Part shown: positions 1 to 64,000 of the stretch, in pieces | Layout: each line of letters opens with the position of its first letter | Position numbering within the stretch: position 1 is the first letter of the stretch | Source: a virus | Lineage: Duplodnaviria > Caudoviricetes | Strand: one strand, 5' to 3' | DNA length: 64,000 bases | IMG/VR virus record: IMGVR_UViG_3300021431_000075 | Span: 224,001-288,000 of that record | Translations under genes and position numbers: made by a program | The notes under the pieces: generated by a model | Told to the model about the DNA's origin: nothing | Database searches by the model: none | What the model saw: the letters and a program-made list of their open reading frames with translations, nothing else

Positions 1-47
1 ATTGCATATATCACATTCGGAAATCTTCCCATCTTCTCTATTGTCGT

Positions 48-2246
48 TTATATGATGCTTACCGGCTTTCCTGAACAGTCCGCAAACGAGTTCGGTCCTA
101 TCCGGACAAGACCGTCGCATGCCGGCGCTATCGGGAAAGTCGTCCATTCATCAAGCAGCCGTTTTCCGTTCACGTCGAACATGTTGTACACGAAGCGGTT
201 GTCCTTGACAGACTGGACAGCAACAACCTCGTCCGGAGAAATCACGTAGTGCTTATGGATGAATGTCGTTCCGCTGCCTCCGAATATCAGGACTCCTGTC
301 TTGCACGCAAGCAAGTCCCAGACATCGGACTTGTCCCCGTCATCGCTCTTGACTTGAACTCCGACAAATCCGCCGTCGATATCTCCGACATATCCGAACC
401 AAGTATCCGAAACAAGATTGCCGTCCGCATCAATCAGATTTTTCTGCTCACGCGAAAAAACCATTGCATAGTTTTCACGGAAAGGATTGATTGACGTAAG
501 TCCCTTGTCGATTTCAACAGGACCTGCACCCCATTTCCATAGAATGGATTCTGAGAAAATTTTCTTGCGGACATCAGCAAAACCGTTTCCGACATAGGTT
601 ATGCTGGCGTATTCCATCTTGTCGCAGCACATCGTTCCGTCCGGACTTATCAGGTTTACAAATCCGTTCAAGAAAGAAAACTCCGGAAAAGTCTGAACCT
701 TATAGTAATCGAAACCGTCAGTTCCGGTATTCTCTTCGACATACTTGAACACGGTTCCGCCAAACAGCGCATCGCAAGTGCCAGTGTCCATGAACACCCA
801 GCCGTCGCCGGTCTGTGCCGCGAACATGCCGCGTTCCGGCCAACCGGCAAGACCGTTGAACCAAGTCTTGCAGACAAGGCTTCCGTCCTCTCTCATGTAG
901 TTGTACTTGTTGCTGGTCGAGCTTTCGGTCTCTGTGAACCTGCATACCTTTGCGAACCCGTTCACCATGACGCCGCAGTCTCCGCGCAGCCAGTCTGTCA
1001 GGAGGATATTTCCGTTTCTGTCAGCATAGTTGTAATAGCGCGTCCGCGCTTCCCTGTCATACTTGCTGATTCTTGCGACAACGCGCTTGCGGTTAGGATC
1101 GAGAGCGCTGGGACCTATGTTCGGAGAATCGAAATCGACAGAGTCATACCAGTCCGAAAGGACAGGCTTTCCGCTCTTGTCAATGAAGTTGTTTACGCAT
1201 TTCTGAAGCTCATCGTCATATCTGGATATCTCGGCAATACCGTCAACAAAGTTCCCGATAAAAACACACCAGTCTTTCAACAGCAGGTTCCCGTCCTTGT
1301 CAATCAGGTTATACTCGGTACCGCCGCTATTTTTCCTTTTTGATATCTGGAAGTATCCTTCCGAGAACTCTGAATAATCTGTATCGAAGTCATACGTCAG
1401 CTTGCTTCCGTCCATCTTCAGGAAATTATATTCCGATATTGCGAACTGTACCAGCAGCAGTCCGTACTTGTTGAACTTTCCGAAACTGGCTCTATACAAG
1501 TCAACATCCCTCTCGAACATGCAATTCCCGTCAGAGTCGAACATGAACATCTTCTCATCGCCGTCCGACAAGCCGAAACTATATGCAACGAATCGACTCC
1601 TTGCGTCATCGACCGCTTCCATGAATCCCATGTTTCTTGCCATCCTGACAAACATTCCCGCAAACTTATTGCATCCGCTATTCGAATTCCAGCCGCGCCG
1701 ACCGCAATGGAACGTCCACCGCCATCCCCTTTCAAAGAATACGCTATATATGGTTTCGCTATCCTGTTTCCAGAAAGCCATTCTCAATCCGCCGTCGCTG
1801 TCCAGCCTGCATCCCACGGCACACTGAAACAAACGCGCTGATATTGTTACAATGGATTCCGCATTCTCGGCAGACTTCGGGATGGTCACATCCACTGACA
1901 AAACCGCGCCCTTGCCGTATATCTGCTTCAGGTTATTCGTATTCCTTACCCTTCTTGCATAGGTATCCAGATTCGGAACATCTTCAGCCTTTCCGCTCTT
2001 CTTGATGAAACTCCACGACTCGACCAGACCCGAAGACTTCAGCCTGCCGAGCGCAGGTTCCATTGCCGTTTTGAAGAATACGTTCTTGACAATAGCGACT
2101 GAATAGTCGCATTTGAAATGGAACATGAACCTGTACACGACACTCTCCTCGACGACGTCATCGTCTGCGACCTCGTCAGCATCGGCATCGTCAAGCAGAC
2201 TCTCGTTCAATGCATATATGCTATCCGGAAATCCTCCCATTGTCAA
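48..2246 (-). CDS. WG (KWG)-repeat-containing protein
   Basis: 732-aa ORF. C-terminal half has repeated WG-type units (FSEGY..., FVDGIAEI...NFIDKSGK, NYADRNGNILL). Acidic N-terminus with LNES. ATAAATA late-type motif at 2275-2281. Confidence 0.65.
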   Translation of the reverse strand: MTMGGFPDSIYALNESLLDDADADEVADDDVVEESVVYRFMFHFKCDYSVAIVKNVFFKTAMEPALGRLKSSGLVESWSFIKKSGKAEDVPNLDTYARRVRNTNNLKQIYGKGAVLSVDVTIPKSAENAESIVTISARLFQCAVGCRLDSDGGLRMAFWKQDSETIYSVFFERGWRWTFHCGRRGWNSNSGCNKFAGMFVRMARNMGFMEAVDDARSRFVAYSFGLSDGDEKMFMFDSDGNCMFERDVDLYRASFGKFNKYGLLLVQFAISEYNFLKMDGSKLTYDFDTDYSEFSEGYFQISKRKNSGGTEYNLIDKDGNLLLKDWCVFIGNFVDGIAEISRYDDELQKCVNNFIDKSGKPVLSDWYDSVDFDSPNIGPSALDPNRKRVVARISKYDREARTRYYNYADRNGNILLTDWLRGDCGVMVNGFAKVCRFTETESSTSNKYNYMREDGSLVCKTWFNGLAGWPERGMFAAQTGDGWVFMDTGTCDALFGGTVFKYVEENTGTDGFDYYKVQTFPEFSFLNGFVNLISPDGTMCCDKMEYASITYVGNGFADVRKKIFSESILWKWGAGPVEIDKGLTSINPFRENYAMVFSREQKNLIDADGNLVSDTWFGYVGDIDGGFVGVQVKSDDGDKSDVWDLLACKTGVLIFGGSGTTFIHKHYVISPDEVVAVQSVKDNRFVYNMFDVNGKRLLDEWTTFPIAPACDGLVRIGPNSFADCSGKPVSII

Positions 2247-2277
2247 GAATATAATTTGTCAAGATATTATAAGATAT

Positions 2278-3096
2278 TTATTTCCCGGAAAGCGTACGGG
2301 CTATCCTGTCCATGCATGTCCGGTAGTAGTCCGCGTCCTTCTCGAATCCGACAAACCTTCTTCCGGTCTCTATGCACGCGACCGCTGTCGTCCCGCTTCC
2401 AATGCAGTTGTCAAGGACCAAGTCTCCCTCGTTCGTGAACGTCTTGACCAGTTCCTTGACCAAGTCAAACGGCTTCTGCGTCGGATGCAGGTTGCTTGTC
2501 AGGATATCCCTCTTGAACCTCCAGACCTGCGTGGGGTACCGCTTGCCGGTGTCCTTGTACTCGAACGGCTTCTTGGTTCCGTTGTCTGTCAACACCCCAA
2601 GTCTGCCGCTGCCAATCTTGTTGGTTCTCTTCGGACCTGTGTATTCAATCATCTGCGGATTGTACGTGCATTGCTTCCTGTAAAATACGGATATGCACTC
2701 GACATCCTTTCCGACCCTGCGCTTGACCTGCTGAATATTCGTGAGTCTTTCCTTCTGCCAGTATATGTCATACTTGTAGTCGCTGATGTTACTGACTCTC
2801 AGATAAGACGAGAACGGTTCCTGCCCGAACAATAGCACGGCTCCGTTCTCATTGACTATCCTGCGGTAGCAACTCCATAGCCTGTCAAACGGAATCACGG
2901 TATCCCACGGACAAGCGGTCGTCCCGTATGGCAAGTCGCAAATGACGCAGTCCACGGAACCGTCCGGAATGAACTCCATCCCGTCCAGACAATCGCAGTT
3001 GTACACAGAATCCGGATCAACCACTCCGGTCTCTTTAAGATAATCCAAGTCCTTGACCGGACAGCAGCATTCATTATTGTCTATAGTGCCGTTCAT
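2278..3096 (-). CDS. Site-specific DNA methyltransferase (N6-adenine/N4-cytosine, beta class)
   Basis: DLPY catalytic motif, LHPTQKP, and DNCIGSGTT SAM-binding motif in beta order. Confidence 0.9.
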   Translation of the reverse strand: MNGTIDNNECCCPVKDLDYLKETGVVDPDSVYNCDCLDGMEFIPDGSVDCVICDLPYGTTACPWDTVIPFDRLWSCYRRIVNENGAVLLFGQEPFSSYLRVSNISDYKYDIYWQKERLTNIQQVKRRVGKDVECISVFYRKQCTYNPQMIEYTGPKRTNKIGSGRLGVLTDNGTKKPFEYKDTGKRYPTQVWRFKRDILTSNLHPTQKPFDLVKELVKTFTNEGDLVLDNCIGSGTTAVACIETGRRFVGFEKDADYYRTCMDRIARTLSGK

Positions 3097-3332
3097 TGCT
3101 CCGGAAGAAAGGAAGCCGTATCATAGATGAACTCGAACTTGCACTCCTCGAACGGCTTTCCGCTTTTCTCATGGAATTCCTTCATTTCATTATACGCTGT
3201 CTTGAAATCCTCAACGGCATCTTCCGGCGTGTTCCCGGTTCCTGTGATCAGATATCCTGTCGCGTTCGGATCCATATACACGCTGAACGTTCCGTCAGAC
3301 GCGCGCTCGACTATCGCATTCACTATTCTCAT
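3093..3332 (-). CDS. HicB-like antitoxin domain protein (orphan)
   Basis: 79 aa with the pattern IVERASDGTFSVY...TGTGNTPEDAVEDF typical of the HicB N-terminal domain. No HicA-like ORF adjacent. Confidence 0.65.
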   Translation of the reverse strand: MRIVNAIVERASDGTFSVYMDPNATGYLITGTGNTPEDAVEDFKTAYNEMKEFHEKSGKPFEECKFEFIYDTASFLPEQ

Positions 3333-3366
3333 AATCCTTATATAAAACTTAAACTTATTTATATCT

Positions 3367-4629
3367 TCAAATCAGCGGTTCGCATCTGTCCGGAAACTGC
3401 TCCCTGAAAGAGAATCTCCGCACGATGTCCTCATCACCCAGCATGAACCTTGCAAAGAGCTCGGCAACTGATACGTTGATGCTGTTGCCGAACTGCCTGT
3501 ACGCGACAGCGTCGCTGCCGTTCATGATGAAGGAATCCGGAAACGACTGTATCCTTGCGCACTCCCTCGGCGTCATGAAGCGCCGTCTCCATCCGATGAT
3601 GCTTGTCTGCGTTATGGCGACCAGAGCCGGGAAGTAAGTCGGCGGCTTCACCCTCAGTCCGCTCGGCCTGAACTGCATGATGTTGTTCCATATATCGCTA
3701 TCCGAATCTATCACGCCAGCCTGCCACTCCAGCTTCGCCTTGGCTCCGAAGAACTTCGGACACTTCCTCGACTCTGCAAGCCATCTGTCGATGAACTTCC
3801 GGTTCCTTGCGTACAGTTCCGCATTTTTTGCAGTGATGTTCCGCTTCCAGACCGGCATCGCTTCCAGCTCGCTGTTGTCAAACTTCCGGAATGCTTCAGT
3901 CCAGACCGGAAAAGACAGGTTCTCTGTCGTTCCGAGTTCCCTTATGAACATGTTCCAGTCGTCTATCAGTTCGACTAAGGAATCCTTTAGTCTGTACCTG
4001 TCTATATTCACTATCTCGCTGTCGGCATGCAATACGGACTCTACACTGCATTCAGGAATGTTCTCCGGATTGAAGCAGAAATCCGGCACTTTGCCAAGGT
4101 CGTTCCTCCTGCACACGATGAACACCCTTTCCCTGTGCTGCGGGATTCCAAGATAATGCGGACTGAATATGACAGGCTCCCTGCCGAGCGAGTACCCGAG
4201 TCCGGTCAATGTCTCGTATATGACCCTCCATGTGTTTCCGCGGTCGTGCGACGCAAGGTTCCTCACGTTCTCAAGGATGACGAACCTCGGCTTGTGCCGC
4301 TTTATGATCCTGCACACGTCGAAGAAAAGGGTTCCCTTGGTCTCGTCCGCGAAGCCGAGCCTCTTTCCGGCCTTGGAGAACGCTTGGCACGGAAAGCCCG
4401 CGCACAGCACGTCATGCTCCGGGATGTCGTTCTCGTCAACGGCGGTTATGTCAGCGGCAGGCTCGATTCTGTAGTTCTCCGCATAAGTCTTCCTGCACTG
4501 CGGGTCTATGTCGCACGCGAACACGCACTCTCCGCCGAGCCGCGTCATCGCCTGATGGAACGCGCCGACTCCGCAGAACAGGTCTATGAACCTAAAGTCT
4601 CCATTCATCTGTTGTCGTCGATTAAGCAA
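3367..4629 (-). CDS. DNA (cytosine-5)-methyltransferase
   Basis: DLFCGVG (motif I), GFPCQ (IV), ENV (VI), QHRER (VIII), RECARIQSFP and QFGNS (IX-X). Confidence 0.95.
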   Translation of the reverse strand: MLNRRQQMNGDFRFIDLFCGVGAFHQAMTRLGGECVFACDIDPQCRKTYAENYRIEPAADITAVDENDIPEHDVLCAGFPCQAFSKAGKRLGFADETKGTLFFDVCRIIKRHKPRFVILENVRNLASHDRGNTWRVIYETLTGLGYSLGREPVIFSPHYLGIPQHRERVFIVCRRNDLGKVPDFCFNPENIPECSVESVLHADSEIVNIDRYRLKDSLVELIDDWNMFIRELGTTENLSFPVWTEAFRKFDNSELEAMPVWKRNITAKNAELYARNRKFIDRWLAESRKCPKFFGAKAKLEWQAGVIDSDSDIWNNIMQFRPSGLRVKPPTYFPALVAITQTSIIGWRRRFMTPRECARIQSFPDSFIMNGSDAVAYRQFGNSINVSVAELFARFMLGDEDIVRRFSFREQFPDRCEPLI

Positions 4630-4662
4630 AAAGAAGTTTCAATTTTTCCTGTCAAGACCGAG

Positions 4663-5610
4663 TCAGACGTTAGACGGGTCCATATATTTACAGAGCGTCC
4701 AGTTAGACGGGTCCTTATATGCGCAGAGCGTCCTGAAGTACTCCGGCCTGTGCATTCCGAGCTTTCCGGACACGTACCGGTAAACCATGGTTCCGAGCAT
4801 GTCGCTGATTTCGTCATGCGAAGTCCATGCCGCCTTGTTGCCGGGACCTATCAGCAGGTACCGTATGGAGCCGTTCCTGTACTGTAGAAGGTATACGCAG
4901 AAGTCCCCTGTACCGGTATCTTCCGTCCACCTGTACTCGAACTTGCCGCACGTGACGAGACCGTCCGTCGGCATGAACGTCTCAACCTGCTGCCTCGACG
5001 GCTTCGCGATTCTGCAAGTCAGCTTCCATCCGTATTTCCGTATGTCAAGCAGGCAGTTCCTGTAGAGCCTGTCCATGATTTCGACAAGGTCGCTCTCCCT
5101 TCCGGGTATCTCCGAGCGCTTGACATACTTGCTCGTCACCATGTAGTAGTCATGGTCCTTGTCGAACGGACAGTTATAGTCAGCGAACAAGTACGGGATG
5201 TACATGTTCTCAAGGACGCCTCCATATGCGTACATCTGCACGTCCGAGTACATGTTGGAGTCCCCCGATGTGCTGAAGTGCAGGCAGGTCCTGTTGTCGA
5301 GCTCGTTCATGCAGTCAACCAGAGCCTCGAACTTGTCAGTACGGAAGTCGAAACTGTAGTCCCGCTCCCCGTCCTCCGTGTAGAAGTCGTCCTCCTCCTT
5401 GAAGAGAACAATCTTCATCCAGTCCTCGTCTCCGCTTGTCTGGTACCTCTTTGTCCGGTACCTCTTGGCGAACTGGCTGGTCATGAACACGCTCACGCCG
5501 AACTTGCGGCATATCCTCCTGACCCTGCGCAGCTCGTCATCGGGGACGCTGTCCCTCGTCATGTTCTCGACCCTGAACCGGTTCGACGGAACCGTGTCAA
5601 ACTCCTTCAT
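4663..5610 (-). CDS. Hypothetical protein, tandem paralog family copy 1
   Basis: Shares CRKFGV, DCMNELDNRT, CRIAKP and DFCVYLLQY motifs with five neighbours. Confidence 0.8.
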   Translation of the reverse strand: MKEFDTVPSNRFRVENMTRDSVPDDELRRVRRICRKFGVSVFMTSQFAKRYRTKRYQTSGDEDWMKIVLFKEEDDFYTEDGERDYSFDFRTDKFEALVDCMNELDNRTCLHFSTSGDSNMYSDVQMYAYGGVLENMYIPYLFADYNCPFDKDHDYYMVTSKYVKRSEIPGRESDLVEIMDRLYRNCLLDIRKYGWKLTCRIAKPSRQQVETFMPTDGLVTCGKFEYRWTEDTGTGDFCVYLLQYRNGSIRYLLIGPGNKAAWTSHDEISDMLGTMVYRYVSGKLGMHRPEYFRTLCAYKDPSNWTLCKYMDPSNV

Positions 5611-5628
5611 TGCTATCTTCTATTCCGT

Positions 5629-6606
5629 TTATTCATTTATCTGCCGATTTGCCGCATGCATCCCTATGCGTTCCTCGACATTCTTCCTGACTTCATCAGG
5701 ACCGTACATGGCAAGCTCGCCTTCCAAGCGCAGGTTCAGCATCTGAACCGCGTACAAGCCTTTCTTGCAGTGACCGCGTCCTGATTTGTCAACCAGCAGA
5801 TTGAACACGGTGCCGGAAGAATACTGGAACACGTATATGCAGAAGTCCCAGGTCCCGGCTCCGGGACCGCATATGAAGTCAATCCTCCGGCAGAACGCGA
5901 TTCCGCCGAGTGGAGCGAACCGGGACAAGAGATGCATATCCGGCTTCGCCAGCCTGCATGCGATGCCGGTAGGACCCGAGCATATCTTCCCGACAACCAC
6001 CGCGTATGTCTCGTCGAACCTGCTTGCAAGATAGCGCTTATCCACAAGACTTGCCTTGACGTTCCTGCACCTCGCCATGACATAGTTGTCGCACTCGCTG
6101 CTGAACGGGCAGTTTCCGTACTCGCTGCGGACAACCCTCCTTCCGGGTCCGCCGCCCACGATGCCGAGCAGATCGTCGTAGGAAACCCATCCTAACCTCT
6201 CATAGTACAGCATCACGTTGCCGCCGCCCCAGTCCTCGGTTTTCGTCTCGAAGCGCAGGCTCGTCCTGCAGTCGATTTCGTGGATGCAGTCCGCAAGCTC
6301 GTCAACCCCGTCCCTTCCGTCAGGAACCGTGCCCAGCACGTCCGCGGAAAAGTCCGCAAGCTCGGTAAAGAATACGATCTCGAACTCGTCGCTTCTGTCA
6401 TATGTCTCGGCATACTCCGCGACCATCACGAAGTTGACGCCGTGCCTGCGGCAAGTTTTCCTGACAACGTCCCATTCCCTCTCGGGGATGTCGCCGCGCA
6501 TCCTTTGCCCGTACGAGGTCGTCTTATCCGCAGACGGAACTATGTCATAGTCAATCTTGAATTCCATCAGCATATGTCCATATAGTTTTCTATCCTTGAC
6601 CTGCAC
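5629..6606 (-). CDS. Hypothetical protein, tandem paralog family copy 2 (true start probably ~6573)
   Basis: CRRHGV, DCIHEIDCRT, CRLAKP, DFCIYVFQY. Confidence 0.8.
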   Translation of the reverse strand: MQVKDRKLYGHMLMEFKIDYDIVPSADKTTSYGQRMRGDIPEREWDVVRKTCRRHGVNFVMVAEYAETYDRSDEFEIVFFTELADFSADVLGTVPDGRDGVDELADCIHEIDCRTSLRFETKTEDWGGGNVMLYYERLGWVSYDDLLGIVGGGPGRRVVRSEYGNCPFSSECDNYVMARCRNVKASLVDKRYLASRFDETYAVVVGKICSGPTGIACRLAKPDMHLLSRFAPLGGIAFCRRIDFICGPGAGTWDFCIYVFQYSSGTVFNLLVDKSGRGHCKKGLYAVQMLNLRLEGELAMYGPDEVRKNVEERIGMHAANRQINE

Positions 6607-7481
6607 TCGTCCGGACCCGTCATTCCCTCAATGCAGAAGCTTCCGCCAGACATGTAGTCGCCAAACAGCATGGAGACTGTCAGGTTCGTGATGTCCATAT
6701 CTTCCCCGAACATGTTCACTCCGCACTTACCGTCGCTTCCGATAAGCACGACCGCCTTGTCCCCGCATCCGTACTGAAGCATGTAGACGCAGAAGTCCGC
6801 GACTTTCGATTCTGGACCGCAGATGAAGTCTATCTTCCTGCAGAACGTGATTCCGTCCACCGGCGCGCACTTGGAAATCTGGATTCTCGACGGCTTCGCG
6901 ATTCTGCATACGATGTCATATCCCTTGACGCGTATCGTCCTGATACACTTCCCGTATATCCTTGCGAACTCGTCTTCCATGATACTGCCTGCGCTCACCG
7001 CCGTCTTGAAGCGCGTGCAAAAAGCAACCATGTACTGGTACTGCCTGTCCATTGGACAGTTTCCCAGCTCTGACAAAACCACGCTGCTCTCGTCAAGCTC
7101 CGCAAGCACGTCGTCATATGTTGCGAACTCGATGCAACCGTATACCTTTCTGGCGGCATCCTGCAATCTGTCCATGCGTGCGTTTTCTGTCTTGAAGAAC
7201 AGGCTTGTCCTGCAGTCGATGTCGTTGACAAGCCCGGCAATGTCCGCTATGCTTCTCTTCGGATACGAATCGCCGCGGTACACGCAAATCAGCACAATCT
7301 TGTACAGGCATCTGGACGTGCCTGTCTTGCAAACCGCATAGTTCGCCCCGTGCATGCGGCACAGCCTCTTGACTGCAAGCATGTCTCTCTCGCACGGTTC
7401 CCTGTCAATCAGGCTACCGTGCAGGGACCTGTCCGCGGACGGCATTGTATATCTACGATAAGTAGAAATTATGTCAGTCAT
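6567..7481 (-). CDS. Hypothetical protein, tandem paralog family copy 3
   Basis: CRMHGA, VNDIDCRT, CRIAKP, DFCVYMLQY. Confidence 0.8.
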   Translation of the reverse strand: MTDIISTYRRYTMPSADRSLHGSLIDREPCERDMLAVKRLCRMHGANYAVCKTGTSRCLYKIVLICVYRGDSYPKRSIADIAGLVNDIDCRTSLFFKTENARMDRLQDAARKVYGCIEFATYDDVLAELDESSVVLSELGNCPMDRQYQYMVAFCTRFKTAVSAGSIMEDEFARIYGKCIRTIRVKGYDIVCRIAKPSRIQISKCAPVDGITFCRKIDFICGPESKVADFCVYMLQYGCGDKAVVLIGSDGKCGVNMFGEDMDITNLTVSMLFGDYMSGGSFCIEGMTGPDECRSRIENYMDIC

Positions 7482-7496
7482 AAAAAGATTATGTCA

Positions 7497-8474
7497 TTAA
7501 AAGATTATAGAACGCTCTCTGTCAAGAATTTCCGCTGCCAGTTCGGCGCATATTCCGTGAGGATTACGGAAATCGACATCGCCGAGCATGCACTTGTCAA
7601 CAAGGTCCGCGACAACGTCCCCTGCCGTGTCCGGATATGTTCCGCAAGGCTCGATGTGAACCGTTCCGTCAGCACGGACAAGGACCGCAAGCTTAACGCC
7701 GTCCGCGTACCGGACAACCGCCAGGGAGAAGTCGGGAACGTTCCTGCAATGCGTGAACTCGAACATGCACGCGCCGCCGATGCCATCCAGAGGAACATGC
7801 ATCCTTAGCCATTCAATCGTGCACCTGCGGATTCTGCAAACCGCATGACAGTTCCTCGCAACCGTGACAAGCCTTCCGTACAGTTCCGCTATATCGCTAC
7901 CGATGCCGGCATTGACCGGTTCCGTCCCGCGCTCGACAGGCTTCATTTGGTCGCATTCCACAGCCATGAAAACTTTTTCATTCCGGCATAGCTCGACAAA
8001 CGACTCCTTGCCAGCATCATCTCCATCAAATTCGGAGAATATGACCGGTTCGTGCATGAACAACTGCAGATTGGTTCTCGTCGTGAGCGACGGGTCCATA
8101 TACGACTCACGGTTTCTCGTCTCGCGGGCGAACATCAGTCCGGTGCGCAGGTCCAGCTCGTGAATGCAGTCCATCAGCCTTATGTAACGCTCGTCGCTGT
8201 CCTTGTCCATGACACCATCTGCGCTTACAAAGAACAAGAAGTGGAACCTGCTGTCAGCATCCCCGGTGCCATGCTCGGCAGTATCAAACTCCTTGCACAT
8301 CAGGAAATGAACGCCATGCTTCCGGCATGTCTTCCTGACTATGGCGGCATCCCGAGACGAGACGCTGTTCATGTATATCGGTCTCCCGCTCCCGATCCGC
8401 CACTTCGACGCTATGATGTCATACTCTCTCATCCGCGTACAGAACCATCTTTTTCCTCTCGTTGTCCATGACAA
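7497..8474 (-). CDS. Hypothetical protein, tandem paralog family copy 4 (true start probably 8432)
   Basis: CRKHGV, DCIHELDLRT, CRI, DFSLAVVRY. Confidence 0.8.
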   Translation of the reverse strand: MSWTTRGKRWFCTRMREYDIIASKWRIGSGRPIYMNSVSSRDAAIVRKTCRKHGVHFLMCKEFDTAEHGTGDADSRFHFLFFVSADGVMDKDSDERYIRLMDCIHELDLRTGLMFARETRNRESYMDPSLTTRTNLQLFMHEPVIFSEFDGDDAGKESFVELCRNEKVFMAVECDQMKPVERGTEPVNAGIGSDIAELYGRLVTVARNCHAVCRIRRCTIEWLRMHVPLDGIGGACMFEFTHCRNVPDFSLAVVRYADGVKLAVLVRADGTVHIEPCGTYPDTAGDVVADLVDKCMLGDVDFRNPHGICAELAAEILDRERSIIF

Positions 8475-9351
8475 CCTTTGCTACCTGCTCCCTCTCCTCG
8501 TCACCGAACGGAATGACGGCAAGCTCTCCGGACATGTACCTCTCCACAAGCATCGTCACGAAGTCGAACATGTATATGCTGCATCCCCTGACATCGGCGC
8601 ATCCGTCTGAACGGACAACCGCGACAAGCATGCTGCCGTCCGCGTACTGGACAACCGCAAGCGAGAAGTCGTCCACGTCCGCGCATCCGCTGAACCCGAA
8701 CCTGAACGCCCTGACGACTCCCTCGGCAGGAACATACCTCCGCAGCCATCCGGGCTGGCACCTGAGGATTCTGCATTCCGCGCGGAATTTCCTCGCGACC
8801 TCGACAAGCCTTCCGTACAGCTCGCCGACGGCGCTGCCGAGATTGATGATCCTGTGCTTTTCCGGCTTGTCACCCGGCTTCATGGCATCGCACGTGACGA
8901 CAAGGTACCTTCTCGACGCGTCATAGAAGCCTTCCGCCTTCAGCGCGTCTTCGGTCATGACCGAACCGCCTGCAAGACAGCAGACGACCGGCTTGAGCGT
9001 GCATGTCTCCAGAAGGAACCCGCTCTGATATTCCGGCTCCTCGTACATGCTGCCGGTCAGATGCGAGACCTCGAACAGCAGCCCTGTGCGCAGGTCCAGC
9101 TCGTGGATGCAGTCCATCAGCCGGTCCGCCTGCTCGTTGCTATCCGTGCCCGGACCGGTCCTGACGAAAAACCTGAACCTGAACCTGTCCATTTCCGCAT
9201 TCCCGGTACCCTTGCTGCTGAATATGAAATCAACCCCGTGCTTCCGGCAGACCTTCACCACGGTATCCATCTCCGCTTCCGTGACGCTGTCCGCGTGGAT
9301 GTCCCGTCCTGCAAAGTCCGTCCGGGACGCTATGATGTCAAACATTCTCAT
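8419..9351 (-). CDS. Hypothetical protein, tandem paralog family copy 5
   Basis: CRKHGV, DCIHELDLRT, CRI, DFSLAVVQY. Closest to copy 4. Confidence 0.8.
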   Translation of the reverse strand: MRMFDIIASRTDFAGRDIHADSVTEAEMDTVVKVCRKHGVDFIFSSKGTGNAEMDRFRFRFFVRTGPGTDSNEQADRLMDCIHELDLRTGLLFEVSHLTGSMYEEPEYQSGFLLETCTLKPVVCCLAGGSVMTEDALKAEGFYDASRRYLVVTCDAMKPGDKPEKHRIINLGSAVGELYGRLVEVARKFRAECRILRCQPGWLRRYVPAEGVVRAFRFGFSGCADVDDFSLAVVQYADGSMLVAVVRSDGCADVRGCSIYMFDFVTMLVERYMSGELAVIPFGDEEREQVAKVVMDNERKKMVLYADERV

Positions 9352-9367
9352 AACCGTACAATATTCA

Positions 9368-10249
9368 TCATGGTTTCTTTGTCCGCGGCTCCCTCAGCAG
9401 TCCGTCAACCGCGTGGGTGATGTACATCCGGATCAGGTACGTCAGCACGTTTTCACTGAAGTTCTTCGAATCGATGGAATATCCGAGACCGTCCCTGGTC
9501 ACAAGAAGGTACGTGAACTGTCCATCACTCTTCTGGACGACATACAGCGAGCAGTTGTCGCGGAGCGGAACCTTTCCGAACCTTATCCGGACCTTGCACG
9601 CTGACACGACATCCCCGGCATCCACGAATCCGCCGAGCTCCCCGGCGTCAACCCTCGCGCCGGACGCAACGGTGTCGTATCCGTTTGCGAAGAACCACCG
9701 GGACAGCCTCTCCAACACTCCGCCGGTTCCGGATGCAAGAATGTCATTGTCTGTTCTCGGAACCATCCAGTACTTGCTCTCGACATATATGTACAAATAT
9801 CTGCAGTTGAACGGACCGTTCATGAACTCTCTGACCGGATAGCGGATATAGTCCTTCAGCGTCCTGTATGACACGGTGAACGGCTCCACGTACCTGTTTC
9901 CGCCAGAAGCCTCCACGCACGGAAAGTTCAGCGGAGTCCTGTTGTCAAGCTCGTTGACAAGGTCTGTCAGCCGCTTGGACTCGTCATCCGAATCCGCAGG
10001 CGCATCCGCGGGCGCGTCCGGATCCAGGTTCAGGAAGAACACGTACGAGAACACTGTTCCGGATTCGTCGAGCCTGTTCAGGATGCAGTTCACGCCGTGC
10101 TTTCTGCAGCACCTGCCGACAAGGGCGTTGAACGGCTCGCTCGACGCGATTTCCCTGCCGATCCGCCTTGTCTCGAAAGCGGTCTCGCCGTTCCTCCACG
10201 ACGACGGGACAGACTCGTACTCTATTCGTGATGCGATAGCCATTAGCAA
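9368..10249 (-). CDS. Hypothetical protein, tandem paralog family copy 6 (most divergent)
   Basis: CRKHGV, VNELDNRT, CSLYVVQ. ATAAATA motif at 10274-10280 upstream. Confidence 0.75.
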   Translation of the reverse strand: MLMAIASRIEYESVPSSWRNGETAFETRRIGREIASSEPFNALVGRCCRKHGVNCILNRLDESGTVFSYVFFLNLDPDAPADAPADSDDESKRLTDLVNELDNRTPLNFPCVEASGGNRYVEPFTVSYRTLKDYIRYPVREFMNGPFNCRYLYIYVESKYWMVPRTDNDILASGTGGVLERLSRWFFANGYDTVASGARVDAGELGGFVDAGDVVSACKVRIRFGKVPLRDNCSLYVVQKSDGQFTYLLVTRDGLGYSIDSKNFSENVLTYLIRMYITHAVDGLLREPRTKKP

Positions 10250-10276
10250 AGTTTTCCGTTTATGCCTATAAGATAT

Positions 10277-11026
10277 TTATGCCGGCTGCTGCTGTTCTTC
10301 CTTGATTGACTTGAATATGCCATTCAATGCAGGATCGCTCATGTAGCTGTCATAGAAGTCGCCGTTCCTCGTGAAGAAATCACGGATATCCGTGATTGTC
10401 CGGCTATCATAATAATAGTCCGGTTCCATGTTGTCATAGACCGTTTCAGATATGCGCAGGACCTTCGCCGAGACGGCCGGCTTGCTTGCAAGGCTCATCG
10501 CGGCGTTTACCGCGGAACCGGTGAATACAACCACATGCTCGTCCGGTTTGGCAGCCGGCGCGAACGACACGGTGACAGGACCGTAATCTGCTCCCATACG
10601 GCATCGTACAGTACCCTTGTAGTCCAGCGTTGACCATGCTGTCGCGTTAACAATCGCTATCGCTGAATATATCTTTGACATGACAATCACCGCATTCGCG
10701 AATGCGTACTTGAAAACCGTCTCGAACACCGCGATGACTATGTTTCCGCAAACGCTTATGTCAACACAAAACTGCTCCAGCAGCGCAATAGCCTCATGGA
10801 TGGCGCACAACATGACCTTGTCGTCAGTGTCCGCGTTATCGGTTCCCTTATCAAGGTCGATAATGACACAGACTGCCGTGCATTTGCCGCGTTTCATTCC
10901 GCACGGAGTTTTCTCCAGTTCCCTGGCATTAGGAACATCGTCGCTCTTTTCAAATCGATCATACAAGACAGCCCTGACTCTTTTCTGGATGTCTGTCTCG
11001 TAATAATCCAACGGTATCGGTCTCAT
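10277..11026 (-). CDS. Class III nucleotidyl cyclase-like protein (PycC-like layout), probably catalytically degenerate
   Basis: VIIDL...CGNIVIAVF...CRMGADYG...FTGSAVNAAMSL...RISETVYDNM follows the class III cyclase motif order. The GD aspartate appears as GN and the N+4 Arg/Lys as Ser. Confidence 0.6.
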   Translation of the reverse strand: MRPIPLDYYETDIQKRVRAVLYDRFEKSDDVPNARELEKTPCGMKRGKCTAVCVIIDLDKGTDNADTDDKVMLCAIHEAIALLEQFCVDISVCGNIVIAVFETVFKYAFANAVIVMSKIYSAIAIVNATAWSTLDYKGTVRCRMGADYGPVTVSFAPAAKPDEHVVVFTGSAVNAAMSLASKPAVSAKVLRISETVYDNMEPDYYYDSRTITDIRDFFTRNGDFYDSYMSDPALNGIFKSIKEEQQQPA

Positions 11027-11076
11027 ATCCGGTTGTCTTTAATAAAATAAATAGTTCAAAACAAGAAAGATTCTAA

Positions 11077-11862
11077 ATGAAAAAACTATGGGACTGGCTT
11101 CTCTCCCTGTTCAGGAAGAAGCCTGCTGAAAATACGGAACCCGAGAGTCCGCAGACGGCATCCGACAGCGGTAATGGCTGCAGTTCCGGCACGGTTGATG
11201 ACGTCGATGACAATGAACCGTGGCCTGCGTTCCCGGATGAACCGGACATTCAGGAAAACGGAGTCACAGAACCTGAAACAGAGCACCTGCACGAGCCTGA
11301 CATCGCGCCCGGCATCATCGTCACGGAAGAGTCCAAGGTCGAGGTGCATGACGCTCCGTCATCAGAGCCTGACGTGCTGCAGGCGTCCCCGAAGAGCATC
11401 ATGCTCTCTCCGCACTTCTCACTGCACGAGCTGACCAACAGCGCGACCGCCGTCAGATACGGAATCGACAACACGCCGAACGACACGCAGACCGCGAACC
11501 TCGTCCTGCTCTGCCAGAAGGTGCTTGAGCCTATAAGGGTCAAGTACGGAAAGCCTGTCGTGGTGAGTTCCGGGTTCAGGTGTCCGGCTCTCAACAGGAA
11601 GGTCGGCGGCGCGTCGACAAGCCAGCACGTATCCGGACAGGCGGCTGACATCCACAGCGTGTCTGACACGCTTGCGGACAACAAGAAGCTGTACGACCTG
11701 ATAGTCAGGAGCGGCATCGTGTTCGACCAGCTCATATACGAGTACGGAAACTCGGCAGGTCCGGACTGGATACACGTGTCGTTCAGCTCGAAGGGGAACC
11801 GCAGGCAGAAGCTCAGGGCGACCAAGTCCGGTTCCAAGACCGTATACACGGTCGTCAAGTAG
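11077..11862 (+). CDS. Endolysin, peptidase M15 (D-Ala-D-Ala carboxypeptidase-like) with acidic N-terminal extension
   Basis: HFSLHEL...SSGFRCPALNRKVGG..SQHVSGQAADI...WIHVS. ATAAATA at 11047-11053. Confidence 0.9.
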   Translation: MKKLWDWLLSLFRKKPAENTEPESPQTASDSGNGCSSGTVDDVDDNEPWPAFPDEPDIQENGVTEPETEHLHEPDIAPGIIVTEESKVEVHDAPSSEPDVLQASPKSIMLSPHFSLHELTNSATAVRYGIDNTPNDTQTANLVLLCQKVLEPIRVKYGKPVVVSSGFRCPALNRKVGGASTSQHVSGQAADIHSVSDTLADNKKLYDLIVRSGIVFDQLIYEYGNSAGPDWIHVSFSSKGNRRQKLRATKSGSKTVYTVVK

Positions 11863-11886
11863 CATCCATGCATATCCTGAATAAGC

Positions 11887-11925
11887 AAAAACACCACACG
11901 ATGTTCGACCGTGTGGTGTTTTTTT
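11887..11925. terminator. Bidirectional intrinsic terminator
   Basis: AAAAACACCACACG / CGTGTGGTGTTTTT stem between convergent genes. Confidence 0.85.
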
Positions 11926-11930
11926 CTTTG

Positions 11931-12752
11931 TCATTCAATCTCCTTTCCACAGAACGGACAGAACCTGAACTTCGTCTTGACTTTCCTTCCGCAGTACGGG
12001 CAGTACATCTTCGCAAGGTCCCTGGAGCCGACAGGCTTCCTCGACCTCGGGAGAATCCTCATCGTCTCGGTATGGAACGGAACCGAGAAGAAGTTCGCGT
12101 CCACTTGGTTCATCTGCTGCGACGACCAGTCTCCCTTGCCGACCTTTCCGGTCTCCATCGCCTGACTCCCGGCTAATGCCGAATTGTAGTACGCCGCGTT
12201 TTCCGCGGTTTCAGTGGGTTCCGCCGCGTCGCAGCAGCAGCTCGTGAACGACTGGCAGATCTTGGCGTCAAGCGTGATGTCTGAAGGATTGTAGTTCCCG
12301 GAATCGTTCTTGAGATAGATGGCGGAACCGTTTCCTCCTGTCCCGTGATAGAAGTCGAAGCCCTTTCCGCCGTCGAACGACTGGATGAACGCAGGTCTGT
12401 GCGAATAGTCCTTCCATTCCCTGAAGAACTCCACCTTGACCGTTCCGTTCTCTCGAATCGCATTGACCGCATCCTTGTCGCTTCCGTCAATCTCGTAGGT
12501 CGAGAACTTGAACTTCCTGCTGGTTCCGACATAGCGCTCCAGCCACACCCTCTCTCCGGGCCTCAGCACGATGAGTCCGCCGATGCTCTCGCCCTCTATG
12601 ACGACGTTCGCTCCGACAGTGCATGTTTCCGGATTGAAAAGCTGAATCTGGAACTGGTCGCCGTCCTGCATATAGACGGTCCTGTCTGTTCCGTACTCCT
12701 TAAGGAGACTCTTGTTGATGGCGATCTTCGCCATCGGTTTCTGATTGCTCAT
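11931..12752 (-). CDS. Hypothetical protein with C-terminal zinc ribbon
   Basis: 273 aa ending in CPYCG...CPFCG. Confidence 0.7.
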   Translation of the reverse strand: MSNQKPMAKIAINKSLLKEYGTDRTVYMQDGDQFQIQLFNPETCTVGANVVIEGESIGGLIVLRPGERVWLERYVGTSRKFKFSTYEIDGSDKDAVNAIRENGTVKVEFFREWKDYSHRPAFIQSFDGGKGFDFYHGTGGNGSAIYLKNDSGNYNPSDITLDAKICQSFTSCCCDAAEPTETAENAAYYNSALAGSQAMETGKVGKGDWSSQQMNQVDANFFSVPFHTETMRILPRSRKPVGSRDLAKMYCPYCGRKVKTKFRFCPFCGKEIE

Positions 12753-12877
12753 TAGTCTAAAAATTGATTTTTATAAACTACCCGGAACTGTCGTCGCATC
12801 TTCATAATCCAATGCTCATGGGACGTGATTGCTCGCGTCTCGACAGAACCGGACATCGCATCTTGTCATTCAAACGG

Positions 12878-14905
12878 TCACTCCGCCATGAGTCCGATGA
12901 GGGAGTCCTTCGACAGATTTCCGAAGTCTATGTCAACCTCCCCGTCATAATCGGGACCCACAATCCTGAAGCCGGCAGCCTCAAGAAGCGGCACTGAATC
13001 CGCGTAGCACCCGCTCTCCAAGATAAGGGAGTCGAGCCTCTTACTTGTCCACCCGCCGTATCTGGAGACTGCGGAGTTTCCGTTGTTCGTATTTATCAAT
13101 GTGAAACTGTCTGCATTGACGATTCCCACTGAAATATCGCGGCAGTTCTCATGCTCGATCTCGACATCAAGCCTGATGCTGTTCGGATCGACCATGTAGT
13201 TGCTGTGCATATGCTCGATGTTCTCCTGACCGAATATCATGCGGAACTTCGACTTGCTGTTTCCGGAGTACTGGTTCACGGTGACGAAGCCGTTCGGACA
13301 TTCCTTCCTGACGAACAGCAGCTCTGTCGCCTCAGGTTCCGCGTTCGTCATGTCCCCGGAGAACACGACCTTATGATTGTCGTCATAGTAACTGCTGTTC
13401 CAGCCGATCTTCCGCCCGTTCTCGTCAAGGAAGGACAGGTCGTAGTCGTTAGTTCCCCACTCGTTGCGCCAGTAGCATCCGATGAAGTTGTTCTCCGTCA
13501 TCCTGTATCTGGTTCCGCACGGATAGTTCCCGATGAACGCCTTCTCCGATACGGGAAGCGGAACGGTGACATCCCTCGCGGTCCTGACAACGACCGGCAC
13601 GACGGCAGGTCTTGTAGTCTCGTCGCACTCCTCGTCCACGACAGTCTTCGTGCTGTGCCTCCTCAGTGTATCCACGATAGAGTCGGTAAGGACCTTGGAC
13701 AGCATGCCGATTCTATCCATGCTTGTCTGCGGACAGTAGTTCTCCCTGATGAATGTCTTCCTGTTCCTGATGGTGTACATCTGCATGGGAACCTGCCTCA
13801 TGCGCCTGTTGCACAGGTTCAGCAGGGAGACCTTCCTGTAAGCGGTCAGCTCGCCGATATGACTCTTGAGTTCGTCTTCCGTATGGTCGGTGTCGAACAC
13901 TGTCTGCCAGAAGCCCTTTGCAAGTGGCTTGTGGTTCCTGACTGCAAGCTTGCGTATCTTGTTGACAACCGGACCGTTCGAATGGTGGTTCTTCTTCAGC
14001 GCGCAGAACAGCATCTTGAAGCGGTAGAACAATGTAGATAGTCCGGCAACCTGCCCGTCGTCGAGAACAGACATGTCGAAAGTGTTCGTTCCATATGAAA
14101 TCTTCTTGAACGTCTCGTTGTTCTTGACAACCATGGTATCGCCTGTCGTCTTGAGCATGATCAGGCGGAACAGCGCCATCGGATTGCGCGGAAAGATTCC
14201 GAGCCTGTCGCAGATGTACACCTGCGCCTCGCGGTTCCTGATGGAATCAATGTCCAGACCGGTTCTGTAGTCCATGCAATAGGCAATGACATAGTCGGCA
14301 AGCGCGGTCATCGTGTTCTTGTTCAGCGCGATTCCGCTGACAAGCATCCCGACGCACTTGTCATATAGTTCCGACTCGGAAATCGGATTGATAGCCTTGA
14401 ACTGGGTCCAGTCCGGAACTTCCGAGAAGTCCATGTCGTTCGGCACGAAGCCGTTGCCCAGAGAGAAGTCCGTCCCGTATGTTGTCATGTAATGGACAAT
14501 CTGGTCTATGAGCAGCTCGTACCGGTTCTTGGACACGACATCCTCGACGGTCTTGTAGAAGGTAGCGTTCGGGTTCACCGCGACTTCCTTGACAAACTTG
14601 AGCACATGCTCGTTGCAGACATCCGGATGCACGACATAGCCTCTTGACATCGCGTATTCGTTAACGACTTCCGGATTGACCGCGCACGTGTCGTCCACGA
14701 TGCACACGTTGAACATCTTGATGAGCGGAGCGTAATCGACCGATTTGATTTTTCCCATTGTCTTGTCCATTGCCTTATAGTTATTAAAAAAGGATGCGTC
14801 GGAGTGTAAAACAAAGCCTAACATTATTATAAAAAAGGAACACTCTATGACGCATCCGTGTAGAGAAGAAAAATTACAGGTGCAAATATATGGATTTATT
14901 TTCAA
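12878..14905 (-). CDS. Conserved large phage protein with TerD-like C-terminal segment (true start probably ~14770)
   Basis: DYDLSFLD...IGWNS...FSGDMTNA motif. A TAnnTTTG promoter at 14883-14890 lies inside the annotated 5' end. Confidence 0.55.
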   Translation of the reverse strand: MKINPYICTCNFSSLHGCVIECSFFIIMLGFVLHSDASFFNNYKAMDKTMGKIKSVDYAPLIKMFNVCIVDDTCAVNPEVVNEYAMSRGYVVHPDVCNEHVLKFVKEVAVNPNATFYKTVEDVVSKNRYELLIDQIVHYMTTYGTDFSLGNGFVPNDMDFSEVPDWTQFKAINPISESELYDKCVGMLVSGIALNKNTMTALADYVIAYCMDYRTGLDIDSIRNREAQVYICDRLGIFPRNPMALFRLIMLKTTGDTMVVKNNETFKKISYGTNTFDMSVLDDGQVAGLSTLFYRFKMLFCALKKNHHSNGPVVNKIRKLAVRNHKPLAKGFWQTVFDTDHTEDELKSHIGELTAYRKVSLLNLCNRRMRQVPMQMYTIRNRKTFIRENYCPQTSMDRIGMLSKVLTDSIVDTLRRHSTKTVVDEECDETTRPAVVPVVVRTARDVTVPLPVSEKAFIGNYPCGTRYRMTENNFIGCYWRNEWGTNDYDLSFLDENGRKIGWNSSYYDDNHKVVFSGDMTNAEPEATELLFVRKECPNGFVTVNQYSGNSKSKFRMIFGQENIEHMHSNYMVDPNSIRLDVEIEHENCRDISVGIVNADSFTLINTNNGNSAVSRYGGWTSKRLDSLILESGCYADSVPLLEAAGFRIVGPDYDGEVDIDFGNLSKDSLIGLMAE

Positions 14906-14960
14906 CCGTGCAAACTTTTTCCTGAAAAAATAAAGAAATTAAACAAAATTTAGGAAAAGC

Positions 14961-14992
14961 AAAAGGCATCCTGCATTTTCGGATGCCTTTTT
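14961..14992. terminator. Intrinsic terminator
   Basis: AAAAGGCATCC...GGATGCCTTTTT. Confidence 0.8.
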
Positions 14993-15001
14993 CAAAGTCA
15001 A

Positions 15002-15631
15002 TCAGAGTCGATTAACCGAGATTATGAACCTGACCATGGTCTCTATATCTTCAAATACAACCTGACCGAGTTCGTCCTCGTAGTAAGAACCGTCCGGCGG
15101 ATTGTCGCTGTCAATGTCCATGAAAGGAACCCAGCAGTCATACTCGTCGTCATAGTAGAACGGAACCTTCTTCTTGACATGGCAGCCCTGGAATATTATC
15201 TCGTCATTGCCGTCGCCCCTGTGGTAAGCCCTGACGCCGTCCGTGCATAGAACGAACCCGAAGTCTCCATAACCGCGGTCCTCTCCGAGATACTCGGAAT
15301 CAACCGGCAACGCGAAGTTCCATCCTGCTCCGCGCTTCGTGCCATCGCCGTAATAGGTTGCAGAATAAGCCAGTTCGTCATAATTTGAAACGCCGATGAC
15401 GAAGCCGTCCTTGTTGATGCCTTCATAGCCTTCCGCATTGGTAAAGTGGACGCACCATTCGTCACGGACTATGGCTTTCGGCTCGAAGTAGTTGTATGCC
15501 TTGTATAGCGGGTTCAGGGAACCGTCATTGTCATATATGTCATCTGTCGGTTCCTGACTCAGATAATCGAACAGGTCACGGAGCAGCCGCTCCTGCTCAT
15601 GCAGACTCTTATACTCGTTCAATAAAATCAT
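15002..15631 (-). CDS. Hypothetical protein (acidic, LNE-type N-terminus)
   Basis: 209-aa ORF in an operon with typical codon usage. Confidence 0.65.
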   Translation of the reverse strand: MILLNEYKSLHEQERLLRDLFDYLSQEPTDDIYDNDGSLNPLYKAYNYFEPKAIVRDEWCVHFTNAEGYEGINKDGFVIGVSNYDELAYSATYYGDGTKRGAGWNFALPVDSEYLGEDRGYGDFGFVLCTDGVRAYHRGDGNDEIIFQGCHVKKKVPFYYDDEYDCWVPFMDIDSDNPPDGSYYEDELGQVVFEDIETMVRFIISVNRL

Positions 15632-15655
15632 ATCCGGATTGCCAGATTATTTCAC

Positions 15656-16132
15656 CTACCAGATCCACATGTTCCAAGGATCCTCGAAGCTTCCGCCGCC
15701 GTAGTTTCCGTACTCGTCGCGCATCTCCGACGAAGTGTTGTAGAAGTCGTCTGTGGTGTCTGACCTACCGCTCGCCTCTTCCATGTCCCAGCATCCCTCG
15801 CCGCGGTCGTAGAACACGGCAACGCGGACCTTTCCGTTCGAGAAAGCCTCCGCGCCGTACTGGTCGTATCCGTCACGCGTGAAGCCGAGAGCCTTCAGCG
15901 CAGCCTTGTAGTGGGTCTTGCCACTCTCCAGATCGCCGGGCCAGTTCCTTTCCGCGTAGTCATATACAGCATCCGAGACTTCCATGTACGTCCGGAGAAC
16001 CGGAGCATTGTCACTACTGCTCTCGTCGATGCGTCGCCTGCCCGTTCTTCCTGCAGGCTTCCTGCTCTCGTATATGTGCTTCTTTATTATTTTCCGCAGT
16101 TCCGCGTCTGACATTATCGAACTTCTTCTCAT
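15656..16132 (-). CDS. Hypothetical protein (IYES-type leader)
   Basis: 158-aa ORF with ELRKIIKKHIYES at the N-terminus. Confidence 0.65.
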   Translation of the reverse strand: MRRSSIMSDAELRKIIKKHIYESRKPAGRTGRRRIDESSSDNAPVLRTYMEVSDAVYDYAERNWPGDLESGKTHYKAALKALGFTRDGYDQYGAEAFSNGKVRVAVFYDRGEGCWDMEEASGRSDTTDDFYNTSSEMRDEYGNYGGGSFEDPWNMWIW

Positions 16133-16150
16133 CTATTATGCGTTTAAGGT

Positions 16151-16666
16151 TTATATTATTATTGATTCAGTGAGCGGTCCGTACTTCTTCCTGACCCAGT
16201 CCTTGAGCCTCATCCTGTACGTGTCCCCGTACTTGCTGTACACGTAGAAGCCGTTGCGGTAGAACAGCGACACGGCGCCGCGGTTCCTCTTTGCGACCGA
16301 GAGCGTGTCGCAGCCCTTGGACACCGCCTTGCGGATGAGCTTGGTGGCGAAGCCGAGACGCATGAAACTCTCCGAAGTCTCCAAGGAAACCAGTTTGTTC
16401 TTATCGACCGCTATGAAAGCGACGAACTCGCTGCCCTTCATGATAATCCATCCATATGTGTTCTTTCCGATGCGGACCGACTTCAACGCCTTGCAGTGAC
16501 TTCCGTACTGCTTCTGGGTTTCTTCCGTGAGGTCGAGCCACTTCACCCTGTCCCTCGACTCGTTCAGCGTTGACGCCGGATGCTCGGAGCGGAGCCTGCG
16601 TTTCACATATGTGGAAAGGGTCCTCATCACGGACTCGTAAAGCATCACCTTCTCTTTCTTGTTCAT
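16151..16666 (-). CDS. GNAT-family acetyltransferase with LYES leader
   Basis: FMRLGFATKLI...NRGAVSLFYRNGF GNAT motifs A/B. N-terminal LYESVMRTLS...LRSE. Confidence 0.75.
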   Translation of the reverse strand: MNKKEKVMLYESVMRTLSTYVKRRLRSEHPASTLNESRDRVKWLDLTEETQKQYGSHCKALKSVRIGKNTYGWIIMKGSEFVAFIAVDKNKLVSLETSESFMRLGFATKLIRKAVSKGCDTLSVAKRNRGAVSLFYRNGFYVYSKYGDTYRMRLKDWVRKKYGPLTESIII

Positions 16667-16750
16667 CTCTGGTGAAATTTCATTTCCTTATTTATTTTCA
16701 GAAAACGATGATTGACAAATAAATATAGAAGAAAACTGGCGAAGCAGAAG

Positions 16751-17305
16751 ATGAGACACAGAACCACAAACCGTTCGGTATACGAAGACATACTGAAGGA
16801 TGTCAGGAAGATTGTCCGCAGACACCTGAACGAGATAAACATAATGGGAGTCGAGGTTGACTCCGCAATCCAGGGAAAGATGAGCGACCTTGACGACATA
16901 GACAAGGAGGTTCCGTTCAAGGACAGGAAGATAACCGAGACCGTGCAGGGAATCTACAAGAAGATGTTCCTCGGCAAGTACGCGTACTTCATGAAGCAGA
17001 ACAAGATGCAGGACACGATAGAGTGGTCGTACAAGATGAACAGCGCATGCACCGACGGGTTCGAGGGAAGGCTGGTCATGAATCCGGAATTCGCGACGTT
17101 CATATACGAGAACACCGGAGAACTCGGAATCCAGTTCATCATCCTGCACGAGACGATGCACAACTACTACAACAACGTGAGGCACGCGCAGAAGGTGGAC
17201 TCTGTCGCAGCGAACATATCCGTGGACAGGAGAATCAACGGGGAAATCATCAGCAGGTGGCCGGAGTTCAAGGAGATTCCGGAGAAGATTGGCGCGCTGC
17301 TGTGA
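16751..17305 (+). CDS. Putative HExxH metallopeptidase (DUF2201 N-terminal-like) with YE..LNE leader
   Basis: ACTDG...FIILHETMH...ANISVDRRIN. ATG 16751 lies downstream of ATAAATA at 16719-16725. Confidence 0.65.
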   Translation: MRHRTTNRSVYEDILKDVRKIVRRHLNEINIMGVEVDSAIQGKMSDLDDIDKEVPFKDRKITETVQGIYKKMFLGKYAYFMKQNKMQDTIEWSYKMNSACTDGFEGRLVMNPEFATFIYENTGELGIQFIILHETMHNYYNNVRHAQKVDSVAANISVDRRINGEIISRWPEFKEIPEKIGALL

Positions 17306-17492
17306 TTAAGACAGACAAGACATATATTCAAGTAGCAGCATATGCACAGGTTTCATAAAGCCGAGCATATGCTGCCTTATTTTATTATGTACAGGTACAT
17401 TATTTGTTATCATATATTGAAAATTATATAAAATATATGATTGTTTAACATCATTTAACAAGTAATATTACAATCCTGATTTCTTTTATTGC

Positions 17493-17500
17493 TATATTTG
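17493..17500 (+). promoter_or_regulatory. Bacteroidota-type -7 promoter element upstream of cas9
   Basis: TATATTTG matches TAnnTTTG. The -33 element is weak. Confidence 0.5.
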
Positions 17501-17548
17501 CATCATGTTTTTAAATCAAAACAATATGAACAGTTGCTATGACATAAT

Positions 17549-17648
17549 AAAAAAGAAAGAATCGCTCAATGAACGACTCTCTCTAATGCGAAAACGCAAC
17601 GGTAAAATTCGTAAAGAATAAACCTTATTGCGAATCACTTGCATACAT
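17549..17648 (-). ncRNA. tracrRNA: tracrRNA of the type II-C system
   Basis: 17627-17648 (ATTGCGAATCACTTGCATACAT) matches the repeat 5' half, so the minus strand is an anti-repeat. It is followed by an AAUAAGG...CCG nexus, a UGCG/CGCA hairpin and a GAGAGAGUCGUUCA-UUGAGCGAUUCUUUC-U6 terminator. Own promoter TACCTTTG (17660-17653) with TTTG 20 nt upstream. Confidence 0.9.
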
Positions 17649-17728
17649 GGTGCAAAGGTAAGCATATTGTTCGGTTCATGCAAATATAATTACAAGAATA
17701 TTTCATTCATTAATAATTTTTAACAAAA

Positions 17729-20700
17729 ATGAAAAAAATCATCGGTCTTGACCTCGGCACGACGACTGTCGGATGGTCTTATCTGAAAGTGCCGGAGAAT
17801 GAAAATGAAACACTGGAAGTCGTCGACTCTGATCCCAGAATCATACCGACAGCGTTGAACAAGACGGAATTCGACGCATACCAGCAAGGAAACGCTGTTA
17901 CGATAAACGCAGACAGACGGAAGTATAGAAGTTCAAGAACTGTCAAGAAAAGATACAAGGAACGCAGGAGAGACCTGACAAACCTGTGCATATCATGCGG
18001 CTTCATAAAAGACAAATCCGAACTCACATCATGCGAGTCTACGAAATTCTTCCAGACACTGAAAGTAAGAGCTGCTGCTGTTACAGAGCAAGTTTCCCTT
18101 CAGGACCTTGCTCGTATTCTTGTCCAGATAAACAAGAAGCGTGGATACAAAAGCAGCAGGAAACTGAACAAGGCTGACACTGAATCGACCGGAAGCGTCG
18201 ATGTTGCCATGAAAATCCGAACCAGCGGGATGACTCCGTCGCAATACACGTACAGCAGGATGCAGTCAGGCAACTTTGCCGTTCCGTCATACTTCAAGTC
18301 GGATTTGGTGAACGAGCTTGATAGAATATGGAACTTCCAGAAAAGGTTCTATCCGGATATTCTGACAGACGAGTTGTGGAAAGAGATGGATGGGAAGAAG
18401 CAGAGGGATACGATTTCAATTTTTAAGAAACATGGCATCATGCAGGACGACTGCAAGGAAGCAAGCGCGAATGAGAAAAAAATGAATATCGCGAAATGGG
18501 GTGTTGATGCCATTAGCGAACAGATTCCGCTATCCAGACTTGCGACAGTCATCGCAGTCCTGAAAGGCAAGATAGGCGCGACAAGCGAGATGCTTGACAC
18601 TCTTGGCGATCACACAATAATCCTCACAATCAACAACTGGTCTATCGGACAGTACTTGATGGACATCGTCAAGAAAAACAGCAATGCGAGAATCAGCAAC
18701 ATCAGGTTCTATAGAAACGACTACGACAATGAGTTCAGCATGATATGGAACAAGCAGGCTGAATTCTATCCGGAACTGACCGATGAGCTAAAGAAGAAGT
18801 TCCATGACATCATATTCTTCCAGAGACCCCGTCCGAGCATGAAGTACCTTGTCAACTACTGCGAGCTTGAGAGCAAAGAAATCGAGGTCGTCAAGAACGG
18901 AAAGAAGATAAAGGTAACTACTGGGAGCAAGGTCTGTCCGAAATCATCGCCGCTGTTCCAAGAATTCAGATTGTGGCAGACGTTGAACAACATACAGGTG
19001 AAGGATACCAAGACGAAAGATTCCAGACGGCTTTCTGTCGATGAGATGAACATCCTTGCATCCGAACTTGAGACCAGAGAGAAACTGGACAAGAGCGAAA
19101 TACTCAAGATTCTGGATATAAACCAGAACGACTTCGATATCAACTACAAGAAGATACCCGGAAACAAGACACAGACCGCGCTGCTCAACGCATACTTATC
19201 CGTAATAGAGTCTATGGGGAACGAACCATTTGATGTTGAAAATGCAAGCGGTTCACAACTGATGGACTATGTCAAGAACTCGTTTGAAAAGAACGGATTC
19301 AACGCAAGCGTCCTACACTTCAACTCCGACACGAACGACATCTCGAAAGACAGCATGTACATGCTATGGCATCTTCTGTATTCATATGCAGGAGACAACT
19401 CCAGACTCGGTTTTGAATCGCTCATCACGAAAGTAAGGGAGATGCTCAACTTAAACAACGATGACCAAGCAAAGGCTGTCGTGGGAGTGATGCTCGAAGA
19501 AGACTACGGAAACCTAAGCGCGAAAGCGATGAAGAAGATTCTTCCGTTCATGAAGAAAGGGCTTGAATACGACAAAGCTTGCGAGCAAGCCGGATACAAT
19601 TTCTCGAAAACATCAATCCGGAAGTCGGAATACAGCAATCAGGTTTTGCTTGAACATCTTGAACTGCTGCGAAAGAACAGTCTCCGCAATCCGATAGCCG
19701 AGAAAATCATCAACCAGATGATCAATGTCGTGAACATGCTGATTGACAAGTACGGAAAGCCGGACGGTTTCTGCGTAGAGCTTGCACGCGAACTGAAGAA
19801 CAGCATAAAGCGCAGAAAGGAAATATACGAACAGAACCAGAAAGCCGAAGAATACAACAACAAAATCAAAGATATTATATCAAAGCCTCCGTTCAACTGC
19901 CCATATCCGTCGGAACAGAAGAACATCGACAGATACAAGTTGTACGAAGAACTTGAGCCGAACGGGTTCCGAACTCTGTACTCAGGAACCCTGATAAAGC
20001 CGGAAGAACTGTTTTCCAATAAGTTCAATAGGGAGCATATCATCCCACAGGCAAGGACGACAGACAACAGCCTGTCCAACTTGACACTTGAACTTGAGAC
20101 ATCAAACAGCGACAAAAGCAGCATGACTGCATATGACTATGTCCGGTCAATCGGCAAGACAGAAGAGTATGAGCAAAACGTGAAACGGATATTCGAGAAC
20201 TATTCTCCGGCATTGCTTAAGAAGCGCGGGCTTCCTGAAAACTACGGAAAGACGAAGGCGAAGAACCTCATGACAACATCAGAAGAGATACCGTCCGGAT
20301 TCATCGAGAGAGACCTCAAGCTCACCCAGTTCATCACGAAGAAATGCGCGGAGATTCTTCAGCAACTTGTCGGCATAGAGAACGTAAGGTTCACGACAGG
20401 ACAGGTGACGTCGCAGCTTCGGGAAGACTGGGGTCTCAACGATATGATGAAGGAACTGAACATGGAAAGGCTTGAGGCTTCCGGAAACGTGTATGAAGTG
20501 ACATACGCGAACGGGAACACAGTGAAGAAAGTGAACAACTTCACGAAGCGCAACGATCACCGGAACCATGCCCTTGATGCAATCATCATTGCATGCACTA
20601 CACAAGAGCATATCGTATACATGAACAACAAGAGTTCAAAAGGCAAGAAGAACGGGCAGATATACAAAATCATCAAAACGAAAATGCATAGGGATGGCGA

Positions 20701-22066
20701 GGGAAAACTGCGGTTCAACCCTCCGGTTCCATATGATGTTTTCCATTCCGTTGTCAAGAACGCGATGGAGAATATGATTGTATCCCACAACAAGAAACTG
20801 TCTCCAGTGACTACCGGCAAGAGCGTATCCAAAGACGGAACCGTTACAAAGAACGTAGTTCCGCGCGGTCCGCTCCATGACGACACGTTGTACGGTCAAA
20901 GAACCGTGAACTCGATAAGGTATGTCATGGTCTCTGAAGGCAAGGACGGTTTGTCAAACAGCATCATCGACTGTATAGCGAACCAGTCATACAGAGACGC
21001 AGTCAAGCAAAGGCTTGCGGATTACTCTACGTTGAAGAAGGCGTTCGGAAAAGACAACAACGTCATCGACAATCCGATATGGCTGGACAAGATTCACTCT
21101 GCAAAAGTTCCGCCGTTCGTGAAGATAGTCGAGACAGAAAAGATATTCACCATCAGAAAGAAGCTGGATAAAAAGGATATGTTCAAACTGCACACGTTCA
21201 AAATCAACGGCACTGAACTGGTAGAAGGCAAAAGCAAGAAACACATCAGCGACGCGTTCTGTGAGCCATATGCGAGCCATATCAAGTGCTTGATGCTATC
21301 AGGAACATGCAAGACTCTCAAATGCGCCATAGAAAGAAGCGGAGCCGACTTCATCCACTGGATAGACGAAGACACGTTCATATCATTCAAGTCCGTAAGA
21401 GAACTTGTTATTGACAAGGCATGCGCGGATGCAATCATCAGAAGGATTGTAGATAGCAAATGTGACTTGAAAGCAGCATTCGAGAACATAGACAATAATC
21501 CGATATGGATTGATGACAAGCACACGAGATTCGTAAGCAGAGTGACTATGAAAGCATTCATCACAGACAACAGCTCTGTTCAAATACGGAACGGAAAAAC
21601 CAGCGTGAAAACGAACAACAACCATACTGCCGCTTTGTATATGAAACCGAACGGAACTGTAGAGATGGTCGTGGTATCTTTCTTTGATTCTGTCAACAAG
21701 TCCGTGTGCAGGAAGCCTGTCATAGACAAGGAGTTCAACAAGGAACTCGGATGGAAGTTCATCATGTCATTCGTGAAGAACGATATACTCATTCTCAAGA
21801 ATGACGAGACCGGATTCGACCCGAAAAAGATAGACTTGACCGACAGAAGCAACAACTCTTTGATTGCTCCGAATGCATATAGAGTCCAGAAGTTTTCGGA
21901 TGACATGTGCATGCTAAGGCATATCAATGATACTACAACCGAAATCGGTCCTGCTGGAAACTTCAAGTCATTATACGGAAAGAAAAATCTGAGGATTTTA
22001 GCAGATGCGGTGAAAGTCAAGGTCGATAGCATCGGACACATTTGTTTAGAAACTGATTGCATGTAA
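17729..22066 (+). CDS. cas9: Type II-C CRISPR-associated endonuclease Cas9 (Bacteroidota-like)
   Basis: RuvC-I GLDLGT, Arg-rich bridge helix RRKYRSSRTVKKRYKERR, RuvC-II VELAREL, HNH EHIIPQA...N...N, RuvC-III HRNHALDA. 1445 aa with adjacent tracrRNA and array. Confidence 0.97.
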   Translation: MKKIIGLDLGTTTVGWSYLKVPENENETLEVVDSDPRIIPTALNKTEFDAYQQGNAVTINADRRKYRSSRTVKKRYKERRRDLTNLCISCGFIKDKSELTSCESTKFFQTLKVRAAAVTEQVSLQDLARILVQINKKRGYKSSRKLNKADTESTGSVDVAMKIRTSGMTPSQYTYSRMQSGNFAVPSYFKSDLVNELDRIWNFQKRFYPDILTDELWKEMDGKKQRDTISIFKKHGIMQDDCKEASANEKKMNIAKWGVDAISEQIPLSRLATVIAVLKGKIGATSEMLDTLGDHTIILTINNWSIGQYLMDIVKKNSNARISNIRFYRNDYDNEFSMIWNKQAEFYPELTDELKKKFHDIIFFQRPRPSMKYLVNYCELESKEIEVVKNGKKIKVTTGSKVCPKSSPLFQEFRLWQTLNNIQVKDTKTKDSRRLSVDEMNILASELETREKLDKSEILKILDINQNDFDINYKKIPGNKTQTALLNAYLSVIESMGNEPFDVENASGSQLMDYVKNSFEKNGFNASVLHFNSDTNDISKDSMYMLWHLLYSYAGDNSRLGFESLITKVREMLNLNNDDQAKAVVGVMLEEDYGNLSAKAMKKILPFMKKGLEYDKACEQAGYNFSKTSIRKSEYSNQVLLEHLELLRKNSLRNPIAEKIINQMINVVNMLIDKYGKPDGFCVELARELKNSIKRRKEIYEQNQKAEEYNNKIKDIISKPPFNCPYPSEQKNIDRYKLYEELEPNGFRTLYSGTLIKPEELFSNKFNREHIIPQARTTDNSLSNLTLELETSNSDKSSMTAYDYVRSIGKTEEYEQNVKRIFENYSPALLKKRGLPENYGKTKAKNLMTTSEEIPSGFIERDLKLTQFITKKCAEILQQLVGIENVRFTTGQVTSQLREDWGLNDMMKELNMERLEASGNVYEVTYANGNTVKKVNNFTKRNDHRNHALDAIIIACTTQEHIVYMNNKSSKGKKNGQIYKIIKTKMHRDGEGKLRFNPPVPYDVFHSVVKNAMENMIVSHNKKLSPVTTGKSVSKDGTVTKNVVPRGPLHDDTLYGQRTVNSIRYVMVSEGKDGLSNSIIDCIANQSYRDAVKQRLADYSTLKKAFGKDNNVIDNPIWLDKIHSAKVPPFVKIVETEKIFTIRKKLDKKDMFKLHTFKINGTELVEGKSKKHISDAFCEPYASHIKCLMLSGTCKTLKCAIERSGADFIHWIDEDTFISFKSVRELVIDKACADAIIRRIVDSKCDLKAAFENIDNNPIWIDDKHTRFVSRVTMKAFITDNSSVQIRNGKTSVKTNNNHTAALYMKPNGTVEMVVVSFFDSVNKSVCRKPVIDKEFNKELGWKFIMSFVKNDILILKNDETGFDPKKIDLTDRSNNSLIAPNAYRVQKFSDDMCMLRHINDTTTEIGPAGNFKSLYGKKNLRILADAVKVKVDSIGHICLETDCM

Positions 22067-22109
22067 ATATCAAAATACGGAAGATACAAAATCAATTTCT
22101 ACTTTGTGT

Positions 22110-22715
22110 GTTGCGAACCGCTTGCATATATACATTAAACATCAAAGGATGTCATTCAGGCTGTTGCGAACCGCTTGCATACATACACATTAAACACATA
22201 AGTTCACATGGCGAAGAATACAACTTTTGTTGTGAACCGCTTCCATACATACACATTAAACACCAGCCGAGTATGAGAGGATCCTGATTATGTTGTGATT
22301 TGCTTGCATACATACACATTAAACACCCACTAACGTGCTCTCTTGCACTATGCAGTTGTGATTCACATGCATACATACACATTAAACACCGGCATCGTTC
22401 TTCACTTTTATACACGTTGTGTTTCACTTGCATACAGATACATAAAACACCAGCGGAGAAACTTTCCTCATCAAGTTCTACGTTGTGTTTCACTTGCATA
22501 CAGATACATAAAACACCTTAATGCATCTTGGAGCAAAATAAACTCGAGTTGTGTTTCACTTGCATACAGATACATAAAACACCTTCATCCGGGTCTGTAG
22601 TCGTAGCCCAATTGTTGTGTTTCACTTGCATACAGATACATAAAACACCATAGCCTTGTTCCTGAAAATGCGCTGCAAGGTTGTGTTTCGCTTGCATACA
22701 GATACATAAAACACC
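22110..22715 (+). CRISPR. CRISPR array, 10 repeats (36 nt, GTTGTGTTTCACTTGCATACAGATACATAAAACACC) and 9 spacers
   Basis: Repeats start at 22110, 22163, 22229, 22292, 22355, 22416, 22482, 22548, 22614 and 22680. Spacers are ~19, 30, 27, 27, 25, 30, 30, 30, 30 nt. Orientation taken from tracrRNA complementarity. Confidence 0.97.
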
Positions 22716-22741
22716 ACACTTCTTATAACTGTGTGGTGTTT
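22709..22741 (+). terminator. Hairpin overlapping the last repeat (terminator or leader-repeat stem)
   Basis: AAACACCACAC-11 nt-GTGTGGTGTTT perfect 11-bp stem, followed by an AT-rich leader-like tract. Confidence 0.6.
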
Positions 22742-22869
22742 AATATTTTATGAGCAATATTGGATTTATAAAATGATAATATATAAATATCAATTACATA
22801 AAAATTCTATTTTTTAATTTCTATTTATATACAATAAAAAGACAATACGTAAAAACACATACAAGTGCA

Positions 22870-23160
22870 TCACAACACTTGTTTATTATTTTTCCTTATA
22901 TACTCCCGGACATCCTTCCAGAACTCCAGCAAGTCAAGCGTTCCGTTGATAGTCTCGTATGTTTCACTGTCAAGGCACATAAGCGTGTCATCAAAACTGT
23001 CGAGCCTATCCTCGCACCTGCGGATAAACGTGTCAACCTCGGCGGCTGTGTACTGCTTGGCATGGTCCCTGATGCACAGTGCATAGTCTGCCTTGACAAG
23101 CAGGAGAACCAGCAACCCGACAAAAGCCAGCACGAGAAAGAGGATTACGAAGAAGCCCAT
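22870..23160 (-). CDS. Small membrane-anchored hypothetical protein
   Basis: Hydrophobic N-terminus, 96 aa. Confidence 0.6.
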   Translation of the reverse strand: MGFFVILFLVLAFVGLLVLLLVKADYALCIRDHAKQYTAAEVDTFIRRCEDRLDSFDDTLMCLDSETYETINGTLDLLEFWKDVREYIRKNNKQVL

Positions 23161-23232
23161 AGCACAGATTGACGTTTATAAGTTACAATTATTATACAAC
23201 AAAAGTTCCGGATAGTTTAAAATAAGTCCAAG

Positions 23233-23306
23233 TGATCCGGACAGGATTCGAACCTGCGACCCGCAGTTTAGGAAACTGCCGCTCTATCCTGCTGAGCTAC
23301 CGGACC
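23233..23306 (-). tRNA. tRNA-Arg (CCT), no encoded CCA
   Basis: GGTCCGG/CCGGATC acceptor stem, TAGCTCAG D-arm, GCAGT-TTCCTAA-ACTGC anticodon arm, GGTTCGAATCC T-arm. Confidence 0.95.
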
Positions 23307-23405
23307 GTATCATCTTGCATCATCGGAATTTCCGGACATCGGATTCTCGCATTTCGATTTTCATCTGTCGCAACAATTGAAGGTCGTCGACAGACCCCGG
23401 TTTCC

Positions 23406-23459
23406 GATATTCAATTATCCCCGATATTCAAATATCCGAAGCAGCGATACTCAAATATC
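23406..23459. repeat. Cluster of GATA-N6-TATC palindromes (locus 1)
   Basis: Copies at 23406, 23423 and 23446. Confidence 0.7.
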
Positions 23460-23500
23460 CGGATACTGATTCTGAAGAATTAAACATAAACAAAAACATC

Positions 23501-23881
23501 TTAGTCAATGTTTACAAACAGACCATATTTGTTGGCGAATTTTTCAATCATCTCGTCTAATATCTTTCCAAATACATGATAATGAAAATGATTCGCATCA
23601 GTACTTGGCTTTGGCTTATTATCATAACTTTCATACAACAATCCACGAATCTCTTGTATTTCGCCAGCCTCTTTAACAAAATCTTCAAATATAAAGTCTT
23701 TATCGCTGAATGCATCTTTAAGGAAATAAGCAATTCCTTCAACAACTGGCAGACAGTGTATTTCTGAATACCAATACTTTGTATTATCGCTTTGCTTTTG
23801 GTTATACTCTATATCAAACAGAGTATAACCTCTGCTCTTGTTTTCTTCTCCTTTCGGAATGTAATATATCTGATATGTCAT
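23501..23881 (-). CDS. Hypothetical protein (AT-rich)
   Basis: ORF 23501..24010. Plausible ATG (MTYQIYY) at 23881 after an A-rich initiation region. Confidence 0.6.
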   Translation of the reverse strand: MTYQIYYIPKGEENKSRGYTLFDIEYNQKQSDNTKYWYSEIHCLPVVEGIAYFLKDAFSDKDFIFEDFVKEAGEIQEIRGLLYESYDNKPKPSTDANHFHYHVFGKILDEMIEKFANKYGLFVNID

Positions 23882-23963
23882 ATCTTTAATTTTTTTATGT
23901 TTGTGTTTCTTATTATTTCTTTTGTTCTTGCTGAATACAGTCTGACAATGAAACCTGCAATCT

Positions 23964-24356
23964 TTAAGTATCCGAAATCCGATTTCCATAAATCTTTCGG
24001 ATTTCATCACGGAGCCTTCGACACACTGTTACATTCCTGATCGTCTCGACGTTTTCCTTTCCATCAAACATGACTACTCCCGTGTATGAAGGGTAGTCGT
24101 CTCTCTTGCTGCGGTCGTTCATGTAGTGCATCGCCCTCAGGTTCTCAACCCGGTCATCGCCACCAAGCTTTTCCGGATACACGAGACCGGGAACCCAGCC
24201 GAACGGATTCGTCTTGCCGTACTTGTCCCGCATAATCAGCGCGCCGACCGGATCCAGCCTGAACATATCCGGACTCAAGCCCGCGGCTTCGCGAGCCTTG
24301 CTCCAGACCGCATCCACAGTCTCATCGGAATATCTCATATTGCTGCCGTCCATCAT
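23964..24356 (-). CDS. HNH endonuclease-like protein, degenerate active site
   Basis: VWSKA...RDKYG...GWVPGLVYP..LGGDD..ENLRAMHYMN matches the small Bacteroidota HNH layout. The usual DH is replaced by GL. Confidence 0.6.
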   Translation of the reverse strand: MMDGSNMRYSDETVDAVWSKAREAAGLSPDMFRLDPVGALIMRDKYGKTNPFGWVPGLVYPEKLGGDDRVENLRAMHYMNDRSKRDDYPSYTGVVMFDGKENVETIRNVTVCRRLRDEIRKIYGNRISDT

Positions 24357-24364
24357 GCGTTTTC

Positions 24365-24850
24365 TTATTCAAGTCCGAGAGCCTCGCGCCTAATTTTCTC
24401 GTATATGTAGTCATAAGCCCTGATTCTATCGGCTTCCATGATTTCGTCAAGCGTCATCCAAGCGTACTTCTCTATTTCCGGATACGTGAAGCCGTCTTCC
24501 CACTTGAAGGTGTTCGACCTGCAACTGTCCGGGTCTATGTCGTCATCCACCAGCTCTATCGAGAACACGTGGACCCTCTTGTTGTTCCGCTGCCTGACCC
24601 CGCCGTGCCACTCGTAGTCGTTCCTGTTGATGCTCGGACATCTTATGCCGGTCTCTTCCTCGAACTCCCTGCACGCTGCCCCGAACTCGGACTCGCCGTC
24701 CTCGACATGCCCCTTGGGGAAGCACCACAGTTCTCTGTCGCGGTACAGAGGTCCGCCCGGAGAGCACAGGAAGAACTGCACGTCCCCGTCCTTTCTTTTC
24801 CATACTATGATTCCAGCAGATGTTTCCATTTCGTCATCTATAAACTGCAT
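24365..24850 (-). CDS. NUDIX hydrolase
   Basis: Nudix box PKGHVEDGESEFGAACREFEEETG. Confidence 0.92.
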   Translation of the reverse strand: MQFIDDEMETSAGIIVWKRKDGDVQFFLCSPGGPLYRDRELWCFPKGHVEDGESEFGAACREFEEETGIRCPSINRNDYEWHGGVRQRNNKRVHVFSIELVDDDIDPDSCRSNTFKWEDGFTYPEIEKYAWMTLDEIMEADRIRAYDYIYEKIRREALGLE

Positions 24851-24990
24851 TTTTCAATCGCCCGGCATTGCTTCCGGACTGCAAATTTACAGATTTATTT
24901 CGTTCCGTGCAAGCATTCCGCCACATATTTTCATTTTCGGCGCCGAATGGACCGTAAGATAAATACATCAAACCATTGTTGCTCTTATAG

Positions 24991-25917
24991 ATGGTCAAAG
25001 ACAATGAAAAGATATGGAAGGACGAGCGGTACAATCCGTCAAGGGATGAAATCATCAGCATGGCCCGCGCAGCCATCACGGTCCTGTACAACAAGAACAG
25101 GAAGATTGTGACCGCATTCGACAAGATAATCGACAGCGGTGACTTCGACTCCGACGACGACTACCGGAAGCTGTTTTCCGGAATCTATACCGGAATCCAG
25201 TACTACAGGGATAAGAGTCCGCTGACCGAAATCATAGACAAGAGCGGCTTCGACCGCAAGGTCCTGTTCAGGAAGGAGATTCCGCACAAGAGCAGGAGGG
25301 CCGACGAGGAAATCATATGGAAGGTCGGATACTACATCGTGCAGATAGCGATGGCCAACCGCTCGACAAGGAGGCTGCGCCTGTTCTTCAACCTGTACGC
25401 CTCATCGAACGCGGTGGCGAAGCCGAAGAACTGGTCCCTTGCAGACGCGGAGAAGAAGTTCATAGAGCTGTTCAAGAAAGGAATCGGAAAGGTGGCTGAC
25501 AAGATAAACGGAACCGTGGAAGACAAGGCGGAATCGAGAGTCACCCTGCGCGACATCGCCGTTGACATCAATGTTCCGCAGCACTCCTACGAGACATACC
25601 TGCGCCTGTCGGACAACAATCCGGGAAACGTGAAAGAGCTGGCGAAGGTGTTCAGCGTGAACGGATACGACGATGACGATCTGGACAAGAAGAACAACAT
25701 CGTGCTCACCAAGGACTGCTCATACGCAATATCCCTCGTGACGAACGGAAACGACGCGTACATGTTCCTGTCAGGAAAGACCGGGCACTACTGGAAGGCG
25801 CTTCTTCTCGGCGGAAAGATTCCGTTCATCATGTACAACTTCACGAGAACGTTCAACGACAACCTGCAGGCACTGCTCAGGTTCCATGAGAACATATTCC
25901 CGATCAGACTAAAATAA
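24991..25917 (+). CDS. Hypothetical protein (late-type promoter)
   Basis: 308-aa ORF with ATAAATA at 24959-24965. Confidence 0.7.
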   Translation: MVKDNEKIWKDERYNPSRDEIISMARAAITVLYNKNRKIVTAFDKIIDSGDFDSDDDYRKLFSGIYTGIQYYRDKSPLTEIIDKSGFDRKVLFRKEIPHKSRRADEEIIWKVGYYIVQIAMANRSTRRLRLFFNLYASSNAVAKPKNWSLADAEKKFIELFKKGIGKVADKINGTVEDKAESRVTLRDIAVDINVPQHSYETYLRLSDNNPGNVKELAKVFSVNGYDDDDLDKKNNIVLTKDCSYAISLVTNGNDAYMFLSGKTGHYWKALLLGGKIPFIMYNFTRTFNDNLQALLRFHENIFPIRLK

Positions 25918-25932
25918 TCAACAGGAACTGAA

Positions 25933-27969
25933 ATGTACGTCAACATACTCACAAGGCTCGACGAGTCTTACGAAATCAACAGAAACCAGGAGCTCGAGAA
26001 GATGTTCTCGAAGCTTGACATGTACGGAAGGAACAGGAGGCTCGTAGCCGAGGGATACTCCGGCGGCATAGCGAGGGACATAGTGTTCGGAAGCGCGGAA
26101 AGGACCGCGGCAACCAATGCGATATCCTGCTTGGAGTACCAGCTCCTTGAGACATACATGACCAACGAGGACCTGAAGTCCTTCTTGGACAAGACAAAGA
26201 ACGCGGCGAGAAAGACCGCAAGCAATGTCATCGACCTGACCAAGAAGGGCATCGAAAAGGCGGGCAGCGCGATGAAGTCCATAGCGGACCTGCTCAAGAC
26301 GCTTCCGCAGAGGATAAGGACCGCGGTCGAGTTCATAGAGAAGGTGCTGAAGTCCGGAATCAGCAAGGCTTCCGACTTCGTCAGGTTCATGGCAGGACTC
26401 TTCGCAAGGCTCGGTGACTCCCTTAAGGAAGCGGTCCTGTCGTTCGGGGTGTTCAACAGCGAGAAGGTGGTGAACGGCGCGCCTGACATGCTCCGCGGAA
26501 AGCTGTCCAAGCTCCATGAGACGGACAAGGTATCCGACGCCACGTTCAACTATGTTCTCGAATACGTGCTCGCAAGGTGCAAGGACGGATCATACAAGAA
26601 GCTGAACGAGGAAGCGGAAGGCGAGTATGAGGACAGCACGCAGAAGCTGGACAACTGGTTCCTCAGCCACAAGGATGAATGGACAGAGAAGTCGAAGAGC
26701 AACTTCCTCTTCCGCACCTTCATATCAGGAACGAACGCCAAGGGAGAGAGGCTCGGATTCTTCCGCGTTCTGCTGTACTCCATCATAGGCTCGTTCATCG
26801 TGTGCACGCTCGTTCCGCTCATCGCGTCATCCGTGTTCGGTCTCGCAGGCACAGGCCTTGTAATCCTTGTCATCGCCTGCAAGGCTCTCTGGATGGTGAA
26901 GAACGTGATGAGAATCATCGTGAACAGGACCCTCACGTACAAGCAGTCGTTCAAGTACAAGAACGGAGTGGTGAAGCACTCGCACCTGTTCGACCTGAGG
27001 ACCATACTCTGCCTTGTCATCGCCGTCCTGACGCCGACGCTGTTCTACATCTACGCGGACCAGATCAACGACTGGTTCCACAGCCTGTTCCATACGGACA
27101 AGGAAATCCCTGCGGAGATAGCGCAGCATGACGACCCGGAAGAGATAGAGAAGGTCATAGACGAGGTTGTCGTGAACCCGGCTCCCGAGATTCCGAAGCC
27201 GTCTGTTCCGGTCGTTCCGGACGGACCGAAGGTGTCTGATGTCGATACGGAGGACATGATGCTTGCTATAGCGGAGACGGAGCCGGTTGAAATAGATCCG
27301 CTTGAGCCGACCACCATCGCTCCGCCGGAAGGAGATGTCCTTGTTGCGAAGCTTCCGGACTTGGAACCTAAACTGGAAATGCCCGAGACTGTGAACGCGG
27401 ACGAGGTCAAGGAAGTGGTCGATACGATGCAGAACCAGATTACGGACTCGAACGTGCAGGGAAGCATCAACCAGTACGCAATCACCAATACGGGCAGCGG
27501 GGACGTGACCATCAACAACAACGAGGTCGTGAACGTCTACAACGGAACGATGGCAAGAACCGGCGGCACCGCGACAGGAGTCGTGGTGATGCACGACTAC
27601 GGAAGACCTGTCCAGTTCGTGAACCACGTACACAGCTGCGGAGGCAGGGTCATCTATGCGTCTGGACACACCTACGGAGTCAGGATTCCGCCGCACGGAG
27701 GACACTATCCGAGGTTCGGTGCGACAGGCAATCCGCATCCTATCGTGCACACTCCCGGTCACGCGCATGGACCGCACGCAGGCGGACACATGGAGTACGA
27801 CCTCAACTACAAGGGACACGGACACCACGGGTTCGGAAGCGGTCCGAATCCGCACGGTGGCGGCGGACCGAAGCCTGGGTTCGGAGTCAATTCGAGAGTT
27901 GTGAGCGGAAGCAGACCGTCAGGCGGTGGCGGAAGCAGACCGATGTTCGGCTCAAGAGGAAGAAGATAA
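25933..27969 (+). CDS. Membrane protein with helical N-region, 3 predicted TM segments, Pro/acidic linker and Gly/His-rich tail
   Basis: 678 aa. Hydrophobic stretches in the middle and a HGPHAGGH/GHGHHGFG tail. Confidence 0.7.
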   Translation: MYVNILTRLDESYEINRNQELEKMFSKLDMYGRNRRLVAEGYSGGIARDIVFGSAERTAATNAISCLEYQLLETYMTNEDLKSFLDKTKNAARKTASNVIDLTKKGIEKAGSAMKSIADLLKTLPQRIRTAVEFIEKVLKSGISKASDFVRFMAGLFARLGDSLKEAVLSFGVFNSEKVVNGAPDMLRGKLSKLHETDKVSDATFNYVLEYVLARCKDGSYKKLNEEAEGEYEDSTQKLDNWFLSHKDEWTEKSKSNFLFRTFISGTNAKGERLGFFRVLLYSIIGSFIVCTLVPLIASSVFGLAGTGLVILVIACKALWMVKNVMRIIVNRTLTYKQSFKYKNGVVKHSHLFDLRTILCLVIAVLTPTLFYIYADQINDWFHSLFHTDKEIPAEIAQHDDPEEIEKVIDEVVVNPAPEIPKPSVPVVPDGPKVSDVDTEDMMLAIAETEPVEIDPLEPTTIAPPEGDVLVAKLPDLEPKLEMPETVNADEVKEVVDTMQNQITDSNVQGSINQYAITNTGSGDVTINNNEVVNVYNGTMARTGGTATGVVVMHDYGRPVQFVNHVHSCGGRVIYASGHTYGVRIPPHGGHYPRFGATGNPHPIVHTPGHAHGPHAGGHMEYDLNYKGHGHHGFGSGPNPHGGGGPKPGFGVNSRVVSGSRPSGGGGSRPMFGSRGRR

Positions 27970-27993
27970 AGAACGTATCCATTACAAACAAAC

Positions 27994-28029
27994 GAAGCAG
28001 GGTTGATATCGCATCAGTCCTGCTTCTTC
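27994..28029 (+). terminator. Intrinsic terminator
   Basis: GAAGCAGG...CCTGCTTCTT between convergent genes. Confidence 0.65.
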
Positions 28030-28116
28030 TGTTTCAGCATCTGGAAAAAAATATAATAAAAAACCAGATACTGATGAAAAAAAAACATACAAAATTCAAA
28101 ATATTCTGCCACTTTA

Positions 28117-28329
28117 CTATCCAGTTTGTTTATCCTTTTCCTTTTTCCACCGAGCAATAAGTTCGTCAGCCGTAGGATGACTCTTTAATGGTGGAAAATA
28201 ATACTTGCAACCGCGTTTGCATACAGTATCATCTTCATCAAAATAATTTGCGCAACCGGTACACCAATATCCACGATTTAATTTAAACTCAGGATCAATT
28301 TTACCAGTATCAACATTAATAGACGCCAT
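28117..28329 (-). CDS. Small Cys-rich hypothetical protein
   Basis: CTGC...CKRGC. Start chosen at MASINV to avoid overlap. Confidence 0.5.
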   Translation of the reverse strand: MASINVDTGKIDPEFKLNRGYWCTGCANYFDEDDTVCKRGCKYYFPPLKSHPTADELIARWKKEKDKQTG

Positions 28330-28340
28330 ATCTTTTCCGT

Positions 28341-28673
28341 TTATTCTATAATGTCGTAATGTTTTTCGATTTGCTCGAATGACAATACGCTGCCGTTCGA
28401 GCATTCGAACTCATCACCATGGCAATCGTCAGAAATAATCCTCAGAATCACATCCGGGTTTGTCTTTGATCTGATTATGGTTCCAATAGCAATTCGATGG
28501 TTGTCTGACGTGTGGTTGCATATGCACTCAGGTTCTTTGTCCAAAGAGTCGATATAGTTCAGCAGTTCCCTATAAGCATCACTTCTTGCAAAGAAATACA
28601 TATTGTCTTTTTCTTTGTCAGCCAATGCTTTCCGCCTTTTTATCTCGGCTTTGATTTTTTCTACATTGTCCAT
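28341..28673 (-). CDS. Hypothetical protein
   Basis: 110 aa with a MDNVEKIKAEIKRR N-terminus typical of small Bacteroidota-phage proteins. Confidence 0.6.
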   Translation of the reverse strand: MDNVEKIKAEIKRRKALADKEKDNMYFFARSDAYRELLNYIDSLDKEPECICNHTSDNHRIAIGTIIRSKTNPDVILRIISDDCHGDEFECSNGSVLSFEQIEKHYDIIE

Positions 28674-28684
28674 GCAATTATGGT

Positions 28685-29149
28685 TTATAAACTGACAGTC
28701 AGTTCCTTTCTCTTCGGAGAGTACTCAATCTTGTCGAACTGACCCAGTATGTTCATTCCGATAATCCTTGTCCTGCTGCTCTTGCTGGAGGTGTCGAAGA
28801 TGACCACGACGTTGTCAAGTCGGAATCCGAGGAACTCGAAGCCGTCCACCCGGTAGCTTTCCCTGCGGGCGACAGTGTTCGCGCTCGTGCGGATGTTCAC
28901 GTATCCGGCGAAGTTGTCCCTTGATATGATTCCGCGCCGCTTCATCTCGACATAGTCCGTGTATGACAGGAGAGACTTGTTGCTGCCGGTGTCGACGATG
29001 ACGTTGTCCATCCTGTAGCCGGACACGGAGGCTTCTATGTACAGCAGGTCGTTTCCGTTGTTCCTTACGGCAACGGTTCTCGACTGCGCAGACACCGTAG
29101 TGGATGCCGATAGCACCGTCAGCAATATGGCAGCAACAATCCTTCTCAT
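28685..29149 (-). CDS. Retropepsin-like aspartic protease with signal peptide
   Basis: IVDTGS catalytic motif and IIGMNIL C-terminal motif. Signal peptide MRRIVAAILL... Confidence 0.8.
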   Translation of the reverse strand: MRRIVAAILLTVLSASTTVSAQSRTVAVRNNGNDLLYIEASVSGYRMDNVIVDTGSNKSLLSYTDYVEMKRRGIISRDNFAGYVNIRTSANTVARRESYRVDGFEFLGFRLDNVVVIFDTSSKSSRTRIIGMNILGQFDKIEYSPKRKELTVSL

Positions 29150-30261
29150 TTCTCTTCTGCGAAAATGTGTTTCACTTTCTTTCCTGTTGTCTTCTCCGCG
29201 GTCTTGAACATACCGGAGAGGTTCTCCCTGCACTGCGCGGTGAACTCGTCGTCGATCGATATGACATTGTAGCGCTCCGAGTTGAAAACCGCGTCCGACA
29301 GCACTATCGGAGAATGGGAAACCGATATGATCTGGATTCCCGTGCGCTCTATGAGCGTCGGAAGGAACTCTCCGTACAGCTGGATGTTCGTGGCGATGTC
29401 GAAGTTCTGGTCAAGCTCGTCGAGCAGCAGGGTGCAAGGCTTCTTGACAGAGAAGTTGCGGAACTTTCCGTAGTGCCTGCGCTGCGCCTCGAACGTGTTC
29501 ATCCACACGTCGTTCACGCGCTTGCTGTCATATGCGAACAGCTCGTCGTAGCTGACTGTCCTGTTGACTGTCTCGTACAGGTTCTGCAGCATGTACACGG
29601 CGCGCTCTCCTCCGCACATCTGTCCCTTGTTGATGTGCCACATCGCCTCTTCCGCGCAGTTGCTGATGAAGCCGCCGCCACCCTGGATGCTTCCGAACGA
29701 GTTGCCTGCACGCTCAAGCCTCGCGCTGAAGTTGTGGAAATAGACCGGGGTTCCGTCCCAGTCAATCCTGCACGGGTTCTTCATCTCTTGGATAATGGTC
29801 TTCTCTATCTGGTCGTCGTAGTCCTCTTCCGTCGAGGCGCCGGTGATGACATATTTGAGCATGCTCGGCTCCTTCAGCACCGGGAATCCGTCAAGCCCGC
29901 ATCCGGCATATGCCGCGATAGCCCTGATAATCGTGCTCTTTCCGCATCCGTTCGGACCGACGATGACGTTGACCCTGTTGTCGGAGAAGCGGATCTTCCG
30001 GTTGATGAGGCACTTCGCAAGGTACGGGTTCTCATATTCGCCCTTCTTCTTGTTGTACTCCTCAAGCTCCTTCTCGTACTGCTCGTTGAGCATGCGCTTC
30101 TTCTCGTTCCACTCTTCCAGCTTCCTATCCCTCTCTTCCGGATCGCGGCGGAAGATGAACGGTCTCGGTCCGATGTCCCTGACTGAAGGGCGCACCGGCT
30201 TCATCACCTTCGCGTTGACGTATCCGTACTTTCCGGTAGTGAACTCTATTGAACTAATCAT
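29146..30261 (-). CDS. ABC/AAA-type ATPase
   Basis: Walker A GPNGCGKS, degenerate signature MCGGE, Walker B LLLDE, H-loop SHS. Confidence 0.85.
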   Translation of the reverse strand: MISSIEFTTGKYGYVNAKVMKPVRPSVRDIGPRPFIFRRDPEERDRKLEEWNEKKRMLNEQYEKELEEYNKKKGEYENPYLAKCLINRKIRFSDNRVNVIVGPNGCGKSTIIRAIAAYAGCGLDGFPVLKEPSMLKYVITGASTEEDYDDQIEKTIIQEMKNPCRIDWDGTPVYFHNFSARLERAGNSFGSIQGGGGFISNCAEEAMWHINKGQMCGGERAVYMLQNLYETVNRTVSYDELFAYDSKRVNDVWMNTFEAQRRHYGKFRNFSVKKPCTLLLDELDQNFDIATNIQLYGEFLPTLIERTGIQIISVSHSPIVLSDAVFNSERYNVISIDDEFTAQCRENLSGMFKTAEKTTGKKVKHIFAEEK

Positions 30262-30291
30262 TGTTGCGTTGAATTAAAAATATCGTAAAAC

Positions 30292-30702
30292 TCATCTGGA
30301 TTCATTCCCTCGGCTGACATGCGCCGTGGACACGTAGTCCGCGTCCTTCGAGAAGAACAGGCGGAAGTGGTACTCCGGCTCCCTAAACAGGATTCCGGTC
30401 TCGACCACGTCGTCCATGCTGGTGAACCTCGCCACCATCTTCACCCTGTCCATGTACAGTATCTGGATTGTGCCCGTGATTCCGTTCACGTTCGAGTCGT
30501 AGGTAATCTTGAGCAGGTCCCCCGAGTCCCTATGGAACAGGTACGCGAAGCCCTCGACCTCGTCGTCGATGTAGAGGGAGTCCCTCGTGAACGTGTAGAC
30601 GATGTTGTCTATCCTCCAGGATCCGTAGATGCCGCCCTCCTGGGAGCGTGCCGACGACGGCGCGAGAAGCGCAATCACGGCGATGACCAGATAACGTCCC
30701 AT
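30292..30702 (-). CDS. Secreted hypothetical protein (lipocalin-like GxW)
   Basis: Signal peptide and IYGSW. TAATTTTG promoter at 30729-30736. Confidence 0.55.
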   Translation of the reverse strand: MGRYLVIAVIALLAPSSARSQEGGIYGSWRIDNIVYTFTRDSLYIDDEVEGFAYLFHRDSGDLLKITYDSNVNGITGTIQILYMDRVKMVARFTSMDDVVETGILFREPEYHFRLFFSKDADYVSTAHVSRGNESR

Positions 30703-30884
30703 GGCATATCAGTTTTGGTGATTCGCTGCAAAATTACGATTTCTAAAGATTCCGCGCAAGAAAACCGGTTGTTATTTTCCGGTTTTTAACATTGTTTAAC
30801 CAAAGCAATGACGTTTCTATAATGATTCCGCATAATCAGGCGCGGAACCGCAGTCTCCATGTGCCAACAGAAGCAACTGTGCAT

Positions 30885-31133
30885 CTACGAGTTGAGCGCT
30901 TCCGGATTCCCGGCAGGCTTCCTGAGCACATAGCAGTAGTCGAACTCCTCGGCCTGCTTCTCGTTCATCCTGCTCATGTAGACATTGGAAGTCTTTGTCA
31001 CGACGCACTTGCTGAACACGACGTCGTATCCGCCGGCTACAAGCTTCGCAACGTCGCTCTCCGCCTTCCTCATGTCAGCGACCTTCGGTCCGTACTCCAT
31101 GGTGCATATGGTGACTGTATCATATCTTTCCAT
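30885..31133 (-). CDS. Hypothetical protein
   Basis: ORF with plausible start MERYDT. Confidence 0.5.
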   Translation of the reverse strand: MERYDTVTICTMEYGPKVADMRKAESDVAKLVAGGYDVVFSKCVVTKTSNVYMSRMNEKQAEEFDYCYVLRKPAGNPEALNS

Positions 31134-31204
31134 AATTGTTATCCAAAATAGCGTTTGTCCGGAACCGGCAACCATACAAGCAATAAGCAATAAGCATCAG
31201 AAAA

Positions 31205-31277
31205 CAAAAAGCGCGAACCATCGTCCAAGACGGTCGCGCCTTCCGACAGTATCCGTCATTGCCGGTCCATCTGTCTC
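31205..31277 (-). ncRNA. Candidate small RNA under a late-type promoter
   Basis: ATAAATA (31284-31278), then a GACAG...CTGTC stem with an inner CCG/CGG pair, then a GCGCGA...TCGCGC-TTTTT terminator. No ORF. Confidence 0.45.
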
Positions 31278-31322
31278 TATTTATCATTATGGAAAAAAAG
31301 AGTGTTCCTTGCAGGGTTGATT

Positions 31323-31733
31323 CTACATCTCCAGAACGTTCATGACCTTGTGCTCCATGCAGAAGCCGACAACCTCGCTCATCGTCCGGACAGTCCGCGC
31401 GAACAGCCTGTCGATGAACATCGGCGAATAGACCAGCTGGTCTATGGACATGCATACCATTCCGCGCAGGATGAACGTCTTGACCAGCTTGAACTTGGTG
31501 TTCATGTGGTTCACGAACATCTCCGCGTCGTCCCCGTACTGCGCAATGTGGACCACGTTCATCGCAACAATCTTGAAAAGGGAACTGTCTCTGCCGTCAG
31601 CCACGAACGCCATGTCGACGCCGCCCGCGCTGAACGATACCTTACCGTCCGGCTTCTCCTGAACGGCCAGTCCGCGGTCCCTTGCGAACTCCAGAAAGCA
31701 TTCCCGGAGAAAGTTTGCGTCAAAGGTACTCAT
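31323..31733 (-). CDS. YbjN/type III chaperone-like protein
   Basis: ~136 aa with the FVNHMNTKFKLVKTF pattern typical of YbjN-like folds. Confidence 0.45.
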   Translation of the reverse strand: MSTFDANFLRECFLEFARDRGLAVQEKPDGKVSFSAGGVDMAFVADGRDSSLFKIVAMNVVHIAQYGDDAEMFVNHMNTKFKLVKTFILRGMVCMSIDQLVYSPMFIDRLFARTVRTMSEVVGFCMEHKVMNVLEM

Positions 31734-32211
31734 ATATCGTCTCGGTCTCGTCACCGTCTCTTTCATCGCACTCGTACAGCCTGCGGAACCTGTCGTCGGA
31801 CAACAGGTTGTCCACCGCATCCTTCATCGTCTCGGCAGGCTTCGTCTCCATCACCACTATGCAGTCCATGTATATGATGTCGTAGTGGATCTGCTTAAGA
31901 AGCGGGTTGAGCTTCCGCACGACCTTGAACTTTCCGCATGTCCGCGACACGAAGTCCGCAGCCTCTCCGACAGTCGGCGCCGGAATCAGGAAGTTCCTGT
32001 CGTTCTGCGCCTGTATCCACGACACGTCTATGACCATCCCCGGACGCATCGTCCTGTAGCCTATTCCGTACTCGCCGCCATAGTGGTCGCTCTTGACATA
32101 AACCTCGACATCCTTCGTCCTCACGAACGCGGTCTGTCCCATGCGGAAACCCCGCTCGGCAAGCCACTGCGCGTTCCCGAAGGACACGTAATCATTCTTG
32201 TTCATTTCCAT
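31720..32211 (-). CDS. Hypothetical protein
   Basis: DYVSFGNAQWLAERGF...APTV motif common in Bacteroidota-phage small proteins. Confidence 0.65.
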   Translation of the reverse strand: MEMNKNDYVSFGNAQWLAERGFRMGQTAFVRTKDVEVYVKSDHYGGEYGIGYRTMRPGMVIDVSWIQAQNDRNFLIPAPTVGEAADFVSRTCGKFKVVRKLNPLLKQIHYDIIYMDCIVVMETKPAETMKDAVDNLLSDDRFRRLYECDERDGDETETIYEYL

Positions 32212-32239
32212 CTGTTTTTATAAAGTAAAGTACAACATG

Positions 32240-32608
32240 TCATCTGAATTTCTCAAGGTACTCTATCTTCCTGCTCAGCTTCTCTATTGTTTTGTCTATG
32301 TAGTCTCTGCGGAAGTCAAGCGCGTCCTGCCTTGAAGTGAAGGCGTATATCTCGTTCACCATGTTAGGCTCGTTGTCGATGAAGTACGCGTTGCTCGTGC
32401 TTGCATGCTTGTCATGCACCCATTTCAGGTCAACTCCCGTATGCTTCCTGCTGCTGTCGAACTGGATGTACGTTAGAGTCTCCGTGCGGTAGATGTCGCG
32501 CACCTTGACCGGATATATGTACATGGACAGGTCGTATGTCCTCTGGACCCTCGTGATTACATACATCCTGTCGCCCCTGCTCAATTCTCCGAAAGATTTT
32601 CTGCTCAA
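32240..32608 (-). CDS. Hypothetical protein
   Basis: 122-aa ORF in operon. Confidence 0.6.
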   Translation of the reverse strand: MSRKSFGELSRGDRMYVITRVQRTYDLSMYIYPVKVRDIYRTETLTYIQFDSSRKHTGVDLKWVHDKHASTSNAYFIDNEPNMVNEIYAFTSRQDALDFRRDYIDKTIEKLSRKIEYLEKFR

Positions 32609-32637
32609 TCCATGACCGGTAAGATTTTATATGGCTA

Positions 32638-33366
32638 TCAGCCCTTCTTCCTATATATCCGCTTCTCGTACAGCGCGTCAAAGTCCTCCTTGCTGATTCT
32701 GACCATCGTCCCGTTAATCTCCGTCCTGTATATGTTCAGGTCAACGCGTTCCCCGTCCGGCGTCAGCATGTACAGCGTGCCCTTCGTGTCGTAGTCGCCG
32801 TTCCTCTCGTCCGTCAGGAACTTCCTCTCGTATATGACGAACTTCTTCGACGACGGATAGTACGGCATTTTGATAGGATACATGTCGTCAAGGAACGACA
32901 TGTCGGACACGTACTTGTCAGCCGGGTTGTCGATGTTCACGAAGTATCCCCTGTCCAAATCCTTGTAGCGGATTCTGCCGTCCAGTCCCTCGATGCGGAA
33001 AACGGACATGCATCTCCTGCACTGTATGTACGAGCGGTATCCTTCCCTGCGCAGATCGTCCGGACTCATGATTGATAGTTCCTCTGCGCTGAATCCCTCC
33101 TTCAGGAAATCCGCGTCAGTAATCGGCATCAGCGGCTGGTTGTGAAGAAGCCTCTCAAGAATCATGGTCATCACCGGGAACTGCGCGCCTGTCAGGTTTC
33201 CCTTTATGCATTTCTCATATGCGGACAACGCGACATCGTAGCAAGCCTGCAGATAGTCGTGACCGTCATCTCCATTGTCATTGCTGTTCTTCCTGCGGCA
33301 TGCGAGCTCGACCTCGTGCTCCGCCCACAGAAGATGCCTGTTTGTTTCCTTTTTCTTTCTTGCCAT
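32638..33366 (-). CDS. Conserved hypothetical phage protein
   Basis: 242 aa with WAEHEVELAC...QCRRCMSVF...FLTDERNGDYDT. Confidence 0.7.
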   Translation of the reverse strand: MARKKKETNRHLLWAEHEVELACRRKNSNDNGDDGHDYLQACYDVALSAYEKCIKGNLTGAQFPVMTMILERLLHNQPLMPITDADFLKEGFSAEELSIMSPDDLRREGYRSYIQCRRCMSVFRIEGLDGRIRYKDLDRGYFVNIDNPADKYVSDMSFLDDMYPIKMPYYPSSKKFVIYERKFLTDERNGDYDTKGTLYMLTPDGERVDLNIYRTEINGTMVRISKEDFDALYEKRIYRKKG

Positions 33367-33381
33367 ATGTGATAATTCGTT

Positions 33382-34131
33382 TTAGAACAATCCGGATGCC
33401 TCGTCTTCCATCCGCTGTCTTGCAATCTCATAATAACCGCCGTCTTTCTCGATTCCGATGAACCTTCTTCCGAGCCTGCTGCACGCAACGCCCGTGCTCC
33501 CGCTTCCCATGCAGAAGTCAAGCACCAAGTCATCTGGATTCGAATAAAGGCTCACGATGCGTTCCATCAGCCTGACAGGTTTCTGTGTCGGATGAGCGAC
33601 CTTCTCCTTCGAGTTGTGCGGAAGCGCTGGTATGTCTGCCCATACATCGGAAAGGGTGACTCCGTCCTTCAACGTTCCCCTCGTGTACTCAGGTCTTGCG
33701 GACTCGACATTGACCTTGATGCTGTTGAAGGTTCCGCCATCGCCCTTGCAGAAGTGGAGAATCGGCTCGTATCCGGAAGCAAGAGCGCGTCCTCGGGTGT
33801 TGTTGAAGCCGCGCTTCCTTGCCCAGATGATTGTCCGGACATCTGTCCATTCAATCTCATCAATGGCTATGTTGGAGATCTGGCGCATCATCTGCCTGCT
33901 GGCGAACAGGATGATGTTCGCGTTGTCTTTTGCCACGGAATCAACTTTCACCAAGACATCACGGACCCAGTCGAGATACTCATCCGGTGTGTTCCACTGG
34001 TTGTCGAAATCGTCGCTGACCACTTTGTAGTACGGAAGGTCCGTGATTACGCAATCAGCAACAACAGACTGTCCAGCCAGCCTGTCGAGAACCTCGGAAC
34101 AGTCTCCGTTATATAGAGACGACTCCTTCAT
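33382..34131 (-). CDS. Site-specific DNA methyltransferase (N6/N4, beta class), second copy
   Basis: TDLPY, HPTQKP, DFCMGSGSTG. Confidence 0.9.
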   Translation of the reverse strand: MKESSLYNGDCSEVLDRLAGQSVVADCVITDLPYYKVVSDDFDNQWNTPDEYLDWVRDVLVKVDSVAKDNANIILFASRQMMRQISNIAIDEIEWTDVRTIIWARKRGFNNTRGRALASGYEPILHFCKGDGGTFNSIKVNVESARPEYTRGTLKDGVTLSDVWADIPALPHNSKEKVAHPTQKPVRLMERIVSLYSNPDDLVLDFCMGSGSTGVACSRLGRRFIGIEKDGGYYEIARQRMEDEASGLF

Positions 34132-34745
34132 CACGAGAACAGGTATTTGATGAAGTCCATCGCCTTGCGGAACCATGTCCTCTCATCTGTATTCACAGCC
34201 ACAGGTTCCGAAATCTCGGTATTATATTTCCTGACAAGCCTGAGCTTCTCGATATAGGTGGCCGGCATCACATGACCGTACGGCGTGAACTTCATGTCCG
34301 GATACGACACCCCGTACGAGTCGATGCACATGCTTGCGGAAACCTCTCCGCCGCTAATCTCCTTCACCTCGAATATGTACCCGTATGTCTTGAGAACGTC
34401 TCCGGGCTTCGCGTCGGCAAGCGTCCAGTTCCGGAACCTGCAACCGTCCGTGACCATCACGCTCTTTCCGCTCTCGCCAATCAGATGGTCGTTCTCGTCG
34501 GACATGTACGTCTTTCCGACCTTGAACTCGCTTCCGTTCTCGCTCTCAACGCACACGTAGAAGTTCCCTCCGGCAACAGCGCAGCCGCCGTGCCTGTACT
34601 GAGGAAGGTCTTTCTGGCATATCAGGCGCTCGTGCCCGCTCACGTAGTGCTGGACCAGGCACGAGTCCGCCATCACCTCGGTGATGATGAACTTCTCGCC
34701 GGTGCTTGTATTGACGAGTATGTCGTTCTTGCTGTACTTTTCCAT
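34131..34745 (-). CDS. Hypothetical protein
   Basis: WTLADAKPGDVL motif. Start MEKYSK. Confidence 0.6.
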   Translation of the reverse strand: MEKYSKNDILVNTSTGEKFIITEVMADSCLVQHYVSGHERLICQKDLPQYRHGGCAVAGGNFYVCVESENGSEFKVGKTYMSDENDHLIGESGKSVMVTDGCRFRNWTLADAKPGDVLKTYGYIFEVKEISGGEVSASMCIDSYGVSYPDMKFTPYGHVMPATYIEKLRLVRKYNTEISEPVAVNTDERTWFRKAMDFIKYLFS

Positions 34746-34758
34746 TGTGGTGTCTATA

Positions 34759-35205
34759 TTAGAGAATTTCCTCAAGAGTGTACTTGGCAAGCGTCTCGAA
34801 CGCGTCGCTGGAGCTCTCGTAGTCGAACTCGTCTATCTCGGTCTCGAACGGCATGCACTTGTTGCCCATGTCCTTTATGACGCCGATGAACGCATAGCCC
34901 CTCTTGTTCGCTGCAGGAATGCAGTCGATCTTGATGAAGATGCCCCATTTATCGGCAAGCCAGTCATGCACTGTCTGGTGCGTCGGAGCGGCAAGCGCGT
35001 TGTCGTACTGGGATGCAAGAGTGCCGTTGGTGCATATGGAAATGCTGTTGCCGTCACATGTCATCAGAACCCTCGTTCCGCTCTCCGCAGGTTTCCAGAA
35101 CGCGCGGCACTTCTCATTGAAGCCGTGCTTCTTGAGCAGCTCGCACAGAGCCTCGCTCGCAATCCGCTCTGTCGTTACGACAGATGTATCTATATAATTA
35201 TCCAT
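34759..35205 (-). CDS. Hypothetical protein
   Basis: LLKKHGF...APTHQTVHDWL, related in pattern to 31720..32211. Confidence 0.6.
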   Translation of the reverse strand: MDNYIDTSVVTTERIASEALCELLKKHGFNEKCRAFWKPAESGTRVLMTCDGNSISICTNGTLASQYDNALAAPTHQTVHDWLADKWGIFIKIDCIPAANKRGYAFIGVIKDMGNKCMPFETEIDEFDYESSSDAFETLAKYTLEEIL

Positions 35206-35226
35206 AGCAGTGTCTTGTTTCTTGTT

Positions 35227-35634
35227 CTATTCAACTTTGTTCTTTGCTATCGGCTGTACGGTAAATTGCGTCTGCTTCGGTCTCACGACGCAATTCGTGA
35301 TAAGGTCAACACCCCATCCGACAACTCCTCCGAGTATGATATTGGCAAAAGTCCAGCCATTGACCTGCTTGTCCAGAAATAAGTCATTGAACAAATAGTG
35401 CTCCGACTCGATATGGATCCTCTGATCTTTCAACTTGTGCTTATCGACTTGAACCACGGCCGGAAGCATAACCCGCGTATAAGTCTGCTTTTCCGTCCTG
35501 ATTGTCACCGGCTCGTCAATCTGACCATTGATTGTAATACTCGGATCGCCACCTGCACAGATAGTCGCGCATGATGAGAATGTCATCAGCGCAATCGCTG
35601 CAAAAAGAAATAAAATTAACTTTCTCTGTTCCAT
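35227..35634 (-). CDS. Putative lipoprotein
   Basis: Signal peptide with lipobox FSSC. NIILGGVVGWGVD motif. Confidence 0.65.
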   Translation of the reverse strand: MEQRKLILFLFAAIALMTFSSCATICAGGDPSITINGQIDEPVTIRTEKQTYTRVMLPAVVQVDKHKLKDQRIHIESEHYLFNDLFLDKQVNGWTFANIILGGVVGWGVDLITNCVVRPKQTQFTVQPIAKNKVE

Positions 35635-35657
35635 AATGATTCTTTCTTATTTAGTAG

Positions 35658-36035
35658 TTAGACAACATCGTCAAGATAAGCCCACTTCTCGAACCCGCAC
35701 GTGTCCCAGGTCCTGTGAGCGGAAGGCTGGTCGTCGTACACCAGACGGTCGAAATGCTTGTCGTACATGCAGACGTACACGCTTCCGGACACGTCCTTTG
35801 CCAGGATCTTCCGCTTTCCGTCCGGACGGACATCCGGCTTGTGCCACACAGACCCGAAAACATACGAAAGGAAGTCGAACAGCGTCTGTCCAAGCTCGGC
35901 ATCCTTGTTCCGGGTCCTGCTAATCAGGACCTCAACCCTCTTCGACATCGGTTCCGTGTCATCCACCAGATAGTCATGGATGTTCTCCGGAATCGACAGT
36001 CTTTCAAACAGTTTCTTGCTTTTCTCGTTACTCAT
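35658..36035 (-). CDS. Hypothetical protein
   Basis: 125 aa ending WAYLDD. Confidence 0.6.
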   Translation of the reverse strand: MSNEKSKKLFERLSIPENIHDYLVDDTEPMSKRVEVLISRTRNKDAELGQTLFDFLSYVFGSVWHKPDVRPDGKRKILAKDVSGSVYVCMYDKHFDRLVYDDQPSAHRTWDTCGFEKWAYLDDVV

Positions 36036-36054
36036 CGCTTCATATCTTTGGTTG

Positions 36055-36642
36055 TTATATTTCCATGCTCTTCAGCATCATGTAGATGTTCTCCGGATTC
36101 TGCTCGACCGCGAACACCCTTGACATCCTGTGAAGGAATCGGTCGTGCTCGTCGTTCTCATAAACAGGAATCTCAACCGAACTGTGCTTCTTGACATAAT
36201 CTATGCAATTCTCAAGGCTGTCGCAGCACCACAGAATCTCCGCATTGTCCGACTCGCATGCTCCTGCCGGCCATATCTCGACAGAGTCGTCTCCATTGTC
36301 GTCCGTCAGCCTGACCACCTCGAACTCGTCAACCTCGTAGAACTGGTCGAGCTCTGGGGAATATAGAAGTTCCTTGTATCCGCATACAAGCCATCCGATG
36401 ACCGTCTTGTTGCAGATGCCCGAATATCCCTTGATGGTTCCGTCGCTCTCTATGCGGAAATACTCGGCTGACGCGTCTGCCGAATCGTATTCATATGTTC
36501 CGCCATAGAACGTCAATATATCGATGATTCTATTCAGCGGCGTCCGCGAGTTCATCCTCACGAACATCTTCTTTGGTTTCTGCATCTGTCCCGATGATAT
36601 TTCTTGTATTTGAGTTAAGGTATGCGGCATGAGCCTCGGCAT
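36055..36642 (-). CDS. Hypothetical protein (true start probably ~36555-36567)
   Basis: ORF in operon whose 5' end overlaps the upstream gene. Confidence 0.5.
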   Translation of the reverse strand: MPRLMPHTLTQIQEISSGQMQKPKKMFVRMNSRTPLNRIIDILTFYGGTYEYDSADASAEYFRIESDGTIKGYSGICNKTVIGWLVCGYKELLYSPELDQFYEVDEFEVVRLTDDNGDDSVEIWPAGACESDNAEILWCCDSLENCIDYVKKHSSVEIPVYENDEHDRFLHRMSRVFAVEQNPENIYMMLKSMEI

Positions 36643-36973
36643 CCTCTTTCCTGAAGAACATGTTTCCGTTCGTCATTCTGTATAGTTCGTCCGTGGTTTT
36701 CTGTCCCCACTTGGCGGATTTCACGACGAACCCGAACGAGCCGTCGTCCGTCATCTCGACATAATAGTAGTCCGGCACGTCGGTCTTGACCTCGTCGATG
36801 TAGCCCTTGGTCAACAATACGTGCGTGAAGTGCTGTTTCCCGCGCTCGTCGATAATGATTCCGTTCTTGCTCTTATAAAACTTGTTCGGAGTGAAAGCGA
36901 CAACCTTATTGCCCAGGAATTCTCTTTGAACATATTCCTTGACACATTTGTACGTTGCTATGACATCTTCCAT
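36530..36973 (-). CDS. Hypothetical protein
   Basis: Start MEDVIATY downstream of the TATATTTG promoter at 37010-37017. Confidence 0.55.
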   Translation of the reverse strand: MEDVIATYKCVKEYVQREFLGNKVVAFTPNKFYKSKNGIIIDERGKQHFTHVLLTKGYIDEVKTDVPDYYYVEMTDDGSFGFVVKSAKWGQKTTDELYRMTNGNMFFRKEDAEAHAAYLNSNTRNIIGTDAETKEDVREDELADAAE

Positions 36974-37134
36974 TTTGCTTTCCCTTTTTGTCAAAAACAT
37001 TTTCATTGACAAATATATGAAAGATTTATAAACAAAACAAGAGTTTGCACGAAAAAAATTGCAAACTCTTTATTTTTTTAACATTTGTTAATTATTGTCT
37101 GTCGATTAACAAACTTAAAATCTCACTTTTCTTT

Positions 37135-38250
37135 CTATCTCGCCCTGATGATGTAAGCCATCGCGAAGTACCTCGGCTTGTTCTCATGCGCCTGCGATGC
37201 ATTCGAACTCTCACTCGAGTTGACATCGACTGTCGTGCTCCCTGAATTTCCGGTGAATCCGTTTCCAGCCTTCGCTTCAAGATACAGCCTTCCGCCTTCC
37301 CTGTCGTTATGGGTATCGAAGTCTATGTTGAGCGTCGGGCTTGGTCCGGTCTTGTTCACGAACGCGCCTTCCGGCTTGAACTTCGAATCATCATACCGTC
37401 CGATACCGAGCATCGAGTCGTCGGCGGTGAACGAACCGCTGATCTGGTATGAACCGACACCGTGAGTATGACCGGAAGTCGTATGGCTGTGCGCCGGAAG
37501 CCCGGACTGGTAGCTTGTCAGCTGCACGGTCCCCTTTCCGCCCTGCTTGTGGAGGGAGTAGTCCCCGGAGCTGTCGGACCCGTCGTATCCGACCACGAAC
37601 CTCGACCTCAGGTCCGGAACCCTGAACGAGTCGCTCTGTGGACTCGTCCACACGTTCTGCGAGTTGTGGTCGTCGGTTGGCTTGAACTGCGTGTTGTAGC
37701 CTTCGCCTATCGCGTCGAACAGATGCGGATATTCGTTCTTGCTGTACTCGCTTCCGTCGCAGAGCAGGTATCCCTCCGGAATGCTGCTGTCCGAGCCGGA
37801 CCATATCTTGATTTCTCCGAACAGGCTTCCGCAGTTCTTTCCGAACACGAACTGTCTCCATTCGAACGTCTCCGGAGCGCTTGCCGTATCCTCAGGCTCC
37901 ACAGGACTTATCCATCTTTTCGTGTACGCGTTCTGGTAGTTCACGTTGTTGGACTGTATGCTTATCCACTTCTTGCGCAGATAGACAGTAGTCGGAGTAT
38001 CCGTCACGTTTTCTGCGTCGTAGAACAGAACCTCTCCCTCTGGATGGTCGATGGTCTTCACGAACACGTATCCGGTTCCCCTTCCATTTCCGTTCGCGCC
38101 GCACCCGCTCAGTATCACGCATTTCGCGTTGCATATGTTTCCGATGATCTGGCTCATGTAGTTGTTCGTCTGGATATAGTCCAGCGTCTCGCAGTCCATC
38201 GGGAACGAGTAGTTCGTTTGTCCGGTATAGTTGCCCTGAATGAAATCCAT
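37135..38250 (-). CDS. Phage tail-collar domain / short tail fibre protein
   Basis: GEIKIWSG...PEGYLLCDG...YPHLFDAIG...FRVPDLRSRFVVG...HENKPRYFAMAYII. ATAAATA at 38272-38278. Confidence 0.88.
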   Translation of the reverse strand: MDFIQGNYTGQTNYSFPMDCETLDYIQTNNYMSQIIGNICNAKCVILSGCGANGNGRGTGYVFVKTIDHPEGEVLFYDAENVTDTPTTVYLRKKWISIQSNNVNYQNAYTKRWISPVEPEDTASAPETFEWRQFVFGKNCGSLFGEIKIWSGSDSSIPEGYLLCDGSEYSKNEYPHLFDAIGEGYNTQFKPTDDHNSQNVWTSPQSDSFRVPDLRSRFVVGYDGSDSSGDYSLHKQGGKGTVQLTSYQSGLPAHSHTTSGHTHGVGSYQISGSFTADDSMLGIGRYDDSKFKPEGAFVNKTGPSPTLNIDFDTHNDREGGRLYLEAKAGNGFTGNSGSTTVDVNSSESSNASQAHENKPRYFAMAYIIRAR

Positions 38251-38280
38251 CAGCAGGATGACAAATTTTTCTATTTATCT

Positions 38281-38739
38281 TCAAGCCGTGAAAATCTCCC
38301 CGTCAGTGACCAGCGTGTCCATCAGGTTGTAGAACTTAATCAGCCTGTCCAAGATGGCGCTTGCGACAAGCCCGACCTCGCGGATGAACGAGAACGGAAT
38401 CCTTTCTCCGCTCTTTGCGAGAATGTTATATGTACCGGTCTCCGGAACGAAGATGACGGAAACTATTTCAACCTTGTCCGGACGGAATCCGCTGCCGTCG
38501 TCGTTCGCGACATCGACCATGACAGAGTCTATGTTCTTGATGCCGAAGATGCGGTGCGCGTTGTAAGCCTTGCCAAGCAAACCGGCAATCAGCATGTCCT
38601 CTGTCTTCTTCGCGTCCATGTACAGTTCATGTGTTTCCGGCTTGTCCAGCTTGTTAATATCCTCACAGCATTCCAATAAGGATACGAGGTCCAAGCGGTT
38701 CTTGGACGGTTCGAGCTTTCTGAATTCTTCAATCGTCAT
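38281..38739 (-). CDS. Hypothetical protein
   Basis: 152-aa ORF. Confidence 0.6.
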   Translation of the reverse strand: MTIEEFRKLEPSKNRLDLVSLLECCEDINKLDKPETHELYMDAKKTEDMLIAGLLGKAYNAHRIFGIKNIDSVMVDVANDDGSGFRPDKVEIVSVIFVPETGTYNILAKSGERIPFSFIREVGLVASAILDRLIKFYNLMDTLVTDGEIFTA

Positions 38740-38772
38740 TGCATTTTCGTTTTACGGTTGTTGATAATATCT

Positions 38773-39066
38773 TCAAGGTTTCATCTTCATTAGATGCGAG
38801 TAGTACTGGTTGTGATATATTGGAAGAATCTTCTTATCGCTTCTGTCGAGCCAGCAGGTGGAGCATCTTGTAATAAAGACCTCATCCCTGCGCTGCTGAA
38901 CTTCATCGTAGAACTTCTTATGGATTTCCGGATAAGTCCATCCGAACTTCTCGTGCAGGTCTCTGAAGGCGTCAACAAGATACACTCCGCCACCGGGGTC
39001 CTTATAATAGTAATTGTCGATACAGTAATCTACAATACTAAAAGAGCTTATCGCATTCGATTCCAT
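38773..39066 (-). CDS. Hypothetical protein
   Basis: Start MESNAISS chosen to limit overlap. Confidence 0.5.
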   Translation of the reverse strand: MESNAISSFSIVDYCIDNYYYKDPGGGVYLVDAFRDLHEKFGWTYPEIHKKFYDEVQQRRDEVFITRCSTCWLDRSDKKILPIYHNQYYSHLMKMKP

Positions 39067-39490
39067 CTTCTTCCGGTAACGGATTCTCGCATTCGACCAA
39101 TTCTCTCCTTTCGCTGTCGTACTTGGTCCACCGCTTGGTATCCTCGTCATAGTTGTAGCCAACCTTGTCTATATACATACGGATTCTCCACAGCGTAATC
39201 ACCCTCTCCTTGAACATGTCACAGAGCACAGCAAGAGCCTTTCTGTACTCTTTCACTTCATCGCAATTTCCGTTTGCGGAATACAGGGTTCCCCAGTTTC
39301 CGTAACTTGTCGCGTTCAGATATCCGAGATCCACGACATAGTTCGAACAGTCGCTGCCTGTGTGAATCGTATAGCCGTGTTCTTTCAGATACTCATGGTC
39401 GCTATCAGACCTGTAGTCGATGCTGAATGCATATTCGCTGCGGACTACGCTCCTGAACGGTTCCGGGAACTTGCTTATGATTTCTTCCAT
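39038..39490 (-). CDS. Hypothetical protein, paralog of 39534..39968
   Basis: FPEPFR...FSIDY...YLKEHGY...CDMF. Confidence 0.65.
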   Translation of the reverse strand: MEEIISKFPEPFRSVVRSEYAFSIDYRSDSDHEYLKEHGYTIHTGSDCSNYVVDLGYLNATSYGNWGTLYSANGNCDEVKEYRKALAVLCDMFKERVITLWRIRMYIDKVGYNYDEDTKRWTKYDSERRELVECENPLPEEDGIECDKLF

Positions 39491-39533
39491 AATTTTGCTT
39501 GATTATAAATGATTGTTTCTAAATCTTGTCTCG

Positions 39534-39968
39534 CTAATCCACCGGACATTCGCACGGAAACCAGCGCATGCTTCCATCCATAAACTTGGACCACTGTCCG
39601 GTCTCTATGTCGTATCTGTAATGGTCGCCGCCGATTGTCAGTCCGACTCTGCGCAGGCTCACATATCCCTGGTTGAACATGTCACAGAACACGCGGAAAG
39701 AATCATTGTATCCGACTGGACTCATGCGTGCATAAACGATTCCATAATTATCACTGTCCTCGACTTTCAGGTCAGACAGACCGGATACTCGGCTTGCACC
39801 CCACGAGTCCATAGTCACCTCATATCCGTGGGAATCCAGATATTGCTGGTCGCAGTTTCCGCCATTCGAAGTATATTCGATACTGAAGTTGAATCCGGAC
39901 TTGACCGCTCTCCTGAACTGTTCAGGAAACTGCTCGATTACTTCTTTGATTGTCTTTGCCTTATCCAT
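39534..39968 (-). CDS. Hypothetical protein, paralog of 39038..39490
   Basis: FPEQFR...FSIEY...YLDSHGY...CDMF. Confidence 0.65.
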   Translation of the reverse strand: MDKAKTIKEVIEQFPEQFRRAVKSGFNFSIEYTSNGGNCDQQYLDSHGYEVTMDSWGASRVSGLSDLKVEDSDNYGIVYARMSPVGYNDSFRVFCDMFNQGYVSLRRVGLTIGGDHYRYDIETGQWSKFMDGSMRWFPCECPVD

Positions 39969-39983
39969 TGCCTTGTATTCTGG

Positions 39984-40247
39984 TTAATGAGTTTCAAATG
40001 AAGAAAGATATATGTACTCTCCGTATACTTTATGAGGAATTAACCCAGGCATTCCAGTCATTGAAATGCAAAAATGAGTAACCAAAATTGCTGGATAATG
40101 ACTTGGTTTCCCAAATAGAATTTCTTTAAAATCTTCTTCTTCTATAAAATTATTATCTTTTATATATGATAAATAATCTTCTTCATTAGACAACAATGCA
40201 GTAGCTATCTCATGCTCATTTTCTTTTGATGTTAAAATTTTGTACAT
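39984..40247 (-). CDS. Hypothetical protein (AT-rich)
   Basis: 87-aa ORF. Confidence 0.5.
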   Translation of the reverse strand: MYKILTSKENEHEIATALLSNEEDYLSYIKDNNFIEEEDFKEILFGKPSHYPAILVTHFCISMTGMPGLIPHKVYGEYIYLSSFETH

Positions 40248-40249
40248 AA

Positions 40250-41305
40250 TTATCTTATTTTATTATTCTTGGACATGACTGCACGGATGCTGCATCCGCA
40301 TTCTCTGGAGTTGTTGAACACGTGACCGGAATCACAATCTCCAAACGTGTAGATAAACGCTTCTCTATCATCTTCTGGATTATTATTCCTTGTCCAGTAG
40401 TCTCCGTCCGTTCTCAATCCGTATTCACGACCGCAAATAATCATACCGCCGACCGGCAAGAATAACTGGTTTCCATTACGGACAGACGTGAACAGCTGTC
40501 CGGCATACCTGTCAGTCTCAACATGCCTGCATGTGCAGTTTCTCTCGTCAAGCAGTTCCAAGAACTGTTCCTTCGACGGAACCATCCAACTTCCGCCAAG
40601 AACCTGCCTTGCTGCGTCGTCTTCCGGATAAAGTTCTGTCAGCCCGTCCTTGCTATAATACTTCAGCGCATCACGCGCATCATCATACCACAGATAGTTG
40701 CTCTCCCGGAACTCGTAAGATGAATCATGGACTTTCGTGTCGCCGAACGCGAAATATAGACCGTGTTCTGTCTTGTCATTCGCACCGATGTTCATCTCAG
40801 CCCACAGGGTTCCGCTCGGCAAGCCAAGGTCAACATACGGAAATCCGTTCGAATACAAGCCGCCGCCATGCCACGATTCCTCGGTAGCGTGTTTCGGGAT
40901 GCAAACCACGAGAGGCTCCTTGACCTTGAACTGCTTCAGCAGATGCTGGATATCGCTGACGTACATCACGTTCTGTCTGATTACGGGATTCTGCTCGTCG
41001 TCATATACAATCAGCTCAAGTCTGCAGTCGCTCCAGTGGAATATGTGGATTTTCACGTTGCCCACAGTCAGAGTCGAAGTTCCTCCGATTCTTTCAAAGC
41101 CCAACCGCTTCATCACGCTCGCACTGAGGGGAACCGGCAGCAGGTTGCTGAACGAGGTCTCAATCTTGAATCCGTTCTCGTCAACAATCCTGACGCTTCC
41201 GCTCTCACCGTCCATAGCGACCACAGTATAGAACTTGCGCTTATTGCTGTCATTCTCGAAAAGCTGGACATAGTCTCCCAGCATTATGTTATCAATAGTA
41301 ATCAT
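40250..41305 (-). CDS. Two-domain protein with a C-terminal 'VDLGLPSGTLWA' domain common in Bacteroidota
   Basis: YVDLGLPSGTLWAEMNIGA...DDAA...W.VPSKEQF.EL...GCSIRAV. Confidence 0.7.
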   Translation of the reverse strand: MITIDNIMLGDYVQLFENDSNKRKFYTVVAMDGESGSVRIVDENGFKIETSFSNLLPVPLSASVMKRLGFERIGGTSTLTVGNVKIHIFHWSDCRLELIVYDDEQNPVIRQNVMYVSDIQHLLKQFKVKEPLVVCIPKHATEESWHGGGLYSNGFPYVDLGLPSGTLWAEMNIGANDKTEHGLYFAFGDTKVHDSSYEFRESNYLWYDDARDALKYYSKDGLTELYPEDDAARQVLGGSWMVPSKEQFLELLDERNCTCRHVETDRYAGQLFTSVRNGNQLFLPVGGMIICGREYGLRTDGDYWTRNNNPEDDREAFIYTFGDCDSGHVFNNSRECGCSIRAVMSKNNKIR

Positions 41306-41390
41306 TGTCTTATCTGTTTTATATAAAAGATTCCTGTTTATCGAGTTCCTTGTTGAAAACAGTATATAACTTCATGCAGTAGCAATGGAA

Positions 41391-42152
41391 TTACATTTCA
41401 CTGTCAAGTCCGGCATTATCCGCATATGGAGACTTCATCAGCACATGGAGACTGTCATCGCTGTCAATCCATGCGGAACCGACGTTCGACTGCCGTGCCG
41501 CGTCAAGCATCCGGTTCACCGTTCCGAGCTGTTTATCTGACAGCTTGAATGTCGTTCCATCGACAGTTATATGGACAGAACCGTCCTTGAACACGACCGA
41601 GTTCTCACTGGCATCTACCTTGACAGACGTATCCGCATAAGGAAATCCGTCAGGACCGACCTCGATTGCGAGATCCATCTCCAGCAGGTTCGCATTGTCT
41701 ATATGCTTCGCGTACATCCAGTCGAAACCTTCGGACATCGTGTTGAGAACCTTGTGCAGTTCGTTCTGCGAAATCATGGACAGAAGGAAGTTTGTCAGGG
41801 AACCTGTTCCGGACACGTCCATGCTGCTTGTTTCGCTCAGCCGCGCAAGCGGAGAGTTCGGAGACTTCATCGAGTACAGGTACGGCTTCACGAACTCGAC
41901 CGGCACAAGGTACTCATCGCAACCGTCAAGCTCCAGCAGCGAGACACGCTCCCCCATGATTCCGTAAATCGTGTATGCACGGGACTTCATGTTCTCGTAC
42001 AGTTCCGGTCTCAACCTGCATGCCTTCTCAACCTTGTCCTTGTACTCCGTGTTCCATTCCAGATAACCGTCAAGGTCGAGCCTGCACTTCAGACCGTACG
42101 GGAAATGCTTCGCTATCTCGCGCAGAAGCAACATCCTATGACTGTTTTCCAT
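41391..42152 (-). CDS. Hypothetical protein
   Basis: LLLREIAKHFPYGLK...KPYL pattern. Confidence 0.65.
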   Translation of the reverse strand: MENSHRMLLLREIAKHFPYGLKCRLDLDGYLEWNTEYKDKVEKACRLRPELYENMKSRAYTIYGIMGERVSLLELDGCDEYLVPVEFVKPYLYSMKSPNSPLARLSETSSMDVSGTGSLTNFLLSMISQNELHKVLNTMSEGFDWMYAKHIDNANLLEMDLAIEVGPDGFPYADTSVKVDASENSVVFKDGSVHITVDGTTFKLSDKQLGTVNRMLDAARQSNVGSAWIDSDDSLHVLMKSPYADNAGLDSEM

Positions 42153-42555
42153 TTTTGCTGTCCCTTATGAATCTCAAGTCGTCAAGCTCTTTCCTTGTCA
42201 CGAACACCAGCCTGTCCCCAATGCTGTACTTGGAGCCGGTAGTGTAGAATGTCACACTCATGGTATGCATTTTGTCGCTATTGTCGAAGTATGAATTCTT
42301 CGCCGTGTTCTTGACTATTTGTGTGCAGAAGTCGTCTATGCCGGAATATTCGGCATTCGTCACGATGAATTCCGGTTCAACCACCCGGATGTTGCTTCCG
42401 TTCTTCGGTCTGCTGTTAATCATGGGATTCCTGCTCGACCTTCTTTCTATCAAGATTCCACAGAGGAATGAAAACAGGACTGCGACCACGAGTATCACTA
42501 TGAACATCAGTGTTGAAATTTCCATATCGCTATTTTTATTGGTGTTTATAATCAC
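42136..42555 (-). CDS. Membrane-anchored hypothetical protein, paralog of 42859..43191
   Basis: TM helix, GILIER, EPEFIV, KNT, FYT. Confidence 0.6.
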   Translation of the reverse strand: MIINTNKNSDMEISTLMFIVILVVAVLFSFLCGILIERRSSRNPMINSRPKNGSNIRVVEPEFIVTNAEYSGIDDFCTQIVKNTAKNSYFDNSDKMHTMSVTFYTTGSKYSIGDRLVFVTRKELDDLRFIRDSKNGKQS

Positions 42556-42893
42556 TTGTTCGTATCTTTGCCGTCAACCCGAATGACGAAATCGTTGATG
42601 CCGACGGTTCCGTCTGTTACGGTCCTTTCATCATCATCGCCACTGCTCGACTGTTCAATTTCATCCGTATGGTTCTCGATGGACTTGGTCTCGGCAGTTG
42701 AGTCGAGCGCTTTGGAACGGTTCTTTTTATCGTCATGGAAAATTAATGTCATGACAGATGAAATGCTTATTAGGCATACGGAACAGATAGTCACATAAAG
42801 AATAAAGTCTAACATATCGGGACCGACAGTCACATAAAGAATAAAGTCTAACATGTCACTACAGTTTGTTCCGTGTAAGATATATGCGTTCAT
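42552..42893 (-). CDS. Membrane hypothetical protein with internal tandem duplication
   Basis: DMLDFILYVT repeated twice (39-nt period, 42790-42855). Confidence 0.5.
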   Translation of the reverse strand: MNAYILHGTNCSDMLDFILYVTVGPDMLDFILYVTICSVCLISISSVMTLIFHDDKKNRSKALDSTAETKSIENHTDEIEQSSSGDDDERTVTDGTVGINDFVIRVDGKDTNK

Positions 42894-43191
42894 CAGGATT
42901 GAACTTGTTCTCGTTCGTATAGAACACGTAATGGTACCGGTGGTAGTTTCCGTTTGAATCGTAGAAATGACACAAGACCGTGTTCTTTATATAGGTCGTG
43001 TCATTTGCATTTTTCACTCTTTCTGTCTTCTCTACGATGAACTCGGGTTCCTTCAGGCAAACTCCCATCGGCATCGAATTGAAACTGCGTACTCGGTTGG
43101 ACACCCGTTCAACCAACACTCCAATCCCAAACATGATTGCCGAGATTACGACCATGAAAAAAATCAAACTTGTCATATTGTCAATTGCCAT
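42859..43191 (-). CDS. Membrane-anchored hypothetical protein, paralog of 42136..42555
   Basis: TM helix, GVLVER, EPEFIV, KNT, FYT. Confidence 0.6.
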   Translation of the reverse strand: MAIDNMTSLIFFMVVISAIMFGIGVLVERVSNRVRSFNSMPMGVCLKEPEFIVEKTERVKNANDTTYIKNTVLCHFYDSNGNYHRYHYVFYTNENKFNPDERIYLTRNKL

Positions 43192-43546
43192 AATAATACT
43201 TTTTTGATTTGCCGTATCTTAGAAAATGCCTCTCATTCTCAACCGTGATTCTGCCGACGCTCTCCCACTCCGGATCTCCGAGAGCATAGTCAGCGGAATG
43301 ATCCTCGTCTATGTCGATACCTATCCTTTCCAAGCGTTCCGGATGGTCGATGTTGTAGCGCTTGAAGTATCCCTTGTCCCTGCGTTTCTGGTTCCAGTAC
43401 TTGTCCTTGCAGAACGTGGAGCAGAAAGCCTGCTGGTAAGACTTCTTGGTGAACTTATTTCCGCATACAGGACATACGAGTTCATTTCCAACCGAAGCCT
43501 GCTTGTTCAGGTCGTATCGTTTTATCTTTTCCTTCTTTCTGTTCAT
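43181..43546 (-). CDS. Small zinc-finger protein
   Basis: CPVCG...FCSTFC. Confidence 0.6.
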   Translation of the reverse strand: MNRKKEKIKRYDLNKQASVGNELVCPVCGNKFTKKSYQQAFCSTFCKDKYWNQKRRDKGYFKRYNIDHPERLERIGIDIDEDHSADYALGDPEWESVGRITVENERHFLRYGKSKKYYYGN

Positions 43547-43586
43547 TTTGATTGAAAGTTTAATGATTCAACAAATAAACCGGTTT

Positions 43587-44519
43587 TCAATCCTTAACCT
43601 TGGCTGTCTTCTTTCTGCTTCGCATACGCACATCCAGTTTCCCGGCAAGATTGAATTTGTTGATATAGTACCAGATTACGTTTCTGGACGGAAGATACTT
43701 TATGAAAGACAAATTTTCATCATGCTGATGTTCGTCCATTATCTCTTCACAAACGAAAAGTGTAAGTTCGTCAATGGTAGGATTCTTGCCAATCTTTTTC
43801 ACATAGTTGTCTATATATTTGGACATCTGTTGATTGCTGAACCTTTCCGCTCTGAATCTATTGTTAGAATTCAACTTGCTGTCCTTGTTGCGGTTCAGGC
43901 AAAAGTCCATGCTGATGTTATCGCCTACATATGTACGGACCGTAAAATTCCTATTCTTGAATATGGATTCATAAACAGCATTGCAAGTATTTTCAATCTT
44001 CTTGGTTGTAAACGGTTCATATGCAAACTTACCATTCTCGTTGTATGTAATGCTGTTGTTTATATGTTCCAGAAGTTTGCAGCAAATTAGTTTCAGTACG
44101 TATAAGACATCTTCTTTGGATTCATTCTGTAGTTGATTGTAAATGCAGATGCACTGATACTTCAATGCATTGAATACAGTAACATTTGTTGCAGGATTGG
44201 ATGCATTGAGTCTTGTTGCAGGATTGGATGCATTGAGACTGTTCTTATTACATTTGGATGAATCGAATGGAAATATGTCTTTGAAAAAGACTTTACCGCA
44301 CTTCTGACAAAAGTCGAACAACTTTGTACATTCAATTATTTCTTGACGCTGCATCCTATTGACATCAATCTTACAAATCTTCTTTATTGCTTCAGCATCA
44401 TTATTTGCCGAGTTGATTTGTTTAAATCGTTCAACAAATACTGCATCTTGCGACTTGAGATACATACAAATGCATTTTTTGAAATCTTCTCTTCTAAAAA
44501 TCAATTCTGTTACTTTCAT
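43587..44519 (-). CDS. Basic AT-rich protein next to iteron region; possible replication initiator/DNA-binding protein
   Basis: 310 aa, LNASNPAT duplicated, possible C-terminal HTH. Own promoter at 44556-44563. Function inferred from context only. Confidence 0.4.
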   Translation of the reverse strand: MKVTELIFRREDFKKCICMYLKSQDAVFVERFKQINSANNDAEAIKKICKIDVNRMQRQEIIECTKLFDFCQKCGKVFFKDIFPFDSSKCNKNSLNASNPATRLNASNPATNVTVFNALKYQCICIYNQLQNESKEDVLYVLKLICCKLLEHINNSITYNENGKFAYEPFTTKKIENTCNAVYESIFKNRNFTVRTYVGDNISMDFCLNRNKDSKLNSNNRFRAERFSNQQMSKYIDNYVKKIGKNPTIDELTLFVCEEIMDEHQHDENLSFIKYLPSRNVIWYYINKFNLAGKLDVRMRSRKKTAKVKD

Positions 44520-44739
44520 TTAGCGTAATAAATTTATCTTTTTATAAAACTGCGGCAAAATTATAAAAATAAATTATAACAACAAAATATTTTCTTGTTT
44601 TTTTATCAAATAAAATTGTTTTCATCAAATAAAATTGTTCGTTCTAACAGAAACTGAAAACCAGTAATACAATTTTAATCTATGTGGTTCTTATCATCAA
44701 GTACGATCATTTCTATGCATTGTAAATGATAGAACTTTG

Positions 44740-46206
44740 TAACTTAATTTGGAAATACCAGTCGAATGCTGTAAGGATTTAAAGTAACAAACTTCTTACA
44801 AATAAACTTCTTACTAAGTGTCATTTTGTAAGGTTTCTTACAGTTTGAAGAAATTTATAACGTATGGCTGTTCAGAACTCTGTGACTTAAATTCGAAAAC
44901 AACAAACGAATGCTGTATGGATTTAAAGTAGCAAGGAAATAACAGGTTGCATCCGGTTTGTTTTCATAGTTTTGAAGTTGTATGTTTCAACCATATAGAA
45001 ACCGAGTCTAAAAAGGCTTCAAATTTGAGCCGTACGGCTTTTTTGCATTCGGTATGTGCATTTCTATGCTGTAAGGTTGTTTTGGACCACAGAACTTAAA
45101 TTTGAAAGACTTCAATCGAATGCTTTATGGATTTAAAGTAAGCAGACTATAATATTGCAAAGAAATAACAGGTTACTTCAGGTTTGTTTTTCATAGTTTG
45201 AATAAACAATGCTTGAAGTTGTATGTTTCAACTTATGTAGAAACCAAGTCCAAAAAGGCTTCAAATTTGAGCCGTACGGCTTTTTTGCATTCGGTATGCA
45301 TATTTCTATGCTGTAAGGTTGTTTTGGACCACAGAACTTAAATTTGAAGATAGTGAGCAATGGTTATCTTGGAATGCATAGAAATCTTACAGCATAGTTT
45401 GATTATGCTTATTTAGGAATCTTAACATAGACAATCAAGTTCTTGAACAAACGTGCTGCGTGTCGGAACGACATGCAGCACCACATTCGACAGGGACGCC
45501 CTGCGTCCGTCGGATGTGCTAAACTTAATTCTAATAAGCATTGAAACTGCATGCTTGAATCCGAGCGATTGTTACATTGAATCCAAGCGATTGCTATAAG
45601 TATATGTTTGAATGTGCAAATGAAACCTTACTCATAAGGAATCTTAACATAGACAAGCAAGTTCTTGAACAAACGTGCTGCGTGTCGGAACGACATGCAG
45701 CACCACATTCGACAGGGACGCCCTGCGTCCGTCGGATGTGCCAAACTTAATTCTAAATTTAAATTTTAATTAAGCATTGAAACTACGCGTTTGAATCCGA
45801 GCGATTGCTACTTTGAATCCGAGCGAGTTCGATAAGCATATGTTTGAATGTGCAAATGAATCCTTAAACAAATTTCTTTACTAAGACTGAGATGCTAAGA
45901 GTGAGATGACTTCGTTAAGACTGGGATGACTTTTCCATCCGAAACAATCCACATTTTTGCTAAGACTGAGATGCTAAGACTGAGATTAAAATTGAACCGT
46001 ACTTTTTATTTTTTTCTTTTTTTGTTTTGTGTGGTGTTTTTAACAGTTTAAAAGTTTATATTACTTTTAACTGTTTAACCTACTTTTAAACTTTTAAAAG
46101 CATGCCGAAAAACAGAACTTGTACGAAACTCACATAAAACTCAAATGCACAAATAAGACTAATATAAAACTAACTAAAAACTAACTAAAAACTAACTAAA
46201 AACTAA
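44740..46206. repeat. Origin-like non-coding region: two tandem duplications, hairpins, iterons and AT tracts
   Basis: Unit A 44936-45106/45162-45348. Unit B 45415-45630/45637-45866, each with two GC hairpins. CTAAGACTGAGATG-like x5 (45881, 45895, 45915, 45960, 45974). AAAAACTAACT x3 (46166-46206). Confidence 0.75.
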
Positions 46207-46328
46207 GATAGTCAAAAGGGCTGAAAAAAAATAACAAATGAGATGGATTTCTATCCAGAATCCGAACCATTTTAAACATAAAATCGGTTCTTTATGTCCA
46301 AAGAACCGACAAGAAAATTATCCAAAAA

Positions 46329-46559
46329 TTAGAGAATGATCTCGAACTCATCCACATCCGGAAGGACTGCAAGTCCGCCCCAAGTTCCATGCAACTGACC
46401 TGCGTCGTCGATGTACTCAATCTCTCCTGTTTTTCCGTTGTAGTTTTGAGCCTGTGTGTCTTTTCCGCCACAATCATCCATATGGATTATCCTGATCGTA
46501 TCCCCGACACGCGGAGTCTCGACGCTCTCCTTGATGAGTTTCTTCCTTCTTACTTTCAT
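46329..46559 (-). CDS. DUF4314-like small SH3-type protein with LIKES leader
   Basis: GDTIRIIHMDD...TGEIEYIDDAGQLHGTWGGLAVLPDVDEF. ATAAATA at 46587-46593. Confidence 0.65.
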   Translation of the reverse strand: MKVRRKKLIKESVETPRVGDTIRIIHMDDCGGKDTQAQNYNGKTGEIEYIDDAGQLHGTWGGLAVLPDVDEFEIIL

Positions 46560-46665
46560 GATAAATCTGTCCAGTTTATTATAAGATATTTATATTTCCG
46601 CGTTCCATAAAAAAAGAAACCGCACTCATCACGAGCGCGGATTCTACAAAATGGCATTATCACTT

Positions 46666-47292
46666 CTATGCGCCGGCAGCAGCCAGCTTGTATCTTGTTC
46701 CGTCGATGACCACCCATTCAAGGCTGTTGAACGACACGTTCTTCACCATCACCTGACGTTCCTCGCCAAGCCCGGCTTCAGCCTGCTTCTTGGAGCCTTT
46801 CTTCACCTGCTCGAACTGCTCGATGATTGAGAGCTGCTCCGGGTCCGCATACTTGCCGTCCACAGAGTAGATGACGTCAACCTCCTCAGGGTCCACCGCG
46901 TTGTAGTACCTGATGTAGTATCCCTTGGTCTCCTGGCCGGTTTTCTTGTCCTTCTTCGTATGGACGATGAGCCTGCCCTCCGCGCCATCGACCCAGTGTC
47001 CCCAAGGAAGCACGCTGTCCGTGAAAGGCTTCAGCAGCTCGTCAGGGCTGACAGTGCCGTCGCAGCTGTTCCTTACCGCTTCCTCCACCCTCTTTGTATA
47101 GGAGCTGCCGTACATGAACTTTCCGACAGTGTTCTTGGTTACCTTATGTGTAACCAGAGGATTGTCAGTCTTGTTCATCTTGACCTCGGTGACGATGTTC
47201 ATACGGATTGAGTCCGAATTTTTCTGGTTCTTGATGATTCGAACCAGTTCTTCTGCGGTTACCACCACAGTTGGAATTTTCTTAGTGTCCAT
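46666..47292 (-). CDS. Hypothetical early protein
   Basis: 208 aa with a TATATTTG promoter at 47338-47345. Confidence 0.7.
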   Translation of the reverse strand: MDTKKIPTVVVTAEELVRIIKNQKNSDSIRMNIVTEVKMNKTDNPLVTHKVTKNTVGKFMYGSSYTKRVEEAVRNSCDGTVSPDELLKPFTDSVLPWGHWVDGAEGRLIVHTKKDKKTGQETKGYYIRYYNAVDPEEVDVIYSVDGKYADPEQLSIIEQFEQVKKGSKKQAEAGLGEERQVMVKNVSFNSLEWVVIDGTRYKLAAAGA

Positions 47293-47417
47293 AGTCTATT
47301 GCTTTTTAGTTGATACTGCTTTGATTGTTTCTTTATGCAAATATAGGAATAAAAAACGAGCCGGGCAACATTCCGGCTCGATTTCTTTCCTACTTTAACA
47401 CAGTTTAACGAACGGAC

Positions 47418-47702
47418 TCACAACAACCCGTTTTCTTTGCAGAACTTAACAAAATCACGGTACGAGACTTCGGAGACTTCCATGTCCTCTCCGTAGTCGA
47501 ACGGTTCAAGAACTTCCTCGATGCTGTCCATGAAGCCCCGGATGTCGAGGTACTTTCCGTCCCTAATCAAGCAGGCATGGCACAGGCACACGCTCTCGAT
47601 GTCATAGTCGTAGTCCGTGATGAGACAGACAGTGTCGCCTTTCTTATAGTTGTCCAGAACGAACTGGTGGCAGTAACCGTGCAGCAAATCTTCCTTATCC
47701 AT
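47418..47702 (-). CDS. Hypothetical protein
   Basis: HGYCHQF...CHA...YLDIRG. Confidence 0.6.
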   Translation of the reverse strand: MDKEDLLHGYCHQFVLDNYKKGDTVCLITDYDYDIESVCLCHACLIRDGKYLDIRGFMDSIEEVLEPFDYGEDMEVSEVSYRDFVKFCKENGLL

Positions 47703-47729
47703 ATATGATTTAAAGATATTACATTATAT

Positions 47730-47869
47730 GATATTTAACTGTCCGGACGGATGATAATCCAAAATATCTTGTGACGACATCAAACCGTCGGAACCGATAT
47801 TTAATTATCGGCGGATATTTAAATATCCGGCACCGTTGAATGTCGCAAGGAACCGGATATTGCATTATC
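47730..47869. repeat. Cluster of GATA-N6-TATC palindromes (locus 2)
   Basis: Copies at 47730 (variant), 47796, 47814 and 47856. Confidence 0.7.
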
Positions 47870-48140
47870 AGAGCCACCGCAGGTCTCTTTAGACATAGAA
47901 ACTTCTACGGATTTCCGTCACGAACGGAAACAAGTCCATCCTGATCTTGGTTCTATTGTCCATAGTCTGTCGACTCGATGGTCATCAGAGCCTTTACCGC
48001 CGCTGCAAGGACGATGCATATAACAAATTCCATCATGGTCTTGCTGTTTTTGAAGTTAATGAACCGAGTTTCTCATTTCCTAACCGGTTCCGGCAAGAGT
48101 CCGTCCGCGGTTCAGCGGATTTCCCCTTGCCGGACCTTCC

Positions 48141-48941
48141 CTATTTGGCTGAACGCGAGTAAGTCTTGTTGAGTTTCTCAATGGACTGCTTGATCTGGAG
48201 CACGTACTTGCTGATGTCTCTTTTCTTCAGCACTTCCGTGTTTCCGCGGATGTTCTTGAATCTTCCGCACACGTCGAACGCGAAAGATAGGAACTGGCTG
48301 TCCATGTGAGGAGGAACCCACACGTCGCTTCTGCAGATGAAGATGATGTCCGGCTTGAACTTCGGGTTCGCCTTGCGGAACTCCGAGATGCTCCTGAACC
48401 TCGGTCTTCCTTCCAGAATCCCCGGCTTCTTGCCTGCCGCGTCCCATCCGCAGTCGGAAGTCACCCAGTCGTACTCGAGAGTGAACTCGCGGTCAAGGAA
48501 GTTCACCCAGTTTCCACAGTTCAACTCTCTGTTCCTGCCATTGCCATATGCGTCATGGTGAAAGTCCAAGTTCACGACCCGGACAGCGTCCAGTTCACCG
48601 ATGTTTTCCTTTATGAACCCATGGATATGCATGTGCGAGTTCGTTATCAGGACCGGAACGCTCCTGCGCTGCTTCATGAGGAACTTCCAGACCTCGAACA
48701 GCTCGTCCGAGTTGCAGGAGACCTTTGCTATCTCCCTGGATGAGTACTCGCACGCAAGCCTTGAAGCCCACACGTAGTCTGATACCCCGATGAACTGCTC
48801 TGTTCCGTCTGGGAACGAAGCGAGGGGACCCGTGTCGTCGTCCTTGAACTTCATGAAGTAGTCGTAGTCGATAGACAAGACATTGAGTGTTTTCTTGGAT
48901 GTGGTTTCCATATGCGTTATGTTGTTGACATCAGATTGCAT
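48141..48941 (-). CDS. UPF0489/arginase-deacetylase-like metal-binding protein
   Basis: SIDYDYF, SHMHI, NLDFHHD, NCGNWV, CRSDVWVPPH. Confidence 0.6.
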   Translation of the reverse strand: MQSDVNNITHMETTSKKTLNVLSIDYDYFMKFKDDDTGPLASFPDGTEQFIGVSDYVWASRLACEYSSREIAKVSCNSDELFEVWKFLMKQRRSVPVLITNSHMHIHGFIKENIGELDAVRVVNLDFHHDAYGNGRNRELNCGNWVNFLDREFTLEYDWVTSDCGWDAAGKKPGILEGRPRFRSISEFRKANPKFKPDIIFICRSDVWVPPHMDSQFLSFAFDVCGRFKNIRGNTEVLKKRDISKYVLQIKQSIEKLNKTYSRSAK

Positions 48942-48944
48942 AGT

Positions 48945-49271
48945 TTAATATATGAACCCGTAGTTCTTTCCATAGAAGCCGAAGTTAGTGGCGGGTATGT
49001 CCTTTCCGGTCTTGCTTGCGGTTCCGTCCTTCTTGACAGGGTTGCAAACGATGTAAATCATAGAGAATGAGATCTTGACCTCTTTGTAGAAGACTTCTTC
49101 GCCGCTGCCAGTCGTAATCTTATCGCCCGGCTTTATGTTCATCACTTCCTCGAATTTGGCTTGTGCCGCTTCGCGGTATTCATCCCAACATTGGCTGAGT
49201 TGCTTTTGCTTCTCGATGATTTCGCGTTCGATTGTTTTGATTTCTGTTCTGATATCACTTATCGGTTTCAT
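48945..49271 (-). CDS. Hypothetical protein
   Basis: Coiled-coil N-terminus and KKDGTAS motif. Confidence 0.6.
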   Translation of the reverse strand: MKPISDIRTEIKTIEREIIEKQKQLSQCWDEYREAAQAKFEEVMNIKPGDKITTGSGEEVFYKEVKISFSMIYIVCNPVKKDGTASKTGKDIPATNFGFYGKNYGFIY

Positions 49272-49304
49272 AATCTATTGATTTATAGTGAGCAAATATT
49301 TGGT

Positions 49305-49484
49305 TTATTGGATGTTTTCTATGAACCACTTGGCAGCATCCTCGGCTTCCTTCCTTGTGCTCCACTTCTGGTTTCCGTGCTCGTCGACCACGTCGTCGTC
49401 GCCGACCTTCGCGTAGATGTGGAATCCGTCCTTCCATGAAATCAGGCGGATGTTCTGCTGCTGTTGCTGGTTCTTGTTGTCCAT
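49305..49484 (-). CDS. Small hypothetical protein (59 aa, not in ORF track)
   Basis: Manual translation MDNKNQQQQQNIRLISWKDGFHIYAKVGDDDVVDEHGNQKWSTRKEAEDAAKWFIENIQ with genome-typical codon usage. Confidence 0.55.
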   Translation of the reverse strand: MDNKNQQQQQNIRLISWKDGFHIYAKVGDDDVVDEHGNQKWSTRKEAEDAAKWFIENIQ

Positions 49485-49566
49485 GAACTGATGATTTGGT
49501 TAAAACAGAGAGCGGCTCCATGACAGAATGTCATAAACAGTCCGTAATGAAAACCGCTTTATCCTG

Positions 49567-49776
49567 TCATACACGGTCGCTTGCGATGAGCGTCACTTGG
49601 TTTCCATATCCCGGCTTCACATATAGATAGCTGTCGTGCTCAGCCAAGACTTCGATCCCGTTGAAATTGTCTTCCGTGAGACGGAACTCCTTGCCGGTCT
49701 TGTCCGAGACCTTGAGCACTTTCGCGTCCTCTATCACGGTCTCGTTGCCGTTCTTGTCCCTTATCTTTATTTTCAT
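49567..49776 (-). CDS. Hypothetical protein
   Basis: 69-aa ORF. Confidence 0.55.
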   Translation of the reverse strand: MKIKIRDKNGNETVIEDAKVLKVSDKTGKEFRLTEDNFNGIEVLAEHDSYLYVKPGYGNQVTLIASDRV

Positions 49777-49799
49777 TTTATTGTTGTTTTAATGGTGAG

Positions 49800-50096
49800 T
49801 CACTTGATGTCTATATTCACATAGCTTTTTCTCTCAGGGTAGCCGGTCTCGATGTCGCATGGCCTGTAGCAAACCGTGATTTCGTTTCCGCAGTTCATGC
49901 ACCTGTACGTGTGGTACTCCTTGGTTCCGTGAACCTCGATGCGGGTGCAGTACATACCTCCGCCGCACCGGCACTCCTGCTCGTACAGTACGCTGTCCGA
50001 TTCGCCGACCTTCTTGGTTTCCCTGACAAGGGAGTAGATAGAATATGCCCCGCTTGACACGAGAATGAACAGGCAGATGATTCCGAACGTATTCAT
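49800..50096 (-). CDS. Membrane-anchored zinc-ribbon protein
   Basis: TM helix, then CRCGG...CMNCG. Confidence 0.55.
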   Translation of the reverse strand: MNTFGIICLFILVSSGAYSIYSLVRETKKVGESDSVLYEQECRCGGGMYCTRIEVHGTKEYHTYRCMNCGNEITVCYRPCDIETGYPERKSYVNIDIK

Positions 50097-50374
50097 GGTC
50101 TTTGCATTTTAGAATAGAAGATTGATAAAATCCACAACAATCTCGATGAGCCAGAGGATGAACATGACTGCGAGGTAGCCCGCGAAACCGCAAGCGATGA
50201 TTACAAGGATAGAAGTTAACATAGTCTTGAATTATTAAGAGATTTGACATTTGATTTTTTGTACCGCAAAGATATAGAGTCCGTTCGAACCGTGCAAATA
50301 TTCAGGCGACTTTCTTTCTTATTTTAACACAGTTTAACGAACGGACTCTCAATCCGGCAACTTGTTAGGATTCG

Positions 50375-51721
50375 TTAGGCGAAATCCTTCAGAACTTCCG
50401 GGCTTGCTGACCTGATTTCATCCAGCAGTTCCTTCCTGCTTGCGAGAGGGTTCCTGTACGCGATGCCAAGGGCGTACCTGAGCCACTGTCCGACTTCCGG
50501 GCATCTTCCGATGCTCCTGACTTCCATGACATCGTCTCCGCTCACCGGGAGCCTGTACCCGAACATGGATGTCCCGTTCCTGAAATCTTCATCGCATTCC
50601 CTGATGATTTCGCTGACAGCCAGCTCGTCCGGCAATATGTTCCTTGTCGTTGCAAGAGCGACCTCGCACAACGCGAGCCACAGTTCCCTGCCGAGCCGGA
50701 ACTGCATTCTGTGCAGGGACGCGCTGTCCGTGATGAGCATGAAGTCCGGATATGCATCCATCAGCCGCGCGACCATGTCCATCGTGAACTTCGGAAACTT
50801 CAGATTGTCAAGGACGCGCCTCGCGTTCTCCGGACTCGTGCGGCCGGTGAACAATGTCGCAAGAGCCACGTGTTCCGGAACGGAACTGTTGCTGTTCTCG
50901 TCAAACACCTCGTATCTTTCTGCAAGGACCTGCTGCTCCTTGATGATGTCATCCCACTGCCCGTCCTGTATGTCAAGTCCCCTGAACACGTACGGAAAGA
51001 CCCCGTACTCGTTGAGCATCTTCAATGCGGTCGCGAAGTCGATTCTTATCATCTTGCACAGTTCGTCATGGACGCGCTCCCTCGACACGATGTCCAGTCG
51101 GAACGCGTTCTTCCTCATTCCGTCTGCTGTCTCCTTCGATATGGTCCAGTGTCCGGCATCCGGAATCCTGTTCAGCCTGCAGAAGAACCTTATGCACCTG
51201 AGGATTCTCAACGGGTCGTCGTCATATACGATATCCGCGTCGGAAGGAGTCCTGAGAATGCACATTCTGCTGTCCGGAATCCCGAGACCGGACGGATCGT
51301 GGACGGAGCCGTCGGATACCGAGTAGTACAGGGCGTTGATGGTCAGGTCCCTCCTCATGCAGTCATCCTCTATGGTTCCGAACGACGTGGACGGCTTCCT
51401 TGACGTCCTGTCATACTTCTCCTTTCTTGTCTGCACGCTCTCGATCTCGATTTCCGGATGCGACGAGAGCCTGAACATCGCTGTTCCGTATGCCGGATAC
51501 GTGACCACGCTCATCGCAAGCAGCCCGTTGTTCTCAAGCCACTCAGCAAAGCGGATTCCGCCGTCGTTGAGATTGACCACCAAGTCGATGTCCTTGATTT
51601 CCTGCTCCATCATCAGGTCCCTTACAGCCCCGCCCACGCAGAATACATGGTTCTCAAACTCTGTTCCGCTGATGATGTCCCTAATCCGGTTCATCAGATT
51701 GTAAAATTGATACTCGTTCAT
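50375..51721 (-). CDS. cca: tRNA nucleotidyltransferase (CCA-adding enzyme)/poly(A) polymerase family
   Basis: VGGAVRD, KDIDL, DDCMRRDLTINA, DDPLRILR, VSRERVHDEL. Confidence 0.9.
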   Translation of the reverse strand: MNEYQFYNLMNRIRDIISGTEFENHVFCVGGAVRDLMMEQEIKDIDLVVNLNDGGIRFAEWLENNGLLAMSVVTYPAYGTAMFRLSSHPEIEIESVQTRKEKYDRTSRKPSTSFGTIEDDCMRRDLTINALYYSVSDGSVHDPSGLGIPDSRMCILRTPSDADIVYDDDPLRILRCIRFFCRLNRIPDAGHWTISKETADGMRKNAFRLDIVSRERVHDELCKMIRIDFATALKMLNEYGVFPYVFRGLDIQDGQWDDIIKEQQVLAERYEVFDENSNSSVPEHVALATLFTGRTSPENARRVLDNLKFPKFTMDMVARLMDAYPDFMLITDSASLHRMQFRLGRELWLALCEVALATTRNILPDELAVSEIIRECDEDFRNGTSMFGYRLPVSGDDVMEVRSIGRCPEVGQWLRYALGIAYRNPLASRKELLDEIRSASPEVLKDFA

Positions 51722-51881
51722 TGTAAGTCTATGTTTGGTTGATTGTGCAAATATAGGAATTATTTCTCAACGGCAGTTGCAACTTGCTGTGTTTTAACAG
51801 TATTTAACTAAAAACGGAACGCAAACCGACAAGATGTTGCGTTCCGCTGATTAGTTATCTGGATAAGATGGGGTTGCAGTT

Positions 51882-52496
51882 CTACTTCTTGAACAAATCC
51901 TTATAAAGACTTACGATAGGACACTGCGGCGCGAAGTTTCTCTCGGCGCTGTCTATCTTGGAGTCGTCGCTGTGAGTCCACGGGTCGTTCGGATAGAACA
52001 GAATCTGCAGTATCGTCCGGCACCAGTACCTCCAACTGTAGAAGTACGTGTAGATGAGTTCCTCATCGTTTTCCTTACCTGTTTCGCAGTATGAGAGCCT
52101 GTCAGCCATGATGTACTTGTAATTGTCGCTGAACGACAGCCATACCACGTCGTTCAATGTCGTGGATTCCGGCTCTATGTCTCCCTGGACCATTCCGGCG
52201 ACCGGGAACTGGTAGCCTGCCTTGCTCATGTCTATGGACAGTGCCAGCAGCGCGGAGAACGACCTTGCCTTCATGAGCCTTGACAAGAACGGGCGTCTCT
52301 TTTCCTCGAAGTACTCTTCCTGCTGTCTCCGGACGCGCTCCTTGTAACCGGACTCCTTTCCGAGCAGCGTGAGGAACCTTTCCTTGACGTTCTTCCTCGG
52401 AGCCTTGAACGTATCCTCGTCGAGCCTTTGCCTGACTTGTACAGACAAGTCCCTCATTATGGATTCGTATAGTTTGATTTTCTGTTGCTTGTTCAT
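51882..52496 (-). CDS. Hypothetical protein with LYES leader
   Basis: MNKQQKIKLYESIMRDLSVQVRQRLDE. ATAAATA at 52520-52526. Confidence 0.7.
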   Translation of the reverse strand: MNKQQKIKLYESIMRDLSVQVRQRLDEDTFKAPRKNVKERFLTLLGKESGYKERVRRQQEEYFEEKRRPFLSRLMKARSFSALLALSIDMSKAGYQFPVAGMVQGDIEPESTTLNDVVWLSFSDNYKYIMADRLSYCETGKENDEELIYTYFYSWRYWCRTILQILFYPNDPWTHSDDSKIDSAERNFAPQCPIVSLYKDLFKK

Positions 52497-52675
52497 TTCA
52501 CCTAATGGTTGTGTTTCCATATTTATTGAAAACGCAAGCGGGAGACTATCTGCACAGACCGCCTCCCGCGAAGTCATCCGCGGGAAATATACGAACCGCG
52601 GATGCTCTCACCTAATTAATTAACTAAAAATGTTGCCTCGCCGCAAAAAAAGCCCACCACGGCGAATAGCGACGC

Positions 52676-52972
52676 CTACGAGCGGATGCTGAACGCCTCC
52701 AGCAGTTCGTCGAACGCGTCTTCGGAAGAGAAGTTCCGGAAGTCGATGTCCGCGACCTCGGAAATCCTCTGCATCGTATCCTTCCGGTTCTGGATTCTCG
52801 CCTTGATGAACGAGTTCTTGTGCATCCAGTTTCCGGATGTCATCCTGTCAAGCGACGCGAGTTCGCTGTTGCTGTCCATAGCCTCTGCCGATAGGGCGTC
52901 AAGACATGCCAGCAATAGCGCGTCGCGCTGCTCGGATGTCAGATTCCTTATGTCTTCCTTTGATTCGATCAT
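52676..52972 (-). CDS. Hypothetical protein
   Basis: 98-aa ORF. Confidence 0.55.
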   Translation of the reverse strand: MIESKEDIRNLTSEQRDALLLACLDALSAEAMDSNSELASLDRMTSGNWMHKNSFIKARIQNRKDTMQRISEVADIDFRNFSSEDAFDELLEAFSIRS

Positions 52973-52992
52973 CGCATTGGTTTTTTTATTTG

Positions 52993-53430
52993 CTATTTGT
53001 GGTTCAATCGTTTCAGTCTATCAATTTCAGCACAAATCAATGCACCTGCCTTGATAAGATTTTTGATTCTTCCTTCTATAGTATCTTCACTTGATAGTTT
53101 GAGATCTTGCATATCCCATGGCCAAGAGTTCATTACTTGTTCTCTTTGACACTCTGGGCACACATATACCATTGCAGATTTGGATAGTTGTCCTTCTGCT
53201 TCTCCATCATCGTGAAACGAATCATAGCCCTCCTGATTGATTTGTCTTAATCTTTCATCCCACACAAGTTTCACTGATTCTGGTGCATTGCTTAGTACGA
53301 ACTTGCCGCCCTTTATGAATGCCTCATACTCATCATGCTTACCAACCCATCTTGTATGACCATATCTATCCTCTTCTTCTTCGAATGGATAACGTACCTC
53401 TCCTTCTTGTTTAAGTTGTTCTTCATTCAT
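52993..53430 (-). CDS. Conserved phage hypothetical protein
   Basis: ERLRQINQEG...HDD...WPW...LIKAGALICAEIDRL, a widespread phage motif set. Confidence 0.7.
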   Translation of the reverse strand: MNEEQLKQEGEVRYPFEEEEDRYGHTRWVGKHDEYEAFIKGGKFVLSNAPESVKLVWDERLRQINQEGYDSFHDDGEAEGQLSKSAMVYVCPECQREQVMNSWPWDMQDLKLSSEDTIEGRIKNLIKAGALICAEIDRLKRLNHK

Positions 53431-53442
53431 ATCAAATTCCTC

Positions 53443-53721
53443 CTATCCAATAAATGCTCTTCTGAATTGTTTGTTTTGCCATTCATAAAAAGCAATGCTT
53501 TGTTCTTCTGGTGAAAGTTTTGGTTCTACAAGTATTGCTACTTGTTTGACCTTGGTTTGAGGACACGAATCTAATGAAACCATTGTAATTGATAATTGTT
53601 CTTTTGTAGAATCAAATGATTTACCGCATACAACTTGGCAATCTTGTCCTGCTATGTCTCTTAATTCAGTCAAACGCTGAATAAGTCCATCAAGACTTAT
53701 TAATTCATTCTTTGTATCCAT
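53443..53721 (-). CDS. Hypothetical protein (AT-rich)
   Basis: 92-aa ORF. Confidence 0.5.
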   Translation of the reverse strand: MDTKNELISLDGLIQRLTELRDIAGQDCQVVCGKSFDSTKEQLSITMVSLDSCPQTKVKQVAILVEPKLSPEEQSIAFYEWQNKQFRRAFIG

Positions 53722-53723
53722 AA

Positions 53724-53963
53724 TTAATCAATTTTATTGTTCATTACTAATTTCCAACTCACATAATGGGTCATGATTTTGTCATAAGGATTGCCATCAT
53801 ATTTGAATATTGTAACATTTTTAAACCCGTCTCTAATTCTGTCTTTGGCTATAAGTTTTGCAAATTCGTAAGTGCTCATATAACCATTACATTCAGCCCA
53901 CGCACCCAATGGTTCTGATATGTCGTGACTTCTTCTGTTAAATGCAACAAAATAATGATACAT
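53724..53963 (-). CDS. Hypothetical protein (AT-rich)
   Basis: 79-aa ORF. Confidence 0.5.
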   Translation of the reverse strand: MYHYFVAFNRRSHDISEPLGAWAECNGYMSTYEFAKLIAKDRIRDGFKNVTIFKYDGNPYDKIMTHYVSWKLVMNNKID

Positions 53964-54007
53964 AATTACGCTGCTGTAGCCAACAAATATATCATTGCCT
54001 TGGCGTT

Positions 54008-54535
54008 TTAGTTTCCTTTTTCATAGACGAGAATGACATTCTTCGGTTCCATAATCTCGCAGTCATTATCCTCGTTGTCGTTCCCTGTATATATCATGGA
54101 ATCTCCGCAGAACAGGAAGTTCATCAGCATCACCTCGTCGTTCCTGATTCGTGACAGGAAAGGCTTTAACCTATCGCTGTGGTCGATTGAGCCTGTTTCA
54201 AGCCAAGTTCCATATCTTGCCATCCTCGGGGTCTCGAATTCGCACTCGATGTTCCACTTCGCAAGAGTGCTCCTTATGTACTCGACGAAGTCCTGTATAA
54301 TCGCCTTGTTCTCCTCGTTTTGTTCCCAGTACACGTTATAGATTCCGGTGTACAGGTAGGAAGCCTTGCTGTGAGTATCGTCGTACACGTCGAACTCCCA
54401 GCCGAACTCGCCGAACGTGAAATCAACCTTGCTCGGAAGATGGTTCATGAAATCGTCCGAGTTGTTTCCTATCACCAGCGTGTGGACGGAACTGCTGTTC
54501 GTCTCGAACACGCCCTTTCTAATAGTCATTGCCAT
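54008..54535 (-). CDS. Conserved phage protein (IR.GVFETNSSS family), radical-SAM partner
   Basis: N-terminal IRKGVFETNSSSVHTL and IDH motif. Overlaps the radical SAM gene. Confidence 0.7.
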   Translation of the reverse strand: MAMTIRKGVFETNSSSVHTLVIGNNSDDFMNHLPSKVDFTFGEFGWEFDVYDDTHSKASYLYTGIYNVYWEQNEENKAIIQDFVEYIRSTLAKWNIECEFETPRMARYGTWLETGSIDHSDRLKPFLSRIRNDEVMLMNFLFCGDSMIYTGNDNEDNDCEIMEPKNVILVYEKGN

Positions 54536-55449
54536 AGTCTTATCCTTTTGTTTTTTCTGTAGTGCTTAAGTCTCTGTATGACCTTGAACATCTCGTCTAT
54601 GCTCCGGTCCCTGATATCGAACCTGCGGCTCGCTATGCTGTTCCGGGCGAACTTTCCGTTCACCAAGTCGATGTAGAACGTGAAGTCGCCGTCGTCTCCC
54701 ATGTACAGCCGGTTCCATTCGTCATCGCTGACGATGTCCCTTATCCTGAGCTGCTCAAGCGCGAGGTTGTCGAAGCATATGCACCTGAACTGCCCGAGCA
54801 TTTCCGGAATCATCCCGCGCAGAGCCAGACTGTTTCTCTCGATGTTCTCTTTATTGATGCCGGCGAACCGCTCTCCGCGACCGGTCTCCTTGAACCCGAG
54901 GACCAGCAGGCTGATGCCGTATCCTGACAGCTTCCCTATGTCATCCGGGGTGACGATGCCGTTGATGACATGCATGACACCGCTCCGCACGGAGAGGAAC
55001 CGGTCGATGAAGTCTTGGTCGAACTTATTGAACGAGACTCCGACTCCGTGGATGAGACCTGCCGACCTGTAGTCCGAAATAGCAATGAAGTTGTCCATGA
55101 ACTGCTGCTGGCTGACAGTGATGTTGCAAATCACCTTCTGCGCTGCAAGCCTTGCCAAGAACGTGTCGAGCTGGGGATGGTCCAAGTCGTTGCCGTTGAT
55201 TGCCATCTCCGTATACGGATGAAGATGGTCGATGAACCGGAACGAGTCCAAGTCCGCGTGCCTGCCGTCCGGTCTGCAGTCCTCGTAGCAGAACGGACAT
55301 CCGACGGAGCATCTCTCGGTTATCTTCACATCGACGTTCTCCGCGAACGCAGCCGCCGGGCTGTCGCATGACCACTGCCGAATCTTGGTCCCGTCATCCG
55401 GGCTTATCGCGACTTCGTAGTCGCCGTTCTTATAGAATACCATGTCCAT
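54526..55449 (-). CDS. Radical SAM protein
   Basis: CSVGCPFC CxxxCxxC motif. Confidence 0.9.
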   Translation of the reverse strand: MDMVFYKNGDYEVAISPDDGTKIRQWSCDSPAAAFAENVDVKITERCSVGCPFCYEDCRPDGRHADLDSFRFIDHLHPYTEMAINGNDLDHPQLDTFLARLAAQKVICNITVSQQQFMDNFIAISDYRSAGLIHGVGVSFNKFDQDFIDRFLSVRSGVMHVINGIVTPDDIGKLSGYGISLLVLGFKETGRGERFAGINKENIERNSLALRGMIPEMLGQFRCICFDNLALEQLRIRDIVSDDEWNRLYMGDDGDFTFYIDLVNGKFARNSIASRRFDIRDRSIDEMFKVIQRLKHYRKNKRIRLWQ

Positions 55450-55463
55450 TCAGTGAAAGCGGA

Positions 55464-55739
55464 TTAGATGTTGCAGAACCAGTACGCCCCGAAAACCGTG
55501 CATACGATGACCACGATGTCGAACACGAGGCTTTTCCGCAGTTCGCTCATCGGATCCGAACTCGGTGCGAAATCGTTGATTAGCTTGCAGAACTCCATGA
55601 CCTGCTCCTTCTCATCGGCAGGAGCCGAAGTTATCTTCCACATATGCCTTATGTGCTTGCATGCTTGGAATCCGAACACGCAGACGACAGACACTGCGGC
55701 AATTACCACACAGATTGAAATAAAGTCGTTATAATTCAT
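55464..55739 (-). CDS. Small two-TM membrane protein
   Basis: Two hydrophobic segments. TATATTTG promoter at 55762-55769. Confidence 0.55.
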   Translation of the reverse strand: MNYNDFISICVVIAAVSVVCVFGFQACKHIRHMWKITSAPADEKEQVMEFCKLINDFAPSSDPMSELRKSLVFDIVVIVCTVFGAYWFCNI

Positions 55740-55850
55740 AAATCAGATGTTTTTGGGTTTGCAAATATAGATGTTTTGAACCGGTCTGGCAAGAGTTTCT
55801 TGGAAAAATCTTCAGTTTGTAACATTCTTTAACAATTTCTTGTCATAACT

Positions 55851-56261
55851 GGAAAAACAAAAGCAACTGATTCTCTCGAACCAGTTGCTTTTGTTGTTTA
55901 GCATAGTGTTTTACGTCAGAGGATTTCACTAAACATAAAATTCCATACTAATGTGACGCTCCCAGTCCTAAAGGACATGGGCTTCGCGGTTCAACCTTCG
56001 ATGGTCTCGACAAAGAACATTGCATTCCATGAAGCCTTCACCAAAGTCCCCGCGCGTGAATTCGGACTCGTCCGGTCCTACTGCATAGAGAATTAAAAAC
56101 TCTCTATATTATATATCCGATTCACATAACGAACTTAAAAGTTTGCATCTTTCTTGGATAACATTTGGAAAACAAAGCAACTGATTCTCTCGAACCAGTT
56201 GTCTTTGTTGTTTAGCATAGTGTCTCACGCCAGAGAATCTCACTAAACCTAATATTCCATA
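55851..56261. repeat. Duplicated ~95-nt structured module with terminator hairpin (55851-55947 and 56167-56261)
   Basis: Near-identical GCAACTGATTCTCTCGAACCAGTTG hairpin plus a GTTTAGCATAGTG...CACTAAAC stem in both copies. Confidence 0.8.
55953..56107 (-). mobile_element. IS200/IS605-type right-end/omega-RNA-like remnant without tnpA/tnpB
   Basis: Minus strand reads GTAGGACCGGACGAGTCCGAATTCACGCGCGGGGA...TTGAACCGCGAAGCCCATGTCCTTTAGGACTGGGAGCGTCAC, with the subterminal hairpin and TCAC end typical of TnpB-associated right ends. Confidence 0.6.
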
Positions 56262-56334
56262 ATGTAATAACACCTAAATAGGATAATTTGGGGGAAAATA
56301 ATCTAAGCTATTAATTTAAAAATTGAAAAACATC

Positions 56335-56755
56335 GCTTGAAAATAGACCCGACCGCGCTGGAACCTGCGAGCCTGTGTTTGACGACTGGGGCTACGCGCA
56401 GTCATCCAGAAGCGGTCGTTATTGGTCTAATGTTCGGAGTTTCCTGATATGGATTCTCCGGGAGGGAGTGTAATAGAGAAAACCGGCGGTGTGTATTTAG
56501 ATGACGGGCATCTATCTTTCCTGATTATGTTAAAATAGGAACACAGGCGGTCTTGCTGGTGCAGGTTGTCTATCAAGAATCCAAAAAAAGACTGAATGAG
56601 TCATTGGAGTTGGGGGGTTGGACTACGCATGATGCTGAACTATGAATCTCAACGCGTTCACAGCCTGAGTCTTGTTCTGCTTGATGTCATGCAAGACAGA
56701 CACTCGATGCCCGAAGCCCAGCACCTGCTCACCGCTCTCTATGCCGGTTTTGTGA
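56335..56755 (-). ncRNA. Candidate large structured non-coding RNA of unknown class
   Basis: Promoter TATCTTTG 56765-56758 with TTTG 19 nt upstream. The 5' end pairs long-range (56743-56751 with 56479-56487). Many nested stems and a C(UUCG)G loop. No credible ORF. Confidence 0.6.
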
Positions 56756-56953
56756 TGCAAAGATATGCATTATCTTCGGAACTGCAAAATATTTTCATAA
56801 CTTTTTTCAAAAAATTTTCATTTCGGTTCCGCATATGCATATAATGCATATGATTTTTTCATATTTCCGGAGTCTTGTTCAAACCATTTGGTTGTCCAAG
56901 ATAAATATCTCACGCGTAGTCACAATACGCGGACCAAATTAAAACTCAGAGCT

Positions 56954-57298
56954 ATGATTGAATCATTAGTAGCAACTTATTTCGCGACCATCGGCGGCGT
57001 CGCTGCCCTCAACGTCATCGTCACAGAGTTCATCAACAACGCTGTCGGCGCAAAGGGATGGGTCAAGCAGGTCATCTCGTGGGCTTGTCCGCTTCTCATC
57101 TCCGTTATCGGTCTCGTGTTCGGATGGGGCATCTTCGCAGGCTATGGAACCGTCGGATCGTTCACCGCATGGATCTACACAATCCTCACTGGTCTCGGAA
57201 CCGGTCTCGTTTCCAACGGTCTCTATGACATCAAGTATGTCCAGAACGCAATCGCGTTCATCAAAGAGCTGTTCACCCAGACCCATATCAACAAGTAG
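56954..57298 (+). CDS. Holin-like membrane protein
   Basis: Three TM segments and GLGTGLVSNGLYDI motif. ATAAATA at 56901-56907. Confidence 0.65.
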   Translation: MIESLVATYFATIGGVAALNVIVTEFINNAVGAKGWVKQVISWACPLLISVIGLVFGWGIFAGYGTVGSFTAWIYTILTGLGTGLVSNGLYDIKYVQNAIAFIKELFTQTHINK

Positions 57299-57320
57299 GT
57301 TCCATACCATACGGAATAGC

Positions 57321-57356
57321 AAAGGCGCCGAGCTCTCATGAAGTCCGGCGCCTTTT
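57321..57356. terminator. Bidirectional intrinsic terminator
   Basis: AAAGGCGCCG...CGGCGCCTTTT between convergent genes. Confidence 0.8.
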
Positions 57357-57379
57357 CCGTATCTTTTCTGTCCACTGCT

Positions 57380-58825
57380 CTACGCGAGCTTGGACAGGAT
57401 ATATTTCTCTACATCCCTGCTGTTGAACGTGTAGTACCCTCCGCGCTTGTATTTCCGCAGCGACTTCACGTAGTCCACGAACTCCTGCTTCAGAAGGATG
57501 CATCTTGCTTCTTCAATGGAGAGACCCAGTATGTACAGTCCGCTGTACACGCCCTGTCCTTCATCTACGGATTCTATTTTAAGATCGCCGACATCCCTGA
57601 TGATGCAGTTCAGCGCAATCTTCTTCGTGCAGACGTCCTTGACTCCCTGGCTCCTTCCGAACCCGTACCAGACCGGGGAGTCGTTCCTTCTGTCCAGCAG
57701 TTCTGCCTTATGGCTTTCAAGGTAATCCCTGACTTCCTGCTGCCGGAACAGCTCGTCTTCCGGAACCGGCTGTCCGTCGCAGTAGTACGGAAACAGGCAT
57801 CTCGTCCACTTGCCGGTGGATGCCTTCACGACATCTATCGTGAAGTCGCTAATCGGAACATCGTCTCCTATGAACACGCGGTCGCAAAGCGTCGCGAATC
57901 CGTTCTTCACCCGCACGTTTCCCCTCGCGCTGCTGTTGATAATCGCGGATACCATATCGACAGTCTCCGGGTCCCCGAGTATGAGTCCGGCTTCCGTGAA
58001 CGCCTTGTCGAACGCCAGCGTCCTGAAGCCGCGGCTCTCTGTCATGACGTTCTCCTCGTTGAGCCTCGCGCTGCAGAAGCGGAATGTCGGAGAGCAGGAG
58101 TCGTGGACGAACAGCGAAATCGCCGCATATGTCGTCGCGTTCTCGAACACCTGCTCGTGACCGAAGTCTATGATGGTCCGGAGAGACCTCGACCGCCTGA
58201 TGTAGTCCCTCATCTCCCGTGCCGCCTTGCTCATGAACCAAGAGCTCGGCGTTATGTAGCACATCACGCCGTCCGGACTCATCATCGCGAATCCGATTTC
58301 AAAGAACGCGAGGTACAAGTCCGTCATTCCGGATTTCATGAAGCTGAACTCGTCTCTCATGTCCCGGTACGAGTCGCGCAGGTTATGCACTCTTACATAC
58401 GGAGGATTCCCTACGACGAAGTCCATTCTGCAGTCGTACTTCCGCTCTGTCAGCGCGTCGCACCTGCGCACATCCCAGTCAACTCCGTACACTCCGTTCT
58501 GCGCGGCTTCCTTGTTCAGATTATCCATGCACTCGGCAACCGCGTCCCCGTCTATGTCCATTCCGTGGATGTATGTTCCGAGGTCCTTCCTGAGCTTCTC
58601 GTAGCTTTCCGCGGACTTGTCATTCTTGATGAAGAACGCGGAGCAGTATCTCCGGACCGCGGATGTTAGGAACGCGCCGTCTCCGCAGCTGTTGTCCATG
58701 AGATGCTTCCCGAGGATTCCGGTCCCGTTGTACATGCACATGTCGAGTATCTTCCGGACTATCCATTTCGGAGTGAACACCTGTCCGGTTGTTTTCGTAT
58801 CTTTCATTTGCTTGTCTTTTTTCAT
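57380..58825 (-). CDS. N6-adenine DNA methyltransferase (gamma class, TaqI/Eco57I-like)
   Basis: GQVFTP, DNSCGDGAF, GNPPY, DLYLAF, YITPSSW, plus a C-terminal target-recognition region. Confidence 0.9.
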   Translation of the reverse strand: MKKDKQMKDTKTTGQVFTPKWIVRKILDMCMYNGTGILGKHLMDNSCGDGAFLTSAVRRYCSAFFIKNDKSAESYEKLRKDLGTYIHGMDIDGDAVAECMDNLNKEAAQNGVYGVDWDVRRCDALTERKYDCRMDFVVGNPPYVRVHNLRDSYRDMRDEFSFMKSGMTDLYLAFFEIGFAMMSPDGVMCYITPSSWFMSKAAREMRDYIRRSRSLRTIIDFGHEQVFENATTYAAISLFVHDSCSPTFRFCSARLNEENVMTESRGFRTLAFDKAFTEAGLILGDPETVDMVSAIINSSARGNVRVKNGFATLCDRVFIGDDVPISDFTIDVVKASTGKWTRCLFPYYCDGQPVPEDELFRQQEVRDYLESHKAELLDRRNDSPVWYGFGRSQGVKDVCTKKIALNCIIRDVGDLKIESVDEGQGVYSGLYILGLSIEEARCILLKQEFVDYVKSLRKYKRGGYYTFNSRDVEKYILSKLA

Positions 58826-59298
58826 AGATAGTTTGTATGCAGGACGTTGAACGCAGCCTCCTCTGTGTCGAATCTCATCACGGTTCCGTTCCTGTTCCTC
58901 TGCCGTATCCAGACAGGCTTTCTGAACAGACCGTACGAGATGTTGAACTCTATCACGTACTTGGACTTCTTTCCCTGCCTGATGCGGAAAAGCCCGATCC
59001 TGGTTCCGCCCCTCGGCTGATGCCGCTCCGTGTCCATCATCAGCGCGCTGACGAACCTTTCTGCGTCATTCCTGTACGAGTACCGGATTGCCTTTCCGAG
59101 AGCGTCTCTGAACCGTATCCACTTGTGTCCCACGAACAGCCTGCCCGGAACCTTGAACTCGATGAAGTATATCGCATCGAGCTTCACGCCGCCGTCCGGA
59201 TTCGCTGTCTCGTATGAGTACTTCCGGATCCGTATCCTGCTGTTGATATTTAACTTGAATAAACCCATGCTTTCCGAATAAAGTGATTCAATTTGCAA
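58822..59298 (-). CDS. Hypothetical basic protein with internal duplication (true start probably ~59268)
   Basis: Two RIR...Y(F/V)IEF...LF...WIR units. Promoter TAAATTTG at 59296-59303. Confidence 0.55.
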   Translation of the reverse strand: MQIESLYSESMGLFKLNINSRIRIRKYSYETANPDGGVKLDAIYFIEFKVPGRLFVGHKWIRFRDALGKAIRYSYRNDAERFVSALMMDTERHQPRGGTRIGLFRIRQGKKSKYVIEFNISYGLFRKPVWIRQRNRNGTVMRFDTEEAAFNVLHTNYL

Positions 59299-59365
59299 AT
59301 TTATGAATTATTTTCCGGTTCCGCAACATAATCAGGATTTAAAATCAACGAATTTAATGTAACTT

Positions 59366-60847
59366 TCATGTAACATTATTTTGTGCCAAGTTATTCTTTT
59401 TGAAAGAAATCTTCTTGGCATAAATCCTGTTAGACAAAAGTTTGGAGACAACTGTCTGACAATCAGACAGAGAGACGCGATACATCATTTTCGAGTCTGC
59501 TTTTAGAGCATAATAGATTTTCCTCAGGTCTATTTCAGAGTCCTTCAAGTTAAATACTTCCATCGTTCGCTCTATCTGTTCTCTGAAGTCATCAACGTTC
59601 GGAAACAATATGTTCTTTGTTTGTTTGAAATCTTTAACTTTATACTGGTGATAATATTCGTAAGTCCTACGTCCTATTTCGATTGATGCAAGGCACATGT
59701 CTGCATAACCGCAATCCCTAAATATGAAGTTGCCTACGAAACTGCTGTACTCGCACATCACTTCCAAGCACTCTATGTCATATTCAGCACAGTTCTTTCT
59801 TATGTTGTCAATCAAAGGTCTGCGGAGCCACTGGTTGTTTATAAGCCTGTTGAAGTTCGTTCCTTTCTTGTTGTCCTTTGTTACGATTGCAAGTTGCTCG
59901 TAGCCGAACAGAGAGCAACCGTAGTGAACTGCTATGCTTATTAAAGTTTTGGATATGAGAAATATCTCGTTGTGACGCTCGTTCTTTATCTTCTTTCTCT
60001 TTCTATGACTGCTTGGAAGATGCTGTCCTTTCAGTGCATTTTCTGCGTCATTAAGGTCCTTGATTGTAATAGTATTTGATTCTACTATATGGAAGTCGCT
60101 GTGTGACTTCCAGTCAACGACGCTCCATCCGACATAGTTGGGGTTCAGGTCTATCGCAAGAACCCTGTCTTGAATCTGCTTCGGTCTATTAACTATCTTG
60201 ACGTTCTTGTACAGTTTTTCAACAGAATAAGTTATATAAACAAATTCAGAGTCAATCTTGTAAGTGATTGGCATGTCACCCACAAGCTGATGCTCATAGA
60301 GCAGTCTTATAATCTTGAGATAATTCTTTGACAACCTTGCAGAGAACTTGACTTGTGTCCATTTCTTTCCCGGCATTAGTATTCTAATGCCGCTCAAGTC
60401 GTCAAGCAATCTGAACTTCCTGTTTCCATATAGTCTTGTTGAACCTGAGTCTGCCGTTCCTATACTGACGAGCGGAGAGAGCCTGCCGGCTCTCAATTCT
60501 TCCTTCGAAATCTTTCCGCTTCTATAGTCATTCATCAAAGACTTGCCGCCGAAGCAAGTTCGTATCTTCTTCTCACTTAACTTCTGCTGCTCTTTCTCGG
60601 TTTCGTATATTGCATTGCCTTCTTTTATTGCAGAATTCTTCAGCCAAGAGTCAAGCAAGTCTATGTCATTGTAGTTGTCAAACGAATTGAACTTTACAGG
60701 AAGTTCTTTCTCGTATTTCTTGAAAGCGGATCGTATGATGTGCGTCTGCTGTCTCTGCAAATCAGAAATCAACATACGGTCTTCGGTTGAACTGTATTCA
60801 ACCGGAATCTTTATCGTGCTGTATGTATCTTTCTGATTTTTAGACAT
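59366..60847 (-). CDS. tnpB: TnpB-related RuvC nuclease (IS200/IS605 accessory-protein-like), stand-alone
   Basis: RuvC-I LAIDLNP, RuvC-II YEQL, YSSFVGN, RuvC-III ADMCLASIEIGRR. No CxxC zinc finger, no adjacent tnpA, AT-rich. Confidence 0.7.
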   Translation of the reverse strand: MSKNQKDTYSTIKIPVEYSSTEDRMLISDLQRQQTHIIRSAFKKYEKELPVKFNSFDNYNDIDLLDSWLKNSAIKEGNAIYETEKEQQKLSEKKIRTCFGGKSLMNDYRSGKISKEELRAGRLSPLVSIGTADSGSTRLYGNRKFRLLDDLSGIRILMPGKKWTQVKFSARLSKNYLKIIRLLYEHQLVGDMPITYKIDSEFVYITYSVEKLYKNVKIVNRPKQIQDRVLAIDLNPNYVGWSVVDWKSHSDFHIVESNTITIKDLNDAENALKGQHLPSSHRKRKKIKNERHNEIFLISKTLISIAVHYGCSLFGYEQLAIVTKDNKKGTNFNRLINNQWLRRPLIDNIRKNCAEYDIECLEVMCEYSSFVGNFIFRDCGYADMCLASIEIGRRTYEYYHQYKVKDFKQTKNILFPNVDDFREQIERTMEVFNLKDSEIDLRKIYYALKADSKMMYRVSLSDCQTVVSKLLSNRIYAKKISFKKNNLAQNNVT

Positions 60848-61849
60848 TTTATGATACTTGTTATGACATAGTATATATCTTTAAAATATTTCATTATAAA
60901 GAATCTTTATCTTTGCATTGTGATATGAATTTATTAAAAACTGATACTATGTTTATATTTTATAATATAAAGAATAAAAAATAATTTATGAATTATAACA
61001 TTTCGGCAGAATGCATGCCGGCGACGAGAGCATGAGTCCTAATGATCGTTAAGCGGTTTACCATGCTCTGTCCATGCATAAATAAATGGTCAAACATCTG
61101 AACATCTAATATATGGAAAACATCAGATCCAGGCAGGCTGACAGGGAGACCGAGCAGTGGATTCGCAATCTTGTCCACTTGACTGTGGAACATTTCCGGG
61201 ACTCGTCTCTGCGTGAACGAAACCGGATTCACATCAGGAAGCACAGGCTTCCGTTCATGCGCCGCTGATTTCCATCATCCGGTTTTCCGGAAAAAAAGCA
61301 GCGAAAGTTTTCCGGATTCTTTTCCAGACTTTCCGGAACAGTTCGTTCAGCAGAGTGAATGCGTTTTCCTGGATCGCAAAAATCTGCTGAAGGATTCGCA
61401 GGATCGAAACGATGTTCCATGGTTTCTGACCGGAAAACATATTCGGTTTCACTCGTCATCCGGTCAGGAATCCGCGGTTCCTTTCATTATGTGTAAGGAT
61501 TCTTTAACATTTGGTTTCCGGATAAAACCTAACAATTCCTAATGCCTGCCGTATACGCGCGAGAGATGTTCTGAACGGTTTTTTCATGAGTGCGGATTCA
61601 CCCGCGGTTCCTTTGCTCCCGCAGTCAAAGAATCCGGTTTCCGGGACCGCAGTTCCATATATTCCGGACCGGAAACGAAAATACAAGTTTTCACAAAACG
61701 GCAGGAAATCCGTAGATTTCCGGCTCATCACTTCTGTACGGTTCCGTAGTTTTGGGACGGAAAACAAAAATACAAGTTTTCATGAAACGGTCCGGAATCC
61801 GTACATTTTCATAGCTCTCTTATTTTTTCAGGAGCTTGTTGAAACGCCG

Positions 61850-62180
61850 TGATATATAATATATTTATATATTATATATCTATAGCAAAGGCTGAATTTA
61901 ACAAAAATTTGGTTAATTTTATGAAAATTATGTTAATTTTTGTTAATTTTAACATAAATTTTGTTAAGAAATGTTAAACGGTGTTAAAGAAAGTTAAAGA
62001 AACCAAAATCTTTAGCTAACTTTAGCTAAAGTTAATTAAAATTAGCTAAATTTTAACATTTATTAACAATTATTAACAGATTTAACAATTATTAGGATTC
62101 TTTAGCTTAAGATTTTTTAACAAATCCTAAATTTAACAGAAATTAGGATTCCGGAACAGAGTTAGGAATCATTAACAGAT
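61850..62180. repeat. AT-rich platform of helically phased GTTAA/TTAAC boxes around an 18-bp palindrome
   Basis: GTTAA at 61932, 61942, 61963, 61973, 61983, 61993. TAACTTTAGCTAAAGTTA at 62017-62034. TTAAC at 62053, 62063, 62073, 62082. Confidence 0.75.
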
Positions 62181-63161
62181 TATTCAAGCCAAGTTCCAAA
62201 TTCCGAACTGTTGGTCTGCTGAACCGGGCTATCACGGTTCGTCGGTTGCGGTTCCCGGGCAGCAAGGTACCGGCTGAACAGTTTGGACAAGGCACCGGTC
62301 CGGATGTTCAAGGTTCACGGCAGGCAGGTCTCTCTACTCTGCTGTCTGCAAGCAGCGGCATCGGGCATGCTCAATCCGTTGTCTGTATGATGGAGTCTGC
62401 TGCAGACAAGAATCCGGTTCAATGGTTAAACAAAATCTGATGAGTAACAGTTTCAAATGCAACCATTGACAGTCATTCATGGTTATAACGGTTCAAAACG
62501 CAACCATTACATCTGTTGAACGGCACCGGTTCCAGAGATTTCAATGCAGCATTGTGCAGGCTGAATCCGGTTTGACGGACCGGCAATCCGGTTCTGTTTG
62601 TTAGCAACAAGCGGAACGTGTCCGGCATCTCACGGGATGGCAATGCAGTGTCGGATGAAACCGGATTCGCTTCCAGATTCGCTGCACGGGTCCTGCATGG
62701 CGCCATGTCTTGGCTTTGTGCTCCTTCAGGCAAAAGAACCGCATACTGCATATGGAGTCCTTGTGCAACGGTTGTCATCCGTTCAGCAGTCGCCACCTGT
62801 TCGGTAACGGTGAACGGCGCATGGTCGTTGAACGGTTCTGTGCAATGGAGCCTGATTTGGCACCAGATTCGCTGCGTACGGCTTTTTCATCATCCGGATG
62901 CTCTCTTGGCAGTCTTGACTTCCGAAAGCGTCCCTGGATGCGTTTTTAGTACATGCCGCCTTGCCGTCTCTATGGTTGGGCGCGGAACATCCACATCCGC
63001 TTCGGATGCTTGAACCTGCCATTCAATGTCTTTGTATCAGGAGACGTCGGTTCAAGCCCGCTCTCTGAGCAAGCGGTCCGGTTCAATGCGTCGATGCAGA
63101 AGCAGTGGAATATGACATCCGCATATGTTCGCACATATGAATGTCGGGAATATCCAAATCC

Positions 63162-63263
63162 GATAACCGGTTATCGGGGATATTTGAATATCCGTGCGAT
63201 ATCCAGATATATTCCGATATTCAAATGTCGGGGATATTTAAATATCGGCGATATTTAAATATC
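63162..63263. repeat. Cluster of GATA-N6-TATC palindromes (locus 3)
   Basis: Copies at 63162, 63179, 63216, 63233 and 63250 (17-bp period). Confidence 0.75.
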
Positions 63264-63318
63264 GTCAAAAAAGAGCTATATTTTGATGAAAAACGCGCTT
63301 TCAGAGCCTGAAAACGCG

Positions 63319-63870
63319 TCAAATCGAGAATTTTGCCTGCCTGATGCCGCCCTTCTGGGCTGTCCGGACTATCTTAAGCCCCCTTTTCCTGTACTTGTCA
63401 AGGGAATCGAGCGAAGCCAGCAGGTCCGACACCTTCTTGCACAGTATTCCGAGGTTTTCCGTGAACGAGAGCGCGAAATCGTAGCGCTGGGACCCTATGA
63501 CAAGCCTTGCGGAACCGTAGTGGCAGTCGATCGCGGCGAGGTTTCCAGTTTTCGACACCGCGAACAGCAGCCTGTACGTCCCGAACCACGGAACGTTGTC
63601 CGCTATGTACGAGTTGCAGAACGACTGCATGATCAGCTCGCCCCTTTCCGTACACAGTCCGTATGTTCCGGGGTCCTTCGCGAAGAGGTACCTGCGGATT
63701 TCCTCTATTGAGTCCGGATTGTTCATGTTTATCTGGTCGTCGAGCCATCTCTGTACGGACGGCACCACGGACGATGTCAGCTTCTCCGACAGCATCCTGT
63801 AAACATGCTTGGAAAGGGTCCTCATGACGGACTCGTACAGCCGTTTCTTGTGTGTTCTTGAAAGTCTCAT
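63319..63870 (-). CDS. Hypothetical protein with LYES leader
   Basis: HKKRLYESVMRTLSKHVYRMLSE. ATAAATA at 63876-63882. Confidence 0.7.
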   Translation of the reverse strand: MRLSRTHKKRLYESVMRTLSKHVYRMLSEKLTSSVVPSVQRWLDDQINMNNPDSIEEIRRYLFAKDPGTYGLCTERGELIMQSFCNSYIADNVPWFGTYRLLFAVSKTGNLAAIDCHYGSARLVIGSQRYDFALSFTENLGILCKKVSDLLASLDSLDKYRKRGLKIVRTAQKGGIRQAKFSI

Positions 63871-64000
63871 CAGTCTATTTATCAAATTAGCGCGACGAAT
63901 TCCCCGTCCGTGTCCATCGCGGGACCGTTCCCGTAGTCTGTCAGCAGGGTTCCGTCGCCGATGGGAACGTACCGGTTCCTGTCCGCGAACCAGTCCGGAT

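Follow-up and report, generated by a model that had tools for sequence, protein, structure and literature searches.

The genome of a T4-like megaphage, 673 kb long and related to the Lak/Mahaphage group, carries as cargo an interference-only CRISPR-Cas9 module that derives from Bacteroidota type II-C systems and is probably functional. We analysed a 64,000-nucleotide stretch of this genome (the window), in which a tracrRNA gene, cas9 and a CRISPR array lie together. Phage Cas9 systems without adaptation genes have been a known kind since 2020, when they were first reported (Al-Shayeb et al. 2020, Nature 578:425; PMC7162821), and the present module is a further example with unusual details. An earlier note on this DNA had called Cas9 an uncommon cargo for a phage, which is right, though not unprecedented, as that article indicates. 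The type II phages that it describes (e.g., M05_PHAGE_CIR_47_87) likewise combine a phage-borne Cas9 that keeps its catalytic residues with an array, have no Cas1, Cas2 or Cas4, and were proposed to act in phage-phage or phage-host conflict. Cas9-bearing elements listed in passages of its supplement measure 53-106 kb; unlike them, the Cas9 of the window sits on a 673-kb megaphage. The module places a full-size Cas9 among the very largest phages, in a relative of the Lak/Mahaphage group, and RNA-guided nucleases are therefore part of the megaphage arsenal too.

A deep-branching Cas9

The cas9 gene (17729..22066, plus strand) encodes a protein of 1445 aa, identified by Pfam, alignment and structure matches. 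Pfam recognizes RuvC_III (8e-43), HNH_4 (4e-14) and Cas9_a, and the protein has the split RuvC domain and the inserted HNH domain of a Cas9. The earlier note had listed RuvC D/E/H/D and HNH H/N/N residues in a 1445-aa protein. Indeed, D8, E684, H947 and D950 of RuvC and H770, N784 and N793 of HNH all occupy columns in which 42 aligned Cas9 sequences show no variation, and D8 and H770 align with both alanines of the dead CbCas9 mutant 8iyq. Judged from its sequence, the nuclease is intact in all RuvC and HNH catalytic residues. The gene is also under purifying selection: compared over its whole length with that of a sister phage, dN/dS is 0.10 at a dS of 0.275.

We searched 5.8 billion clustered sequences for relatives of this protein. 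Only one was close, the Cas9 of the sister phage (94% identity); the remaining homologues are at most 43% identical, among them many Bacteroidota Cas9s at 36-43%, and IMG/VR contains no relatives of this Cas9 except the window's own record. The close homologues whose loci we examined all belong to bacterial cas9-cas1-cas2 loci without csn2 or cas4, and the top solved-structure matches of the phage Cas9 are II-C enzymes. These comparisons place the phage Cas9 in the II-C branch, in agreement with the derivation proposed in the earlier note. The nearest solved structure is that of CbCas9 (PDB 8iyq, 8wr4), from the same Cas9 family (phmmer E of 6e-55). The II-C enzymes of Neisseria meningitidis and Campylobacter jejuni (Nme1Cas9, PDB 6jdq) share the RuvC/HNH core and the WED/PI fold, and those systems likewise have three components and no csn2 or cas4. 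Nme1Cas9 is far more distant, however: its match (E of ~1e-31) is confined to the central third, and it is ~360 aa shorter than the phage protein. In a tree built without an outgroup, the phage pair occupies the longest branch (stem of 1.18 versus a median branch of 0.10). At 43% identity or less to any bacterial Cas9 found, the phage Cas9 is, on this alignment and tree, a deep, otherwise unsampled lineage. Separately, a protein of 1006 aa in the distant relatives L199-L201 was considered as a possible Cas9 and rejected, since it has no similarity.

Unlike the Bacteroidota II-C enzymes, the phage Cas9 carries an insertion of ~70 aa at residues 1152-1224 (21182..21400, plus strand), in the C-terminal WED/PI region. 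Specific to the phage lineage, it is missing in 80% or more of the 40 bacterial homologues compared. Structure prediction renders the insertion as a compact alpha/beta module (pLDDT of ~85-92), and around it the predicted fold matches that of CbCas9 in its C-terminal part. Within the phage Cas9, the PAM-interacting region diverges the most.

Guide RNAs, promoters and array

A predicted tracrRNA of ~100 nt lies upstream of cas9 on the opposite strand (17548..17647, minus strand), with ends predicted from the fold, the cofold and a terminator scan. Its anti-repeat (17626-17651, minus strand) is followed by AA, then by an extended nexus stem-loop and a short hairpin; a terminator of 14 bp (17584 to 17554) and its U-tract close the RNA. 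As in type II systems, the anti-repeat pairs with the repeat: the predicted duplex has 6 bp, a 2x2 internal loop and 13 bp, so the tracrRNA would pair with approximately the first 21 nt of each repeat. Before the anti-repeat stands a putative promoter of the Bacteroidota type (17653..17683, minus strand), made up of TTG (17683 to 17681), 20 nt and TACCTTTG (17660 to 17653). In two bacterial II-C loci, the -7 box is found in the same place, as TACCTTTG in L204 and as TAATTTTG in L010. The divergent tracrRNA with its own promoter and terminator thus matches the description in the earlier note. Rfam has no match for this tracrRNA. We also considered the reverse arrangement, with the array on the minus strand and the tracrRNA on the plus strand, and rejected it: G-U pairs become A-C mismatches, and the nexus and the terminator form on the minus strand only.

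There are only four TAnnTTTG motifs in 17380-22900. The sole one on the plus strand upstream of cas9 is TATATTTG (17493..17500), 229 nt before the ATG, a Bacteroidota -7 box that may serve as the cas9 promoter, so that Cas9 would be expressed from a promoter of its own. The 5′ UTR of cas9 would therefore run antisense across the tracrRNA gene. Such an mRNA leader, overlapping the whole of that gene, would suit a regulatory role, in which the main task of Cas9 and the tracrRNA is RNA-guided repression, perhaps of the module's own promoter, and cleavage is secondary. tracrRNA-guided autoregulation is known in the type II-A system of Streptococcus pyogenes. We consider a mainly regulatory role improbable for the phage module: conservation of the complete nuclease motifs and of the 30-nt spacers speaks for cutting, and ordinary bacterial II-C loci share the divergent tracrRNA layout, which is therefore not peculiar to phages.

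The array (22110-22715, plus strand) adjoins cas9, as is typical of type II, with its first repeat 43 nt past the stop codon; it has 10 repeats of 36 nt and 9 spacers, as the earlier note had counted, and is the only array in the whole 673-kb genome. Two tiers can be told apart. In the older tier (R1-R5, 22110..22390, plus strand), the repeats are degenerate and drift stepwise, and spacers S1-S5 measure 17, 30, 27, 27 and 25 nt. In the younger tier (R6-R10, 22416..22715, plus strand), the 36-nt repeats are uniform apart from a single change in R10; S6-S9 are 30 nt each. The stepwise drift runs along the array towards its far end, and given this polarity we propose a leader on the transcription-downstream side of the array (22716..22882, plus strand). 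In this putative leader, 22734-22741 can form a hairpin with the end of R10; an AT-rich stretch and a bidirectional terminator at 22861-22882 follow, and the sequence is conserved in the sister phage. New spacers would accordingly enter at the array end far from cas9.

How the array is transcribed may be read from its surroundings. In Neisseria, each crRNA is transcribed from a promoter within the repeat; unlike those repeats, the phage repeats have no internal promoter box. Since the array lacks such a box and the 43-nt gap after cas9 has no reported terminator, the array is probably transcribed by read-through from cas9 on the same strand. We found no RNase III in the phage genome, and the duplex of repeat and tracrRNA would therefore be cut by the RNase III of the host. 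Loaded with the two RNAs, Cas9 would then cleave DNA matching a 30-nt spacer beside a PAM.

The module resembles the Bacteroidota II-C loci (L010, L204) in several respects. In both, the tracrRNA is upstream and divergent and has the same -7 promoter box and an AAGG...CCG nexus; the repeat begins with GTTGTGAWTTGCTTG and ends with AAACACC; spacers are 30 nt; and new spacers join at the transcription-downstream end, which for the phage is a prediction from the polarity of the array. Against the 47-nt II-C repeats of Bacteroidaceae, the 5′ end of the phage repeat agrees in 14 of 15 positions and its 3′ end in 8 of 9. The phage locus differs in having no cas1-cas2 and an inverted array, with the crRNA on the cas9 strand. 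At 36 nt, its repeat is shorter than theirs (46-47 nt) and no longer contains the internal TAnnTTTG box, and its nexus loop is ~14 nt longer. As the earlier note had held, all guide-RNA parts (anti-repeat, repeat, nexus and terminator) can be read from the DNA. A deep lineage with a readable crRNA and tracrRNA, an insertion of its own and a divergent PAM-interacting region, this Cas9 is therefore a sensible candidate among orthologues whose PAM could be profiled.

A phage replicon without adaptation genes

The virus record that holds the window is 673,114 bp long and has a 127-bp terminal repeat. The earlier note had placed the module on a phage and advised confirming this by terminase or capsid genes elsewhere on the contig. 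The same record contains a T4 Gp23 major capsid gene (111 bits, one 722-aa frame) and a T4 portal gene (224 bits), and a tail-collar fibre gene is located within the window itself; a profile search of the 673-kb genome did not detect Terminase_6C. Virion hallmark genes and cas9 are thus on one replicon, as expected of a phage genome. One feature would fit an assembly chimera, or a bacterial island misjoined to a phage contig: the window lies in a block at ~208-300 kb with a GC content of 45-57%, while the remaining genome is at ~38%. Against this, genes of the GC-rich block have paralogue families elsewhere in the same genome, and a 493-aa protein of the window has homologues on contigs of 505-744 kb. 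Furthermore, contigs from five samples repeat the order of methyltransferases, GNAT-like gene, HExxH gene, cas9, array, NUDIX gene and the genes for proteins of 308 aa and 678 aa, and the array alone is present in one further JGI metagenome contig. The record is viral and the chimera reading is not upheld; we give a misjoin next to no chance.

Immediately upstream of the module is a gene for a 184-aa HExxH protein, a DUF2201_N-like metallopeptidase (16751..17305, plus strand). It matches phrog_1314 at 3e-9, and its protein-atlas features resemble DUF2201_N; no match was found in Pfam or PDB. Compared with the sister phage, this gene shares a high-identity block with the tracrRNA and cas9 (pS of 0.18 and pN of 0.008). 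A homologue 52% identical stands without Cas9 in another phage, L202, and we therefore do not count the gene as a Cas accessory; it is probably a phage backbone gene and not a Cas protein.

We then considered the adaptation genes. The earlier note had reported no cas1, cas2 or cas4 in the window and had recommended a search of the rest of the genome for the first two. The absence extends to the complete genome: Cas1, Cas2 and Cas4 had no match anywhere in the 673 kb, with a Cas4 control that worked. Csn2 gave no match there either, but the control for that search was equally silent. Type II-C loci normally carry cas1-cas2, and this one does not; with neither gene in a complete genome, the module is therefore a derivative of II-C and not a complete II-C system.

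Sister phage, targets and the source of spacers

The sister phage, represented by five or six independent assemblies, has the same module, and its 10-kb flanks contain neither Cas1 nor Cas2. Its tracrRNA is 96% conserved relative to that of the window, and the differences cluster in the anti-repeat, two positions of which differ between the phages in step with the active repeat. The sister repeat cofolds at −61.4 kcal/mol with its own tracrRNA versus −50.3 with that of the other phage; for the window repeat, the values are −54.3 and −52.8 kcal/mol, respectively. The arrays of the two phages, with 9 spacers in the window and 11 in the sister phage, have no spacer in common. As no spacer is shared and the anti-repeat co-varies with its repeat, the two phages appear to be using the system. 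One of the sister contigs differs solely by the absence of the terminal spacer, for which a deletion or the assembly may be responsible instead of a gain.

We weighed these results against the view that the module is a decaying passenger, captured from a bacterium and no longer used. The missing adaptation genes, the degenerate cas9-proximal half of the array and the lack of any target found would fit decay. A decaying module would not be expected to keep cas9 under purifying selection over the whole gene with every catalytic residue intact, to co-vary in repeat and anti-repeat, to keep uniform distal repeats with 30-nt spacers, or to turn over its spacers completely between sister phages. Decay thus seems very improbable, and a functional module remains the preferred reading.

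The putative host of the 673-kb phage is a gut or rumen member of the Bacteroidota, and the likeliest targets would be competing phages or other mobile elements in that host. Protospacer searches with the whole array against INPHARED and PLSDB, and with the sister array against INPHARED, gave chance matches only. Exact 24-30-mers of S9, S8, S7 and S6, together with S11 of the sister phage, had no match in IMG/VR, and S9 had none in JGI metagenomes. The array spacers do not target the phage's own genome, and neither the sister-phage spacers nor those of the bacterial loci L204 and L010 match it.

The spacers might instead aim at the host chromosome or its defence genes, with Cas9 cutting or silencing host DNA during infection. 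S8 and S9 have a GC content of ~50%, above the phage average of 41%, and phage spacers against host genes are among the cases that Al-Shayeb et al. 2020 describe (PMC7162821). We searched the array against 401 genomes from the family of a Hoylesella (Prevotellaceae) genome. The best matches covered 23-26 nt at a per-genome E of 0.002-0.01, and nine were seen where the summed expectation is about a few. These are chance-level matches, although the true host may lie outside the sample. A takeover of the host appears unlikely, and we favour an interference module aimed at competing elements.

The question of how an array without Cas1-Cas2 gains spacers goes back to the first descriptions of phage CRISPR systems. 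With no Cas1 or Cas2 in the genome, spacers would have to come through machinery acting in trans, such as the II-C Cas1-Cas2 of a host, or through recombination between arrays. We looked for a host array with the phage repeat. With a strict repeat pattern, neither 185,579 species genomes nor IMG/VR gave any; a loose three-copy pattern gave 61 genome matches and at least 120 metagenome matches, of which only L181 resembles the phage repeat, and L181 is a further copy of the sister array. Among the 185,579 species representatives we thus found no bacterial array of the phage repeat family, so no Cas1-Cas2 donor with matching repeats was found. We tentatively suggest, as a possibility we rate below even chances, that the II-C Cas1-Cas2 of the Bacteroidota host still extends the array in trans, through the kept repeat termini GTTGTGAWTTGCTTG ... 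AAACACC and despite the shortened middle of the repeat. If this is true, immunity is split across two genomes, in which the host writes and the phage reads, and the stepwise drift of the repeats is a fossil record of acquisition events. With Cas9 proteins 94% identical, no common spacer and one contig that differs by a single terminal spacer, the sister phages offer a concrete natural system for asking how such arrays gain spacers.

Cas9 in a complete phage genome

The record containing the window, which takes up its bases 224001-288000, is 673,114 bp long, carries a 127-bp direct terminal repeat, is rated complete by CheckV and encodes a T4 Gp23-type major capsid protein and a T4-type portal. 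These features bear out the viral origin of the contig, a point that the earlier note had left to be checked. Within the window we found genes for a tail-collar fibre, a NUDIX hydrolase, a tRNA nucleotidyltransferase and three DNA methyltransferases. The methyltransferase genes all lie on the minus strand (2278-3096, N6/N4 type; 3367-4629, C5 type; 57380-58825, the third), and having three in one window fits heavy self-modification of the phage DNA.

The window sits inside a block of ~90 kb (genome ~208-300 kb) with a GC content of 45-57%, against ~38% elsewhere, and this contrast raised the question of an assembly chimera in which the GC-rich block was wrongly joined to a phage genome. However, the rest of the genome holds paralogues of genes from the block, among them a large repeat-protein family, which indicates that the block is not foreign. 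One 493-aa protein (window 59366-60847, minus strand; no family match) has a second copy, 88% identical, at genome 326494-327972. Homologues ~40% identical to it reside on 505-744-kb contigs, a length typical of Lak-type megaphages, for which it may be a marker gene. The gene order around cas9, moreover, recurs in contigs from five other samples, again arguing against a chimera. The end of the block near 300 kb coincides with a switch in GC skew and coding strand. Co-oriented genes of ~730 aa at genome 208522-226246 (window 48-2246 and upstream), which share ~25% identity with a gene array at genome 70-83 kb, belong to a very large family of diverged paralogues.

The long ORF at 17729-22066 (plus strand) encodes a 1445-aa Cas9 with Pfam matches to RuvC_III (8e-43), HNH_4 (4e-14) and Cas9_a. 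Aligned with 41 homologues, the protein shows eight fully invariant catalytic positions, four in RuvC (D8, E684, H947 and D950) and four in HNH (E769, H770, N784 and N793), so the intact nuclease domains reported from the sequence alone hold up. The top solved match is CbCas9, a type II-C protein of 1442 aa from Chryseobacterium (E 6e-55); the two engineered alanines of its deposited dead mutant (PDB 8iyq) align with D8 and H770. Residues 1152-1224 form an insertion missing in at least 80% of 40 homologues. It is modelled as a compact alpha/beta module (pLDDT ~85-92), and the predicted C-terminal region around it matches the fold of CbCas9. Conservation is lowest at residues 1101-1300 (~23-24% identity to homologues), which is the WED/PI region, and the PAM is therefore not guessable from relatives. 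A search of 5.8 billion clustered protein sequences returned one cluster 94% identical to the window Cas9, with all others at 43% or less. In the Cas9 tree, the phage pair occupies the longest branch, whose stem measures 1.18 substitutions per site (median branch, 0.10).

Six-frame searches for Cas1, Cas2 and Cas4, with positive controls for all three, found none in the whole genome, which extends the absence of their genes noted earlier for the window. Csn2 gave no match in the genome in a search whose control was silent.

Guide RNAs and the two-tier array

Upstream of cas9, positions 17626-17651 carry a 26-nt copy of the repeat's 5′ part. Because copy and repeats share the same plus-strand sense, either the tracrRNA or the crRNAs must be transcribed from the minus strand. 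On that strand, the anti-repeat leads into AA and a nexus-like stem-loop (GG...CC); a small GCG/CGC hairpin comes next, then a 14-bp hairpin with a U-tract. Cas9 tracrRNAs are typically built in this order. The pairing predicted between the tracrRNA and the young repeat consists of 6 bp, a 2×2 internal loop and 13 bp, G-U pairs included. We also considered the opposite orientation, with the tracrRNA on the plus strand; there the G-U pairs become A-C mismatches, and the strand holds no comparable structure and runs on into the cas9 start codon. A scan of 17380-22900 finds just four Bacteroidota -7 boxes (TAnnTTTG). One of them, TACCTTTG at 17660 to 17653 on the minus strand, has a TTG 20 nt upstream and directly precedes the anti-repeat. 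Two bacterial Bacteroidota type II-C loci, L010 and L204, have a box at the equivalent place (TAATTTTG and TACCTTTG, respectively). From the anti-repeat, the fold and this box, we place the predicted tracrRNA at ~17647 to 17548 (minus strand), in agreement with the earlier proposal of a divergent tracrRNA with its own promoter and terminator. Its nexus loop is ~14 nt longer than the GGAUUAUUCC form of the two bacterial loci. The sole plus-strand -7 box is at 17493; if it drives cas9, the mRNA leader (17493-17728, plus strand) would be fully antisense to the tracrRNA, and it holds a repeat-like segment that could pair with the tracrRNA. This could be a regulatory loop.

The CRISPR array (22110-22715, plus strand), the only one in the 673-kb genome, begins 43 nt past the cas9 stop codon and contains ten 36-nt repeats, as the earlier note had counted. 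Its crRNAs read in the direction of cas9, on the plus strand. The array closes with a hairpin, in which the end of the last repeat pairs with 22734-22741, and T-rich sequence comes after it. Repeats R1-R5, next to cas9, differ from one another stepwise and have spacers of 17, 30, 27, 27 and 25 nt; R6-R9 share one sequence, from which R10 departs by a single change, and the four spacers of this second tier measure 30 nt each. The sister phage, a relative found on ENA contigs, has an array of the same two-tier build, with a different young repeat (ATTGTAAATGG... versus GTTGTGTTTCA... in the window) and 11 spacers, none of which (0/11) is common to the window. In both phages, decayed repeats and irregular spacers adjoin cas9 and uniform ones occupy the far end, and sister contig L007 lacks only the last spacer, which is present in L005, L006, L008 and L181; another spacer is duplicated. 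These observations mark the far end, which transcription reaches last, as the growing end. If each integration copied the leader-proximal repeat, a repeat mutation would be passed on to all later units; the gradient along the phage array therefore looks like a history of real acquisitions. About 500 nt past the array is a tRNA-Arg(CCT) gene (23232-23306, minus strand), and the only other site in the genome with regularly spaced 12-mers (at least 3 copies, spacing 45-95 nt) is at ~525.5 kb, outside the window.

The two bacterial loci are arranged cas9-cas1-cas2-leader-array; their crRNAs have the opposite sense to cas9 and run toward the leader, with a degenerate repeat at the far end. Array polarity relative to the repeat is the same in the phage and bacterial loci of this Cas9 family, whereas the relation to cas9 is opposite; the phage has thus retained the array-plus-leader unit, turned it round with respect to cas9 and lost cas1-cas2. 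The phage repeat is shorter (36 nt versus 46-47 nt). Its ends match those of L204 at 14 of 15 positions (5′) and 8 of 9 (3′), and the middle has been shortened. In the bacterial repeats, that missing middle part holds a -7 box, perfect in L010 and with one mismatch in L204; there is none in the phage repeats or in the cas9-array gap. The phage array would be transcribed by read-through from cas9. We did not find a phage-encoded RNase III, and the crRNAs would presumably be processed by that of the host.

Selection and probable exchange between phage lineages

The sister Cas9 (P0002), the 94% relative, is encoded on ENA contigs from samples of sheep-rumen type and others. Its neighbours are those of the window gene, and no cas1-cas2 lies within 10 kb. 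Between the two cas9 genes, dS is 0.275 and dN is 0.028, giving a dN/dS of 0.10 with no relaxed segment, which indicates that selection inside phages maintains the gene. The two tracrRNA regions share 96% identity and differ mostly in the anti-repeat. Repeat and anti-repeat have changed together at two places, repeat positions 5 and 10, as a working crRNA:tracrRNA pair would show. The sister repeat folds at -61.4 kcal/mol with its own tracrRNA versus -50.3 with the other; for the window repeat the values are -54.3 and -52.8 kcal/mol. The module is real, intact and under selection, which confirms the observation of the earlier note and supports its identification.

Window positions ~16790-22060 span the tracrRNA, cas9 and most of a 184-aa HExxH gene; this block shares 93-95% identity with 9070-14340 of sister contig L005, while the flanks are ~82-86% identical. 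The cas9 dS is about half that of most neighbours (0.55-0.63 in five of seven genes compared; 0.34 and 1.17 in the other two). From both comparisons, a recent exchange of this block between the two phage lineages, after their split, is probable. The sister also carries, between the NUDIX gene and a 310-aa gene (L005 19231-21292), a resolvase gene and a 479-aa gene, an IS607-like pair missing in the window.

Targets, published systems and distribution

The module likely acts as an interference weapon. The searches returned no target. The window spacers have no match to their own 673-kb genome, and those of the sister phage do not match it either. Array searches of INPHARED and PLSDB gave chance matches only, and so did 401 genomes from the family of a Hoylesella (Prevotellaceae) genome. 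The five spacers searched in IMG/VR had no match there, nor did the one searched in JGI metagenomes, and among 185,579 species-representative genomes none had a bacterial array of the phage repeat family. The conventional reading would be that the targets are mobile elements competing within one host, by analogy with phage systems already published.

Al-Shayeb et al. 2020 (PMC7162821) reported Cas9-based type II systems in phages, and cas9-bearing elements from the supplementary table of that study are 53-106 kb. A 2026 survey of jumbo phages again described systems without acquisition genes and proposed host-phage complementation (PMC13037316). The kind of system is thus already known. This is a new and well-preserved example, on a megaphage and with a deep Cas9 lineage, an inverted array, a shortened repeat without the promoter box, and matching extras in protein and RNA.

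More distant relatives share flanking genes and have no Cas9 at the corresponding place. One of them, L202, has an HExxH gene 52% identical to that of the window; three others, L199-L201, have the 318-aa, 674-aa and Asp-protease genes and read TAG as Gln. The module is therefore cargo of one sub-lineage, not a core megaphage feature. Homologues of a 678-aa flanking gene in L199-L201 translate only with TAG as Gln and the window phage uses the standard code, so this group has both recoded and non-recoded members.

Follow-up and report, generated by a model that had tools for sequence, protein, structure and literature searches.

A conserved, lineage-restricted candidate non-coding RNA gene in a clade of megaphages

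Megaphages hold hundreds of kilobases of unexplained sequence, and their non-coding RNAs are, to our knowledge, almost unexplored. Several described systems offer points of comparison for the locus considered here. GOLLD and ROOL are stand-alone phage or prophage ncRNA genes of several hundred nucleotides, with a conserved core and a variable periphery, whose function was not known when they were first described. The omega-RNA (reRNA) of TnpB is a structured RNA placed at the 3' end of tnpB and the right end of the element, which occurs together with its nuclease and carries a scaffold followed by a locus-specific 3' guide. Type II tracrRNAs are recognizable by an anti-repeat. HK022 put, EAR, and riboswitch leaders place a structured RNA at the start of transcription, followed by terminators and same-strand genes. 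The candidate described here, RNA A, has something of each. It resembles GOLLD and ROOL in its stand-alone layout, size class, and split between core and periphery; like an omega-RNA, it is predicted to be structured, sits in a genome with a TnpB-type nuclease, and has an orphan omega-RNA 100 nt downstream with which a 3' module is held in common. Likewise, it has the promoter type (TTTGCA..N..TAnnTTTGCA) of the Cas9 tracrRNA of its own phage and would, like that RNA, be a small independent unit with a putative intrinsic terminator at its end, and its layout of structured RNA, terminators, and same-strand genes is that of the leaders. On the sequence evidence presented below, the tract is a real, conserved, lineage-restricted ncRNA locus and represents a new orphan family, with no match to a described one and with modest fold evidence; that RNA A is a real RNA gene we consider likely.

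The window, by which we mean the whole 64,000-nt stretch of DNA analysed, comprises bases 224001-288000 of a 673,114-bp source record with direct terminal repeats (GC ~50%). It holds a 1,445-aa Cas9, a CRISPR array, one tRNA, and many family-less genes. The hosts of the phage clade are probably Bacteroidota and its habitat probably the rumen; the sample names of related contigs, SHIW14 and STEW19, suggest rumen metagenomes, as far as names alone can.

A preliminary description of this DNA reported a consensus host-type promoter upstream of an ORF-free tract, and the promoter stands. A perfect TTTG-N19-TAnnTTTG lies on the minus strand at 56788-56758 and matches, as sequence, the elements of the Bacteroidota housekeeping sigma factor (-33 TTTG and -7 TAnnTTTG, ~19 nt apart). 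Motifs of the TTTG-N19-TATCTTTG type are enriched 12-fold in the window (5 found, 0.4 expected), and none of 100 shuffles reached at least five. Genome-wide there are 39 copies, ~30 of them with an ATG-started ORF of at least 60 aa beginning 5-75 nt downstream; copies also precede two tRNAs and the Cas9 tracrRNA. Because it precedes ORFs, tRNAs, and the tracrRNA across the genome, the motif very probably marks a working promoter class in this phage, and the copy at RNA A is among the very few of the 39 without an ORF behind it. Read off the -7 box, transcription is predicted to start at A56753-A56751 and to end in the U-run after domain 2 (Table 1). The "early" timing proposed in the preliminary description is an inference from the host-type promoter only.

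The promoter region has features of its own. A perfect palindrome, CATATGCATATAATGCATATG, occupies 56832-56852, between the divergent promoters of RNA A and a membrane-protein gene, and a further copy, ATGCATAT (56760-56775), overlaps the RNA A -7 box. Because the palindrome is kept in the homologous locus L011 as CATATGCATATTATGCATATG, it resembles an operator.

Table 1. Features of the RNA A locus and of the neighbouring nuclease cassette (window coordinates).
Feature	Position	Strand	Remarks
Bacteroidota-type promoter: -33 TTTG, 19-nt spacer, -7 TATCTTTG	56758..56788	-	kept in 5/5 homologues
RNA A, predicted primary transcript, ~415-420 nt	56340..56753	-	MFE -128.2 kcal/mol; both ends predicted
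5' core: 5' strands of P1 and P2, invariant GGGCAUCGAG	56697..56752	-	identity 100% L017, 100% L019, 96% L013, 79% short forms
Variable peripheral insert of domain 1, 131 nt, three or four hairpins	56566..56696	-	absent in L011, L018
3' core: 3' strands of P3, P2, and P1; UCCUAUU/AAUCAGGA hairpin; invariant AGAUGCCCGUCAU	56472..56565	-	identity 100% L017, 87% L019, 98% L013, 70% short forms
Small CGGAG/CUCCG hairpin between domain 1 and terminator	56435..56460	-	not kept in short forms
Domain 2: 86-nt imperfect hairpin (56429-56344), then UUUU	56340..56429	-	z -3.98
AT-rich spacer	56262..56339	-	96-97% identical in L017/L019, 76% in L013; would be transcribed only upon read-through of first terminator
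3' module copy 1: hairpin and strong intrinsic terminator	56169..56261	-	scan match 56201-56178; z -6.49
493-aa nuclease cassette, discrete 1,635-nt insertion	59358-60992	-	in window and L017; absent in L019, L011, L018

The absence of coding potential, also part of the preliminary description, was borne out. The tract has no ORF of at least 90 aa (the longest, on the plus strand, has 82 aa), no frame is opened across it by recoding stops (TAG=Q, TGA=W, TAA=Q), and no ORF on either strand is common to all homologues of RNA A. The 82-aa plus-strand ORF was considered as a gene and rejected: L017 does not have it, and where the short forms depart from it the changes are, by eye, almost all non-synonymous. 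Searching the ORFs of the tract against PHROGs returned nothing at or below the default cut-off (best E 0.011).

Nor does the RNA fit a family that has been described. An Infernal scan against Rfam, the check that the preliminary description had proposed, gave no gathering-score match for RNA A in the window, nothing relevant at E<=10 on 55700-57000, and nothing relevant at E<=5 for the short form of L011; ARAGORN found no tRNA or tmRNA in the tract. Judged by the Rfam models and ARAGORN, RNA A is thus not an RNase P RNA, tmRNA, 6S or SRP RNA, group I or II intron, riboswitch, or self-cleaving ribozyme, in keeping with the reported lack of RNase P, tmRNA, intron, or riboswitch hallmarks. The models for HEARO (RF02033, the IscB/IsrB omega-RNA), GOLLD, ROOL, OLE, raiA, and the other large ncRNAs of Rfam were likewise unmatched. 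Paralogues were sought in the 673-kb genome with blastn and nhmmer profiles, which returned the locus itself only. There was no blastn match among INPHARED phage records and no match to two core patterns among GTDB species genomes, pattern scans of IMG/VR gave chance matches only, and a literature search for such an RNA found nothing. A second ORF-less unit does exist in the genome, outside the window (108600-108840, minus strand), where nearly the same promoter (GCATTATCTTTGCATCAG) is followed by ~215 non-coding nt and then tRNA-Met; no sequence similarity to RNA A was seen in it beyond CCGGCAT.

Relatives of RNA A come from within its own clade. A search for relatives of the flanking proteins, together with a single pattern scan of metagenomes, led to five homologous loci on metagenome contigs: three long forms (L017, L019, and L013, respectively 95%, 90%, and 86% identical over RNA A) and two short forms (L011 and L018). 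Gene order is shared by all five: a methylase gene and, on the opposite strand, a gene for a small membrane protein come first, and after an ORF-free gap follow genes for an 84-91-aa protein, a radical-SAM-like protein, and a 175-aa protein. All five also retain the promoter, a split core of ~150 nt, and a putative terminator made of a hairpin and U-run. Three more syntenic contigs (samples ERZ1029110, ERZ1756109, and ERZ1029116), compared by layout, have the matching gene order with a 730-760-nt gap. L005, which has a radical-SAM relative of 43% identity, was rejected as a homologous locus, being ORF-dense and without the RNA. The comparison thus covers six sequences from four or five lineages of one megaphage clade, the relatives being uncultivated. 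Among the neighbours, the 307-aa protein downstream (54526-55449, minus strand) is probably a radical-SAM enzyme: its sequence includes CSVGCPFC, a CxxxCxxC motif, and phrog_16999, annotated "Fe-S oxidoreductase", is a match at E 1.7e-34. The 175-aa partner is conserved along with it, as is, further on, an enzyme of the CCA-adding/poly(A) polymerase family (50375-51721).

Within RNA A, conservation is concentrated in the two halves of the core. Difference from the window at fourfold-degenerate sites of the neighbouring genes, taken as background, is 3-9% for L017, 16-20% for L019, 14-20% for L013, and 47-52% for L011 and L018. The 5' core differs by 0%, 0%, and 4% in L017, L019, and L013 and by 21% in the short forms, and the 3' core by 0%, 13%, 2%, and 30%. 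For the 5' core of L019 this means 0 changes at 56 positions where ~17% would be expected, a result with a probability of ~3e-5 (binomial estimate). The core is therefore under purifying selection, since its changes are far below the background at neighbouring fourfold sites. The central insert, by comparison of the same sequences, is dispensable: the three long forms have it with indels and at 92%, 82%, and 68% identity (a difference of 8-32%), and the short forms lack it. An ORF-free tract with promoter and putative terminator kept in five syntenic homologues, a selected core, and no Rfam match agrees with the novel ncRNA of no recognized class that had been put forward.

The fold of the predicted RNA is a more mixed matter. 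The minus-strand 421-nt RNA as a whole has a z of -3.68 and its plus-strand counterpart one of -1.71 (dinucleotide shuffles), and 24 random 421-nt windows of this genome have a mean z of -1.3 (sd 1.5), with 3 of the 24 at -3.58 or lower, so that RNA A lies within the top ~10% of such windows and not beyond them. Taken by itself, the multibranch domain 1 (278 nt) has a z of -1.49, and 14 of 200 shuffles fold equally well, while domain 2 by itself reaches -3.98. Thermodynamics hence backs the long 3' hairpin and not the multibranch domain. The earlier label "highly structured" survives only partly: substitutions do spare the stems, but most of the z of the RNA as a whole comes from domain 2.

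Individual helices named in the preliminary description can be followed more closely. The pairing of the first transcribed bases with 56479-56487 is there, AAAACCGGC (56751-56743) being complementary to 56487-56479, and GCGGT/ACCGC, GAGT/ACTC, TAGATG/CATCTA, TCCT/AGGA, CGGAG/CTCCG, and all the domain-2 helices are present in the MFE fold. The ~270-nt multibranch domain that they were said to form thus has nearly all of its named helices in the MFE, but as a domain it does no better than shuffles. GCAGGT/ACCTGC has a rival pairing in GGUGC/GCACC, and the short forms preserve neither of the two. The C-UUCG-G loop is less secure than described: the MFE does not contain it, and homologues differ at its third base (UUCG, UUUG, UUAG).

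Predicted stems are spared by substitutions. Of the columns that are paired in the MFE of the window 16% vary, and of those left unpaired 34.5% (Fisher p 1.5e-5). In the long forms, the 16 paired columns of the CGGAG/CUCCG segment never vary, and 5 of the 29 unpaired do. A covariation check among the homologues, as had been advised, yielded two compensatory pairs: a P2 pair that goes from G-C to U-A in the two short forms, and a domain-2 pair that in L017 goes from C-G to U-A. These are few, and six sequences from four or five lineages give covariation little power. Four pairs are changed on both sides, a number reached in 11 of 500 shuffles, and most stem pairs are invariant across the six sequences. 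By eye, L013 swaps a CUUG/CAAG hairpin for a UAU/AUA hairpin, and a C-to-U change in L018 makes a G·U pair on the transcribed strand only. P3 is not retained in the short forms. The invariant segments GGGCAUCGAG and AGAUGCCCGUCAU contain perfectly complementary 7-mers, GGGCAUC and GAUGCCC, which are paired in the MFE of L011, L018, and L019; in the long forms this pairing would cross P2 and could therefore be a pseudoknot or an alternative fold.

Domain 2 is best read as the putative intrinsic terminator of RNA A rather than as a second functional domain. The helices of the "second nested domain" first reported are in the MFE, but the hairpin is replaced in the short forms. In the window a GC-rich stem base (GACCCGACCGC/GCGGUCGGGUC) leads into AUUUU, and in the short forms its place is taken by a hairpin of ~70 nt that is not related to it (GCCUGCCGGAU/AUCCGGCAGGC, then UUUUGUUU; z -4.29). 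The hairpin is far longer than those of usual terminators, and a simple terminator scan does not call it. Beyond it, the sequence UUUCAAG..AUGU is conserved, and no promoter motif was seen by eye in the AT-rich spacer. The terminator of the 3' module, 170 nt further on, has a stem kept in the short forms with altered sequence; it could act as a back-up, giving a read-through form of ~585 nt. After this second terminator, the 91-aa gene has a promoter of its own (TTGCCA-N17-TATATTTGCAAAC, 55792-55764), an arrangement found also in L011, and a 314-nt insertion with another strong terminator is tolerated between RNA A and the 91-aa gene in this complete genome. Because RNA A would have its own terminators and the downstream gene its own promoter, we read it as an independent transcription unit of ~420 nt.

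The stretch just past RNA A has a history of its own. A mini-IS of 221 nt (55948-56168, minus strand) is an IS200/IS605 deletion derivative that joins the left end to the omega-RNA scaffold, the final ~130 nt of the right end. The genome has a complete tnpA/tnpB copy at 132847-134879 (Y1_Tnp 74 bits; Cas12f1-like TNB domain 35 bits), to which the mini-IS is 90% identical. Copies of a 93-nt hairpin-plus-terminator module flank the mini-IS as a direct duplication (55855-55947 and 56169-56261). The duplication and the mini-IS are evidently recent and outside the design of RNA A, because L017, L019, and L013 lack the mini-IS and have the module only once. The right end of the mini-IS abuts ATTAGTATGG...; TTAC precedes this sequence in the other module copy and in the relatives (AAAC in L013). 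One possible origin of the arrangement is recombination between two lineages in which the IS flanked the module on opposite sides.

How, then, might this locus be read otherwise? Its order of promoter, conserved structured core, two terminators, and same-strand genes, together with the synteny kept in all homologues, would suit a cis-acting leader controlling read-through into the operon of the 91-aa, radical-SAM, and CCA-adding-enzyme genes, whether as an attenuator (riboswitch-like or dependent on a protein) or as a put- or EAR-like processive antiterminator. The separate promoter of the 91-aa gene in the window and in L011, the ~600 nt between RNA A and that ORF, the tolerated terminator insertion, and the lack of a match to any Rfam riboswitch or leader family make this unlikely. 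Somewhat less probable still is a base-pairing antisense sRNA acting, whole or processed, on phage or host mRNAs. In its favour, RNA A has its own promoter and putative terminator, and two C-rich stretches that are conserved and single-stranded (CCAACCCCCCAAC within the insert, UUUUCCCCCAAA within the spacer), but there is no complementarity of at least 16 nt in the 673-kb phage genome, and matches of 13-15 nt are few enough for chance (31 at 13 nt, overlaps included, against ~12 estimated for independent windows). At 420 nt RNA A would also be long for a regulator of this kind, and its best-conserved parts lie in predicted helices. To about the same low degree we credit the reading that there is no functional RNA at all, with the tract being conserved intergenic DNA (such as regulator sites around divergent promoters) or what is left of a decayed gene or mobile element, so that a transcript, if made, would be incidental. 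The unexceptional thermodynamics of domain 1, the ATGCAT palindromes near the promoter, which hint at DNA-binding sites, and the sparse covariation are all compatible with it; however, conservation reaches 280 nt past the start site in two mutually complementary blocks, the terminator has had its sequence exchanged without losing its structure, folding is stronger on the transcribed strand, and substitutions avoid stems. As for a gene remnant, no frame has protein-like conservation, and the plus-strand ORF is lost in L017.

The preliminary description also entertained a nuclease guide scaffold, which in present terms would make RNA A an omega-RNA- or tracr-like partner of the 493-aa protein encoded 2.6 kb upstream on the same strand, or of another RNA-guided nuclease of the phage. 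Its remark that this neighbour is TnpB-like proved apt: the protein has no match in Pfam, PHROGs, or NCBIfam, and its predicted fold is Cas12f/TnpB/Cas12k-like (Foldseek E 6.6e-11, pLDDT 87). An orphan TnpB omega-RNA directly downstream, with the common 3' module, adds to the appeal of the idea. Against it, the nuclease cassette is missing from L019, L011, and L018, which retain RNA A, and no copy of RNA A lies within 6 kb of the nuclease homologues of 85-89% found in three other contexts on related megaphage contigs (L006-L010). The position is not that of an omega-RNA, with two genes between RNA A and the nuclease gene, and the true IS right end of the genome (132847-132973) matches the neighbouring mini-IS only and not RNA A. 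The cassette ends 8-13 nt past its stop codon, as would be expected if its own guide RNA were encoded in cis. The 5' end of RNA A is invariant, and at its 3' end a putative terminator hairpin and U-run are followed by the conserved UUUCAAG..AUGU, which leaves no variable guide segment. The common 3' module stems from the recent duplication around the mini-IS, an event that L017, L019, and L013 do not show. Neither, on reading the sequence, does RNA A contain an anti-repeat to the phage CRISPR repeat, and the tracrRNA lies elsewhere. With a nuclease insertion separable from RNA A, and no variable guide end on RNA A itself, the evidence disfavours a guide scaffold, and we regard this reading as very improbable.

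Both nuclease systems merit description in their own right. The conserved block of the nuclease cassette runs from ~145 nt before the ATG to 8-13 nt after the stop. The 493-aa family is large, with 1,653 matches at E<=0.001 and an Atlas cluster of ~8,000 members, mostly viral and partly labelled SSO2105_N. The type II system of the phage consists of the 1,445-aa Cas9 (17729-22066, plus strand) and a CRISPR array (22100-22715, plus strand) of ~ten 35-nt repeats in two variants. The repeat reads GTTGTGTTTCACTTGCATAC..., and its complement GTATGCAAGTGA is found at ~17640, beside cas9. A divergent unit at 17560-17684 (minus strand) holds a candidate tracrRNA (~17560-17652), with a consensus TTTG-N20-TACCTTTG promoter, then the anti-repeat GTATGCAAGTGATTCGCAA, and a terminator at its end.

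The explanation that we favour, although we give it only about even weight, is that RNA A is a stand-alone ncRNA gene of a small megaphage clade, which the host polymerase transcribes and whose product acts in trans through a folded, protein-binding core. Host RNA polymerase would start at the consensus -33/-7 promoter, transcribe ~420 nt, and stop at the long GC-rich hairpin and U-run of domain 2, with the second strong terminator as back-up. The functional part would be the ~150-nt core, in two halves separated by the 131-nt insert and joined by the 9-bp helix P1 (AAAACCGGC/GCCGGUUUU) and by helix P2, with GGGCAUC and GAUGCCC available for a pseudoknot or an alternative pairing. RNA A would then act as a protein-binding RNA and not as a guide or antisense RNA; this part of the mechanism, as scaffold or decoy, is put forward tentatively and is doubtful when taken alone. 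A bolder version, in which the split core folds as a compact pseudoknot (P1, P2, and GGGCAUC/GAUGCCC crossing P2) and represents a new megaphage-specific class of catalytic, ligand-binding, or protein-binding RNA, for example a subunit of an early phage ribonucleoprotein, seems to us improbable.

Whatever its mode of action, RNA A offers a clean case of a megaphage RNA gene, with a promoter, a terminator, signs of selection, and no described family, in a genome that also encodes Cas9 with its tracrRNA, TnpB with its omega-RNA, and a mobile nuclease of Cas12f-like type. Should it prove to be expressed, it would give a workable handle on RNA-based host takeover or anti-defence in phages of Bacteroidota.

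Set beside the described systems, RNA A keeps its distance from each. It is shorter than GOLLD and ROOL and has no match to an Rfam model at E<=10; its support comes from six sequences of one clade, with far weaker covariation. Unlike an omega-RNA, it overlaps neither a nuclease gene nor a right end, has no variable guide, does not resemble the IS right end of its own genome, and is conserved without the nuclease cassette. The tracrRNA of the same phage has an anti-repeat and adjoins cas9, whereas RNA A has none and lies 34 kb away. In contrast to put, EAR, and riboswitch leaders, to none of whose families it matches, RNA A is several times larger, tolerates an extra terminator insertion on its downstream side, and is followed by a gene with its own promoter.
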